From NCBI RefSeq assembly GCF_964204645.1, contig NC_134025.1, forward strand, positions 23,788,299 to 23,852,298: a DNA stretch of 64,000 nucleotides, read 5' to 3'. This DNA comes from Tubulanus polymorphus. Lineage: Eukaryota > Animalia > Nemertea. The notes below the pieces were generated by a model. It did no database searches. It saw nothing but the letters and a program-made list of their open reading frames with translations, and was not told where the DNA came from. Position numbers and translations under genes: made by a program. Positions 1-64,000 of this stretch are shown here, in pieces; positions within the stretch are counted from its first letter, which is position 1; each line of letters starts with the position of its first letter.

Positions 1-112
1 ACAGCGTCGGGGAGTGGTCATTTTTTTCCAGTTGTTTTTTCAATGGTTTATCAAGATCGGTCCAATGAAGACCAAGTTTCTTGTTGAAGTAACGTAGTCC
101 GAAATATTGCAA
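1..112 (-). CDS. PTPN14: PTPN14/PTPN21-like, second coding exon (FERM N-lobe), truncated by the window edge
   Basis: After an 81-nt intron (113-193, ...TTTTCAG) the frame continues LQYFGLRYFNKKLGLHWTDLDKPLKKQLEK, the typical FERM YFGL...W.DLDKPLKKQL motif. Confidence 0.9.
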   Translation of the reverse strand, partial: MQYFGLRYFNKKLGLHWTDLDKPLKKQLEKNDHSPTL

Positions 113-193
113 CTGAAAATATAAGTAGGTGTCCATACTTAATTGTACTAGACCAACGGCTATGGTACAGTTATCTCAATTTAATGGACCTAC

Positions 194-367
194 CTCGGAC
201 AACTCGATTCTTGGTGCGATATTTTCGAGACATTCACGACCGGTACTTTCAGCGGTTAGAGTACATTCGATGACAGCATTGTCGAGCAGTCTAACACAGA
301 CAACGTAGAGATTCTTCGAAGACACGTGATAGCGTCGTGTTCTCTTCAGGCGCAATTTAAACGGCAT
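194..367 (-). CDS. PTPN14: PTPN14/PTPN21 (Pez)-like FERM-domain tyrosine phosphatase, first coding exon
   Basis: MPFKLRLKRTRRYHVSSKNLYVVCVRLLDNAVIECTLTAESTGRECLENIA resembles the PTPN14/21 N-terminus (MPFGLKLxRTRRYxVLSK...IECTLSVESTGQECLE). GAG|GTAGGT donor at 193, acceptor at 385-386 upstream of the ATG. The invertebrate gene is co-orthologous to PTPN14 and PTPN21. Confidence 0.9.
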
Positions 368-3228
368 TGTAGTCTATCTCATTTCTGAAATAGCAAAAAA
401 AGTCAGCAGAGACTGAGAAAGTGGCATTAAATTCATTTTAGTGTCACCAGGACTTATGATTACCACGGCACAGGTAGGTGATCTTACATATGATTAAGTT
501 GGAGATCTTAAATCAAAGCTCTTCCCCCGCATCAGTGTCTTACACTTCGCAAAAAAAAAGGAACTTGCCCAGACTATTTTTATTCTCTCGCTCAGACAGT
601 GGTTTTTTATCCAATAAAAAACGTTTGATTTCAAACATATTACCAATATCTAATTTTGCGAAAAACAAGTATTCCCAGATTACACCTACCCTGTATTACT
701 GGCTATGATGACTCACTCGTGTGGATATTTAGTCTGAGACAAGAAATGATGATTAATTCTGAAAATTCCAAATATTTACAAGTGTTTTAGTATTAATTGT
801 TGCCACTAGTCGTTGATTTGGCAGCACCTGCTGGAAGCATTTTTGAGCCCTCCTCTTTATAATTTGTCCCTCGTGTAGTATGGAAATGGCGCTTTCATTC
901 AAGTTTTGCCAAGTTTTTTACGTCTCGGCTAGCTGCACAATATCAATGACTGATTCTAGTAGAGCCTTTTGAAGATGGATCCTTCTGATCTAGTAGATCA
1001 CGTCACCTGGTCACGCAGTCACGGAACGGGCATCTTCATCTTCTGCTGCTTAGTCAAGTGCTTGGAAGTTCAAGTGCTTGGCCTTGGGCCCTTGTGGTGG
1101 CTCTGGCCGTCGTAGCCGTAGGCGTAGGGCCTGTGTACGGGTACGAGTGCCTTTACATTCCACCCAACAAAAAAAACACTAAAAGTCCACTAAAATCGTC
1201 AGTGACGGTAAAGCTGAAAACCAAAGGAGCAGAGATGAGCCGCATCCACGGCAGCCTCGGTCTATAGAGAGCCAAGAAGGCGAAGGTGGAAGGGGCAGTA
1301 ATCAGTTTTGGAAATGATCTCTTTTTGAGCTCCAGATTGCAATAAATAGCATGCCTAAGGCTTAGACATAAAAAAATTTCGCATCTCCCCCAAAAATTTG
1401 GTCCTTGTCTGACCACTCAAAAATTCATGGCTACCACGATACTATCCCCACAAACATTTCCAGAAGAGCTGGTCTACCCTCTTTTTGCTTCAAGTGTTTG
1501 CCTTGTTGGGGATATGAATATCATGCTCTTTTCAAGATCTTTACCCCTGTAATAGGATATAATACTATGTACCTACAACTTAAATCTACCCCTGAGTCAG
1601 AAGTTCGGGCCAAAATGAAATGGCACTTGTAGGCCTTCCTAGAATGCAGGAAATGCTTTAGATCCGCCCCACTCAATCTAGTCTATTGGTGTCAGCTGAA
1701 TACAATTTTTTTAGTTGCATAAAGCGTAGCACATTTGAGCTTCACAAATTACAGCCAATTTTCTAGCTTGTATATGCTCGTACAATATCCTCTCCTATTG
1801 TCAGCGCTATAACTTTCACCTGATTTTTGAAGTCGTCGTGATCTTGTTTTGAATTCTTTTCACCAAAAAGCTAGTAGCGAGACAATCGTTCGAATTTAGA
1901 ACTGGCAGCGAACCGGTATAAGTGTATATAGACAGTTGACACTAATAGTCTGTGATTATTCTATTTTCACAGGCATACATCAGCAAATAACATGCATTGA
2001 TCTCGATGTGCATATCCAAAAAGTTTTTTTTTTCGGATGTCTTGATCTCGTTAGCCTGTGGTAAGTAAAATTGTGTGTTAAGTCATTGAAAGTTGATGTA
2101 TTATGATGATATTAGATGATTCTTTGACATTTGATATCTGATCCTATTTCATTTCTAGCTATTGTTGACCACTTGTCCACCATAAATAAGTCAAGAAGTG
2201 TCGACCTGTATAAGTGGATCCTACTGTGTAAGCATTCGTATAGAAAGAATTTCTATTTGCTTTGTGGGGGTTATTTTTCAAATCTTTATCGCTAATATCG
2301 ATGATCAAATTTCAATTTTCAATCATAAGATTATCTTATTCCGATATATATGCAAAGAAAAGTGAAACTATGATTGAAACCCTATGATTCAATTAACTTT
2401 TAAATTTCACCTCGGGTAACTTCTCTAATAGAAAAAAAGATGCATTCAGATATATAATTGGAATCTCTCGGTATTTTTCAAAGTTATTTTCTAGGTTATG
2501 CTCAAATGATTCGCATTAGATAGTCAAGTATAGTTGAGCTATTGAAATTTAATAGGCCTGCACTGAACAAAAAATCTCCCCATGAGGTTCAAGTCATTTG
2601 TCAAAGTATTTTTTGCTTTACTAGATATTCTTTGAATTCACTTTGGATTAGATCAAAGCTTTTCATTTTCTAATGATTACCGGTATATACTATACTGTAT
2701 ACTATAAACCTAAATCTAGACTTTGCAATTAAACAGATTTTAGATAGAGATCCCAGTCCCTAAGCTCTGATTGCTTAATCCACACTTCAAATGATATAGG
2801 CCTACGCGAAAATCTATATTTTTCCTAAATGCTATTTATCTACTTCAAATTTTTCAGAAGACATGAATATATCTAGATTCAATATGTATTTTTTGTTGTG
2901 TGATAGAAACTAATTTGAATGATACTTATAATACATATTTATATATTCAGTACGCAAATGAATTAATAAGCCATATACAGTACGCAAATGAATTAATACG
3001 CCATTAATTATTTCTGAATAGGTTTTCTCAAAGCAAATTATCGAGCCATACGTCATTGATTGCCACTTGCCACTGTGTGGTTAAGTTATATTTAAGTGTT
3101 GTACGTGTGTCCTTATTAAAAGCTCGCCTCTTAACAGGATTTATTAGCTCGAGTACCAAAGCCATGAAATAAGTCATCTAAATCCAGGTGATTAGATATC
3201 TATTTGTATGTTTTTAGATGAATTTTCA

Positions 3229-3343
3229 ATGATGTTCTCCAAACAGGAACTGGATGGTCATCCAGTTGAGAACTGGACGGTGAATGATGTACAAAAGTGG
3301 ATGCTATCAGTCAGTCTTCAATCTGTTAAACACATATTTGTCA
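3229..3343 (+). CDS. SAM-RA-RA-PDZ gene exon, SAM domain start
   Basis: PVENWTVNDVQKWMLSVSL is a classic SAM 'W...DV..WL..L' motif. Acceptor at 3216-3217, donor GTAAGT at 3344. Confidence 0.8.
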
Positions 3344-6300
3344 GTAAGTTCAACCACATTATTTGCACAGTGCCTTTTTGTAAGTTGGATTAGGATGAAT
3401 TATCATTATCTTTAGATGAATGAACTTTAATGAACATTACGTAATCTTTTTTAGGCTATGGCATTGATGGGAAAACTTTGCTTTCAATTGATAGAGAATT
3501 CCTAGGTAATTTATAGAGTTTAGAAACAAAACGCACTGAGAGGATTTTTGACCATACTGTGCAAGCCTTTTAACTAACAACTGATCTGATTGAGAGGTTT
3601 TATAAAGTGGTTTAAGGGGTCTAAACGGATTTAAGCAATGATACACTTACTTAGCTTAAACAGTAATAACTAGAAGTATTATATTGTTGAACTAAGAATG
3701 ACTATGTATAAGTGTGGCGGCATGAAACAATCATAAATGCATATTTGCACATGCACAAGGTCTATGTGGAGGTATATTTCATTTCATGATCATATATACG
3801 TACAGGTCAGCTATTTTATTTTTCAGGGCAACGTGGAATTTACGAAAGAGACTTGCAGACGAAAATTCTTAGCGCTATTTATGAGGTTAAAGTTGCCCAT
3901 GGAGAAAGTAATACGAAATTGAACTTTTCTCTGAGGGATTCAAGTAGACTGCGTATAGAAACTGCTGCTGCGTCGAAACAACAGCCTGTCTCTATGGCTA
4001 CGAAAAATCTAATTCAGCCTGATTTGAAAGAAAAGACGATAGAAATGCCTGTTAATTCAGAAGATATTGACGATTTGGATAATGAACAGAATTGTGTTTT
4101 GGATAAGAACCAGAATAACATAAATAAATCAGTGGAGTCTCTCGATATGGACGTATTGAACTGTAATAACAAACTACATGATCCGATTGCTGAGAATTAC
4201 TTGGATATTTCTCATGCGGTGTCTTTGGATTGCTTGCGCGATACTCAAGAGGTTAATTGCGATTTATCACGTTTCTCAGCATCAGCTGACGTTCTTTCAT
4301 GTGATAGCGCTGAAGTTGCTGGCGAAAACTTTGTCGTGAACGAAGAAAATACTCCTAGTGAAAGTATTCGAAACAATAATGAAGATAAACATGGACTTGG
4401 TGATTCAAGTACTGTAGAACTGGACACAAAAAAGAAAACAACTGATAAATCTGAAGAAAGTAACTTTATCTCAGACGCATCCAATTCGGTTATAGATGGG
4501 TCGTTACAGCCGCCGGACAACTGTAATTCTGATGAAATTGAAGTAAGTGCTTAATTAACTAATATAGAGAATCCAACTCTTATATAACGAGAAAGATGAC
4601 GTCCGAACAGTTTCCTTTAAGCTAATGATTTATTGATTGGACATTTTAACTATACCCTATAGACATCTTCAGGAATACTGAGTCCTCAGAAACTTTTAAC
4701 ACTTATCTTTCCATGGACTCTAAAACAAAGTACATGATCTCTCATTATAGAAATGTGGGATCCTCTATATATCATCTCAACACAGACATATTGTTTCATC
4801 AATGGTTTAATTAGCTTACTTATAGTATCCTCTGAAGACCATTTTTTCAGAAGATTGTAAATAATTTTGGTAAAAACTTTTAATTAGTCAAGAATTTTAG
4901 TTAATTTTGCGTTATTGAAATTACTGATTTACTCTATTGATATACTTACCAATAGAGCATAGATAACAGTTAGGACTCACAATGAACGCCTTAATTGGTA
5001 ATTATCAACTGGGGTAAATCCTTATCTATGATTGCAAATTATTATTTTAATTATAGGCAGTGTAGTTCTATAGGCTGTACAGCTAAACAAACCCTATTGT
5101 TTGCTAGCAATTCGTCACAGGCGACCGAGTCTCGTGCGCTCGAGATCATAAAAGCCAGTACTGCTTACAAAGCATAGTTTGGCATGAGTCCTGCAAATCT
5201 TGACAAGCGTGTTTTAACGTATTGAATCACAAGTGTCCAATTGTCACTGTACATATATACGCGACACATTGTAATTCCCGCATGCAACCCGGCAATTTAG
5301 CTTATAGTAGATTTGGAAGCTCAAAAAGTTATGTAACAGTGTTTAATACTGGTGACCGTATAAGGCTACAGATATACTTATATCTTGAGAAGTTAGTAGG
5401 ATATACTACGTACAAATATGGCAAAGGATAAAGATAAAATCTTTGTAAGTAAATTAAATATATTACATTGTTAACTGATATTATAGGTCTCAATATGTAT
5501 ACCATATATACACAGGCATGTTTTAAACTACAAAGTCATATCAACTTATTTAATTTGGTTGATGCTTATTGTTTGGTCCTGATCCGTCTATTCGCATAAG
5601 CATATGTGACAATGACAATGAACAATGGTGGGAGCATTTTTTGTATCCCTCTACTACTATCTCTACAATTCATAGCACAAGTCAGATATATATGCATAGT
5701 CATAGGCGTGTTATGAATCGCAATATGCTTATCGCAGTTATTGATTAGAACCATATTGAGGTTAATATATAAATTCTTTCGAATTAATGAAAATAACTTG
5801 GCTAGATTATAAGACAAGTCAAATAGGGCTGTACTTGTCATATTGATGTTTGCCCCATCTATTATTCAGTACAGATAGAAATTCTGAAACATGGAAAATT
5901 TGATTGAGACGATGGCTTCAGATAATAAGTATTTTTCCTGATTCGTGTGTTGATAACCCATCTTCACTTGGACTGCTTGCCCTGGGCGATACGTATTTAT
6001 TGGCGGACTACTGTAAATGTTGGATGGGTTTTTCCATATCAAGATATGCTTCCTTTCAAGGAAAAAGAAATGAAGGTGTAACATGGCTCTTGAAAACGTT
6101 TTCTATGCTTATCGCCCATTATCCGTCTGAAAATTGAGGCAAGCGAAATAATAAAGCTTGCTTGTCAAAATAATGTTGCCATAACAAGCCTTATGAAATC
6201 AGATTAATCTTAAGATAACGTACAGCTATTCATGTTATTTCTTAAGATACGTACCAGCAAAAATATGTGATTCACGGTGTAGAAATATAACGGGGACTTA

Positions 6301-9300
6301 TGATAAAACTCTTATGGCTTCAATTTTTGTAGAACGTAGTTTAAGATGAATAAAGCAAGTTCTGCAGTAAAATTATCAAATTGGTTTAGTTTAAACCGAA
6401 GTACTTATGAATGTAGATCAATTGATTGGGCATGAGCCAAAATGTCTGCTATCACGTTGTTGTAGTATTATGAGGTAAAACTCGATACCTGAGGTATTTA
6501 TTAATCATATATATTATATTTCATTTAGCATATGTTCATGCGGGAAAATATTTGAAAATTTTTTATTGGATGAAAAATCATCGGAACTAAACAGTATGCA
6601 CGTCTATAAGCAAGCTAACTCTTTGATAAAAGATAGTAAACTGGTCAACTTTTAGAAAAAGCTAGCCTGAGCATATATATCTGGTTAACTATCGAAATGT
6701 TATACCATTGACCAACTGCTGTATGTAATCACTAAATGTTCTGAATAATTGATAATAGTGCTCGGCGTGTTATTGCATTTGTTACTATGTCTTGATCTCG
6801 ATGAATAATTCAGTGTGATATTTTATTATGGTCGTAGGGCTCAATTCAGGTTGATGGAAGCATCCTGTCATCGGATCTACACACGAGAACGTTCGTTATA
6901 TCGAATAAAACCACTGCCAAAGAGCTGATCAGTCTTGTGCTGACCAAGTACAACATGGCCAGCCGCGATCCAAACCTGTTTTATCTCACAATGGAAACAA
7001 GCAGTAAAAATACTGGTAAGGAGTTATGTACCTGGTCATAGCAGTCGAGAAGTTTGGGCTAGCTTCTATTTTGAAAAGACCTCACATCTCTGCTCGAACT
7101 CTCATTCTTGACAAGAGCTATACGAAATATTTTCTTGTTAGACCTTGACTTTTTGTATACACTTTGCTGCATTTCCGTGACAATCCATATTTCTTTTGCT
7201 TAATTATTGTAGAGAAACCAATTCAAAGTGTGGTTACGATAGGTGAAATGAGCTGTCCATTGGACATCCAACTTAACAACAACAAAGATACAAAGTGAGT
7301 TATATCAGAATTAAATTGCCCTTTTAAGGTAAATTAGAAAATGTTGATGATGATTTACGTATCTTTTACAGGTTTTGTATTCAGATGAAAAGTGGAGGCT
7401 TAGTAAAAGTGTATGACAGTTGTCTGACACCAGGGGTAAATTTCCGATTTTGGTTTATAATGAAAAATGTGTCTTATGAAACGCTTTTAGGCTAGAAAAA
7501 GTGTTACCTTGTTGCTCGTAATCGGCTGGGTCACTGGTTAACTGCAATAAAATTTGTAATCAGTTCATTTCTGTCGGGTCTATCATTGTTAGCTTGATCA
7601 TGATTTGGAAAAAAAGTTATGCATAGGGTACAGGTCAACTTTTAAGCTTGGCAAAAATGAGAAACAAGGTATCAATTTATTTTTGTCATATTCATTTAAG
7701 ATTGTTAAATGTCAAATTTTTAATATCGATTGCAGTCATTCTATAAAAGTATGTTCATATCAAAGAAAACCACATCTAGAGAGCTGATCAAATTGTTGTT
7801 ACATTATTACAAATCTCGAGAATACGTAGATGACTTTGTCTTGATGGAAACCGATGACCAAGGAAATGGTGAGTAATAGGAATTATGTGCTGCTACATCA
7901 AGGTCGGGACTGAAATCTTTTGTGATTTATGCTCAGTTGAAGCATCAAACCTGGTACCCAGGTGAGACCTGAATATGACTACTATTTGGGAGTTTAGTTT
8001 CTACTCCCAAAAATATCCACCCTCAAAATCATAATAATCTCTAACACAGTTCATTTTCAATTAATCTACTATTTTTTAATGTGAAATTACTCTTATTCTT
8101 TGTGAAAACTACAATGAGAGATATCAGGTTGTCCAGTCTCTCAGGTATAAATGATTAGATTGTCATGGCAATTGAATGCGGACATTTTTAAATTCACCCT
8201 CTTAAGTCCAATCAGCTTAGTTGCATTAGCAAATATGATACAGTGTTTGCAATAAGCAAATAGTCACATATTTGATATTGAATATCATATATTTATGTGG
8301 TTATGTGGGAAATTGGTGGTAAAATTTAGAAATTTTCAATAGAATAGGGCATGCTTTCCTACTTTTCCTATTTTCCAATTTAAAAAGTTCTCCTGATCCT
8401 TACTTTTTATTTTTTCACATCTTTCCTAAAAAAATCCTATTTTTCTTCTATTTCTGATGGTACAGGTGTCATCACACTGTCAATCATCTTTCTGCAAAAG
8501 CCCTACATTGACAAGGATTCAGCCACTGAATCAGCATTCTTGAATTCTGTTAGCTTGACAAGCATCAACAGCCTTTTGGTTGATGACCGGTCAAGAGTGC
8601 CTTCAATGCATAATCCTGATCAAGTAAAGGTATCAGCAGTGGCAGATTCAGGGGAATTCCTGGGTGTCTGGAGTTAAAGAATGATATCAGAGACCCCAGA
8701 TGTCCCTAAAAACAATGCACTTTGGGCATTCAGCAACTTAGAAAAATAAATTCCTTATTTTCCTCATACTATGATTCAAAAGGTGTATGCCTGTAGAAAT
8801 GAAGAAGATATGTGTTGTTCCCGTCAGCGTACTGAGAGTAATTGTTATTTGGACCCCTTCTGTTTTGTACAACAGTATGAATTATTAGATTCAGTTTCGG
8901 AATTAACCATTGGCTTATGTCCAAAGAAAAAGCCTACATTTGTATAAAATAATCAAGCAGTCATTGTTTCCTAGCCACAAAAGCCCTCGTGCGAATCTTA
9001 ACTGAGGCATGGTTTAGTGACCACATTCAAATGCTATTTATAAGGTTGTGGCTTATTGAAACAAATGTATCAATCACCTTGCTCTTTATGTGTAGCAGTA
9101 CTGCAAGGAAAAACAAGACATAACAAATGTGTTTAGCCTATGTATTTCGCAAAGATCTTATGTTTTGATGTATAGTGTTTATAAAAATTCACATTTCGTT
9201 TTAGAATTAAGGAGATTGTCGGAGAGTGAATGCCCTCTTATTACTCAGCAGAGATGGAAGTCAGAAAAATGTTTTCAGCTCAAAAGAATTGGTAAAAAGA

Positions 9301-12300
9301 GTAATTCGGTGAGTTTGGCTTATTGAAATTCAACATTATGTATGATTTGATTTAGATATTGGATAGATTTTATGTGAAATGATGAGCGGTGACATCAAGG
9401 AACTTCGATATACAATTTCTTATGTACAATGTAAAAAGCAAGCTACACCACCGTAACAGTATTCTAATTGGTCTCCAGCATAGTCTAAAAAGCATTCTAC
9501 GTATACTATTTTTTCATACCCCATGTTGTTTTATTTTCGACTATCAAGTAATTAGAATGTGGCCCTATATACTGTCTTGCATTTTGAGTTGGGTTATTCA
9601 AGGGATTAAACGTATAACATCATCAGTGTTTGATTAAGGATTGTTAGATCAACAAAATTTTGTTCACATACGTCCATGTGTTTTATTCATGTACAAACTT
9701 GTCTAAATCCAAACAGGTATGTAAATTACAATGTTTGGGTGTTGTTGGCAATTCATTTCAAACTTTTGTGCTTAATTTTAGGTTCAGCGATCACGCAGTT
9801 TTGGGGGAGTATCTGAACACGGTAGAGAACACTTGCAAGCTGCTTTAAAAAGATCAGCTCAAAGAGTAAGTGATGAATTTCTCATTAGATGTTTTTAGGC
9901 ATGTATTTTTGGGCAGGTGCCAATGCAAAACAAAAGATTTCAAATCAAACAGTTTTGAACATAAGCATTGGCTCAAATTTTCACCGTCAAATATTTATTG
10001 CTAAACGAATCAAATACTTTTATTCAAACATTAAATCCTATACACTATTCACAACTATTTCTTTTGTTTAAATTATGTATTGCGTTTACAAATGGTCCCG
10101 GTGTCTGCTGGAACAAGCCATATGGGTAGACCTATCGCTGAGATTCCATAGAATTGGGTCACAAAGTGTGAAGTTGACGATCAATGTACAGTACTGTCAT
10201 AGTCGTTGATTTTCAAACAATATGCCAATTGAACAGCACTGCAGGACAGTGATTTAGTTCATGTTCGAGTAATATAACTCTTGTCTTATTTATGAATACA
10301 AGATCGTTTACTGCAGTTGAGAGTGTTAATATTTATTTCTGTTTATGCTGTTCTTCAGAGAAAGCAACGCTCCAATTTTCTCGGAGTCGAAGAAAATACA
10401 GTGCCATCGGATGAAAGAAATGATCAAATAGAAAAATTACGTGGCAGTTTATTGCAACTCCAACAAGATAAGAACAGTGTATTCTTCAGTAGTCAGCAGG
10501 CTGTAAAACCAACGATTGATACAGCGCCGAGGGATCTACTCCGCGAGAAGATTGAGAATTTCAAGAACATTAGGTCAAGTTTCCAAAAAACAAAAACAGA
10601 CAATACTAAACGTGAAATAGAATCTAAAGCGAAGCCAGAACCAAGTTCGGTTGTCAAGGAAGAAGCAAGGGTGAATACCGATTCGAAAAATTTGAATGAC
10701 GATGAATTATTGCAACAGTCAATAAAGGAACGTAAAGTAAAATTGGAAGAAACATTACGAGCACGATCAGCGAAGGCACGCTTCGTAAAGATATCTGAAA
10801 ACGATGAAGGCATGAACGCCGAATTGCCTGAACACGTTCATTATAAGAAAGAGCAGCCCGATAAAGTTGATAGGAAACAGAATAAGCGATACAACACTAT
10901 ACCAGGAGATTCAGTAGACGATCCAAAAAAGGTCTTGGATATACAAGAATTTAAAGGTCGGATATCTGAAAAATTGTACTCATTGAGCAGACAGTCATCA
11001 AAAAAGAAAACAAATCAAGTTGCTGGCGACGATTCTAGTGAAATTACCAATAAACTGACTGGTAGATCAGATGAGATAAACACGGAATCTGAAATACAAC
11101 CAGCAAGCATGTCGAATGTTGCAACCACAATCTCGGAACATGAACTGAAAGCCAAAGAGAATTCAATTAAAGAAGTTTTAGCTGAAGAAAAAGCGAAGCT
11201 TTTGAAGGCAGTTAGTCATGGTTCTGCTACCCAACAGGGTACTTCTGTGGCAAACCGATACAAACCAAAATCAGTATCTCTGAGCAAAAGCAATGCATCG
11301 ACTGATACAAAGCAACGATCGTTCTCATCTACTGGCAGTGAATCTCCCATCAAAACAGTTCAGTCTGAAATAATGAGTGCCAAAAATTTGAGAAACTTAC
11401 GAATGCCAGTTGCAGTGCGTCCAGTTCGAGCTGTAGCCAAAGAAAATACTGAAAATATGAGTAAATCTGCGGCAACTCCAAGAAACGATGGAGAGATAAC
11501 CAAAGATGGATTGCTAAAATCATCTAGCGAGGCTGAAAATAGTAAAGCGAAACAACTGAAGGATAATGATGACTCAAAAGCAAAAGATGAAGCTGAATCA
11601 AATAGACTTGGTGGTGCAGCTGCGTTATTACGTAAAAAGAAAGGACGGCGATGCTTGCCAACTATTCCTTTGAGTGCAGATTTAGAAGAGCGAAAGCGTC
11701 GCATCGCAGAACATGCTCAAATAAAGCTTCGTGCTTATTCTAGTTCTCGAGCATCCTTAGCGAGCGTAGATGATGTCAGCGAAGCGAGTACATTAAAGAA
11801 TATCGATAATATAGAAAGTGAAGCTGAAAGCATTCCAGAGCAGTTTAACCTGGAAACGAAGAACAAGAAACAGCAGAAGAACTCGTTTACCAAACAACAC
11901 AATTCTGTTGCCGATTCCGTCAATGCCTGGCAGGAGAAAGCAATGGCCGAAGTCAAGGAAACCAGTGCATATGGGTATGAGTCTAAAACTAGTAATATCA
12001 GTCCAAAAGACAATCTACCAGCTTTATCTATAGACAACGAATGTGAAAGCATTCCGGAATATCTATTATCTCCATCCAATCCTGATGATGCATTGGATGG
12101 ATTTGTTTATGATGCGAATATATCTTTTGATTTCGAATCGGTTACATCCAGTCCGAGAGAGAGTAATAAAGGAAAACTTACGGTGTCAAAAAGTAACGGT
12201 TATGAAAACAATATTGTTTCCGAACTGAAACTGGATTTAAAATGTGATAATGCTCAATGTTTATTATCTGATAGTAATGCAGGTTTATTATCTCGTTTTA

Positions 12301-14929
12301 GTGATAAACAACCATCTGCCGTTAGAGATTCCAGTGAAATGAACGATCAGACATCAGCATCCAAGGGAAGCGGGAGTTTTCCCAGAACTCCGGGAGATGG
12401 CCAGGATTCAAAAGGGACTATTCTTTATAAAGAATCGTTTGTGAAAAATCTCAATACAGAGTTTAAAAAAGGTCCTGTCCATAAGAAATCTACAGTGTCT
12501 AATCCGCAGACAATCAAATCAACTATAAGTCGCATTGAAGAAAAAACTCAAAACGTACTTTTAAATTCACAGTCAAATGAAAGAAAGACTGATCTGGGTG
12601 CGAAATCCGTGGTTAGTTCGGAAAAACCTCATAGTTCTCTTAACCAAATGTCTCTAGTGTCCGAAAGACGGAAAGCTAGAACTAGAAGTACAGGGTCTGT
12701 GTCAAGCAGTCGACCAACTTCTAGTAAATCATCACTGAGTAGGTCAGCTAGTGTTAAAACAAACACAGTCGTACCACGACAAACTTTAGTTTCTAGGCAG
12801 AGCAACGTGAATATGCCTCAGAAAACACTTGGCAGACATCCATCTAATAATTCGTTATTAAGTGAATCCGAGACATCCGGTTTTGCTGATCAGGATTACA
12901 GTCACTCGTCTCGGTCATCGAAAGTAAGGAATACGCAAAACTTGAACCGGTTTGCCGATTACAGCCCGGAGCATTCGGTGAAAAGTTTCTCCGGATCAAA
13001 TCGTGTACCGCAAAGCGCGCGTGAGCCGAAATCCTACACGTCGTTCTCAAATCCAGCTCCATTGTCTGCGCGAGATCCGCCTTCGAATGCCGCGCGCAAG
13101 ATAAGCAAGACGGGTCATTCGCAGGAAGAAATATTACAGGCGAAACAGGCTCTGTTGATGTATGCCGCTGAGCCGGTCACACCGCGATCGTCGAGTCGAA
13201 TTCTAGCTATCTCTCCGCAAAAAAGTGCAAGTCGTAGTAACGGTGAAAATACTCCTCACAATCAGTCAATGTATCAACTGCGTATGACGCCCGATTCTGA
13301 AGCAGCAACTACACCTCATAATATGACATTTTCAACTCCTCAGATTGCGAAATATCCGAATAAGTCGGGAGAGAAAGGGCAGGAATTGGACATTAATCGA
13401 AACGTCGAGTTGCAAAGAATACGGCCATCTCTTCACGATGTTGTGCGTACGTGTGATCTGTTTACGGTCGAAGTTACGAAAGGAAACTGTTCGAAATTTG
13501 GTATGAAATTGTTCGAATCCGTGTTTATCGATGCCGGTGCATCTCCGAAACGCCAGTCGCTGAGATCGCCGAAGGGGAAACGTCCGATGATTGGCCAGAA
13601 TAATAGCGCTTTCAAGCGTGTTCGCACGAGCAGTGAAAGCGAAGTTAAGTCGATCATATCGATCGATTCAATTGAGGAAAATAGCGCAGCGCAACGCAAT
13701 GGACATTTACAAGAGGGGGATCATATAATCGAGATCGACGATAAATTTGTTCTCGAAGCTCACGTCGCAACAGCTCAAGCATACATTCAGAGAGCCGGAG
13801 ATGTACTGAAATTAGTGGTGGCGCGTATCAAGGGTGGAACATCTACGTCTAATTCTATATTGGAGGTAAGATTTTACATCCATTTATTCTGTTATTTAAA
13901 GATATTTTCCATTACATCACTTAATTTCAGGAAAAATAATCGTTCTTGGTTGTTTGGGATAAGAATCAGGTTTCCTTCTTTATTGGTCATTAACCTGATA
14001 TGAAATGTTTGAACTTAGGGGTATTCCAGGGTGCCTCAGTGTAATTGTGTGTCTTTCCAAAATTGAAGTTCTTTTCAAACTTCTTTTTTTGATATATACA
14101 CATATCGTGAATAGAAGTACTAGTGAAATATATGGAAATTCGCCCCAACCTATTACATATATGTGTGCACTCTCAATATTGTGATTGAATGAATGAATGA
14201 AAATGAATTTACTCAGGCAATGAGCTTTGTATGATGAAATATATATATAAATTCTAAGTGTAAACACACGCAGTACAATTATCTCTGCAGCAAATAAAGT
14301 GCAGTTTTTCCAATCATATGAGAAGTATAGAATCATTCTATAAAATGAATTGGCATACATAGACCTGTTTATACAGTTCCCGGTCTTGTTTAGTTGCGTA
14401 GCTCTATGAAGCGACAATTAATGGTTGAGTGTATGTAAATCACACAATCACAATGATTCATACAACGCTATTTCCATAACAAGGGTTTCATAAAATATTC
14501 CTGTATATTTCATTAACCCTTAATTGATGCACAACTGGTATTTTTCATGATTTGAAAATCTGATTATGGAGGTATTTGATTCGTCATGGCCATTATACAT
14601 GCCTACAATCACTCCTCATCAAGAAATAAAGAATGATAAGATACCCTTTACATAACTGATAAAAATGTATTCATAACTGTATTCATAAACATCATTTTTT
14701 TTTTCAGGGATCGAATCTGTCTGAACAATCATTTGATATCAGGGAAGAGAAAGATATGTTAAAACTGAAATACCAGAGTCTTATGTTAGAATCTCAACAG
14801 AAGGACAAACTTATTGAAGAACTACGCAGTATTATCGTGAAACGAGCTCAGGTTCGCCAAATCAAAGATGGAATGAAACCTTACAAACTGAACATCGATG
14901 ATCTGGAAGAAGAATGTTCTGCTGTGTAA
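3229..14929 (+). CDS. Multi-exon gene: SAM + tandem Ras-association (Rau-like) + PDZ + coiled-coil scaffold protein
   Basis: Phase-consistent GT-AG exons 3229-3343, 3455-3505, 3827-4542, 6838-7015, 7213-7294, 7372-7435, 7736-7868, 9205-9308, 9782-9865, 10359-13865, 14708-14929 (TAA). Domains recognised from translated motifs. The start codon is uncertain. Confidence 0.8.
3455..3505 (+). CDS. SAM-RA-RA-PDZ gene exon, SAM domain middle
   Basis: YGIDGKTLLSIDREFL is the SAM 'IDG..LL.L' motif. Flanked by TTAG and GTAAT, phase-compatible. Confidence 0.8.
   Translation, partial: AMALMGKLCFQLIENS
3827..4542 (+). CDS. SAM-RA-RA-PDZ gene exon, SAM C-terminal helix and acidic linker
   Basis: RGIYERDLQTKILSAIYEV then a low-complexity D/E/N/S linker (ORF 3853-4554). 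Donor GAA|GTAAGT is phase 0 and joins 6838 in frame. Confidence 0.8.
6838..7015 (+). CDS. SAM-RA-RA-PDZ gene exon, first RA domain
   Basis: GSIQVDGSILSSDLHTRTFVISNKTTAKELISLVLTKYNMASRDPNLFYLTME fits the RA fold; RDP.LFYLTM resembles Rau-family proteins as I recall them. Confidence 0.8.
7213..7868 (+). CDS. SAM-RA-RA-PDZ gene exons 7213-7294, 7372-7435, 7736-7868 (end of RA1, RA2)
   Basis: Spliced translation EKPIQSVVTIGEMSCPLDIQLNNNKDTK-FCIQMKSGGLVKVYDSCLTPG-SFYKSMFISKKTTSRELIKLLLHYYKSREYVDDFVLMET. All junctions GT-AG and in phase. Confidence 0.8.
9205..9865 (+). CDS. SAM-RA-RA-PDZ gene exons 9205-9308 and 9782-9865
   Basis: ELRRLSESECPLITQQRW...FQLKR is the RA C-terminal 'R.L...E.PL....W...F.L' motif; the next exon reads VQRSRSFGGVSEHGREHLQAALKRSAQR. 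Consensus splice sites. Confidence 0.75.
10359..13865 (+). CDS. SAM-RA-RA-PDZ gene giant exon: S/K/E-rich disordered region and PDZ domain
   Basis: 3.5-kb open frame. PDZ motifs FTVEVTKG...KFGMKL ... ISIDSIEENSAAQRNGHLQEGDHIIEIDD...AQAYIQRAGDVLKLVVAR. Acceptor CTTCAG at 10358, donor GAG|GTAAGA. Confidence 0.9.
14708..14929 (+). CDS. SAM-RA-RA-PDZ gene last coding exon (coiled coil, C-terminus EEECSAV)
   Basis: TTTTCAG acceptor, phase 0. GSNLSEQSFDIREEKDMLKLKYQSLMLESQQKDKLIEELRSIIVKRAQV...DDLEEECSAV*, with AATAAA signals downstream. Confidence 0.8.
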   Translation, partial: GSNLSEQSFDIREEKDMLKLKYQSLMLESQQKDKLIEELRSIIVKRAQVRQIKDGMKPYKLNIDDLEEECSAV

Positions 14930-16053
14930 CTTTCCCGATTATAGAAATTACATTGCATCTACATTCTTGAAATTTTGGAAAATAAATGCCTTCAAATTCG
15001 TTAGACTTTCCAATCTATCCAGAAACCAATAGGCCTATGTATCCAAAATATTCCATATCATTAATTTCCTAGTTTCCAAACATTGATATAGGTTTTAAAC
15101 TCTGAAATTAATTAGAATATGTGTGTATCTAGATGTGTGTACTGTTAGGGTAGTCCAACACCAAAAATCCCTGTTTATCCATCCATTTCAGAGGTATAAT
15201 TTTTTGTAACCATACATGTACAATCAGTATTGTAACTGTATCCTCATACATTTTGGTGAAATAGGCATTGCATTGAATTTTTTGTAAGCATTTAAGTAAC
15301 ACACGATGAAAATAGTTTGTTAATGCTTTTGTATTGAACATTATGTTCATTTTAGTGAAAGGTGTGGACTATGCATTAAATTTGCATTTTGATATTTTGT
15401 TAATATCAAGGAAATTATTGTATACACTATGTAGCAAAGGATTGTTTATAAAGTTGCATGCCCTGTTCATTAGGCTTATTGGTATGTAAATGAACAGCTC
15501 AAGTAGTTGTCCGAGTATTGCTTTAAGTATGCCTCCAGAAATAAAAATTCCTTCTAAATTGCAAACTATATTTTGTCAAACAACTACAAACTTGTAGAAA
15601 CATCGTGTACATAAAAAAGAATTGATATGCCAAAAAATGAAATTATGAATTGCAGTGAATGCAGATAAAATATTAACATTTTGTAGGCTACTATTCAATA
15701 TTTATTATTTCAAGCAACCGTCCTGAGAAGTCTTTCATGTTAAAGTTTGTATCCTATTTTTAGAATTGACTTTTTAAGGTATTCTCGTTTACGTCTATTT
15801 ATTAAAGAATCGTTATATATTTAAATTCTTGATTTTTACAAAAGAAATTCCAACTGTGATTATTTTGTTTCCTGTGAAGATTTCAACTACTAGTTATTAG
15901 AATAGAATACACCAATATATGCTTTAGGTTAGGCTGTACATTTATTTATTGTATCAGAAATTTTATAGAAATGAAATTAATAAAAAATTGTTATAATCGC
16001 GATTCAAGGGTTTTTATCAGTATTTTTCTGATAAGAGGACAGTTATATACATT

Positions 16054-16474
16054 TTAGCCTGTAGCCGTAGGAGGGAGTTTTATTTTCATGGGTCCTATGC
16101 AAACATAACAGTCTCTATTAGCTAGCTCTGCAGAGAAGTACTTCTCGGCGCATTCCTCTGCTTTCTTCCCAACCAGGAGAATATCGGTATGGAACTCCAT
16201 CTGGTCGCAGTTCAAAGAACAGTTATCACAATTGGACTTTTCAACATGTTTGACGACAATTTTCTCTGCATCGTCATCAGGGATGACAGTTACTTCGTAG
16301 AATGATAAATTGTCATTGCAGCATTCATGGAAATTGTGGCTCGGCGTTGAGTGAGGTGTTCCTATTAATCCGAATTGTTCTCTATTCTCTGTAATTAATC
16401 GTCCTTGGAACCATGGCAATGACGAGTTTTTATCTTCGACAAAGCACAAGTGTGCAATTCCTTCAACCGCAGAC
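16054..16474 (-). CDS. Terminal coding exon of an unidentified Cys-rich protein
   Basis: ~140-codon open frame starting at a TTTTTGCAG acceptor (SAVEGIAHLCFVEDK...CDNC...CYVCIGPMKIKLPPTATG*). Globular-looking composition and - strand AATAAA near 15945. The upstream exon was not resolved. Confidence 0.6.
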
Positions 16475-16916
16475 CTGCAAAAATTATATATTTGATGATA
16501 AAAGATGATTTTACTATAAACAATTTATTCAAAAGTGGTGTTCTGTACCAATTAAGTAATACAACAATGTAAACTCAAATATATTCTCCAGGGCCCAGTT
16601 TCACAAAAGATAACTTTAAATCGATTTAATTTCTTTGTTAATTCAGTTTAGATTAGTTTTCAGTTTATCGATCATGTGTCGATTTCAGATAAATTGTAAA
16701 CTAACGAGTACAGAAACCGATTGCCCGGGTTGTTAAGCTACACTTAATGAGTCAATTGACTCTCAATGTATGTATCGAATATAAACATATTTTGAGGTCA
16801 AAAAGAGATTAACTACATGGTAAGGTTAATGTAATTGGGTTGTTTGTAAGCTGGTGAATTAGACAAGAAAAATAAACAATAGCACATGTCCATAGAGAGG
16901 CGTTGGACCGTAACGT

Positions 16917-16927
16917 GCTGCCATCTT
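16917..16927 (-). promoter_or_regulatory. YY1-like motif (AAGATGGCAGC) in a CpG-containing patch, candidate promoter of the - strand gene
   Basis: Close to the YY1 consensus AANATGGCGGC, ~450 bp upstream of the 16474 exon. Confidence 0.3.
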
Positions 16928-19117
16928 GTCGTGGCGTTAGACTGGTCGCCTGTTCAATTCTGCGCCACCTGCATTCGCAGTCGAGCTCAGACCACTATTC
17001 CAAAATCTTCTATATCCTATAGTAAAAACAAGAAATTCGAGAGGAGGGGTCCCAGTACAGGAATGCCAGTACATCCGAGCCCAATATCTAAGGGAATCCC
17101 CCACCGTGTTTGGTACCCTTACTCCAAGCAAAAAAGTCCAGGGAATCCCTTATTTCATCATCAATCTGTCTCTCAGGATCAATGGATTTCATACATATAA
17201 CCGAGGCTCCCCCTTCCTTCTCCATTCAGATTAGATATTTTTTGAAATTTACATTTTTATAATGGACACTAACGTTTTGTAAAATTTGGTGGTTGTTTAT
17301 TTCATGTATGTTTAGATATTTCAGTCACAGATTTATTTGGAATTTCAACCTGAATTGAGACAATGAATTCTGAGATATTTTCACCATCTGTAGAACTCTG
17401 TTTACAGTGGAAGATCGTTTTAACAATTTATCAGTTATTACAAAACTAGAATTTCATTCCAGATAAGACAATATCAATTATTTCCATACTTGATATAACT
17501 AATTATAACTAACAGATTTTCTGGTGCCCTGAAGTTCGTTGCAACGAAGTTCCGCTGTATAATTTTCTAAATTCAAAGAATGTTTTACAGACTTTTCGAC
17601 ATCAATAATTAACCACCAAGAAATACTTTCTTTTTATTATTTCAGGTGGCTGGAAAGAAAGGCGAGAGTCATTGATGCGAGGGTCAATATCGAACGTACA
17701 TTATTTCACCAAGAAACAAAGATTAGGAACTTGGGATTCACCAGAGAATTTTGACCACATTACAACAGCGAGCGTATGAATTTGTACGAGGCAAATTGAA
17801 AATTACAACTTTCATTGCATTGTGATTAATAAACTCAATATTATTATTATCATTTACTGAATGGTTTTTCTTTTGAGTTTATTGTTCTTCTATCAGAGGA
17901 CCGGCATCAATGATGACATGATTTTTGTAGGCTTAAGCAAAATTTAACACTTAATGCGGAATAAAGTGGCAGGTGGCAGTTTTTCACTTAGTGAATTGCA
18001 TCAATGCCTAATCATGACTTGTCTGACGTATCACAACTAGTATCCTCATGGACAGACTGACCCGCGCATGATTTGATACCGCCATATACTCTTTGACCAA
18101 AATCAAAAATGGGATAAGAGTAATTTTGAACAAGAAACGAAATTCTAATTTGGACTTTCCTAAATTTACATGATGATGTACCATTTAATCCAGTATCAAA
18201 ATTAAAGAAAACAATTTGGTTTTTTTTCAAATTATGAGTGGTAAGCATGAAGTTTTTGGCAAAATTTCAGAGTATCGGTGCTCCAAATAATTAAAAAAGC
18301 CTAATATATCTCCCCTCAATTGAAATAAGGAGTTTTTTTTAATGAAAATCTGTCTATTGACGGGATTCTGTGATTAATGATGATTAATCGTGAATACATG
18401 GTATTAGTGGGTTTTCCCCCAATGACTCAAATAGACCGCTTTCCTCGTGCATGGTGTGGGTCAGTTATTTCGGGGTACATGAACTGTCCGTTACGTAGTG
18501 ACTAATAATCTAATTTCATTAGTAAATGTTTACGCGGATTCTATGATATGAAGACCTGTGTTGGTGTGAATCTTTAACTGAAGTGCTATCGGTCGGTATA
18601 ATTTATAAATTATTCTAGAATTTAAGAAAAAAACAGGCGGCGGCTTATAAATTCGGAAGTAGCTGTTGGGAATCAAGTAATTTATTTCATGGTCTTATTA
18701 AAGTTCCTCCACTATATTGTTCAGCAGACTACTGGCGCGTATTCAACCCGGCGGTGGAACCTTTCATAATGTAAATCCATTCAACAATAGAGACACAATT
18801 GCGGTTTTTCAGAGTTGTTGATATCATTTATACGCGCTATCGTATACGTCGCAGGCTGACCACGGTGTACACAAGCATAGACCATTCACCTCAGCTTACT
18901 CACACTGTGAACATGCTACCGTGGATTCTCCTCCTGGCGATCTTCGCTGCGCTCCCGCTCCTGCTTCCTGAGGAACGACGTCTTTATGTTTTATGTGTTA
19001 CTGTTCGTCTCCGTGCTGTCCTGTACTGTTCCGTGTTAATTAATCCGTTCTATTTTTCAGGATTTAACCCGTTTTATTTTTCAGGGCCGATTTCTCCGTC
19101 GAATTTCAACGTTTGCT

Positions 19118-19796
19118 GGAACAAAACTAATGTCCGAAAGCATCGGCTCTCCTTCGCCGGTCATGTGTCGAGGATGTCAGACAAAGAGTCGGTCAGGAAA
19201 TGGCTGCCCTCTACATGCCCTCATACGGAACACGAAAACCAGGATGACGAGGCCTCACTCTCCCCACGTATCAACAGAGTGTGCTTGGTGACGTCAATGA
19301 CGGGCAAGTCAGTCGGATTGCACGGGTTAAAAGTGGAGTGGTAAAGCTGGACTGTCTACTAGTATTCATTGATTCCTTTTCAGGAATTGCTTCGGACAAA
19401 GATTTAGTCTTGTCTTCCTTTGCGTTCTAGCATTCATTGATTCCTTTTAAGGGATTGCTTCGGACAGGGATTAATTTCCCTGTCTTCCTTTGAGTGTTAG
19501 TATTCATTGATTCCGCGTGGGTTGCTTCGGGCAGGGCTTCTTGAGTGCTAGTGCGGGCAATCCAGTTGCACTGCCCTATTTTTGGCTTGGGCAATTTGAT
19601 TGGTTTGTCAGTTACTGACGTCACCCGGCACACCCTGTCGGTAAATGGTGAAAGTAAGGCGTGGTCATCTTGGTTTTCGCGTTCTGTGTGAGGGCGTGTA
19701 GAGGGCAGTATATTCCTGGCTGGCTCTTTGTCTGGTGTTCTCGGCATGTGACCGGCGACGGAGAGCTGAAAAGCTTTCAGACATTAGTTTTGTTCC
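19118..19796 (+). ncRNA. Candidate long hairpin RNA: inverted repeat of an RTE-like LINE fragment
   Basis: Arms ~19118-19363 and ~19547-19796 align in reverse complement. Arm 1 encodes RKHRLSFAGHVSRM, like the post-RT region of RTE-clade LINEs. Most transitions between arms give G:U pairs on the + strand. Confidence 0.55.
19359..19550. repeat. Three diverged ~68-70 bp tandem units in the hairpin loop
   Basis: (T/C)ATTCATTGATTCC...TTGCTTCGG recurs at 19363, 19431 and 19501. Confidence 0.85.
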
Positions 19797-20334
19797 GTAC
19801 CAGGTTTTCATCGCTCTTCTCTTTTTTTTCATTTCAGGACTCCCAAGATGAAGAAGATGCTGAAGGCGACTACAACGAAGACGATGCCAAAAAAGAACAC
19901 TGAACGCAGCAATATTGAAAGTTAAGTTGATACACATGTAAATTACGATGCGTGATACAGAAAGGATTGTGTAACTACAGAAAATCGTTCTTTTACTCAT
20001 TTCAGGTTAATCCGGAAAGGCCCATCTAAAATCTGCCCACCAAAAGTGCCCACAAAAGACTCCACCTTGAAGTACCACCAAACACCGAAAGACCTGCCGC
20101 AACCGAACCTGGCAGTCTTGACCTCATTCTGCATGGCAACAGGAATACATACATACATAAAGCTAAGTTGATTTTTCATATCTGGGGTAGAATGGATAGG
20201 CGCTGGTCAAGCTCACCATCTCCGCACTACTTTATTGAAGCTCTGTGGCCGGTAGTAAATTGAAATATAGCTAGGCAATGATTGCTTGAATATTTACAAT
20301 ATTAGACGAAATGATTGAGTGAGGTCCCTTAAAT

Positions 20335-21040
20335 ATTCTTTGGTCTGATAGTTAAAATGTAGATTGGTCAGTTATTGATTAAAAGATTTTGTAAGTACGT
20401 ACAATTAAGGTAAATTCAATATCGATCTTATGTGACATTTCTAAATTATTCGAATGTACCGTAGATATTTCAGGCCTCATATGACTATTGTTTAACTGAC
20501 AATCAAGATATAGATTGGATAATTTACTAATTAGCAATCATTCAATATCTTGTAATGTTTGATGAGACATTCTTTTGGTGTAGATATTTCAAGGCCCCAT
20601 ATACATTTAGGCCAGCTTTACTTAAAGATATATCAATTAAACTTTATCATCGGTTGATAGATTTTTCTTTACAAATAATATATTGATAAATTTATAAAGA
20701 TTGAGGCCATACTTTACAGTATATACTGTGTGCTGCCTCACACATAACAGTAATGAATTTCATAAGATAGTGTCTAGGGCTCTATCGAGGTCTGGTGTTA
20801 TATGGGGAAAACTATGGACTACGGGTCTTTATGAAACAGTGATTTGGTCTCAACACTTTGATAAATCCAGAATAAACCAAAGCTTTAATTGATTTAGTTC
20901 ATTCCTGAAACACTGCGTCTTGTTTTGGACAACGCATGATAATTGTTGTTTGACTGATAATTAGCATACAGCCAGGAAAAATTGCTTAGATATTCACAAT
21001 TAAGATGAATTCAATATTTGATGTTGGATCAAAAACTTTT
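20335..21040. repeat. Segment duplicated at ~29360-30100 (direct, diverged)
   Basis: Shared blocks such as GTACAATTAAGGTAAATTCAATATC, CGAATGTACCGTAGATATTTCAGGCCTCATATGAC and ATAGTGTCTAGGGCTCTATCGAG.TCTGGTGT.ATATGGGGAAAACTATGGAC. Confidence 0.9.
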
Positions 21041-21811
21041 TATATCATAAATATTTATTGAAATATAGCTGAAATATATAATATATTTGAGCACATCTAT
21101 AAGTGAATCAGTCTCATTGACTGATTAGTTCTGTATAGCCAACTGCCGCGCTTACGACGACTAGCCATGCTTTTCATTATTGGAAAAATTTACTCAAACC
21201 TAACTAATTCAATTTATATCTAAAAGCCATACTGTGTGTCAAGTGACGGATATTAGATATAGTTTAACTGAAAATTAGAATCTAAGATGAATTACTCATT
21301 AACGTATTACTTAGATCGATTAAGGTTAATTCAATTGTTATGTGAAATTATTTCTAATTCCATGGACATTTAAAATGTAGCTGATACATGTGTATCTGAG
21401 CACATTTAGTTATCTGTATCTAAGTGAACCTATGGTGTCTTCATACAGCTGTATTAGTTTTGATACATATTGCCAAAATCATTTAACGCAGATTTACTTC
21501 CGATCAAATCTGTGCACAAATACATTCCTGGATTTGGAAGGGGGGAATATTTCAATTTCACTGTGTATGTCAGATTGAAAGCCTTATTCTGACAGGATAT
21601 CCTAAACTCAGGTCTTATTCCTCTTGCTAATAGCTCTCTTATACTAACCCCTCTTTCAAATTATTTTCTAGCATCATGACTCGCACCGCACCAGGGAGGT
21701 CCGGTCATAACAAGGTCTTTTGGTCCTTATACACAGTGTACTATATAAGGGAAATAAAGATTATATAGCCATTCGGCCAAGGGAATTTCTAATTTACCAC
21801 TAAAAGTATGC

Positions 21812-23083
21812 TTTTTAGCCCACTTGGGACTTTAGTCCCAGCGGGCTATTGCGTTTACTTTTTGTCCGTCGTCCGTCCGTCCGTTCGTCCGTCCGTAGAC
21901 GGAATCCAGTTATTTTGGGAAGTTTTGAAGACGCTTCCAGGTAATGTCTTGATATTTGGGTTACACATGTATCTACCCTAGACACATCTTCAGCCCAAAA
22001 ACTGGCCCTGTCAGAATCAAGATGGTCGACTGGCAGCCATTGTTGTTCACCAAAATCAGCACTTTTTACACATTTTTGAACTTTTTGAGGGAAATTTTGA
22101 AGACGCTTCGATCAATTACCTTGATCTTTCAGATATATGTGAATCCCCCCAGGGCCCATCAGCATAACAAAAATTGGGTCGGTCGGACTCAAGATGGCCG
22201 TCCTATGACCTTTTTAGTGCCCAAAAATGTTAATTTTGGCCCGAATTCTGAGTCCTGTAGCTTCCTACTGGTTGGCCATTTCTCATTACAATTTGTGATG
22301 GGTATTCTTTGGAAAGGGATGTTTTATACCTGAGACAGGTATTTTTCATCAGCCAATTATGACGCAATTGGCGGCCATCTTGGTGTCACCAGTACTCATT
22401 CGTAAGTTGGAAAAAGTTTTTCCACATTATATTGATACCTAAGCGTATTTTGCTACCACAATGGATTAGAAAGTTGTAGCTCATAACGTGTTCCAAGATT
22501 GTGGTGAGTTTCAAGGTAATTGGATTTCGTATATGGCCACCAGGGGGCGTTGAATAATACAATATCTTAGCATTTCTTTATTATATTCATATCAATGCAT
22601 ATTTTGTAACCACAATCAATTGGAAAGTTGTAGCTCATGACATCATCTATGATTGTTGCGAAGGACATAAGTTTTTCTATATGGTCACCAGGGGGCGTTG
22701 GATAGTAGAATAACTTAGTATTTCCTTATTATATTGGTACCTAGGCATATTTTGTTACCATGATCAATTGCAAAGTTGTAGTTCGTGACATATTCTATGA
22801 TTGTGGTGAGTTTCGAGGTCATTGGGTTTTGAATATGGTCACCAGGGGGCGTTGAATAGTAGAATGACTTAGTATTTCCATATTAGATTGGTAACGAGGC
22901 ATATTTTATTATCACAATCAATTACAAAATCGTAGCTGTTGACATGTTCTATGATTTTGGTGAGTTTCAAGGTCATTGGATTCTGTATATGGTCACCAGG
23001 GGGCGTTGAATATTGAAATTGTTAGATTGTTGAGCATTTGAAACCACTTCCCAAGTGGGCATGGTGTCCCTGGACCCCTAGTT
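21812..23083 (+). mobile_element. Helentron-associated non-autonomous element (HINE/DINE/pearl-like) with internal ~150-bp tandem array
   Basis: Subterminal inverted repeats GCCCACTTGGGA (~21818) / TCCCAAGTGGGC (~23049), 5' GTCC microsatellite (21864-21895), 3' short hairpin followed by CTAGTT, T-rich ends. GG(C/T)CACCAGGGGGCGTTG recurs at ~22536, 22683, 22837 and 22991. Confidence 0.75.
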
Positions 23084-24454
23084 TATCTTAAATTTTTGAT
23101 GAATTCAAATAGTGACGAATTCACCACATCTGAAATTCTACTCATGTAGATTTTCAGGCTTCATATAAATATTGTTCAACTGACAATTAAAATATAGCTA
23201 GTATGATTACTAATTAATGGTTCGCTTAGATACCTAGAATTTAATTAAAATTAATTCAATGTAATGAAACTGTGAATGTAGTGAAACTTATTCAAAATTG
23301 CACAGAGGATGAGACGACTGTATCGTGCAATGTCATCTGCGTCTAACTGGGCCACATGTGTGTGTGGGATCTGTTGAATCAGTTAGGTTTTGGGGGATTC
23401 GGGTTTAGTTAAGCTAGGTATCAAAAGCTCTGATGCAAAATTAGCAGTTCAAATAGTGATTAATTCAAATTCGTACCAGATCTGAAATTCTTCTCGTGTA
23501 GAAATTTCCAGCATCATATAAAATATTGTCCGAGACAATTTCAATTAACTTATTGATTAGGTATCTAATTCAGCATCTTCATATAAGGTAAAAGTGCTCA
23601 AATCTAAACCATAGGGGTCGATAAGACAACTGTATAATTTAATATTGATTGATATATAAAGAATACTGGGTATGTTTTAACTCTGTCTCTTGTGCATGGG
23701 ATTTATTGAATCTTTAAGGCTTTGCAGAATTCTGGATTTGTGGGAATGATTCAAGGTTTTTTAAATCTGTAGAACCATGTTACTTATAGGATCAGTGTGC
23801 ACAATGCTGGCAGCGCACTCATTCTTCAGTTAGTTATATTATCATGATTACAAAATCATTGTATATATTAGGAGCAATATTTAGAATTAATGAAATGGAT
23901 TAGAATACCATTCACTGGGTACAGATGTCGCCATCTGTGGGTAGAAAACATCTTTTAAGTTTATTAACTGATGATGAAGTAAATTTGATAATACGAACAT
24001 GGTTTAGCTGACAATCGAAATGTATATAGGCAAATATTACTAGCAGGTTTGCACTGTATGATGGGCCTGGGTTTCAATAAAAGACACATCAAGAATTTCA
24101 AGAAGATAGAAGAGAAAACAGTTCAAAAACGATTTGATAAGATTGATTATGCATTGCTAAATTTGTTGTAACTCTGGTATTCCTAGAGATGACTATAGAT
24201 GCTTTAGTTGAATTGTTGCTAAACTATAATAATCAACCATTGCTTAGATATTTAGAATATAGATGAATTACTATATGAGTTGAATTTCATAAATATCATT
24301 TAAGACTATTATTAAAATCTACGTATCGATCCATATTGCTGATCTTATATATGAATTGACATGATAATCATGATCAGTGATATTCGAAAGGATTTTCAGT
24401 TCAAAAGGTTCTGCTCTTTTCTTCAGCTTGCCGTTTCAGACTGATTGGAAGATA

Positions 24455-25240
24455 GTTTGAATGAACCGGAATCGAATTTCCCAATTATGTACTTCGATTT
24501 CAGACATACTCGAGAAAAACTACAATAAACTGAAAAATTTGACAAATTTAAACGGTGAAAATGACAAAAAAATTAAAGCTAGACAAAATTCTCCCACCTT
24601 GTAAACTTTCGGACTAGTTACATGAAAAAAGACCAAATATTGTAAAATATAGTTATTTCCAAAATCTCGATGTATTAAATTAGGCAGAAAAAAAATAGAT
24701 AAAATTATTAAACCTTGTAAACTTTCGGACTAGTTACATGAAAACAAGACCAAATATTGTGAAATATAATAATTTCCAAAATCTTGTTGTATTAAATTAG
24801 GCAGAAAAAAAGTTAACCCCAATCAGTCACTTAATATGTGCTTCGACTATTTAAACGGTGAAAACGACCAAAAAAATTGAAGTTAGACAAAATTATTAAA
24901 CATTGTAAACTTTCGGACTAGTTACATTAAAAAGAGACCAAATATTGTAAAATTATCTTCAACCTCGTAATATAGTTATTTCCAAAATCAGAATTAGGCA
25001 GAATAAAAGATTGTTTGAATGAACCGGAACCGAATTACCAATTATGTTCTTGGACTTTAAAAAAAAGATCTGTAAAAACGACCGCCGATCACGCAACTAT
25101 ATCTGTACTTCGATTTCCGATTTTGAAAAAAAACCGCCGTATCGCTCCCGGCAGGTGTGGTAGGTTTGTAAGGGACACCAACTCGAAAAGTCAAACGAGA
25201 GCTTGAGGTCAACAAGTCATCAAAAATCTGCCAATTAGAG
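24455..25240. repeat. Local tandem duplications plus a dispersed repeat fragment
   Basis: TTGTAAACTTTCGGACTAGTTACAT occurs three times (~24599, 24715, 24903). GTTTGAATGAACCGGAA occurs twice. 25105-25240 resembles 61297-61410 (CCCGG.AGGTGTGGT.GGTTTG.AAGGGACACCAA). Confidence 0.8.
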
Positions 25241-27029
25241 AAGAGTGCACAGAAACCAACCGACTTAGGAGATCCTCGTCGATGATGAAACCAGCAACTA
25301 TGAGAAAGAGCGACCAGCTTAAAATCAACTACTCATCTGAAATCTATGGATTTGAACAACCCACAGAAGAATCAAACTCATTAGATGGAATTACCGGTAC
25401 GGTATATAGAAATTTCAGGCCTCATATGAATATCATTTGATAAGTGATTATCATCGAAATCTATTTACCTGTCCACATGGCTGATCTTAGAACTTTTATC
25501 TTTACTAGTCTTATGCCTCGGAGTAATAAATTTTTCAAATGATTACTCCAAGCTTAAACATTGATGAACTAGTCCTACTACTGCAATTATTTATTGGGGT
25601 TTAAATCGGCAATTGACGTCAATGAACCTAATTCTGATTTTGGAAATAACTATATTAACTAAGTGAAAAACACGGTGGCTTGTAATTTGAAATGACATGT
25701 AAGTTATGATAAATCTGTCTAAAATGTTTTGCTTTCTTCACTTTGTTTCAGTTAAACTACATCCCGCAAATAATGGCCTGAAGAAGACACAAGTAGACAA
25801 ATACCCATTGACCAATTTGCTGATGAAAACTGCAGAAGCCCAGATGAGAAGTTTAGGAGCCAGCGACGGATCAATCACTCAACGATGGAATCTTCTACAA
25901 TCGGTGGTTGATTTCTATAAAACATTTTATCAGGAGCAGCAGAGATGATAGTGTATCTTATAAACACTGATTCGCGCAGCAAAGATAATGGATTATCTCA
26001 TAAAATCTGATTCAGGATAAACACCGAAGCAGCAAAGACAATGGTTTATCTCATGAACACCGAGATCTAGCAGCGGCAAAGACCTCTGTAGTAAAGTATT
26101 GATTTTTTTTACTAACATCACCCTTTTTCAGACCATTCTGATAGGTAACATAGTTTGAAAAATTTACCTGATTGCGTGGAATGGAGTATGAAAATAGTTG
26201 TTGAGTCGAATATTGAAAATAGTTAGATAATTAGGTTCCGTTGGCCTGAGAAAGGAACTCTACGTTTGAATATTTCAATATAGAGATAACTATTTTATAA
26301 TGAGTTTGTAAAAAGATGTGTCATGTGTTTTGCAATGTGACAGAAATATCCTTCTTAGAGTCTAATAAAAGCTAAGCTCCATTAATTCACGATATTGGTC
26401 CTGGATCTTTGGTTGATAGATAAGTCGAGTTAGGTTAGTCACTAGGAGTAAATGGTCGCGTCGAGCGCCTAGTTTTGAGTTGTAGGTCTGTTGAGTTAAC
26501 GCCTAAACTGAGATATAGTTTCATTGTGCTTACCATAGTTAAACAGAGTCAACACAGTGGCTTTGCCCTGTAGATATCACATGGTTAGGAAACATAGAAC
26601 ATAACGTTCTATGTACAAATAATAAGTATTTGCAGAATTGTAGATGTACTAATTTGATGGCATTGATATTTTCGAAGGCCCGTGTAACCAATTTGAGAAA
26701 TGAATCATATATGTCGATTTTCACATGGAGTTTTAACTTTGAGCCTCCATCAATCTGTTCGATGCTACGTATTTGAAAGCAAAAGCTTTATCTAAAAGGA
26801 GACCATTATTTACATTTGAGAGGTAAAGCTAAAGTTATAGCTAGGACTAATTTTGAACGTTTTAACATTGTTTATAGCTGTTTGAACTTCTTTTATAATA
26901 GTGGGTAAATCCATATCACGAGATGGCTCTCGTGAATAATCACTTAGCTTCAAATCGGGTGTATAATGATTATTAAGAAGCGACAGTGAATTAGTAGTGC
27001 TTTTTAAAAATGGGCCCAGAACTTTACTG

Positions 27030-28905
27030 TGAAAAATGCCTGCAGTTGTAAATAGAGGAGTATAAATAATACATGATACAAAATACATGTGCATGAATAA
27101 ATAAGAAATACCAATAAATAAAAAATTATAAATAATAGATAGTAAATAATACAAAATAAAAGTTCATAAATAAATGAATAATATTTAAAAAAAATTAATA
27201 TAATAATAAGCAACAATACAAACAAACAACAAATTAATACTCTATTTACATGAAAAGGCATTTTTTCAAATATTTATCAATAAGGTTTTTTCATTTATCG
27301 AACAACCTTCCCTAAGTATAGCGAAAACCGGAGATCTTTTCTGTTGTTGTTTTTAGCGTTCTATCAACTCAGTTACTGTAATAAACAAAACAAATAACTA
27401 TAAACCTTAACTAAATCGAATACACTTAAAAAAATAACTGATATGATAGAATGCTTTGAATAACTGTGATGAAAGATCGACCCGTCCTTAGAACTAGCTG
27501 CGCTCAATCACTGCTGTGACTGTTTATTGTTATACTGGGGTAGACTTACGGGGCAGACTTACTATCTAAAATCATGTACATACATTTTACTTTTTAGAAA
27601 GAATCTAAAACAGCTATAAACTTAAGTTATTGATGTTATTGATTAGTTACCGATTGTATAATTATGTTGATGTTTTTAAAACTGGAAGAAAAAACGTCAG
27701 AATAGTTAGTATTTAATGCCAAGGTGCTTGAAAATCTTTGTCGGGGCAAAGTTAGCAAAATTCTAGTTTTCAAGTGAAAGTAATGTTTATGAAAAAGAAA
27801 TTAAGAATGATAAATTGATACTCCAAGATTTCTGGAGTGAATCAGTATGTTTCATCTCTAGTTTTAACGCTTTATGTTAGAGACTGTTGTAGAGATTGTA
27901 ATACAGTTCACGTGTTTGTAAATTAGGAACTTACATGATGATTCCTCGATTAAGATATTATTGTTGTGTGAATAAAACATTGTACATTTTCATCATTCAT
28001 GTTGAAACTTTTCAGTTGTTAAGTTTTATAGCAACTATTTCACTTTGGTGCTTATCAGTCGTTCATAAAATGCTGATTTAATTAAGGCCCTGTCGAAAAT
28101 AGAGGATAACTTGTGGATGCAGTGCTAATTGTTCAATCGTCCTAGCTTTGTTTTGATTATCGGTTTAACCGCGTCTGTGTGGGGCCTGTAATGTCTGGAC
28201 AAGAAGAATTAGTTGAGCTTTTTCTTGATAATTAAATGTCATTTGAAAAGTTGACACGGTAGATTCATATTTCATGAAATATAACAAAGTGTCGGTTATA
28301 TTGACCTCATGAATTGTCAAATTCATAATCTTAGACTTTCAGACTAGTCCAATTTTCTATGTTTTATGGATAAAAATTTATAATTCTTTGTGTATTTATG
28401 TTATTTTGCTATTGATGCAAATTGTATAAAATCAGTAGTAGTGGAAATGTATTGTATATTAAAACTTCGAAATACTTTACATGTTACTTTTGTGGTTTAG
28501 AGTTATTACAATTTCATTCATAGTAATAGAAATAAAATAACTATTAAAATTTGAGAAAATAAGCTAAAAGTTAATATGTTATGTGAAAATAAAATGATGT
28601 AAAAATGTAAATCAGATTTATTACTTAATCCTACGCTTTCCAGAGTATTTGGCCAGGTTTATCTCTGGTTTTAGTGCGGGGGCCATGGACTCTTACAGTT
28701 AGAGTCCATGGTTGGGCCATAGACTTTTCTGTTTTAGAGTCTATGTTAGGACCATGAGCGTATAAACACTCATTTATAGTTTATACGCCTATGGTGGTTG
28801 GACGTTATTTTTGAAAGTCCACGTGTTTGAGGAGCTTACATTATAATTACTCGAGCACTCTTGGCATTTTGTATAATTGTTGTATGAGAATAAATATGAT
28901 TGATT
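27030..28905. repeat. Copy 1 of a ~1.8-kb structured duplicated segment (copy 2 at ~30185-31962)
   Basis: Collinear shared blocks: A-rich tract, AATAAACAAAACAAATAAC.ATAAACCTTAACTAAATC, TCTTAGAC.TTCAGACTAGTCC, CTTTCCAGAGTATTTGGCCAGGTTTATCTCTGGTTTTAGTGCGGGG, GTATGAGAATAAATATGATTG. Confidence 0.9.
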
Positions 28906-29359
28906 TTGAAATTTGTTAAGTTTAATATAGCAACTCTTGGATTGAGGCCTCAATCGATTTAGGAATTATGAAACTGGGTCCTGGGTATTGTTGTTGACCA
29001 ATCAGTTTCACCCAGGATCCCAATGGTATTTTTTCCCCAGGGGCTTGTATATTGTTATTTTATATACATTATACATGTAGGCACTGGATTAACAGATTAT
29101 CGTTTTTACACTACCTACAACTCTGATACGAGCCCCTGTGTTTAATTCTTGCAATCTACTTCATCCAATACATAATCCCACCAACTGGTCCGCTGACAAG
29201 CTTTTACACGTTCGGAAGACATGCTTATGTGATTATATCAACGCTAAAGAACCAATACGACTTTGTGATTTACACTAGGCCCGTTCACAGTTGTTGACGC
29301 TATGACCAGCCAGAAGTACAGCGGGCCTAACTACGATTCAAAAATCAATTTTAGGCCTA

Positions 29360-30100
29360 CTTTGGCTGATAATTAAAATGAAAATTTGTCAGTTATTAAT
29401 TCAGATTTTTTAAGTATGTACAATTAAGGTAAATTCAATATCTTATGTGACATTTGAAATTTTTCGAATGTACCGTAGATATTTCAGGCCTCATATGACA
29501 ATTGTTTAACTGACAATCAAGATATAGAGATGGGACAATTTACTAATTAATTAACCAATCGCTTAGATATTAGCAATCATTCAATATCTTATAATGTTTG
29601 ACAAGAAATTCTTCTGGTGTAGATATTTTAGGGCCCCGTATACATTTAGGCTGGCTTTACTTGTAAAATTAAACTTCGTCGGTTAATAGATTTTTTTACA
29701 AATAGTATATTGATACATTTATAAACATTCGGGCACTTTACAGTATATATTATGTGCTGCTTTACCCATTGCATTAATCAATTTCTCCGCGGAAACATGT
29801 ATAAAATAGTGTCTAGGGCTCTATCGAGATCTGGTGTAATATGGGGAAAACTATGGACAGTGGATCTTTTAGAAACTATGATTACGTCTCAGCATTTTGA
29901 CAAATCTAGTATGAAACAAAGCTTAAATTGATTCAAATCATTCCCCAGAGCCATACTATGCGCCTTGATTTGCGCTATGATTATTGATTAACTGACAATT
30001 ATCATATATATAGCTAGGACAAATTGCTCATTATCAAATGGCTTAGGTATCCGCAATTAAGATTCCGCAATCAATATTTCATGTAAGATCAAAAACTATA
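29360..30100. repeat. Second copy of the 20335-21040 segment
   Basis: Direct collinear similarity to 20335-21040. Confidence 0.9.
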
Positions 30101-30184
30101 TGTAATACAGCTCCATAATATAAATGTCGTTAAACTGACAATTTAAATATAGCTGATATGATGTATAGCTGATATAGCTGATAA

Positions 30185-31962
30185 TTCCTGATGATGTAGA
30201 TTGTAATAAATAGTACAAAATACATAGAACATAATTAAGAAAAATACATTAAAAAAACAATAAATAAAAAAATACATAACAAAAAATTAAATTATAAGTA
30301 ATAAAAATAAACAAAACCAACAAACAATTAGTAAATACTCTATATAGGGCCTTCATCATCAGGCATGTTTTCTAATCAACTTAATAATTATTAAAGGTTC
30401 TTCTTTCATAGAACAACCTTCTCCGTGTTTCCCAACCTCTTGAGATCCTTTCTGTTGTTGTTTTAAGCATTCTATCGGCTCAGTAATAAACAAAACAAAT
30501 AACCATAAACCTTAACTAAATCAAACACACTAAAAAATATCTGTTTCGATAGAATGCTTCAAATAACTGATGAAAGATCATGCTTCCATTTACCTATATA
30601 TCACACCCTATCACTGCTGTAACTGTTAATTGTTTTAGGGATAATATCTGGGAGATACATTTTACTCTTTTTCAGAAAGAATGTTAAACAGCTATAAACG
30701 TGATTAGTTATCGATAGTAAAATTATTGTCATGTTTTCCCTGAAATAACGTTGTATTAAATGAGCGAACTGATAATGTTTGAAAACCTCAGGTAAAGTTA
30801 GAAAAACTCTAGTTATCTTGTAAAACTCCAGTTATCTTGGAAAATAATTTTAATGGAAATAAAAATAAAGATTGATTAGCTAATCTCAAGCTTTCCAGAG
30901 TTAATCTTTAGGTTTTATCTCTGATTTTAATGCTTTTCTGTTGAACTGTTTTTTTTCAAATACAGTTCACCCATTGGTTAATGAAGAACTGATAATTCCT
31001 CGAATACAAAGCAAAGTTTGCAAAATTTCAGTTTTCTTGTAAAAATAATGTTAATGAAATGAAATTAGAGATTGATTATTTGAATGAATTTGTGGTTTTA
31101 TGTCCAGCTTTAATGTTTATATGCTGGAGATATGTTTTGCAGTTTTTTGTAAAAACAGAAATCTTTCTTACATTGTCATTTGCTCTGTATAGTTGATATG
31201 ATAGAATGCTTCATATTTCATGAAATAATCAAGTGTCACTTATGCCCGGTGACATCATGAAATGTCAAATTAATAGTCTTAGACGTTCAGACTAGTCCCA
31301 ATTGTCGGTGTTTTATGGATCAAAGTTTACAATTCTTTGTGTAATTTTGTTATTTTCCTATTGATTCAAATTGTATGAATCAGTTGCAGTGGAAATTTGA
31401 ATAAAAACCTTGAAATACCTTGCATGATATGTGATATTAAAAGCTAGTAATTTTATTATTGAATAATCTAAGTCATTATTATAAGGCTAAAAATGATACC
31501 TTGTTTTTCCCGATCGGTCGGGTCATTTCATAAATCAATGAAATTTGTAATCAGTTAATTTCTATCTGCCGGGTCTGTTATGGTTAGCTTAATCATGATT
31601 TTAAAGTAATACCTTGGTAGATAGGTGGCCGGCCGGGTCAAATTTTAAAGAGTAAAAATGTAAATCAGATTGATTCATTAAATCTTACGCTTTCCAGAGT
31701 ATTTGGCCAGGTTTATCTCTGGTTTTAGTGCGGGGAGCCATGGACTCGAGAGTCCATGGTTGTGGGCCATAGACGTTTCTGTTATAGAGTCTATGGTTGG
31801 ACCATGGATGTATAAACTCTAGTTTATAGTGTATACGTCCATGGTTGGACTGTTTTTGAAATACAGACCACGTGTTTTAGGAGCTTACGTTATAATTCCT
31901 CGAGCACAAACCTGGCATTTTGTATAATTGTTGTACACTGTATGAGAATAAATATGATTGAA
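30185..31962. repeat. Copy 2 of the structured duplicated segment
   Basis: Collinear with 27030-28905; stems retained with substitutions. Confidence 0.9.
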
Positions 31963-32550
31963 ATTCTTTATCTGGTTAGCTAATCTGAACTTTGTTAGTT
32001 CACCAGTCAGTGGTTTTTGTTATCTTGCAATCCACCTCTTTTTTTAACCCAATATTCCCACCAATATTGTGCGGAGACGAGGATGTCCGGAAAACATGAT
32101 AATCGGATATTGGCAATACAGCTTACCAATTCAACCCGGACACACTAACACTTGTTGACCGGTTAGAAGCGAGTGTTGAAGAGTAATTACGAAATTAGCA
32201 ATCTTTTTGATTGTTATTATAGCCATCAGGGGCGGATCCAGACCGTATTGTCCAATACATTGTTTGTACGGTCTAAAATTTAAGTGCCCTTCGGCAATAT
32301 TTTGTGACGGCATATATTTCACCACCCGCTAATTTGATATTTCCACTGATGATCGGTTTGATTTTTATATACAGAAGCAGAGTCCTGAATAGTTAACTTT
32401 GCCTTTAAAAGTGGCACCCAGTATCCTTCTTTTGGTGTTAACATTACATGATTAATTACATGAGATTTGTGTTTCTCTTGTAAAAATCATTGTTTTTATT
32501 TTCTTCATGCTTTCGGTAAATGTAGCTGATGACCTCCTGATCGTTTCTAA

Positions 32551-32767
32551 GGTTCGAACCCAGTAATTACTGATACTGGTTCAGAGTGGTCCTGATGCTG
32601 AATAGAGGATGCACAAGGGTGTCCCGGGTTCGAACACAGTAATTACTGATCCTGGTTCAGAGTGGTACTGATGCTGAATGGAGGATGTATAGGGTTCAAA
32701 CCCAGTAACTACTGATACTGATTCAGACTTGTCCTGATGCTGAATAAAGGATGTACAGGGTGTCCCG
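32551..32767 (+). repeat. Three tandem ~66-76 bp units beginning with a Pol III B-box-like GGTTCGAACCC
   Basis: GGTTC(G/A)AAC.CAGTAA.TACTGAT.CTG.TTCAGA...CTGATGCTGAAT at 32551, 32627 and 32693. Confidence 0.85.
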
Positions 32768-33099
32768 ACCGTACAGTCCTGCCGCTATGCTCATCGTTAG
32801 CGGGATTTTCATACACTAACTAAAGTCAACTCTGGCAATCGACGTGCTGTCCAGATCGTATACACAGGGACGCGAGTATTATTTCTAGAAAGCGATGAAT
32901 AATCTCGGAGCCAACCGTTTCTCGATAAACAAAATACTAACCACACCATGAAACGGTATTTTGAATTTACCCCTTCTGAAATGAACGTACAAATTCATAT
33001 GGAATAGAAGAATACTAAATCAAATTTTAGAATCTTTAATATTTGGTTCAGATTCTATTAGAAAGTGTGATTTGTGAAATGGTCGTTCCGTTTCGTGTT

Positions 33100-33223
33100 T
33101 ACGCGTATATCATTTACCGGTGTGGGTTGAGTCAACATGGCGGATTCTGATTTATATCGTTGACAAGGAAAACAACAAAGTATTCGTAATTAAGTCTAAT
33201 TAATCTAACCGAGTTTGCTTTTG
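33100..33223 (+). promoter_or_regulatory. Candidate promoter / non-coding first exon of the neurabin gene
   Basis: CpG-containing patch with YY1-like CAACATGGCGG (33133) followed by a TG|GTAAGT donor at 33224. Linkage to neurabin is inferred. Confidence 0.4.
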
Positions 33224-34151
33224 GTAAGTGATTATTACAGGTTTTGTTGACGCAATGTCTAGATTTACCGTATAACAATCTTCAGGAATTGTTTAATCGA
33301 TAGGGCCTATCATTATAAAGATGTTAGATAGGCCTTACTAGATAGGACATCTTTGACTTTTAGTTTAGACCTTTTAGTCCTGAAAAATTCCATTTTTAGT
33401 CCTAAAAAATTCTTCTACACCAGTTTCTTCTGACTTCCTCCTTATTCCTTACTTACATTCATCAGTTTTGATACGGATTTTTTTCTTGGATTCTAATGCG
33501 AGATTTACAGTCATCTCAGACCCGAGTCAAGCTCGTACCCCCTTTCAAAAATGGCCTATCTATGCTCAATTTTTATTTATCCTGTTTTTAAATTTCCTGA
33601 CATTCCATATAGCAAATAAGATTTTGAGAAACATCAGATTCTCTTCACAGTTTTCTTCTTGATTCATGGGTTTTCACTTAACCGATAGGCCCTATAATTA
33701 TATCAGACAGTAACTTGTCTAGTATAGGCCTAAAAGTATGGGAACCCAAAATTTATAGGCCTATAGCATCTTGCTGGTGTTCACATTATCAAAGATAGTA
33801 AATACTGTAAAAACATTATAAGGAAAAGCGTTTTTTTCACAGAAAGCATAGGTATGTCTGATATCATCATAAAAGGAAGAAGATTAATATTTTTTGCTAA
33901 TGTGTCAAACATAAAATATATGTTACAGCCTTGATTCAAAAATTGAAAACGGGGAAATAGGACAGGTGAAAAGCTTGTCAAAAGGCAGGGAAAAGTTATC
34001 CACAATAGGGTACGAGTTGAACCCAATTCAACATGGCGGCAAGCAGTCAGGATTCTTCTGCATCATCAGTTTTTCTTCTGCATCATCAGTTTAGATGAAC
34101 TTGAAACAAGTGGTTAGTCTGAAATAAGGTTTAAGTTCAATTGATAGACCT

Positions 34152-34619
34152 TAAAGCTAAGCATACACCGACAAAGCGACTGGAGACAACTAGTTGCTTG
34201 TGAGCGAGTACCCGCTCACATCGAAAATCTAATGAAAACCTGCAACTGCGTGGCTCATGCCGGTCGCTAGGTCTATAGCGCACACATCGACAGCAACTGA
34301 GATGTGTAATCTAGCAAATATTCTCAGGGCATCTCGAATCGCGTGACAAATTGCTTTGTTTTAGTCAGTTGCAACCATGTGTTATTGATTATGGAGCGCC
34401 CACATCGACGAATATGACAGCAACTGAGTACAACTAGTTGCTCAAAAGTAGAACATGGGCAACTGGCTGGAACTGGAGACAGATGGACGCTAACCAGTAA
34501 GCTAGCTCACAACGACACGTTCGAGCAACTGATTGTATCCAACCAGTTGCTCTCATGCGCCGAAAACTGCCCGGCAACTAGTTGTCTCCAATCGCAGTGT
34601 CGTTGTAGGCTAGGCTTTA
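34152..34619. mobile_element. MITE with ~45-bp imperfect terminal inverted repeats
   Basis: TAAAGCTAAGCATACACCGAC...TGGAGACAACTAGTTGC versus GCAACTAGTTGTCTCCA...GTCGTTGTAGGCTAGGCTTTA; no ORF. Confidence 0.75.
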
Positions 34620-37600
34620 GATTAAAAATCATTTTCAGTAGGAATTCGTTTATTTTAGCACATTTCAGTGTTACATTAATAAATGAAAAGTTCTGTCGGT
34701 AGATAGGCCTATATCAATCCACAACTGGACATCTTTATTAACTGGTTGAATGTTATAAGTAAACTGAGGAGTCTTTGAGAAATGTTTACATACAGACAAC
34801 TGATGGGTACTAAAAAAAACTCGGCGGCATCTATTTACGTATCTAGGTCTGAATAGATTTACCAGACAGAAGAAAAACTGTTTTTTTTAATTAAAAAATA
34901 ATACTGAGGAAGTGTAGGCTTTATGGCGTTATTTAGAAGGTTCGCATAATGAGGGTAGACTTAAATAAGATGAACTTTTATATGAGGACACTGTTATCTA
35001 TTTCAAGATTACGATTTCGAGAGGTAGTAAGGCTCAATGTGCTAAGTGATTGTTGATTGCTTCTTGATAATACGACCTAGGCTTTTTTAAACAGACAAAA
35101 AATTAATTATTTTTAAAGTTAAGTTGAAAACTGCTATTTATGCATTAGTTTAATGCTTATTAAGCCCACCTTAGAATTTAAGGATGAAAAAATATCAAGT
35201 ATTTTAACAGGCCCATGCCAATCTTTTTTGAGGGGTAATTCTATTTTTTTTAAAAGGGTACTTTCCCTGGAAAAGGGACACTTTCACTTTGACAAAGGTA
35301 AGATCTAAATATGAATTTTTTTTCAACCTAAACTTAAACAAAAGAAAATCAGAGTACCAAGGTACCTGAATGAAGGATTTGAGAATAGGTTTCTTGATTT
35401 TCCAAAAAATGGCTTTTTGAAGAGCACTTTCAAACGTTTAGAGGCTTCGTTCACTACCCCCTCCCCTAGGCACAATGATTACTCAACTGTTCAAGGATTA
35501 CTCAAAGACTTAACTATTATTATTTCCTCAATGTTCATTGATTTATATAGTAGTGTTGGTTTTCTGTCAAATAAGGGTTTTGTGATAGGCCTAGATATAC
35601 TTCTATTATAAAATGTATAAATCGATCAAGTTGAGTTTACTAATATTGATAATGATAATAATAAACACCTATACCGGTAATTGATTAGATTTTGTGATTC
35701 GAATCAACCTCTCATGAACTAATTCACTTCACTCAACCAGGATGAAACATGCTTGAATTAGCCTAATAGGCCTACAGAAATTATTACTATTACATTATTA
35801 GATAAAATCAATTTATTGAACAAACATTTTCGAACATTCAACGCTTTAGGAAGTACGCTTCAGGAAAGGAACATCTAAGGGTCGGTTTGGATCGGAGAAA
35901 AAAATCAGCGCTCGGTGAAGTTTTCTTTTCGCGTGTAACGAAAATCAAATAAACGTGTCCGACTGAAATGTCGACTGATCCTTGACATGCGTGTGAAGGT
36001 ATATAATGTAGGCGTTCGTTCGTTGCCACAGTGGGAACAGGATTGGTATGTATATGCAGGCATTCAGTAAATGGAGACAATTTGATTGTCACTGTCATTA
36101 ATCGTAGGCCTGTATAGGGTCCCTCAGTTTTAACTGCGGTGAAGTACTGTTTAAAAAGCACTACCGTATATATGGGTCATTTGTCATTGTATGTACGTCG
36201 TACTATACGGATTAAAAAGGTGAGTGTTGGTTCTAGTATTTCGGGGGAAAAAAAACGTCTGTGGTCAACGGATTTTTTCTACATTCATAATGTTATATTA
36301 TAACAAATTGGTACGAATTTCTGTCACCGTGAATATCTAGTCAAAAACTCATCGAATTCTTCAAATGAATCGGACGGAATCAGAATGATGATGATATTCC
36401 AAAGTCGAATGAATAATTCGTCGTATCAATAAGGATATATTTTTAAGGACTATGACATCGTAAATCAGAGCTAAATAATGACACTAGCTTCGGTAAGTGT
36501 GTACATATATACTAATAAATATTATCCGAATTAGCGAAATTGTTGCCTCGCTATTCCAGGTCAAGGCATCGAGTTCAACACGAATGAATTTATGCCTTTG
36601 AAAAAATGCCCGCTTTTTTTCGGCACTTTTAACATTCGGAAATGGATGCGTCAAATATTATGTCATTCATGCTCAAAAAAGTAGGTTGTTGCGGATTTAG
36701 GTTATCTTGGCTCGAAAACGGAGGCATGAAAGGAGGCATTAGGGATACTACACAACATCATCAGTGTATAGCAGAAACTACATAGACCCGCATTTAGATA
36801 GATAAGAGCTTTATCGGCATCGCAGAACTTAAGTACAGCGGACCGTCGGGATAGATAGAAATTGATTTTGTGGCTTATGGCTGGGTTTGTAATTACGATG
36901 ATTAGGTATATGTGATGCAAAAAAATGCAACGTTTATATATATGTGCCATATATTTGTCTGAAATCATACATTATTCAGTCTATTCATTCATTATATGTG
37001 CTTTGGAAAACAACTACTTAAATGTCACTGGTTTTCAAGCCGGAGGAGTATATTCAGTTCTCGTCGCCATCAATCGAACGAGGTATGGCGAAATCATCTT
37101 GAAATTACGAGTTCATGAATATTTGAAGGATATTCGTCGCGCGGTAAATATTTTTGTCACAACCGACGTTTCAGCTAGTAAGTAGTATTACCCGAGTATA
37201 TAGAATAGTCATGAAACATTAGTCATAGTTATGGTTAGATCTTAATGATGTTGACGCACTCTTCTTTCACTGCAAGTGTGTTTGAAATAAGTAGCACGTT
37301 ATCGAAGTGATGTTTTACGCCATCATCGACTCGACGATGAACGACGAGCTATTCGCCATAAGTCGGCTACAAGTCTCCGTTCGATATGACGAGTCTTACA
37401 GAACTAGATATGAATATATTTCTCGGGCGAACCGAGTTTTAAACGTGCTACACAATGTATGAATCATTGCGCTGTGCGTTTTATGCGATTAACGCCGCTC
37501 TCATCCTGAACAAATTTCAAATCAATCATTAACGGCGCTTGTAAAACCCAGCCTTAAGGCCGACTCCCAATGTTCAATTATATGTTCAGTCAGAATGTGC

Positions 37601-38832
37601 CGAAACATGACTCAATTTTCCAACTTATTAATCATTATAATGGTGATTATGTCTCTACACAGTAATGTAACACTGATATCGGCCATGCAACAAGTTTTAC
37701 ATGATGATGATACACAGGCAGCACGATAACTGTCAGAATGAGTTATATTGTTTTGATCGATCAATCGGTTCATGTCCGCGGTCATCTCTGTAATAGCGTT
37801 TTCTATTTGAACAACCTAGGGACTACGGTAATGCAGTTTGCTCAATTCCAGTTCGGGAGAAATTCATATCGATCGCGTATCGCATCCAGTTCCGCAGGGC
37901 GTCGGTTTTTAAGTTTCATTTTTGAATTTGAACGAGATTCAGGCTAGAGCTGTACGTAGCGGGGGCCATTGCCCCACCAAAAATTTGGAAAATTGCCCTC
38001 TTAGCAAATATTGTTATATCTAATAGAAATTTAATGTAGATCCTTCAATTGGGACTGACAAGCATTTTATTACAGTTTTTGTTAGGGCATAATGAGAAGA
38101 TATATCAGGATTCAGTGTTTCATTCAAGGAACTGCCCTTTTTCGGATATCTCGGCCCCAACATTCAAATGCTAGGTACCGGGTACTACTGCCCTGCAGGT
38201 ATTTCCAAGGGATATCTACTACTTCTTGAATGGCAAAAGTAAGAGAGCTTTTCTGCTTGGTCGTATTACGAACGTAAGTGTATGTAGTAGGCCTAATAGA
38301 TTCACTGTTTACTGCGGTATGTGCACTTTTACAAGGATTATTAGAATGTCATATAAAGATTAGAAGAAGCAATTAATATGTAAATGTTAAAGGCAAAGAC
38401 TTTATGATCAATACGCCGGTATGTATCGAAGACAAAGTACTGAAAGCTTATTCCGATGAGAGTCTATTCAGTCAAATGGCAACGTTCAAACTTGATCTGA
38501 CCGCAGATATATGCAACATTGCCGGTATATTTAGATTGATATTTGATATTTACAATGATTTTCAATTTTGTGATTAGCGATTATTTGTTCTCTAGTAGCG
38601 ACTATATCGTTCTAGACACAATTAGTACTCGAGGTATACATAAAGCTGGTTTAACGCGATGAAGCGTCGTGTGTCGCAAATTTGCGCGAGGGTTTAAAAT
38701 CTAATGGAATAGAGTGGTTATAAGTGTAACTTCTGATCTCATTGCAGATGAAGCCTCCGATTTTCTGAGCATTCCGTCGTTTGCTTAAGATTTCTGCTCG
38801 AAACATCGAAAGAAACTGACGTCATTCCAACT

Positions 38833-41147
38833 ATGAGTACGAGCATGGATCGGAGGAATATCCTGAGCAGTTCGCGGTACCGCAGCGGCAGTCGCGAACA
38901 GGAGCTCGACGATGAAGACCTCGAATTTCATAATTCGTTGAACTATGGTTCGAAGGTGAGCCAGTTGAAGAACATGTTCCAGATGGGTCAGGTCGGCGTC
39001 CTCCATTCGGACGAAGGCGAACGCGAGAAGAGTCCTCGTCGGGAGGTGCCGGCGGCGGTCGTACGCGGCAGCCCGCAACGCGACCAGTCGCCCGATCACA
39101 AACGCAAGCGCGGCAACGTCGTCGGCGACAGCTGCGTCAATAAATCTCCGGCCGCGGTGAACATCGAGCGTGGCTGCGACTCACTGTCGACGACCGATCC
39201 GAATAAATATTTCGAATCGACCAATCACGTTCAACGTTTCAACATCACGCGCGCGATGTTCGCGCGTATGGAAGAGGAGAGTAAGACGCCGAGCAAACCG
39301 ATCGAACTGCCGAGGAGACGTGTGAAGGTCTCGCCATCCCGACTCGATCAACAGACTCCGAAATCGGGATCGACGGGTAATTTGTTAGACGAGCGAAAAC
39401 CGCGTTCGTCGTCCGATCCATCAGAGATGGAATGCATCGCCGATAACGCAAATTATTACTATCCCGGGAGTACGAGACAATCTGTTGAACAACCGCGAAA
39501 GAATCGCAGTAGCAGTACGGCGGACGTGAGGCTGTTAGACAGCGGTATTAACCCGCTCGACGCCCGCAGACAGTGGCAACAGCGGGATACGGTCGGGAAG
39601 AAAGTTCGACCGCAGGTTCCCGTGCGTCCGAATACGAACAACCGAACGAACTACGACCGTCAGAATTCGTCGGAACAACCGGTCGTAACGATGCGCGACA
39701 AATCGGCGATGTCCGCGAAACAGGCGGCCGATCGCGTGTCGAACCGGAAATCGCTCGACGAGGTCGAACGATACAAACTGCATCGAAGTCCGAGTCCGGA
39801 TCATCGTCCGATCATTCCGCATCCGTACGATCACAAGAATTTTGAGCACGACGGCGCCGAGCACGAGCAGTACCGCGTGAAACGCGCGAGCCGCAATAAC
39901 GACGAACAAATGACCGGCGGTCACAAACACAACGAGATTAATCCAGCAGCAGAGATTCAGAAGAATTACTACCACGCGGGACGAGGAGATGCCGTCGTTG
40001 ATAATAGGAGGAATTCGACGGAAACGTCCGGTTCACGGGAATCGCTCAGTAGTACCGGCTCGATCAGACAAATGTGGGAACGGGGCGAGCACGTCGGCTC
40101 GAGGGATTCCCTGACGGGCGTTTCCTCGGGGAGAGAAGGCAGTATCGGTTCCCGGGAGTCGCTTTCGGATGTTTCGCCTCCGAAAGCGAAATCCGAAGAC
40201 GTCCAGCGATACGGAAAAGTTTGCGCTTATCCTCGCGTGCGCAAAGACATCGACACCAACGGCTCCTTGCCGCATACGCATTCGACCGCGAGCAAAGACT
40301 CTTCGTTTTTCGACTCGTTCGAGCCGGTCGGTCGACCGGAATCGGTCAATTCAGTTTTTGAATCACCTTCGCAGCAGCAGCAGCAGCAGCAGAACGTCCC
40401 CGTAATGTTGCCGGAAGTGATCGAAACTCGCGCAAATTTTGACGTCAATTTTCAACCGAATTACAACGATATTCCATACGACACGGTGTCCGTTACGTCG
40501 CAAAGCAGCGTAACTTCTTCTGTAAACGACGATGCGTTTATCGTCGCCGAACGGAACGTCGTCAGAAGATCACAGCCGACCCCGGTGCAAGCCGATGTAA
40601 GCGCCGATTACGATATTCCGCGTCGCGACGAAGACGGTGGTAAATATCCGATTCCGATCGAGACGGTTGCCGACGCCGACAGCTCCGTCATGCAAATAGT
40701 TCTCGACGAACCGAACCAGAAACAAACCGAAGACGACCACGTTTACGATATCGTCAAAGTTGCCCCGCGACCCGTCGAAGAACCGACTTCGGCCGATTTC
40801 AATGACGACGGCGACGAAAACGACGGAATACGCTCGTGGGCGAAAAATCGCACACGGTATTCGCCGCGCGTGCTCAGTCCGGACGATCAGAGCGCGTCGT
40901 CGATTTCGAGCGAAACAGATTCGAGTCCGTCGAAACGTATCTCCGACCCGTCGTACGCTGAGTACGATCTGATCAGCGGTAACGTTCTGGTGGGCGCGTC
41001 GATCAGCGGCGCATCGGCGGCGTCGAATCGAGACAGCGTCTGCACCGAATACGAACCGATCGACGAGAATAGTCCGACCGTAGAAAACGCGCCGGTGCTC
41101 ACTAAAGCACATCGCATCGATGAAGAAGAACAGCAATATTTTGACAG
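38833..41147 (+). CDS. PPP1R9A: Neurabin first coding exon (F-actin-binding N-terminus and disordered region)
   Basis: [15 protein letters not shown] (cf. neurabin YGSNVHRIKSMF.QMG) and [12 protein letters not shown]. Acceptor at 38747, donor AG|GTGAGT, phase 2. Confidence 0.88.
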
Positions 41148-44100
41148 GTGAGTTTCTTAATCGCTTATTTTAGGCATTGGATATTTTGCAGATGTGGCAT
41201 TGTTTTAGTAAGATGAACTAATAAAAACAAAATCATTTTATTAGCTAAGAGTTAGGTTTCGTTAGGGTTACAGTCGAGAGGGTCCAGAGCATTAGGGTTA
41301 GGGCCCATTTTACAGCTAGGGTAAGGTACAGTTGAGCGCTATATATGTAATTAAAACATTCCGAGGAAAACTTGATAAGGAGATTATTTCAGATGATTTA
41401 ACCCTTGACGGAGTTCGATAGTTTTCTGTTAGTATCTAATAGCATAGATGAAACATAGGAAATACATTAAGTCAGACTTAACCGATGATTACCTGATGGA
41501 ACTAACAGTCAAATTCTTAATCCAATTAGCAATTAAAAGTCCCTTGCCGGAATCCAAAAAACTGATGGCATTGTCAGACTTGCACTTGCAGACTTCATTG
41601 TCCCCTGTTGAATGTTCATCTGAATGTAGTGTTTTAGAATCGTATTAATTTTTCATGATGATTCTATTACGTGTGTTGAAATGTGTGTGTCTATTTAAGT
41701 ACGTATTATACATTTAACTTTTTATCACTAGATGGCAGACCTGTTGATTGCACTCGATGGAAAATCAATGATATCTCGTGTGTAGTGTATATATTGTTCG
41801 TATACACCTCTCATCACTGCTTAATTCAATTACATTGAGCTTCTATCAGATTTTCATGTTCCCAATATGGATGAATACGGATAGATTGTTTATGTCTGCC
41901 TTCAGAACTAATCCATAGTCCAGAAGTACCTTTTACTGGGGGGGGGGGGGGAAGGGGAGAGTAATCAAATGAAATAAATTGATATCGAATATTTGTTCTG
42001 CTTTATTATTGCGTTAAGATACAAATGAAAATATCGTGTACATTCCTGTGGTATTCGTAAATTAAGGTTTTTACATACGCACTCTCTACATAAAGTTGTT
42101 TCGTATTTTGCACGAGAAGGCTCGATGTCATCTCGAGTCCAGTCGAGAGTTACTGGAATTAATAGAAACCCCCCTGAAGTAGCTGGCGCGGCGTACTATG
42201 ATAAAAATCTGATTCTATATACGGTCAATATGATAAAGATCCTCACAACCAGTGTTCTCCACGTATGCTGGAATTTTAAAGGGGCAGCATTCATTGTTAA
42301 GTGTATTACATCGTTGCTGCTGAAGTAGCAAGGCTTTCATTCCCCCTCCCCCCAAAAAAGATACAGACATTAGGCCTAAGCTTAATGTTGGTATAATCTT
42401 CTTTTTTCGCATTAGCTCGATATATTTCAAAGCAATCATCATCGTCGATAGAATCTTGACATATGCTTTGTTAGGGGCAGCAGATATTTTTCGAGGAGTG
42501 GCTGATTTTCAGAGGTGGACGTAAAAATGAAAAGGGTGGCTGCTGGCCTCTGAACACCGACGCCTCATTGTAGTAGACATCATTTTATCAATGTTTTCGC
42601 CGAAGATGATTTATGGTTGGCTCGAATTATTATATCAAATTGGGCTGTATAATTTTTTCGCCATTCGAGGGGGGCCTATATTTACTCCGGACCTATATAA
42701 ACGTAACTACCACCAACAAAGGCGCTAAATTGTGACCTGATCAAATTAACGACTAACTACACTCAATGTTCATTGAAGGTAGTTTTCTACCTTGGCCGAT
42801 ATTTTGACTGCAGAACACGTTACATTATCCCGCGCTACCACCGCTCGAGTGTATGATATGATACTTTACGCAAGATATTTGATACTTCGGTAAGCTCATG
42901 AAATGATGATTTTATTTCGGGAATTTTTCTCAGAAAATAGAATTTAATATGATACACCAAAGGTCGCATCAAAAATACATATTATAAAGAGTATGTATTT
43001 TTGGTCGCATGCATAGCGTAGATCTATTTGAATCAGTATAATGTAACTGACCTCGCTGAAAATAGATGAAATATTGTTATTTTTTATGTCAATTTGTAGC
43101 GATTGTTTGCGTCATTGACTGCGTCAATAATTTCACAATTTTAATTGCTCTTGGTCGTATGTCTACCCACACATGCTGGCCATATGGTGTACATAATAGA
43201 TATATACATGTACACCTGCGGCTAATGTATTCATATTGCGCCACCATCCGATCCAATTCGAAAGCGCTGGTTTTTCTCAACGCGTGTCTGTTAGCGCGTT
43301 ACGTGGATTATGCGTTAAGTTCCGCGTTTAAATTTCGTAATTTAGTGCGATGTCGTTTCATTTTATGAAATCGCGGATTTGTCAGAATGCGGATTTGAAT
43401 TTTTGCATGAACTCGCCATGCGACCAGCTGTTACGCTCTGCATCCTGAATGGATAGCGATTTCGGAGTATTAATTCCGCATAGTTTGTACATAAATGACA
43501 GGATCATTTAGTGTATCGCGATCAACTATTGACATCTATTCATTAAGTTCCTGGTTGTTATATATTAATTTTACTCCGATATTATATAGCTAGGTGTATG
43601 TATATATACAAGGATGTATATGTGTCCTTGCGGATTGTGGATTATCAAATTCCGTGCAGGATATGAACAATCTCAGGTGGATCGATGTGCGCGTTGAAAG
43701 CAGGTTGACATTTAGTTTCCTATGGATTGACAGACTCATTAACCGTACATCGTCTCTGTGTGTCTCTCTCTCTCTTTCTCTCTCTGTCTCTCTGTCAGCT
43801 GATAGAAGTTGACAGTGTTTCACTCTACTGATCAATAATCCAACTCTACACAGCTACAAAATTGAACTTTCTCTCTCTCTCTTCGTCTCTTTCCGTTACA
43901 GTTTATGAATTCATCATCATCATAACTGATGATTATTCGAAATGTATATTTGTCTTAGAATCGGGTACCAGCAACGTTACTAAATTCCACAAGAATCCGC
44001 CAGGTTCCCTAGTGTACAGCACGACGACAATACGCGGATTTCTTTCTTTGAATAAAATCTCATATCTCATATTCTCAAGTTTCACGTACGATAATTGTGC

Positions 44101-47100
44101 CACATATAAACTATAAAGATTAATCCGACCTGATTTTTGGATTGGAATACCAAAAAACTGAGGTCGAAATTAATCGAAAATGAACTAATTTCGATCGAGT
44201 AGGTCTGATATCTTAGTGGCGCCATCTGACGGGACCGGTACCCCATTCTAGTTCCAGTGGACACAGAAGCCGTTGTTGTGATTGTTTGACTATGTGATGA
44301 TAGACGACCGCGCCTGCTGGTGTATGGGCGTGATGTCACATTTATGGCGCGATGATTACGAAAAATGGGATTGAGTTTCTCGGACCAATCGTCGTGTTGG
44401 CAGAAAGTAAAGTACTCGAAATTCACGCGAGTTTTGAAGCGTACGGAGTGCCTCGCTGAAGAAGTTGATAATAGTAACATGGGTCAATCGACGAGTGCTG
44501 AGAATAAAGTTCCGGCGGCGGAATCTTCTGATGAAGTTAAAGCGGATGGCGACGGTAAAAATAGGCAAATAACCGGTGCAAGGTCTGCCGCCGAGTCCGA
44601 GACTGTTTTACAGTTAGATACGCATACCGGGTTGAGCGAAACTGACGTCGATGTAAACGTGAATTCCGGCGAACCGATACGTAAAACTCAGATTAATGAA
44701 ATTGATAATACTCACCATGGAACTACTAACAACAGCGCTCGAGAAAACGCCGAGGAGCGAATAGACAGTTTACACGAACACGATGCATCTAATGAGATAT
44801 CGGCGATCGCGACGAACACGTCCGCGGGTCGACGCGACGATGAAGATCCGAAGACCGTCGGCGATTTGTCTGTTTCGAATTCGCGGACGAATCGCGCGAT
44901 CGATCTCGGTGCCGACCAAAAAGAAGTGGCACCACCTGCGGCGAATGATCAAATCGATCCCAACGCAAACGCGAATGATGAAGAAACGTCCGTCGATGAT
45001 GAAAACTTGCGCAACGTTCGCGTTGTAAACGAGACAAACAGGCCGGCGCTGATTGAATTCGCGCCCGTCATTGCTGTCGTCGATACCGTACACGACAACG
45101 GGTTACAACACGTCGGCGACGATATTTCCAAACAGCCGATCATCGTCGATATTCCTTTGAATTTGGAGGTCGTGGACGGCGTCGAAATCGAATCAGAAAA
45201 TCTGTCACGAGATCAGCGCGATGATTACGATGACGACGGCGGCATTCTCGATAAACGCGATCGTATTTTGCAGCCGCTTCAAACGGAGAGGAAAGCCGTC
45301 GATGTAGAACGGTATACGGTGGTCATCGGTGCGTTAGATGGGCTTTTCGCTAAAATGAAAACGGTGTCAAAACATTGGTAAGGAGGAAGAAGACCACTTT
45401 CGTTATTCTTATTATGTCTGTAATTGATACTACTAGTCTTACTTGCCAACTGTCCCTGCTGGTGTTTGTTTGATGCTATTGACGATCTATTGCTGTCCCT
45501 GAAACAATTTCTACTGTCCCTCTAGAAAATTGTTTTAATTCATTTTTCCTTAACGTGTCCCTGAAAATTTACTTTTTTGTCCCCGATGTGGTAGGTTGGT
45601 AGGTCTGTAATTTAGAATTCACATGGGACAGAAATGAACCGAGGCTTATCTGAAGTCTAGACCTAGTTAGTAAGAAACCCCTAACCATTATATGAACGTG
45701 GATAATAACAAAAACATAATGAAAGATGAAGCCAGCAAGCATTAAACTTCATTGGAGTTTACCAAAATGTTTGGTAAATAAATGTTTGGTGTTTCGTATG
45801 GTTTTTAGGCTTTACACTTATGGATGTACATTTTAGATAGGTATTTATGATTGTTGCCCATCTGTAACAATCGACAAGGATGAATGAAGCTTCCACCTCA
45901 TCTCATAAGATGATTGAACGAAGAGGCAAATTATTCTACATCGATACCCAATATAGCCATAATCAGTGCCTAATTGACTAATGGCAGTATATGGCTCTCG
46001 GTCGTTCTGTAGACACCAGTCTTATCCCACCATTAGGCATTAAATAATAATGCAAGGCTGATTAACAATCTAGCAATTGTCTCTTTCTAAAAATAAGGAT
46101 ACGAAGGACTTGGAAATATTGCTATAGATACTCCAATAGTATCGTCATAGCATTCTGAGCCATCCCTTTCGCTAGTAGTGTCTGGTTCCGGATGGGCTTG
46201 ATCTTCGCATTGGATGTCCATCATCTATCGTTACGCAGGCTCGAAATGAATTTATTTTTCGTGCGATGAAAAAACTCTTTTTTAGATTAAGTAGATCGCT
46301 AATCAGTCGGCCAAGTGAACCGTGAAGTGTGCGTCCTTGAAATAACAGTCGTTCGCGGTTAAAGAATAGCTTCAATTTACCGTTTAAATTATTCATATGC
46401 GGTAATTCTCCGACGCTTGGCGGCTTATACAAACAATCCGTTGAACGAAACAATTTTTGTATGCTATTCGATCGAGCTCAGGTGCTAGTTCAGTAACGCC
46501 TTCATTAACTTCCGTTAGCGCTACGTTTTTTTTCTTTTTTAGGCGGCGCAAATTTTTTTGCTCATTAGCCGCGCGCGTATATGCAACTTACTTATTACGC
46601 TCATTCATAAATTGCTTTTCATCATATTCGTAATAACCTTGAATTCTTCTAGCTCGATATAATAACGAGAGCATTCCGTTTATACGTGGTAAATCACGGT
46701 CTCGCGCTTCAGACGAAGTTTGCATTCGTCTATCCCTACGGCTTGCGGCGTCCGATGACTTCACGTCCCACTGCGGCTTATACACTATAATAGTAGTCGT
46801 GAGTATTAGAGCGATCGCCGAAGTTGTGGACCGGGTTCGACGGATTCGGGTGATCGCGTTTCAAACGGATTTTGGTGAAACAAACAATGAGATATATCTC
46901 GTAATACGTCGATAATGTATGTACAGTAGGGATCAGGAAATAATGACGGTACGTCAGCGACGGTGTCGTCGTCGTCGTTGTGGATAGAGCAGACGAACCC
47001 GGAGAGAACCACCGGCGATAAAAGATTATACTCATAGGCTTATAGCCGGGCAACATGGGATCGTCCCACTCATGGCAAATACAGGATACTGCATATGGAT

Positions 47101-49921
47101 AGGATGTGATCATTATAACGTGTCATCGAGGTAAAGTAGTAGTCGATGTTGATAAGACGAATGAAATTAGATCACACGCGAATTCATTCAAAAAAGAACG
47201 GATAAGGCCGTATAATACACTAGGGGGTTAGATTCAATTAGTTATTAGAAGTTCAGGAAAAGTTGTGGGCTCAAACGAACAGGAAACTTATTCAGCATGA
47301 GATTTGTTTTGGACGATTCAGAAATGTATCGTTTGATACCGAGTGAATGATCATATAGATGGTGGTTGTTGTTGCTCAAATGTTGGTTGATATCGTAGAA
47401 CCTAATTATTGAACATATTGACTGGTTCAGTCCGGTAGGGTAGCCATAGTGATAGCTGCCTTATTCGGACACCGCAGTGTTCGGCTTAATTTACGATCGA
47501 ACCGTTACTTGAATATATATTCATATCGCGGCAGTTTTGTAACTGAGAAAATATCGTAGTTTTATATACACAGATTAGTGTTGCACGAGTGAGAGGAATT
47601 ATTATTTCGTTAGATATTATTGCTGATTTTGTCGCGATGCCGGATTGCCTCACAGTTAACCCGTGTATTGTATCACGGCTGTGTATGGCGCGATTGCATT
47701 TGTTGCTGTTGCTGTCGCGTTGACAGGTATTGACTAATTTGTCTCCGCTATCACTGCCCATTTTTAGTCATAAACCGCTACCTCGTCGACGGTCGCGGCG
47801 GTAAAGCTCTGCGGATTAGTTTTATGGTTTTTATTTTGTGTCGACATATTCATCTTATTTCACATTTCGGATTAATTGAGGACTACTTACTGTATACCGT
47901 TGCTGGTTAATGGTCTTTTATAATTCTATTCGTATCTTATTCGAGGTAAGATATTACAGTTATCCCTAAATTCTTATCAAATAGCTTTGTACTTTTTTAG
48001 TATTCCTTGCTTTTCATCGAATGTGTCTAAGAAGTTCTTTTTTTAACCCGTAGATTTTAAAAAGTTGGTTTAAAATGTTATCTCCACGCAACATGTGCTT
48101 ACATCGTGAGCCCTATAAATCTATTCTTAACATATGATCTTAGATTTTACTCTCCTTATGAAATAACTTAGTATAGTGATAAACGAAGAATTGTTAAAAT
48201 ATTTGTTTCTATCAGTGAATATATCATTTATTTCTCATATTTGAATAACCTGTTCTCTACGGAACAAGCTTCGCACTCTGATGAGCGTTGTCCGAGAAGA
48301 TCATTTACCCTAAAGATTTTCATTCATTCTACGAACGGATGACGCAAAGATTACCTTCGCGTGTCTCGTAGCAATTAAATCAACACACCAGAAATTCTTA
48401 CTGGGCGTTGCTATCAAAGTGAGGTGATACATCTCGTCTATGCGCGGAATAGATATTAGCGATTGGTAATTAGTTCTCCATCAGGCAGGTTAACAGGCCT
48501 TCCCAACTTCTTTTTTTTTTTTTAACGGTAGCAAAAGATCTAACCGAACGGTTATTCTTGCTTATCTGTTCTGTCGGCGTCAAAATCTACTCATCTTTTT
48601 AAACTTCCTAAAGCTCTTCAGCGTTGTGAATTTGGCTGCCGGCCTGTTTGTTATATTTCTCCGATCAATCAATGATCGTTCCATTCTGATAAAGCGTCCC
48701 CCTTGATCCTAACATTATCTTCGCGTTTCATGAAATTGCGCGACAGATATTCGTATGGGGGGGTTGTTTAGATATCGTTACGAAAATGTCAAGCAATATT
48801 TATCGGTGGCACCGACTAAGCATTCGTCGCGATAAGTTTCTTTTTAATCAGCCGAACTGCTGAATGCTAACGTTTTGAAATAAATCGCCTCGCTTAAGAC
48901 AGCTCATTTTCACAGCGGATGAGTCCTATGGCGAAGCATTATCTATTTAGTTAGCATACATGGGAATGATGATGTTTGACAGAACGCGAGAGGCCCGTTT
49001 AATGGCAATCCTGTTCGACGCCGTTGGGTAATAAACTGTACTAGAAGAAGCCCATTAAATACAACGAGCCGCGTAACTTCGCCGTTGTCGGAAATTTGTT
49101 TTCAGAGATCAAAGCATGAACATACCTTAACTACATAGCGTGGTAGCTGTTGTTTTTCTCCCGATTCCGAAGAAGATGATGATGATGATATCTCGTGCCT
49201 GTTTCATGGTTTACCTCTGAGCTATTTCATTTTACCTCCGGCGCGCACGTGGTCGTGGATATGCGCGTACATAGGTCTATCTGAAGCGCTTACCCCGTCG
49301 AGATACACCGGATGTTCAGTGTATGTAATGTGCGTACATCGCTAAGTCTATAGTCACATTCCCGAGCGCGCGAGCTCCGGGTAAATGCTAACTCATAGCC
49401 ACAAGAATGTCACGATTATCCTAATTATCATTCGGAGTATTTGACTATAGTGCTATTTACCCGTTCTATTCGATTAGTTTTATGATACGTATGAAGGTAT
49501 ATACATAAATATCTATCGAACGAGAGAACGTTCTCAGTTTTTGCGGAATTTCGTCGGATATCGCGTAGCCTGAAAGTCGAGTTCGCGACGGTCGGATTTT
49601 ATGTCGGAAAATGGTGCGGAATATTCGCAGCGATTTGAGTCGTAAAGAGGAACTGCGCGTACGTCGCCGTAGTTCCGTCATACTGTCCGTAGTCGGGTAA
49701 GTCAATCGTAAGCCCTCGAATCGTCGATATTCCAACCTTAGAAGGGCGTCGGAAACGACTGAAAAATATTTTCAGTCCATTTTTTCTGTCGGTCCGGATA
49801 TATTTGCGAAACGATTTGCCGGCGTGACCCATAAAAGATTTTTAAAAGTCTTTTGTTTCAACGCTAGTTATGCCGACTGAATCTATTAGTTTCATTATAT
49901 ATTTGACATATTTGATAAAAT

Positions 49922-49961
<40 letters not shown>

Positions 49962-52900
49962 GACATACACTAAATGTAAGCTATGGTTTCTATAAATTTT
50001 TCATGGCTTGATATTGTCTGGCACTAAACATGGTTGACTGTCATCTTCTACTACCGATGATCTTCTGAGTTTATCCGAATTACATTTCGATGATATAAAC
50101 GCACCGTTTTCATATGGCTTTTTGTATGAATGAATGAATACGAGCGTAGCCGACTAGAAAAACCGGCGACAATCCGGATATACGTGGCCAATAATACAAC
50201 ATCATACGACTTCTGCTTATTCCGACTCGGCGCTTCACTTCAAATACGGGAAATGAAACTAACTACATCTACATATTATTAGATCCCGTACTGACGATGC
50301 TCAAGGAAGGGGTGAGAAAATGGATCGACATAACAGAATTTTATGGATTATGATATTGAGAATTCTTAATTCTTTCGAGTGTAGCCCCGACCGCCTCGAA
50401 GTCTATAGTTCTTCTCGTTATGGAGTTGAAATTATATACTCAGGAATTGCCTGAATGCCGACGCCGAACCTCGAAGGGAAAAATTCACTTTTCGAAACAA
50501 TTTCCTGTCTCTTTCTTTTCAGGAATTCTCATTAACGTCGCTAACACCGTACCCCACGTGTCTGTCTTGTCAATTATGACGTTAACTACCATTCGAATGA
50601 TAAGGGATGCACGCCGACGACGACAGCTTCTCGTAACAGAAGCGTTCCCGATAATTTCTCGGCGGTGCCAGTTATTTTGCGTCTATCTTCAGAAACGAGA
50701 TGACGTATTATTATGATCTACGCATCCTCAGGTATATTCGACTGTAGTCGTTTTCGTCGTATTTCATGAAGAGCGTTCATCCGTCCGTCTGCTCGTTGCA
50801 GACACCGGAATACTCCGTAAACGGCCATCATTTATTCAAATATGACTCGTCGAATAAGGAGATGTTTGCAGTTTTGACGCAGCCGATATATTAGATATTT
50901 GTCCTGATCTTCAGAGCATTAATGGCTTCCGGTTGGCGGTTAATGCCCTGAATTACCGTCGGCTTCGGCGCGAGTGACTTATCCATATGATTTTGCCGCG
51001 TTCGATTGCATTTCGGATTTCTGAATATACGCGCAGAGTTTTTTTGATCGTCGGTTTCTCGTAATACTGACGGTGAATAAAAACGTTTAGCGCCTTCGAT
51101 GATTTTCTGTACAATCGATAAAAGAGCATCAATCTTTGATCGCGGCCGCGTTTGATTCTTTTTGTCTGGCATTTAAGGAACAATTTTTCGGCGATGTATT
51201 GGTAATTCATCCATGCGCCGTGACAAATCATGTTACTGAAATAAATGATATCATTTGTTATTGTTAAGCTATGTATAGGCTGACCTTTTGCTTCCTGCGC
51301 CGATGCATCACATTTAGACTAGACACTTCATTTTGGCCTTATTAGGCACAGCGGTTTAATCGTATATGTTTAGGTGATTGAATCCGCGGCAATAACTTTC
51401 CTTCTATTACATAAATAAGTTCAGAAAATTAGAGTGATCGTAATCGATGTATTCATAAACAGTGATTATCGTGAGCCTTGGCATTCGGCTTTTTGAAATG
51501 ATATTTGTTTAGCTGACTGAAAGTAAACCGCAGGGATGAGACATTAACAGAAGTTTCCGCTTCCTTCAATATCGGTTCTTTATACCGGTACCTCTAACAG
51601 TTGTTTCCGCTTTCGATATCTGTTAGTTGTACCTCTAACCGTTCTATCCGCCGTTCTTTTTATCGGGGAAAAGGTCAAGGTCATTATATTTCGTCGCTTT
51701 CAAACTTCTCATCTTGAAATTGATATTGAGACGGAACATGTCTCGACTTCGAATAGGAATTGTTCTTCTGTTTTTACATTTCGTATTTCTACGAAGTTAT
51801 TGAATTCGCGACGTAGCCTGAAACCAGGCGACTGGTTTTGGTTTTGCGGATTGGTATACCGCTGGTAGTATATGTTTCAGTGTATTGATGAATCAGATGT
51901 CTTACTGTACTCATTGCCTATGCTGCCACATGTTCTCTCTAGTTATTCGAGGCTAATGTCCGTTTTTGGTGTCCGGGGCGTTCAATTTAATTCATCTCCA
52001 TCGCGAGCGAGGGACTCGTAAAAACAATACTATACAAGCATATCGCTTCCCCGTTCCCCATGCGTACCATATTTGGTAGCGATGAATCAGTCTATGTATA
52101 GAATTATATATTTGCCATATGTTCAAAAATTGTCAAATCCAATCCAAGACTAGCTAATGGGTCTAAACCAATACTGGAAGCGAAGTTTTGTTTATTTCCT
52201 CTGGTAGCGAGTAAGAAGCTAATCAAAAGATATCGAACTCAAGCGCTTCAGGCTTTTGGCGTCTCGATGTCGCTAACTTCCTTTTCTAGTTGTAGGCCTA
52301 CACCAAAAACTCTTGGAAGAAATTTAATATCGTAGATCGATCAATTATACGACAAGTATCTGCATTATATGAGACATTATTAGAATGTGAGATTATTGGC
52401 CTTCATTTTGTCTTGATGAGATGTTTATATCCCGTACATGTATGAATATATCGATTATTCATTTTGCTATCTAATAAACAGAGAGGGCTGCTTTCTTGAA
52501 CGCGCTCGTAAATTACTCCAAAACAAAGAACGAGACGAATATGGTTTTGAAAAATATTTATAGGTTTTCGTACCGGCGGCGGCGGCGGTAACGAGATTCG
52601 TATGCGCGTTTTTATTCAGCCTTTCGGAAACAGAAGAGACCTTTTATCGTCGAATTATGACCAACGCTCGAGTCGCGAGTTCGGCTTATGAATAATTTGA
52701 TGATGAAAAATTGTATATCGATGTTCGTATCGATGTTCGTATCGATGTTCTGACAGAATTAGGAATTCGAATTCAATTTGTTATATACGCAATTCGAGTT
52801 CTCCTTTATAAAAAACTTTGGCACTTCATCGAAAATAACTAATAGATGTGTGAGTGTTAAACGATACGAAAAAGATTTACGATTAGTTTATGAAATGTAT

Positions 52901-55900
52901 ATGTATATACGTAACGTGGTTTTTACGTGCGTGGGGGGGGAGTATTTTGCTTATCTTACGAACGTTCTCGGTCTTGTTTCCACTCGTCAAGAGGAGCGAG
53001 GAGGGTTCTGAAATCATATCTCCTCGTGTATGAGTAACGATGATATTTCAAATATCATAACGATTAGTGATATCGAATACGATATGCGAGTTTGATTTAG
53101 TTAGCATTTTTAGACAGGGGGTATTTATCGCGAGATGTCGACATCTTATCCCCCGCATTTCCCCCATTAAACCGCATCGAGTTCCGGTGTTTGCGAGATA
53201 CGATAGGATACACGTATTAACGCCTCTAGAAAGCCGAGTCTATAGTCAGACGCTTCTTAACAGCAGGTAGATATACGTACATAACGCGTATACATATGGA
53301 CTCCGTTGTATTCCGGGTGCAGCTCTTTCTCTCTCTCCCGGGGAACGAAAATACTCGTGTTTCAGGAATAGTACGGATTTATCAGTTAACAGTCCGGATT
53401 TGTGAAGCGATTATCTAGGCTTCGCGCTTTACGGTTACTTCTGGAATATCGGAATTCGCAGTTTAGAAATCGTTTTGGGGCGCGAGGATTATTTACAAAT
53501 GAATCGCGCCGTTCAAAAACGCAGCGACGTTTGTTTTTCTATACGACATTCCGACAAATGGCCTGTTCTTTGCGTAAACGACAATCGTTGTATAATGTAC
53601 ATCCATATTTGTTCGCAGTCTGTTTTCCGTTTGCTTGCCGCGTGATCGTAGCTGTGTGAGTATACTCGACAAGAACCCCCCTCCCCCTTCGCGTTAACGT
53701 ATTGATTCATTATTTTCAACCAAATAAAGAAGGTTCTAACGTCTCGCCATCACCTTCGCGTATATACATTCTGTTGCATCTCGTCCGTCGGCTGAGAAAA
53801 AAGTGTTATGAATATCTAGCTAATGAAGTGATGGCCCTGGACCCCTAGTTCATTCTCATAGACAATGTTTATGGAATCTTTTACAGAGTATATTCAACGA
53901 GATTTGCCTTTCAAATTTGGAATATTGTACTGAATGTTTTGAATGCAGAATAGAAAATCTTTTACTGATGTTTATTCCACCGATGAGATATTCCTTACCT
54001 TTATCATTGTTGCTGCTTTGGTCAGATGAAATATATATATATATCCCTGGATATATTGTATATCTGGCCACCTTGACGTATAGGTATATCTAATGTATAT
54101 ACCTATCGATGTGTCTAATGTTTCCTATCATTTCCGTATATTTGTAGTGATGACGATGAGGAGGATGATGCAGATGCAGTAAAGCTTGCTGAACCTCTCA
54201 ATATACAACAAGAAGATGGGGATGGAGATGATGAAAACATTCACAGTTTTCCTCTCGGTCCACAAGAAATGGAAGGTAGGTAGTGAAAGGGTTAAAAGTA
54301 TTACGCGAATTGTCGTGGATGATGATCCGGATAAAGCAAATATGTGTCTGATTACCTTGCATTAAATTACAGTGTACCAAACTGTACTACTCGGGGGTGG
54401 ATTTAGGAGGTGGTGTGGACCCCTGCCTTCCCATTGAGGTTGCCCTTTTCGTCAAGACAGAGGTCGTTAAAAGCTTTAAATTTGACCCTCATCCTCTCAG
54501 AAATATCTACAATCAATGAAGGAACCCCGAAAAAAGGCTTTTGAATTGGCTGCTTCACCCAAGAAATGCCTCTTCTTCTGGACCCGGCCTTCGAATTTTC
54601 CTAGATGCACCCTTGCTACTGTACTTTTACTGTACTATATAACCGTTATGTTATGTTCTATTTCATGACACACGCTATATCTCGGTGCTTGCGTTTAACA
54701 TGTTCAGACGAATTATTGATGAATTCTTGTTCAAAATAAAGAGATACGCATTCGCCAGTCCGTATGAGAAGCACATAACGTCCTATACGGCGGAACAATA
54801 TCAATTCTGTAGAATGGTGATAACCACTTGATGATAAGTTTAACGCGCTTGCGGAATTTCATGAATTGATTGAGTGCGGCTATTGTTTCATTTGTGATAT
54901 TTTGCAATCGGAAAAAAATGGGTCGTTTATATTTGCTGATCCAAGTACGGTATTGATTTGATAATCGTGGTCGTTGCTGTTGTTTATTGCTTTCGTAATA
55001 TCAATCATGTGTAGTCATGCTTCAATTCATCGTTTGATTTCGATCGCAGAATAAGTGTAATAATATAATAAATACAGTTCGGTTTACATCGCGCTTACTT
55101 TTTCGTCTAAAGCCGTTTCGCATGATTCGATGCATAGCACGCGCGAGCAGGCGTCCGTTTTATCGAAGTCAAATATCCTCGAATTGGAGAATGGGAAATG
55201 ATATTTATTGAACGGATCACTTTCGAAGCATTCGGCGTAATGATGAATTGACGGCTCTAGTTTTCGGGCCTTGTATTAGTACAGCCCAGAAGACTTGGCC
55301 TCGGTAACAGAAAGATACCAGTAAGTCTTCATTGTGACTGAAAAAATATTAGTGACCAGGGGCCAGTTGCACAGTCAAGACTTAAGTCCAAAAATGGTCT
55401 TAAATCATAAGACCAGCCTTAAATTGTTAGATTGGCTATAGAACTAAGTTGGTTTTAGACTAGTGTTAAGTCAAAGCCATGACTTAAGGCTTCAGACCAG
55501 TCTAAGACCAACTTAGTTCAATAGCCAATCTAACATGTTAAGACCAGTCTTAAGATTAGAGCCCACTTTTGGACTAAGGCATGTCTGTGCAACTGGGCCC
55601 CAGTCATGACTTACATCCAAACTGGCCCGTGGACTTAGAGCAGAATAAATCGATGTAGAAATTTACGGTCCGTGCTTTGTTTGAATTGTAAGCGGCAGTC
55701 GGGCAGTTTCCATCAAAAGTTGATCAAAATTCTGCGAGCGTTATGATTTATTAACCGCGGGGTCATAATCAGTGCGATTCCCAAATGGATCGGTTATAAA
55801 TTCTTGACATTGATGACCTTGCCGACCTTGCCGCGCTCATTATTTGCCGAGATACATGTGAAGATAAATGCCATCCGTGTATCTCGGTAGCGTAAATGTA

Positions 55901-58900
55901 ACCACCCTTCGCTATTCGCGATGGAATCAAATCTTGTCGAGCGCCACAACTGTCATTTAATATAACTGAATCGTGGCAAATGAACTCATACCACTCTTCT
56001 CATTCGACATAGATTCAATTCTACAGTACTTGACTGTCAATTAAGTCCGACAGAATTGAATTTCAGCTGTCATCCACCACCCATCGTATGCTGAAGATGA
56101 TAATGACCTTGCCTAAAATAAATTTTTAGGTCAACACTTGAGTTTGCCGAGGTCATTAACTTTAAAACGAAATAAAATCGGGAGTGAAGAAATTAAGATC
56201 GATTAGTAATAATAGATAATAGTTATTGTTACACTTGTATTGCGCCTATTTCACTAGCATTATCAAAAATTTTCTAATTTAGGAAAACAATGTTTGCTAA
56301 TAATGCTTATTAATTAGGAAACATCAAAGATTCAGAACTACTAGTCTTTATGAATGTTTGGAAAAATATATGGAGTTAAGATGATCTGTAATGTTTGAAT
56401 TGCTTTTTTCAGTTGAGGATGGTGTTCATATACTAGAAGATGGCAATTTCTTTTACGACATTAGTGGACTACCTCCAGATGATACTCATGAATACTTACC
56501 AAGCACGAAAAAAGCAACGAAAATACGTTTCAGTAACGCTCCTATACGGGTAAGTCGAATGTCCCCTCGGACACCACGCAACCAGCTGTTCCATAGGGAG
56601 CGCTCACCCCCTTTTTTCGGCTGACCAAACTTTTCAAAAACATGGTCAATATCATGTCAACAAAAACATACATTGCAAAACAATTTTACACAAAATTCTT
56701 CATAATAATCCGTGTTGATTTTCAGCGTTAAAAGTGCTCGGAATGCACCAGAAAGCATCTAATTCGTCAAAATTTTCTGGGCGAGTGCCCCAGACCCGCT
56801 TGAGGTGCTGGCAGGAGGGCGGCTGACTACCGCATGATCTAAATTGGCCCATTCCTTTCCAATTACAATTCAAATACTATTAGAAAATTAAAGCGCCTTA
56901 GATTTCAATGCACTGTTTATACACTGTTCGTCAGCATGAGTCGATCATTTAGATGTCACATTATACGTTTTTTCCTACCGGTAAGCTCTAGTGTATTTGT
57001 AAAAAGCTTTCATCGCAGAAACAATGACGTACGAATGTAAAAGCTATTTGCTGACGTCTCGCGACATATTTCCTGTGATTGGAGATAACGTATGTACGTA
57101 AGACTCGCCAACCGAGAGCGAATACGCGTTTTGAGAATTGCGGCTCGATTGCGAGCCTTGGGGGCCGTCTGGCTGATTCTATACGGAGGAGAAATTTTCC
57201 GATGATTTATAACGATAGCGAATCTGTTCATGACAACAGATCGCTAATACGCCGGGGTCCGTGTTGGCTGAGACAATTCACAATTTTAGAAAAACCAACA
57301 TCATCAAAATCGCGAAGAGAATATGGAGCATTGATGAATACACGGGAAATGATGTAGACTTACAAAATGTATCTAAGCGTTCTTCATGTGCTTGTGACAT
57401 GGACTGGTACATCAATCATTCTCGAGATAGTGGCTTCAATTCAATCTTCGTGGTAATTCATCTACCTATTGAAGGAGAATTTCGTTATAGCTGTGATCAC
57501 ACGAGCCTTTTTTTGGCCCGGGCCAACCGTTCAGATGGGTGCAAAATGGTCCCATGTCTGTTCGGCCCTACCAAAAACGTACCAAATTTTAACTGGTTCG
57601 AAATGTTACTCACTTCGCTTTGTTTAAGCATTGTTTAATATCAAGTGAGTGATTTACGTATGAAAGCGCTCTCTGATTAAGCACAGACCCAATCGGTCTC
57701 ATTTTTGGTCGGGCCAAACAGGCCCATTGGGCAACTGTGTAAACAGTGCTTCCGGTTCTAATTCGACAAAAGTGATCATGTGATCATGGCTCCTGTGATC
57801 GCATCTCGTGAAAAGCTGGAATGATACACCGTTTTCGAACTGTCAAGAATAACCCTTTTTGCTGACAGTGATAATACACCGTTTGAATTTGAAATAATTT
57901 CGCGACTAATAAATCATGCTACATTTCCTGCTTCGGTATATTGTACTACGGCGGTTCGTTTCTCGTCATTTCGGAGACAGAATGACAGTGAAATTTTTGA
58001 TGGATCGTTTTCGGGCACGTATCGTAAAAACTATGTATGAATTGCATTCATTTATAACCTGCTCGAATAACTTTTAGAATATTACATAAACGCGAGAAAA
58101 TTTTTAAACATCTCAAATCCGCAAAATAGATAGCTGAATTGTTCTAGGTCACAATGAACATTCATTCTTTGTTTGAACTAGTGTCATTTATTCATATTGG
58201 CGATATATATATATATATTTGCTGAGCAGTCGTACAGAACTGCCATGACACCAAGCGATGGTTGAATATGTCTACAAGATTCCCCGCCTGAAGGGGCTGG
58301 AGGCATAACCAAAATGACAGAAATGCCACAGCTATTGTCGATTAATCAATTTATTGAACCCCTGTTCTGAAGACAATTCAATGGATCACCGCCGGAGTTT
58401 CAAAAACACGCTTGTGCCGGGGCTGTCATCACCTATTTCAATTTAGAAAATTGAATTTTATGGTCATTTTGACGCGAAAATGACAATTAACCCTTTCATT
58501 GCCGTTTCATTTCTCAGGAAGATGGGGCCTTTTATTCATAATTCTATATGTTAAAGTTTGCAAAAAGCATATTTACGGATTGACTTGCCAAATTTGATCC
58601 CTTTTCTTATGCAAACCATTTTTCACATAGAAACGTTAAAGCACATGCATAGAAGTTATGACATCAAAGTTGAAATTATTTTTCCGTAGTTGTAGTGCTC
58701 AAAATACTAGGAAATATCATTCCAACATTAGTTGAATAGGTTTATAAGTCAGCGACTGCAATGGTATCTCTGTTTTCCCCCATGAGAGACATAACACTGT
58801 CAACTGTGTTATATCGTCTATGATAAAATTTCTTTGTGTGACGGTTATTTGCAACATAAACTTTTTGTTGCAAATAACTGTCTCAAAAAGAACACTGTTA

Positions 58901-61900
58901 GTAAAACCCTTGGGTCAGTCGGGTCTATGTTTGAAGACAGCGCAACCAAAGTTTTATTAAGCAAAGTGTAGATTGATTTCGATTTGTTGAAGAAAAAAAA
59001 ATAAAGATGGCTTAGTTTTGATGTTCTATGAGGGGTGGATCCAGGGGGACTTATGAAACTTGACTGTTGAAGTCCATCAAAATTTTGAGCGCCCTTTTGC
59101 ATTTTGTCAACAAAAGATAATTGGTTCATTTCAGTGCGAGAGTACACCTAATAGGCCTATGGCCGTTTTTGGGCATCAAAGTCACCTTTTGGGTAGTGAC
59201 AAGTCCTTCAAAATTGTCCTCTAGATTCACCCCTGTTTGTGATTGGCTTGAGATTTCTTGACTCGCAGATACTGTACAAACTTTAAGGCTTCGTTATGAA
59301 TGATTTGAACGTTTCTGATTCAATTTTCAGGTGTATAGTACGTATTCAGTGAACGAATACGACAGACGGAATGAAGATGTTGATCCGGTGGCCGCGTCCG
59401 CTGAATATGAACTGGAGAAACGCATCGATCGCATGGATGTATTCCCTGTCGATCTTATGAAAGGTGAGGATAGTACGTCATATTCATACGATCGCTCTCC
59501 GTAGCCGCGATATCTCATCTGCACAAGTTGCCACTACGTGTTATCTCACGATTCGTAATAGGAACGAAAAATTCATAATTGATCGATGCGAAACGAGTTT
59601 CCGCAGCCGTCCGATGATAAAAACGTATCATGATTTCCAGCGTGGAAAATCAAATACCGCTTAATGTGATACTAGCAGTATTCTTTCGCGAAAAACGAAT
59701 CAAAACTTCAATTTCAATACTACGAAACAATCAGATATCCGTTTCAATTTAGATCGCGCGAATTGATTTTCGATCCGTTTCGAAGACGATTGTCGAGGAT
59801 TAATTCGTTTCCGATTCGTATCTATGATTAATTTCTTTTGTTTTTATTCGCTGGCGCGCTCAGAGAGAATGAGCTCGTGTCGCATTATCAGTACGGATAC
59901 AGGTCGTTAAACGCGCAGTTCACTCCGTCGTTCGAGCGCTGATTTCTATTTTTGATATCGTTGAAATCTTGTTTGAATACGGCGACGATGATGAGCTGCT
60001 CGTAGACGATGTTTGCGAAGATAAAAGTCATCTGCTCAACGAAGGTCGAAGCGTTAATGCCGGAAATCTTCTAGTATCAATAGTATCTTTATTTTGACAA
60101 TGCATTCAGATTTTAGTAGTGACGGTATATTTTTATCGTTCCAGGCTGAAATTTTTAAAATTGTTGATTATTGAAATTTCTTTGAAATGTCTTTCGTTTA
60201 TTCTGTTGTAGGACCAGAAGGTTTAGGATTAAGCATTATAGGAATGGGTGTCGGGGCAGACGCTGGTCTCGAGAAACTCGGTATTTTTATTAAAACTCTC
60301 ACTGAAGGTGGTGCTGCACAAAAAGATGGAAGGTAATTTACTGCAGTGATTTCTATGTAATGAATCGTGAGCTGGAAATGAGTTTGAAATTGAATGATTT
60401 TTTATTGAGTCTGAAATCTGAGTTAGGTTAAGTTCATCCTCCCTCGGCAGGGATTCAATCCTGCTGGCATCGCAAGACATGGCCACAGCACATAACCCTG
60501 CTGCACTAGACCTGGTGCGCATGTTTGCCGCAAGAAAACTTGTGGCACCGCACCGATCAGATTGCCTGTTGTATAATTGCTAAAGCAAATTTCACGAATA
60601 AATTATACCGGTAAATGAGAAAACCTAAGCTAAAATAAAATGTGATTTCTGATAGGCCAGTAATGTCATCTTGTCTAACTCAGGCTAGTCAAACAGTTTG
60701 GCAGTCTCGATGCCATCAGGTTCTAATCCCTACCGGGCGAGGATGGGTTAAGTTTTACTGTTAGCGCCATGATCTGCAGATGAGATAGTTGCATCCATCT
60801 GTACTTTTCTAGTCTATGAATAATGCCCTGAATAGATGCGTAGTAATGCATTAAATACACTCACAGCTGTTTAGGCTTATTCCATTAGAATGCGAATAAT
60901 CATCTGACTGAATAATAGATGTACAGTGATGTATATGCTCTTCATTTTGAAGAGTTCTTTTTGAACCAGTTTCATAAAACGTCCATATCATAACAGCAAC
61001 GGCAACGCCCAGATAAGTAGTAGAGCTTATTGAAATTATGGTTGATTCATAGATTTCTACGAATGTCGATTTGATTTAGTTGTATGTCTTCTGCGCAGGG
61101 GCTGGTCCAGACTGCAGTAAATATTGTCCGTACTATAGCAGAGTAATCTTTAGTGCCTTTTTGTGATCAGTGTAATACTTGTCCACGCATTACTGAGTAA
61201 ATGCATGTAAATAGCTTCAAAAACAAAAGCGAGCCGCATCAATTACTCATTTCTAGCTTCCCATCCAGATCTTCCCTGCTAAAATACAGTATATATGTAC
61301 TTCGATTTCTAATTTCAAAATCAAACCTCCGGTTTCGATCCCGGTAGGTGTGGTGGGTTTGAAAGGGACACCAAATCAAAATGAATCAAACGAAATCTAC
61401 CAATTAAATAAATGACGGGGACAATCCCTATTCTAAGATTTGAAATAGATAGAGTATATATCAATAGTATATTATAATTAGTATTTATAGACATCTGAAA
61501 AATTATTTGTGTCGAACTATATCGATATTCCGAAGGTTAATTGATAATTTCTAATTAGTGCTGTGTATGAATATGGGTGCCCCTGAGAGCTAATGTATCG
61601 ACTTGACCGACATAGCTAATGATTAGAAGTATCTGCACTGATTTCTCTAATTTCAGAATCTTTGTCAACGACCAGATTATTGAAGTGGACGGAAAGAGTT
61701 TGGTCGGTGTAACGCAGGCGTACGCAGCGTCTGTGCTACGCAATACGAGCGGTAAAGTTTGGTGAGTATTTTCCACTTTACGCTGCAATTAGTTACGGGG
61801 CAAAACGCCGCGTCTACCCATTGAAAGCACACTTACTGGAGAAATATTTACATAATAGTAGTGCTCGATACAATTATTGTGAAGCGGTATTTTCCTGTTT

Positions 61901-63617
61901 TTTTTTGTTGCGTAAAAGTAGAAATGTGATACGCGATTGGAATTCAACTTTTTTCCGTAAACTTCGAATAAAACTGATGAAAAATTGAGTCACGTTAGTT
62001 AGAAAAGTGGAAATAATGACAAATTAGTGATAAACCGTAGCACATTATTAGCAGATGGTAGAGATGAATTAATTTAATGACGAAACTCCGTACAGCGAAT
62101 GTAATACAGAAGCTGACAATGAAATAAATGAAAAACAGGGTTAAAGAGTAATAGTTATGCTGGTAATTTAGACGTGGCTGAATTTTGGAACTGGAATTAT
62201 TGTGGTATCATAAGTTGGACTTTTTTCTGAATTCCGCATATACCATTGTATAGTACTTACATGTGTAATTTTTGCTTGTGTTATTTTTTCGAGAGTTCAA
62301 TATCACCATTCTGATTCATTCTCCTTCATAACGAAGAGAATTATTTTCATTTTTTTTCCGCGATTTCGATTATAGTTTCCTCATCGGGCGCGAGAAGAAT
62401 CCGGAAAAGAGCGAGGTCGCGCGACTCATACAACAATCGCTCGATCAGGACAAACAACGTCAGGTGGTGCGACGCCGCGAGCAAGAACGTCAACATGAAA
62501 TACGTCAGGAACTCCGTCGTGAAGAAGAGGAACTACAGCAAAAACAACAACTACAACAGGAACAACAGGAACGATTAGAAATGGAGCGAGAAGCTAGCGA
62601 GGTACACGTTAAAACTATTCTTCTGTACTCTTTAGAAATTGAGAAAGTTCTCCTGAATTCAAGTCGGTAAACCACTTCCTCTTTGAAGTTTCCAATTTTC
62701 CCATCACAAGATCCTCAATATCTGTCCTACTAGTAACTATACACTGCAATCATCACCAGTGGTTATCTTGGAAAACTGTTCAAGTCAATAGGTTTTAATA
62801 AGATTCAGTTTCCCTGATCATCAATTGGTAATTCAAAAATTTGAAAAAAACTTAGCCAACAAACTATTGCGTTCCTTTTTCATCCATTGGCTGTCCTTGA
62901 AAGTCCAGTTATTTTTGGAAGTTTTGAAGACGCTTTAATTGAGTGTGGCATGCATGGACCCCTAGTTGTACTAATAGTTCCTATTCATGTTCATCATTGG
63001 GATTATAGATTCGAGAACCAGAAGTTTCACCCGAGGATGCACCCATCGAAAATTCAATGGAGGATATATCGCCGGTTGACGGAGTATCGGGGAACAATAT
63101 TGAGGTTTTCGACCTCGAAGAGAGCAGCAGCGAATCTATCACTCCTGATATGGATGCTCAGGTGCTATTCATCAAGCTCAAAGAGGCGCAATACAAAAAC
63201 GCAGTCGCCGAGGCAGAAGTTGCCAAACTTAAAGCTAGAGTAAGTCATAGTGATATATAGCGAATTTGCTCCCATGTAAAAGCTTCAGAAGTTATCGAGC
63301 AAAATACGTAGCATGTGGCAAAAAATTTCTCAATAAATTTTGCGGTGCTTAATTTCAAATTGGGATCTATGCTACTTCTTATACATATAATATATGATAA
63401 TCGTGCATGTGACATTAATATCTTGCAGCCGCTTACTGCTGTCAGTATGCAATGCATGTACGTTATGAATATATCTATCGAATTGCAGCTTATTTTATTG
63501 GATAATATCGAAGTGCAGAAGAAGAATCTTGAAAAGAAATGCGAGGATTTGTCGAAGAGAATGCGCGATACTGAACTTAATCTGCAGAACTCCACGAAAC
63601 AAATGGCTGAATACCAG
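38833..63617 (+). CDS. PPP1R9A: Neurabin/spinophilin (PP1 regulatory subunit 9) ortholog, 3' end beyond the window
   Basis: Phase-consistent exons 38833-41147, 54148-54275, 56413-56549, 59331-59463, 60212-60332, 61657-61761, 62376-62601, 63009-63239, 63489-63617. Actin-binding, PP1-binding KIRF, PDZ and coiled-coil signatures appear in the canonical order. Co-orthologous to PPP1R9A/B and fly Spn. Confidence 0.93.
44365..45377 (+). CDS. PPP1R9A: Probable alternative first coding exon of neurabin (acidic, MGxxxS start)
   Basis: 338-codon ORF inside the 13-kb intron. Two phase-2 donors (CG|GTATAC at 45311, TG|GTAAGG at 45377) both join exon 54148 in frame. Confidence 0.6.
49925..49957. repeat. 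(TA)n microsatellite
   Basis: Uninterrupted AT dinucleotide run. Confidence 0.95.
54148..54275 (+). CDS. PPP1R9A: Neurabin acidic exon
   Basis: TTTGTAG acceptor; [17 protein letters not shown]...PQEME; G|GTAGGT donor. Phases match both flanking exons. Confidence 0.8.
55359..55601. mobile_element. Palindromic (foldback) MITE
   Basis: GGGGCCAGTTGCACAG...CTGTGCAACTGGGCCCC ends with near full-length internal self-complementarity (TGTTAGATTGGCTAT / ATAGCCAATCTAACA, AACTAAGTTGGT / ACCAACTTAGTT). Confidence 0.8.
56413..56549 (+). CDS. PPP1R9A: Neurabin exon with PP1-docking RVxF motif
   Basis: [20 protein letters not shown]...[10 protein letters not shown]. Confidence 0.92.
59331..59463 (+). CDS. 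PPP1R9A: Neurabin exon (PP1-binding region to PDZ start)
   Basis: [44 protein letters not shown] closely matches the neurabin/spinophilin signature. Confidence 0.96.
60212..60332 (+). CDS. PPP1R9A: Neurabin PDZ exon 1
   Basis: [41 protein letters not shown]. Confidence 0.96.
60428..60751. mobile_element. TIR element flanked by TTAA (piggyBac-like MITE)
   Basis: TTAA..CATCCT..CGG.AGGGATT...CCTG.TGGCATCG versus CGATGCCATCAGG...AATCCCTACCG...AGGATGGGTTAA. Confidence 0.65.
61657..61761 (+). CDS. PPP1R9A: Neurabin PDZ exon 2
   Basis: [34 protein letters not shown]. Confidence 0.95.
62376..62601 (+). CDS. PPP1R9A: Neurabin exon (PDZ end, Q/E-rich helix)
   Basis: [29 protein letters not shown]... 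Confidence 0.9.
62850..62967 (+). mobile_element. Internally deleted relative of the 21812-23083 element
   Basis: Shares CTATTGCGTT, TCCAGTTATTTT.GGAAGTTTTGAAGACGCTT and the terminal GGACCCCTAGTT. Confidence 0.6.
63009..63239 (+). CDS. PPP1R9A: Neurabin exon (coiled-coil start)
   Basis: IEVFDLEE...[25 protein letters not shown] (cf. neurabin KFKELQIKHAVTEAEIQKLK). Donor GTAAGT. Confidence 0.9.
63489..63617 (+). CDS. PPP1R9A: Neurabin coiled-coil exon
   Basis: TTGCAG acceptor; [43 protein letters not shown]; CAG|GTAAAA donor. Confidence 0.85.
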
Positions 63618-63788
63618 GTAAAATGAATGCGCACATTTGCCGATGCATACGTAAGCTTCCAAATATTTAATGGATGACATTAAAAGCATGTCGTGTTGAT
63701 GAGAATGCAGTTCCTTTCAAATTCAGTTCTTTTACTTGATTTGTCCTATGTTTGGGGGTCTTAAAAAAACTATTACTAAGACCATCAG

Positions 63789-63954
63789 AATGTTAGACAT
63801 TGTAGAAACGATTTACTTTCCAGTATCCTAAAAGACAGGGAGGGTCTTTTACAGTCGAAAAGCTCAGATTTAATGTTAGACATTGTAGAAACGATTTACT
63901 TTCCAGTATCCTAAAAGACAGGGAGGGTCTTTTACAGTCGAAAAGCTCAGATTT
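63789..63954. repeat. Perfect 83-bp tandem duplication (intronic)
   Basis: AATGTTAGACATTG...AGCTCAGATTT at 63789 and 63872. Confidence 0.95.
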
Positions 63955-64000
63955 ACATACCGTGCCTCAATATATAACTAGTCATAGGATTTAAGCCTAT

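Follow-up and report, generated by a model that had tools for sequence, protein, structure and literature searches.

A G:U-rich inverted repeat of a LINE 3' end, the core of a large repeat family in a nemertean genome, as a candidate hairpin RNA

Introduction

Can two copies of a retroelement fragment that face each other in a genome drift apart as DNA and still be held together as RNA? This question is raised by a pair of inverted LINE-like arms in a window of 64,000 nucleotides of nemertean DNA, which is the whole stretch analysed here. A first-pass annotation had proposed that the arms form a single domesticated hairpin in which selection has preserved an RNA duplex, and it had read this selection from a surplus of G:U pairs over A:C mismatches. 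That G:U pairs mark the strand on which a structured RNA is read is standard reasoning (accessible part of PMC1892782). We therefore asked where the arms come from, how many copies exist, and whether the G:U surplus goes beyond what the mutation pattern of the family itself would give.

Results

Architecture of the hairpin

The features of the locus are collected in Table 1. Pairwise alignment agrees with the inverted arms of about 240 bp that had been recognised by eye and divides them into two inverted-repeat blocks, 19118-19141 with 19773-19796 and 19143-19354 with 19558-19769. As DNA, the arms are identical at 189 of the 251 aligned pairs (75%). The plus-strand RNA, in which arm 2 is antisense to the LINE message, pairs at 227/251 positions (90%), whereas the minus-strand RNA pairs at 200/251 (80%). 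Owing to the G:U pairs, the arms have thus drifted to 75% identity as DNA with the RNA still 90% paired. Folding of both strands, a check that the first-pass annotation had suggested, indeed gave the plus strand as the more stable one, with RNA minimum free energies of -417.6 kcal/mol (plus) versus -315.4 kcal/mol (minus). DNA energies again favour the plus strand, by a narrow margin (-176 versus -159 kcal/mol). A long intramolecular duplex on one strand, as it characterises hairpin RNAs (hpRNAs), is hence found on the plus strand. The loop units differ in number and sequence between copies, and in the genomic run X7 (raw genomic reads amounting to 1.93 Gb, about 12% of the total run) we observed read joints in the loop that lead backwards, for example from 19513 to 19420 (77 reads). 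Rfam covariance models gave no match at E<=1 in 18000-21000, and a 23-base pattern of the stem had no match among metagenome contigs.

Table 1. Features of the hairpin locus, with positions in the window and read depth in the genomic run X7.
Feature	Position	Strand	Description	Depth in X7
Multicopy unit	17614..20600	.	Depth tapers on both sides; ends may fall outside the 64-kb stretch	~155 at 17614-17934; 1300-1530 over 18900-19270 and 19650-19860; 147 at 20503-20600
Upstream non-LINE part of the core	18791..19117	+	GC-rich exon-like stretch; putative exon	~1000-1440, on par with the arms
Arm 1	19118..19354	+	Decayed sense copy of the LINE ORF2 3' end; looser pairing up to ~19368
Outer stem	19118..19239, paired with 19673-19796	+	Least variable part between copies
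Loop	19355..19557	+	203 bases; three tandem units of ~68 bases	dip to 300-530
Arm 2	19558..19796	-	Inverted second copy of that LINE fragment; looser pairing from ~19542
Downstream acceptor-like sites	19832..20170	+	TTTCAG at 19832 and 20000, each a putative acceptor, then exon-like stretches	960 dropping to 600

LINE origin of the arms

Judged by protein matches, the arms are the extreme 3' end of ORF2 of an APE-type LINE, corresponding to about the last 50 residues. A two-row profile of the downstream frame of the arms, in which the shared stop was read as X, retrieved five matches among 1.84 billion proteins. Four of these (P0001, P0002, P0003 and P0005) are repeat proteins that scored through many weak stretches and were dropped. 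P0004 was matched in a single stretch (E=1.5e-4) and led to P0007, a 958-residue protein containing endonuclease and reverse-transcriptase domains (PF03372, PF14529, PF00078 and PF20049), which we take to belong to the RTE or RTE-X clade. In tblastn, arm 1 matched P0007 residues 876-898 at 19135-19203 and residues 899-927 at 19206-19292, in order and with one frame shift between them (joint E=1.3e-5). The segment before the shift carries the motif from which the first-pass annotation had suspected a LINE; it is absent from the query and hence provides an independent check. Arm 2 matched P0007 residues 899-939 at 19706-19587 (E=0.004) and P0004 (E=2e-5). Controls with reversed proteins reached E=0.008 at best. 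The suspected LINE resemblance is real, with both arms matching the C-terminal residues 876-939. An in-frame stop and the frame shift are common to both arms, and only about 240 bases of the LINE are kept.

The 64-kb window holds neither reverse-transcriptase nor endonuclease coding sequence, nor the parent LINE. A literature search for the motif returned no match, nor did word-seeded searches of proteins for the arm peptides, and the ESM Atlas gave scores of at most 0.80 for the arm peptide. We also considered a 189-residue frame that runs over arm 1 (18775-19344) as a gene and discarded it, since it has no Pfam match and crosses the frame-shifted LINE piece.

A large repeat family

The read depth (Table 1) shows that we are not dealing with a single domesticated locus, as had been assumed, but with one copy of a large family. 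Among 5938 hairpin reads of X7, 237 are at least 99% alike and 1743 less than 90%. With an assumed genome size of 200-1000 Mb, the core depth translates into roughly 150-750 copies. In X2, single contigs have depths of about 30-47 and the summed core depth reaches 9000-15000, a sum that is consistent with many copies and gives no copy number by itself. The hairpin therefore sits at the core of a family whose copies probably number in the hundreds. Since the depth matches along the stem (rho 0.81, p=0.005), most copies possess both arms, and because the depth crosses both outer arm ends without a drop, the arms are not the termini of the element. The family reaches more than 1 kb past the arms on both sides. 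A depth peak on the hairpin and its exon-like neighbours that tapers outward appears unlike a transposon with conserved ends. Opposite-strand joints at 19201/19708 (59 reads), which could be taken for a flipped inner segment, were judged to be mapping artefacts because they fall on a frequent 1-base deletion at a point where the two arms resemble each other.

The window contains one hairpin copy in its 64 kb, with a PDZ gene on one side and a second long open frame on the other. No member of a transposase, helicase or reverse-transcriptase family is encoded by the 41 frames of at least 62 residues in 15000-34000. On its right, the hairpin unit has a flank (20338-21037) that recurs 9 kb away at 29360-30097 with 75% identity and, in further fragments, at 23146-23218; no second hairpin is present in the window.

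Foldback transposons and MITEs likewise combine high copy number with long inverted arms and the potential to form hairpin RNA. Such an identity was rejected here, as the inverted repeats are not at the element ends and the depth is continuous past the arms. Unlike in these elements, the arms are internal and LINE-derived, and the MITE-like repeats of the window show no such G:U excess. The nemertean elements Ajax and Helenus are, judged by their description in the accessible part of PMC10886601, unrelated.

G:U excess and mutation bias

Three pairwise scorings of the arms gave G:U, A:C and transversion counts of 34/11/13, 38/11/13 and 41/11/24, in agreement with the 37/11/13 counted manually in the first-pass annotation. 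The asymmetry persists in formal alignment, and in the same order binomial tests of G:U against A:C at 50:50 yielded p values of 8e-4, 1.4e-4 and 3.6e-5. The premise that neutral transitions would fall equally into both classes proved to be wrong, because the flank variation of the family is itself strand-biased. Among the X7 variants outside the hairpin (467 sites at a share of at least 5%), A>G changes per A exceed T>C changes per T (72/768 versus 48/811; 1.6-fold, p=0.010), with a similar tendency for C>T over G>A (73/450 versus 59/459; 1.3-fold, p=0.16). Due to this bias, the neutral G:U share among transitions is 0.576 (about 58:42) instead of 0.5.

Also against this corrected share the excess is present, for 38 of 49 transitions (p=0.003) as well as for 34 of 45 (p=0.010). 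The flank counts are unpolarised, and the test depends on the share of flank sites that run backwards: with 10% of the sites reversed p is 0.006 (38/49), with 20% it is 0.02-0.05 and with 30% it is 0.13-0.22 (0.02 and 0.13, respectively, for 38/49). The G:U excess survives unless about 30% of the flank sites are mis-polarised. The 16 high-share flank transitions that were listed split 8:8 in the direction of the window and do not suggest a hidden strong bias. When all three classes are compared, the observed 38/11/13 stand against 20/15/27 expected from the flank spectrum of the family (chi-square p=8e-6), a test that may be inflated together with the transversions by misaligned reads, given that the AT-rich flanks were aligned at 80% likeness.

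The control inverted repeats of the window point in the same direction. Two that were classed have 3 G:U among 28 mismatches, or 8 of 28 on the better strand, compared with 38 of 62 in the hairpin (p=7e-6, and p=0.006 for the better strand). A MITE-like control repeat at 55353-55606 with arms of 118 bases shows 7 A:C, 2 G:U and 12 transversions on the plus strand.

Origin of the G:U sites

We polarised the G:U sites at the residue level against P0007 and P0004; L001 was tried as a DNA outgroup and found too distant, with agreement at only 87 of 188 shared positions. In two aligned blocks, 10 of 17 G:U sites could be polarised, giving six C>T and four A>G changes on the plus strand, distributed over both arms, while none of the six A:C sites was polarisable. 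The same two kinds of change appear among the copies: the 13 Watson-Crick/G:U switches among the listed copy variants comprise 7 C/T and 6 A/G, and the hairpin as a whole has 37 A/G and 47 C/T variant sites. The first-pass annotation had named A-to-G editing fixed in a retrocopy as an alternative. As C>T changes stand beside A>G changes and make up six of the ten polarisable sites, we reject fixed ADAR editing as the sole cause.

Variation among copies

Of the 136 hairpin variants in X7, 40 were listed; three of these fall within the loop and were set aside, and the other 37 touch 33 pairs of the arms. Among the listed variants, 29 changes are one-sided: 13 swap a Watson-Crick pair and a G:U pair (seven in one direction, six in the opposite), five repair a mismatch, nine break a pair and two alter a mismatch. 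The four listed two-sided changes all yield a pair. Such co-location exceeds expectation modestly over the whole stem (4 versus 1.3, p=0.03) and shows no enrichment in the inner stem alone (4 versus 2.2, p=0.15), with the arms unphased in these reads and with arm-to-arm gene conversion as another source of compensatory changes. The partners of the nine pair-breaking changes may sit among the other 96 variants. When all 37 listed letters are swapped in, the hairpin has 37 G:U, 11 A:C and 15 transversions, that is 26 mismatches compared with 24 in the window. As the counts hold after 37 swaps, the G:U bias is a property of the family and not of this copy only.

Divergent forms of the inner stem fit together as well. 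An arm-1 form represented by 247 reads pairs with an arm-2 form from X1/X2 contigs at 15 of 15 positions, while crosses of the same two forms with the arm of the window pair at 12/15 and 13/15. With another arm-2 form, this arm-1 form reaches 23/26, where the crosses give 20 and 22 and the window 25. The top-share variants among the 37 listed are concentrated in the inner stem (31/258 positions versus 6/244 in the outer stem, p=3e-5), and the low variation of the outer stem may reflect a stronger constraint or a mosaic copy in the window. The variant density is 0.19 per base in the hairpin and in the flanks alike, which speaks against a strong constraint on the primary sequence. Substitutions that preserve pairing, a further hallmark of hpRNAs, are present, with caveats on polarity and phasing. 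Of the earlier interpretation, the plus-strand polarity has held up, as has a surplus of G:U pairs over both chance and the bias seen in the flanks; the 9 of 29 listed one-sided changes that break pairs tell against a selected duplex.

Splice-like signals and strand

Several indirect signs suggest plus-strand transcription of the family. In 17560-21000, TTTCAG is present 10 times in the plus strand and twice in the minus strand (p=0.04), compared with 51:47 in the whole window; within 18700-20100 alone the ratio is 7:1 (p=0.07). The tandem units of the loop contain splice-acceptor-like sites (19359-19557), the first with TTTCAG at 19378-19383, and upstream of the hairpin, at 19040-19085, a 24-base unit with an acceptor-like site is duplicated in tandem. 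The hairpin may thus be exonic or may be part of an intron that ends at 19837. The flank mutation bias is what one would expect of a non-template strand. The runs X8, X9 and X10 gave no aligned reads on 19100-19812 and are uninformative on expression. Upstream of the hairpin and still within the high-depth core, 18919-18985 holds a signal-peptide-like frame with a hydrophobic run after the ATG; this frame may represent a first exon, either captured or ancestral.

Other features of the window

A short piece of very high copy number lies at 17503-17560 (X7 depth about 1400), with sharp loose ends on both sides and head-to-tail joints of 55-59 bases, and resembles the end of a Tc1/pogo-type miniature element. 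The element at 21813-23085 combines a (GTCC)8.5 run (21864-21896) with a 154-base core repeated 3.9 times (22415-23012) and also has a small hairpin at its terminus; it resembles the Helentron-associated HINE/Pearl-like elements. The stretches 27119-28903 and 30204-31961 form an old local duplication with a spacing of about 3 kb and 66-83% identity. The PDZ gene occupies 10296-14930 on the plus strand, with a frame of 1235 codons that ends in the PDZ domain (PF00595, E=3e-8) and a likely last exon at 14707-14930. The other long frame (38752-41151, 799 codons) has no Pfam match and ESM Atlas scores of at most 0.80 only; its start resembles the actin-binding end of neurabin/spinophilin.

Discussion

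The following reading would account for the locus. An inverted duplication of a LINE ORF2 3' end makes up the core of a multicopy repeat family, and its plus strand probably gives rise to a non-coding RNA. Selection probably maintains the duplex of about 240 base pairs in this RNA, from which an RNase III enzyme (Dicer-1 or Drosha) would produce small RNAs that are antisense to transcripts of the LINE; arm 2 would, after either type of change, remain able to form wobble pairs with the message of the ancestral LINE. Drawn from sequence, this reading as a whole is offered tentatively and with somewhat less than even confidence. Its parts are of different strength. That selection acts on a single-stranded RNA fold we consider quite probable and, such a fold granted, the candidate dicing, Argonaute loading and targets are still rather to be expected.

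A selected fold could also serve the repeat itself. It may act within a mobile or duplicating unit, either as structured RNA or as single-stranded DNA, or it may be a long duplex that is left undiced and is edited or retained in the nucleus. Hundreds of copies would suit such a selfish element, the flanks merge into other repeats, and all of the pairing evidence, including the DNA folding that likewise favours the plus strand, suits any single-stranded fold. DICER2 is moreover absent from the probable host lineage according to the accessible part of PMC11114477. However, the strand gap is far greater in RNA than in DNA energies, the depth is maximal in the middle with no sharp ends in the stretch examined, and the 41 frames of 15000-34000 provide no transposase, helicase or reverse transcriptase. 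We regard a fold kept for the repeat as a serious contender that is nevertheless on the unlikely side.

Selection can be dispensed with if an old inverted LINE fragment has been shaped by deamination-type mutation of the plus strand (A>G and C>T) together with gene conversion from arm to arm. The flank bias indeed has this direction for both changes, the variant density of the hairpin is not below that of the flanks, nine listed one-sided changes break pairs, and the two-class test weakens once 30% of the flank sites are mis-polarised. Yet a bias of 3.5:1 would be required where 1.36:1 was measured, and the listed high-share flank transitions are evenly split. Transversion mismatches are scarce in the hairpin (13 versus 27 expected), whereas the control repeats of the window are rich in them, so that mutation and conversion as the full explanation seem unlikely to us. 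A further path without selection leads through an RNA intermediate, in which ADAR edits fixed as A>G in each round of spread would create G:U pairs and erase A:C mismatches. Such editing would be specific to the hairpin and would act on the correct strand, and it accounts for the four A>G sites. It leaves the six C>T sites and the seven C/T switches aside, A/G variant sites are not above C/T sites in the hairpin, and acceptor-like intron sequence has been retained around it; we consider this path very improbable.

Returning to a selected, diced duplex, the closest known counterparts are the hpRNA loci of Drosophila. In D. simulans, the arms of hp-ODox2 derive from a BS2/Jockey element and produce antisense siRNAs, and hpRNAs are often spliced and often multicopy (accessible part of PMC10317233). 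Like these loci, the hairpin is a long imperfect inverted repeat of a LINE-type piece with one arm antisense to the element. The hpRNA families described in the accessible part of that paper have 4 dispersed or 9-20 tandem copies, in contrast to the roughly 150-750 copies here. In addition, hpRNAs are defined by Dicer-2-dependent siRNAs, whereas the present family is known from sequence and belongs to a lineage reportedly without DICER2. Engineered plant hairpins with 18-26% G:U pairs still silence (accessible part of PMC9263138). With 15% G:U (38/251), the hairpin resembles them in that the repeat is broken at the DNA level and the RNA duplex is kept; the engineered hairpins are artificial and carry C>T changes in one arm, while here both arms and both types of change are involved.

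For nemerteans, Formaggioni et al. found DICER1 and no DICER2, and no endo-siRNA signature in the gonads of N. geniculatus (accessible part of PMC11114477, also for the following). A siRNA-type Argonaute exists in some species; its cargo was left open, and the authors suggested that DICER1 might supply it. Their Argonaute tree places four nemertean genera among the siRNA-type proteins and Lineus longissimus only beside the miRNA-type and PIWI proteins, so that the complement of the host itself matters. Six short motifs of the stem do not occur in the first part of the supplement of that paper; its later part may contain the miRNA sheets for nemerteans. A Drosophila-type Dicer-2 endo-siRNA route is doubtful in a nemertean host. 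The specific proposal that Dicer-1 makes small RNAs from amplified LINE-tail hairpin genes, which a siRNA-type or miRNA Argonaute would then load, we likewise hold to be quite unlikely in this exact form. The searched literature, which covers few subscription papers, contains no description of this hairpin family or of nemertean hpRNAs; the family may be catalogued as an unnamed repeat in repeat libraries.

Conclusion

If the Dicer-1 hairpin reading is true, endogenous long-hairpin silencing would be seen here for the first time in a group that is believed to have lost its endo-siRNAs, and with 10 to 50 times as many copies as in the fly hpRNA families. Hundreds of long duplexes with fold-preserving substitutions offer a concrete place to seek the cargo of the siRNA-type Argonaute. 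If instead strand-biased mutation and gene conversion made the pattern, the family gauges how far such mutation can mimic selection on RNA, which would affect the use of wobble bias as evidence in any scan. The hundreds of diverged copies are a natural experiment in how inverted repeats persist by swapping DNA identity for G:U pairs.

What the first reader, a model, noticed from the sequence alone, without database searches (positions are those of the whole stretch)
26860..30700. Duplicated multibranch RNA-like domain with compensatory base changes and a looped-out A-rich tract
Seen in copy 1: a perfect 14-bp long-range stem GTTTATAGCTGTTT (26870) / AAACAGCTATAAAC (27608) encloses TCACGAGA/TCTCGTGA, a stem AAAAATGCCT+TGTAAATAGAG (27032-27057) / CTCTATTTACA+AGGCATTTTT (27240-27265) closing a ~180-nt G-poor A-rich loop, and AGCGTTCTATCA (27355) / TGATAGAATGCT (27444). 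In copy 2 the A-rich loop is closed by a different perfect stem, CCTGATGATG (30187) / CATCATCAGG (30354), and the inner stem becomes AAGCATTCTATCG (30465) / CGATAGAATGCTT (30547), an A-U to G-C double change. Inference: structure rather than sequence has been conserved between paralogous copies, pointing to an undescribed functional RNA domain that displays single-stranded A-rich loops. I do not recognise it as any known RNA family.
Basis: partly seen in the sequence, partly recalled or inferred. Interest (0 to 1): 0.75.

Follow-up and report, generated by a model that had tools for sequence, protein, structure and literature searches.

The report
Folded A-rich loops in worm repeat
In a ribbon worm's genome, a roughly 15,000-base stretch with no recognisable protein gene, present in an estimated 45 or more copies, carries two versions of a segment predicted to fold into stems that hold open adenine-rich loops; variation among the copies keeps the stems paired, so the fold is likely a working RNA signal of a new, likely mobile, element.

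Summary
The stems are real and at the stated coordinates. The + strand folds far better than shuffles (z -5.1 and -3.7). The four A-rich, G-poor loops are the only such tracts in 64 kb apart from one AT microsatellite. The window is from the ribbon worm Tubulanus polymorphus. Of the 40 best-supported family variants (166 not shown), none breaks a main helix; they keep or add pairs and make loop A richer in A. Stem B and its loop are ~90% identical between units against 62-69% for linkers. Each unit ends in a second folded domain with a poly(A) signal. There is no Rfam, NUMT, LTR, hammerhead or Pfam match. Transcription is untested: no RNA holder was listed. Template-switch repair could explain part of the covariation. 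Best reading: a cis-acting RNA fold of an unclassified non-autonomous element. The scan had not found this before.

The parts
17240..32500 (+). Approximate extent of the multi-copy host repeat (~15 kb, no recognisable protein gene; ends known only to a few hundred bases; smaller repeats nested inside)
   Evidence: X1 summed contig depth ~40 at 14500-16491 and 31.5 at 33092-33755, against 1228 or more in every bin from 16492 to 33091; single-copy-depth contigs end at 16966 and restart at 32825; no Pfam family at curated cut-off in 107 open frames of >=42 aa.
17646..20170 (+). Cluster of five strong + strand splice acceptors (17645, 19060, 19084, 19837, 20005): predicted spliced 5' part of a Pol II transcript
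   Evidence: pattern scan; the 43-aa frame after 17645 has no homologue; splicing not shown
26870..27621 (+). Unit 1 domain I, closed by the outer stem 26870-26883/27608-27621 (14 bp) plus 26888-26892/27599-27603
   Evidence: pair probability >=0.8
26916..26935 (+). 8-bp hairpin, unit 1 only
27031..27266 (+). Stem A (10-11 bp + 5x5 loop + 11 bp) closing the 182-nt A-rich loop A (27058-27239); loop variable in the family
   Evidence: read depth falls from 200-275 upstream to 40-66 in the loop, a 130-nt deletion 27074>27205 lies inside the loop, and a 397-nt deletion 26896>27294 removes the whole arm
27333..27478 (+). Stem B (7-8 + 7 + 12 + 7 bp) closing the 59-nt A/C-rich loop B (27376-27434); best-conserved block
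   Evidence: depth 389-448 over most of it
28610..28903 (+). Unit 1 domain III: three short tandem hairpins (28681-28790) within a closing stem that pairs the AAUAAA at 28889; UGUA motifs upstream; homology between units ends ~10 nt after the signal
   Evidence: z -6.25
29360..30180 (+). Array of degenerate ~150-bp repeats (AACTGACAAT core) directly upstream of unit 2; related copies from 20317 to 25438; possible promoter or enhancer array (inferred)
30187..30363 (+). Unit 2 stem A (10 bp perfect) closing a 157-nt A-rich loop
30443..30579 (+). Unit 2 stem B with 57-nt A-rich loop (0% G); A-U to G-C double change against unit 1
30686..30699 (+). Unit 2 3' arm of the outer stem; its 5' arm is missing in this copy
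31661..31961 (+). Unit 2 domain III with three hairpins and AAUAAA at 31947, less fully paired than in unit 1
   Evidence: z -6.05

Best explanation
The domain is likely a cis-acting RNA fold in the predicted + strand transcript of a ~15-kb repeat with no recognisable protein gene and an estimated 45 or more copies in Tubulanus polymorphus, which is likely a non-autonomous mobile element copied through RNA. Shown: the stems, the A-rich loops, the multi-copy state, pair-keeping variation, conservation of stem B and loop B, and a poly(A) signal at each unit's end. Inferred: an RNA polymerase II transcript folds so that stems A and B hold open two tracts that, being nearly free of G, cannot pair. 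These would act as internal loading sites for A-tract-binding proteins (poly(A)-binding protein, or the reverse-transcriptase or capsid proteins of an unidentified autonomous partner). Domain III would set which of the two poly(A) sites is used by hiding the upstream AAUAAA in a stem. Selection would act only on copies that replicate, so the family majority stays well paired while an inserted copy such as this one drifts.
For: Multi-copy: X1 depth ~40 in flanks against >=1228 inside; raw reads X8 give depth 233-276 over unit-1-specific bins, i.e. 43-51 copies at 5.4x single-copy depth (1934 Mb read, 358 Mb genome from PMC8468679). Copies differ: 105 of 1941 reads are >=99% alike. Of 40 listed variants, 5 fall on main-helix pairs and all 5 keep the pair; 4 more add a pair; 0 break one, against ~6 expected. 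The 2 that break predicted pairs lie in small hairpins inside loop A, and 7 of 9 loop-A variants change towards A. Among the 11 variants at 12-56% share, 5 touch stem B pairs and none breaks one. At 27354, 27376 and the bulge at 27031 most reads are paired where this copy is not (72-84%). Non-Watson-Crick pairs in the helices are mostly G.U on + (my hand tally 7 G.U: 1 A.C, p=0.035). Deletions remove loop A interior or the whole arm and leave the other stems. Stem B 88-91%, loop B 91%, domain III 90% identical between units against 62-69% for linkers (p~5e-5, 4e-5, 1e-17). Five strong acceptors on +. UGUA + AAUAAA ends both units. The repeat sits between single-copy genes.
Against: No transcript is shown. 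No terminal repeats, target duplication, hammerhead or coding remnant identifies a mobility class. The partner proteins are conjecture. The variant test is weaker than its nominal p=0.0016: only 40 of 206 places were shown; 27349, 27352 and 27353 probably travel together; part of 27366-27368 is unit-2 reads; and changes that broke a pair in this copy count as gains. This copy's own lineage does carry about three helix-weakening changes. An unbiased scan of G.T against A.C mismatches was noisy (10:3 and 5:3, against 13:14 and 9:17 in controls). No read or contig spans the whole 15 kb, so its unity is inferred from even depth and local joints. Five acceptor-like matches also occur on the - strand, scattered.
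Confidence: 0.42

Rival explanations
1. DNA-level origin: the stems are old inverted duplications kept perfect by replication template switching, or single-stranded DNA folds of a Helitron-like or other DNA element; no RNA function.
For: About 43% of reads carry three linked changes on one arm (27349, 27352, 27353) that, with the majority states at 27354 and 27358, make stem B a perfect 21-bp inverted repeat. This is the pattern template switching gives (PMC8794818, passages read). DNA folding of + also beats shuffles (z -2.38; - strand -1.60). The host is a repeat. Perfect inverted repeats alone are only modestly in excess.
Against: It does not explain the loops' unique A-rich, G-free make-up and the family's drift towards A, the 91% conservation of unpaired loop B, the G.U lean on one strand, or the poly(A) signals at both unit ends. 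Relative to unit 1, the unit-2 stem A differs on both arms. The same paper shows template switching also maintains functional RNA stems.
Confidence: 0.23
2. A host multi-copy gene family: each copy makes a spliced, polyadenylated long non-coding RNA (or an mRNA for a tiny protein with a 9-12 kb 3' UTR) whose folded domains serve the worm; copies spread by segmental duplication.
For: Splice acceptors at the 5' end, poly(A) signals at unit ends, conserved islands. No transposon termini found.
Against: This copy departs from the family majority at 29 of the 40 listed places, some weakening helices, and unit 2 lacks its outer 5' arm; that fits a decaying insertion better than a gene under selection. 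It has taken a 1.27-kb HINE-like insertion absent from other copies. It sits alone between single-copy genes.
Confidence: 0.2
3. Stem B is a long-loop primary microRNA: a ~13/11-nt lower stem, a 21-bp duplex giving a 23-nt 3' product with the same positions 2-12 in both units, amplified by the repeat.
For: Geometry read from the folds. A CNNC motif follows the stem base in both units and in two read variants. 7-8 listed variants lie on the 5' arm and none on the 3' arm. An earlier unreviewed note reports amplified miRNA arrays in this genome.
Against: Known giant miRNA hairpins have paired extensions, and unpairing them blocked processing of mir-989 (PMC12553114, sections 11 and 14); loop B is unpaired. 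The loop is as conserved as the arms. No Rfam miRNA matches. The arm asymmetry rests on about four independent events.
Confidence: 0.1
4. Nuclear copy of a mitochondrial control region or other organellar DNA.
For: AT-rich stems and A-tracts; depth ~50x single copy; ~15-16 kb length.
Against: No tRNA, no table-5 frame over 189 aa, no Pfam or Rfam organellar match. Copies are mostly 90-99% alike rather than near-identical. Spliceosomal acceptors are present. The mitochondrial genome itself could not be searched.
Confidence: 0.02

Closest known systems
Non-autonomous LTR elements: LARDs (>4 kb) and TRIMs such as Echinococcus ta-TRIM (PMC4558846, PMC6431247; passages read)
   Same: Multi-copy, no coding capacity, internal region expected to carry a structure-defined packaging signal, poly(A) site in a repeated unit
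   Different: No similarity between the two ends of the 15-kb repeat; at 15 kb longer than the ~10 kb such elements rarely exceed; the direct repeats are internal and only 62-90% alike
Giant invertebrate microRNA hairpins (mir-989, mir-12, mir-375; PMC12553114, parts 1-2 and sections 11, 14 read)
   Same: ~35-bp stem with a long region between the arms
   Different: Their extensions are base-paired and divergent; here the loops are unpaired, A-rich and (loop B) conserved; no known seed family found
Penelope-like elements and Terminons (PMC6431247, passages read)
   Same: Large size, partial tandem repeats, possible retained introns, structured RNA in terminal repeats
   Different: No hammerhead core with a stem II (4 candidates, 0-1 bp), no RT or endonuclease frame
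Ngaro/PAT split direct repeats A1...B1-A2-B2 (definition recalled; listing only)
   Same: The order 20338-21044 ... 27113-28903, 29360-30104, 30205-31961 looks like A1...B1-A2-B2
   Different: The pairs are 66-86% alike, not near-identical, and no gag, RT or tyrosine recombinase frame is present
Retroviral poly(A) hairpin and A-tract recruitment of PABP or L1 ORF2p by SINE RNAs (recalled; one search gave reviews, listing only)
   Same: AAUAAA sequestered in a stem in the upstream repeat; A-rich single-stranded tracts as protein docks
   Different: Here the A-tracts are internal loops of 57-182 nt closed by long stems; no binding is shown

Membership tests
Any Rfam 15 family | Covariance-model match at gathering score | tested here: not met
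   0 hits in the window; only sub-threshold chance hits at E 0.1-9
LARD / TRIM (non-autonomous LTR) | Similar long terminal repeats at both ends | tested here: not met
   No direct or inverted similarity above shuffles between 16940-17800 and 31950-32860; ends are only approximately known
LARD / TRIM (non-autonomous LTR) | Primer-binding site, polypurine tract, 4-5 bp target duplication | not testable with these tools
   Exact ends unknown; no genome held
LARD / TRIM (non-autonomous LTR) | Multi-copy and without coding capacity | tested here: met
Canonical or giant microRNA | ~33-35 bp stem with ~10-bp basal part | tested here: met
   Stem B
Canonical or giant microRNA | Short loop, or a base-paired extension when long | tested here: not met
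   57-59 nt unpaired loop with 0-3% G against PMC12553114 sections 11, 14
Canonical or giant microRNA | 22-nt duplex reads with 2-nt overhangs | not testable with these tools
   No RNA holder listed
Penelope-like / Terminon | Hammerhead ribozyme motif | tested here: not met
   Rfam
Penelope-like / Terminon | RT or GIY-YIG frame | tested here: not met
   0 of 107 frames reach a curated Pfam cut-off
Ngaro/PAT YR retrotransposon | Near-identical split direct repeats around gag, RT, YR | tested here: not met
   Order fits; identity 66-86%; no frames
Helitron / Helentron | Terminal motifs and 3' hairpin at the ends of the 15-kb repeat | tested here: inconclusive
   Ends are overlaid by small high-copy repeats; no terminal pair found
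NUMT | Mitochondrial genes, tRNAs or rRNAs alongside | tested here: not met
NUMT | Identity with the mitochondrial control region | not testable with these tools
   Mitochondrial genome not available

The most novel reading that the evidence does not exclude
Each 2-kb unit is a new kind of animal structured RNA: a polyadenylated scaffold whose long stems present interchangeable internal poly(A)-like loops as protein docks and gate its own 3' end, and it is the replicating core of a giant protein-free retroelement of a class not yet described in animals.
Probability: 0.2. Interest if true: 0.75.

Novelty: new variant of a known kind. Interest (0 to 1): 0.47.

Why it matters
How protein-free elements are recognised by a helper's enzymes without shared sequence is an open question; structure-only signals are assumed but hard to find (PMC4558846, passages). 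A family of some 45 or more diverged copies in one chromosome-scale genome gives enough natural variation for a proper covariation test of such a signal. If the loops bind poly(A)-binding or retroelement proteins, this is a new RNA architecture in animals. If the stems are kept by template switching alone, it is a clear warning that covariation inside repeats can mimic RNA selection.

Tried and rejected
No whole genome is held, so other copies could not be fetched or aligned. No RNA holder listed; this is no evidence on expression. Run X10 (RNA is a guess) covered only the HINE-like insert; not counted as evidence. Rfam: nothing real. Exact-pattern scans: metagenomes 0 hits and 2 hits that share only a 25-nt low-complexity stretch; viral contigs 10 hits to the gapped stem-B pattern with ordinary loops (29-35% A) and no model match, and 0 hits; GTDB 0 hits. 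A covariance model from the two units finds no third copy in the window or the 12 loci. Pfam on 18 and on 107 frames: nothing at cut-off; 2 weak hits at E 0.002-0.007 were dropped as chance. The 43-aa candidate exon has no homologue. Strand-neutral mismatch tally was too noisy to decide. Hammerhead, tRNA, mitochondrial-code frames and terminal repeats were all negative. Telomerase template, C/D kink-turn and ENE were considered by eye from recalled motifs and not seen; not formally tested. Paper searches for this element: searches found no description; most subscription papers and Repbase are not covered and no supplements were read (Repbase or the supplements of PMC10886601 could hold a related nemertean element). 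Scan look-ups by place, sequence and words found nothing similar.
Full report
Observation. Folded as RNA, 26860-27630 gives -163 kcal/mol on + (z -5.14, 0 of 20 shuffles) and z -3.02 on -; 30130-30710 gives z -3.70 on + (0 of 100) and -0.62 on -. As DNA, unit 1 gives z -2.38 (+) and -1.60 (-). The four loops are 58-61% A and 0-7% G, and no other tract in 64 kb is like them except an AT microsatellite. Perfect inverted repeats counted alone are only modestly in excess: 12 of >=10 bp against 6.5 expected, reached by 10 of 200 resamples. Corrections: stem A has a 5x5 internal loop; the 'different' stem of unit 2 is the same helix re-paired; unit 2 in this window lacks the 5' arm of the outer stem.

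Context. The protein at 38833 is 100% identical over the 200 residues searched to a Tubulanus polymorphus record. Its PDZ and SAM domains and N-terminus suggest neurabin (name recalled). No genome is held. The duplication is larger than the finding: 27113-28903 matches 30205-31961, and 20338-21044 matches 29360-30104. Laying public runs on 14500-34400 showed depth near 40 in the flanks and 1228 or more in every bin from 16492 to 33091 (run X1; the tool warns that summed contig depth is no copy number). Raw reads give a better figure: 1934 Mb over a 358-Mb genome (PMC8468679, passages) is 5.4x; depth 233-276 over unit-1-specific bins means 43-51 copies, and 388-447 over stem B, where both unit types map, 72-83. 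A 313-Mb genome would lower these by about 13%. The repeat has no recognisable gene: none of 107 open frames of >=42 aa reaches a Pfam cut-off (frames wholly inside the HINE-like insert were left out), and there is no tRNA, mitochondrial-code gene or Rfam family. No listed piece spans all 15 kb, so its unity is inferred.

Family variation. One search listed the 40 best-supported of 206 variable places in 26830-27660. Scored one at a time against helices with pair probability >=0.8: 9 fall on paired sites. Five are in main helices and all five keep the pair (27240, 27349, 27352, 27358, 27366). Four lie in small hairpins inside loop A; two of these break, so the family majority leaves that loop more open. 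Four more add a pair (27353, 27354, 27368, 27376), and 84% of reads carry one more A after 27031, which closes a bulge. About 6 breaking changes were expected (nominal p=0.0016). That p is too good: 166 places were not shown, three changes are probably one linked event, some are unit-2 reads, and a pair broken in this copy shows up as a gain. Read with direction, 29 of 40 places have a majority state unlike this copy, and about three of those are helix-weakening changes in this copy's lineage; among the 11 mid-frequency places none breaks a helix. Seven of 9 loop-A variants go towards A. Loop A is variable (depth 40-66; a 130-nt internal deletion; a 397-nt deletion of the whole arm in 7 reads and one X5 contig), while loop B keeps full depth. 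Some 50 reads carry 26850-26893, the outer 5' arm, between other flanks; these may be intact unit-2 domains (inferred).

Between units. Stem B arms are 88 and 91% identical, loop B 91%, domain III 90%, against 62-69% for linkers, domain II and loop A (p 4e-5, 5e-5, 1e-17). So sequence as well as structure is conserved in stem B; gene conversion is not excluded. RNAalifold on the two units gives one two-sided change among 28 pairs in the stem-B block and one among 82 in domain III; two sequences cannot give significance. Domain III (z -6.25, -6.05) holds three short tandem hairpins and ends in UGUA motifs and AAUAAA (28889, 31947); similarity between units stops about 10 nt later. In unit 1 the AAUAAA is fully paired, in unit 2 the pairing has a central mismatch. 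Five strong acceptors cluster on + at 17645-20005; five matches on - are scattered.

Mechanism. I commit to a cis-acting RNA fold in the transcript of a non-autonomous mobile element (0.42). Shown: fold potential, loop composition, copy number, pair-keeping variation, conserved islands, poly(A) motifs. Inferred: transcription, RNA-based copying, protein loading on the A-rich loops, gating of the upstream poly(A) site, selection in replicating masters and drift in inserted copies. Rivals: DNA-level upkeep by template switching or an ssDNA fold (0.23), which fits the ~43% subfamily with a perfect 21-bp stem B (PMC8794818, passages) but not the loops; a host lncRNA or long 3' UTR family (0.20); a long-loop microRNA (0.10), whose geometry fits but whose known giant examples need paired extensions (PMC12553114, parts 1-2, sections 11 and 14); NUMT (0.02); the remainder unallocated.

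Comparison. It works like the structure-defined internal signals proposed for LARDs and TRIMs (PMC4558846, PMC6431247, passages) but fails the LTR test. It has no hammerhead. Its repeat order resembles Ngaro split direct repeats (recalled) but the repeats are too diverged. It is not filed in any family. Paper searches and scan look-ups found no description; Repbase and most subscription papers were not searchable. Pattern and model searches found no relative outside the species.

Verdict. The thing is a domain of an unclassified multi-copy repeat, with expression and function untested. Interest 0.47; new variant of a known kind.

Noticed in passing
window 21815-23082: HINE/Helentron-like insert: GTCC microsatellite, ~4 copies of a 154-bp repeat each with a CTCF-like motif (motif name recalled), depth ~12,000x single copy, absent from other copies of the host repeat (joint 21814>23082); layout matches Cg_HINE (PMC7492417, passages).
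   Followed up: partly
window 28610-28903 and 31661-31961: Domain III: three tandem hairpins with CCAT...ATGG ends, a 50-nt block identical between units, and a stem that hides the upstream AAUAAA; folds as strongly as the finding's domain.
   Followed up: partly
window 20317-30224: At least 10 degenerate ~150-bp repeats on + and one inverted copy at 28134-28199; role unknown.
   Followed up: partly
window 16054-16477 (-): Single-copy exon of an unnamed ~145-aa protein family: 49 relatives at E<=0.001, no Pfam family in it or in 8 relatives scanned.
   Followed up: partly
window 32521-32813: High-copy element with three 66-76 bp repeats holding a tRNA B-box-like motif and TG...CA ends; may be a Helenus-like repeat (PMC10886601, passages); not tested.
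   Followed up: no
window 19118-19321 and 19591-19796: Inverted pair, 78% alike, whose frames resemble the end of a LINE protein (resemblance recalled; no Pfam hit).
   Followed up: no
window 16960 and 33130-33223: Likely start of the minus-strand gene and a + strand first exon with a strong donor at 33223; the repeat appears to sit between two divergent promoters (inferred).
   Followed up: no
window 24968-24998 / 25627-25657: Perfect 31-bp inverted repeat 628 nt apart, tied to 117-bp tandem repeats at 24538-24933.
   Followed up: no
window 55353-55606: 254-bp palindrome-like element (about 80% complementary) in a neurabin intron.
   Followed up: no
window 44365-45381: 338-aa acidic open frame with no Pfam match, lying between annotated neurabin exons and not part of isoform P0004.
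   Followed up: no
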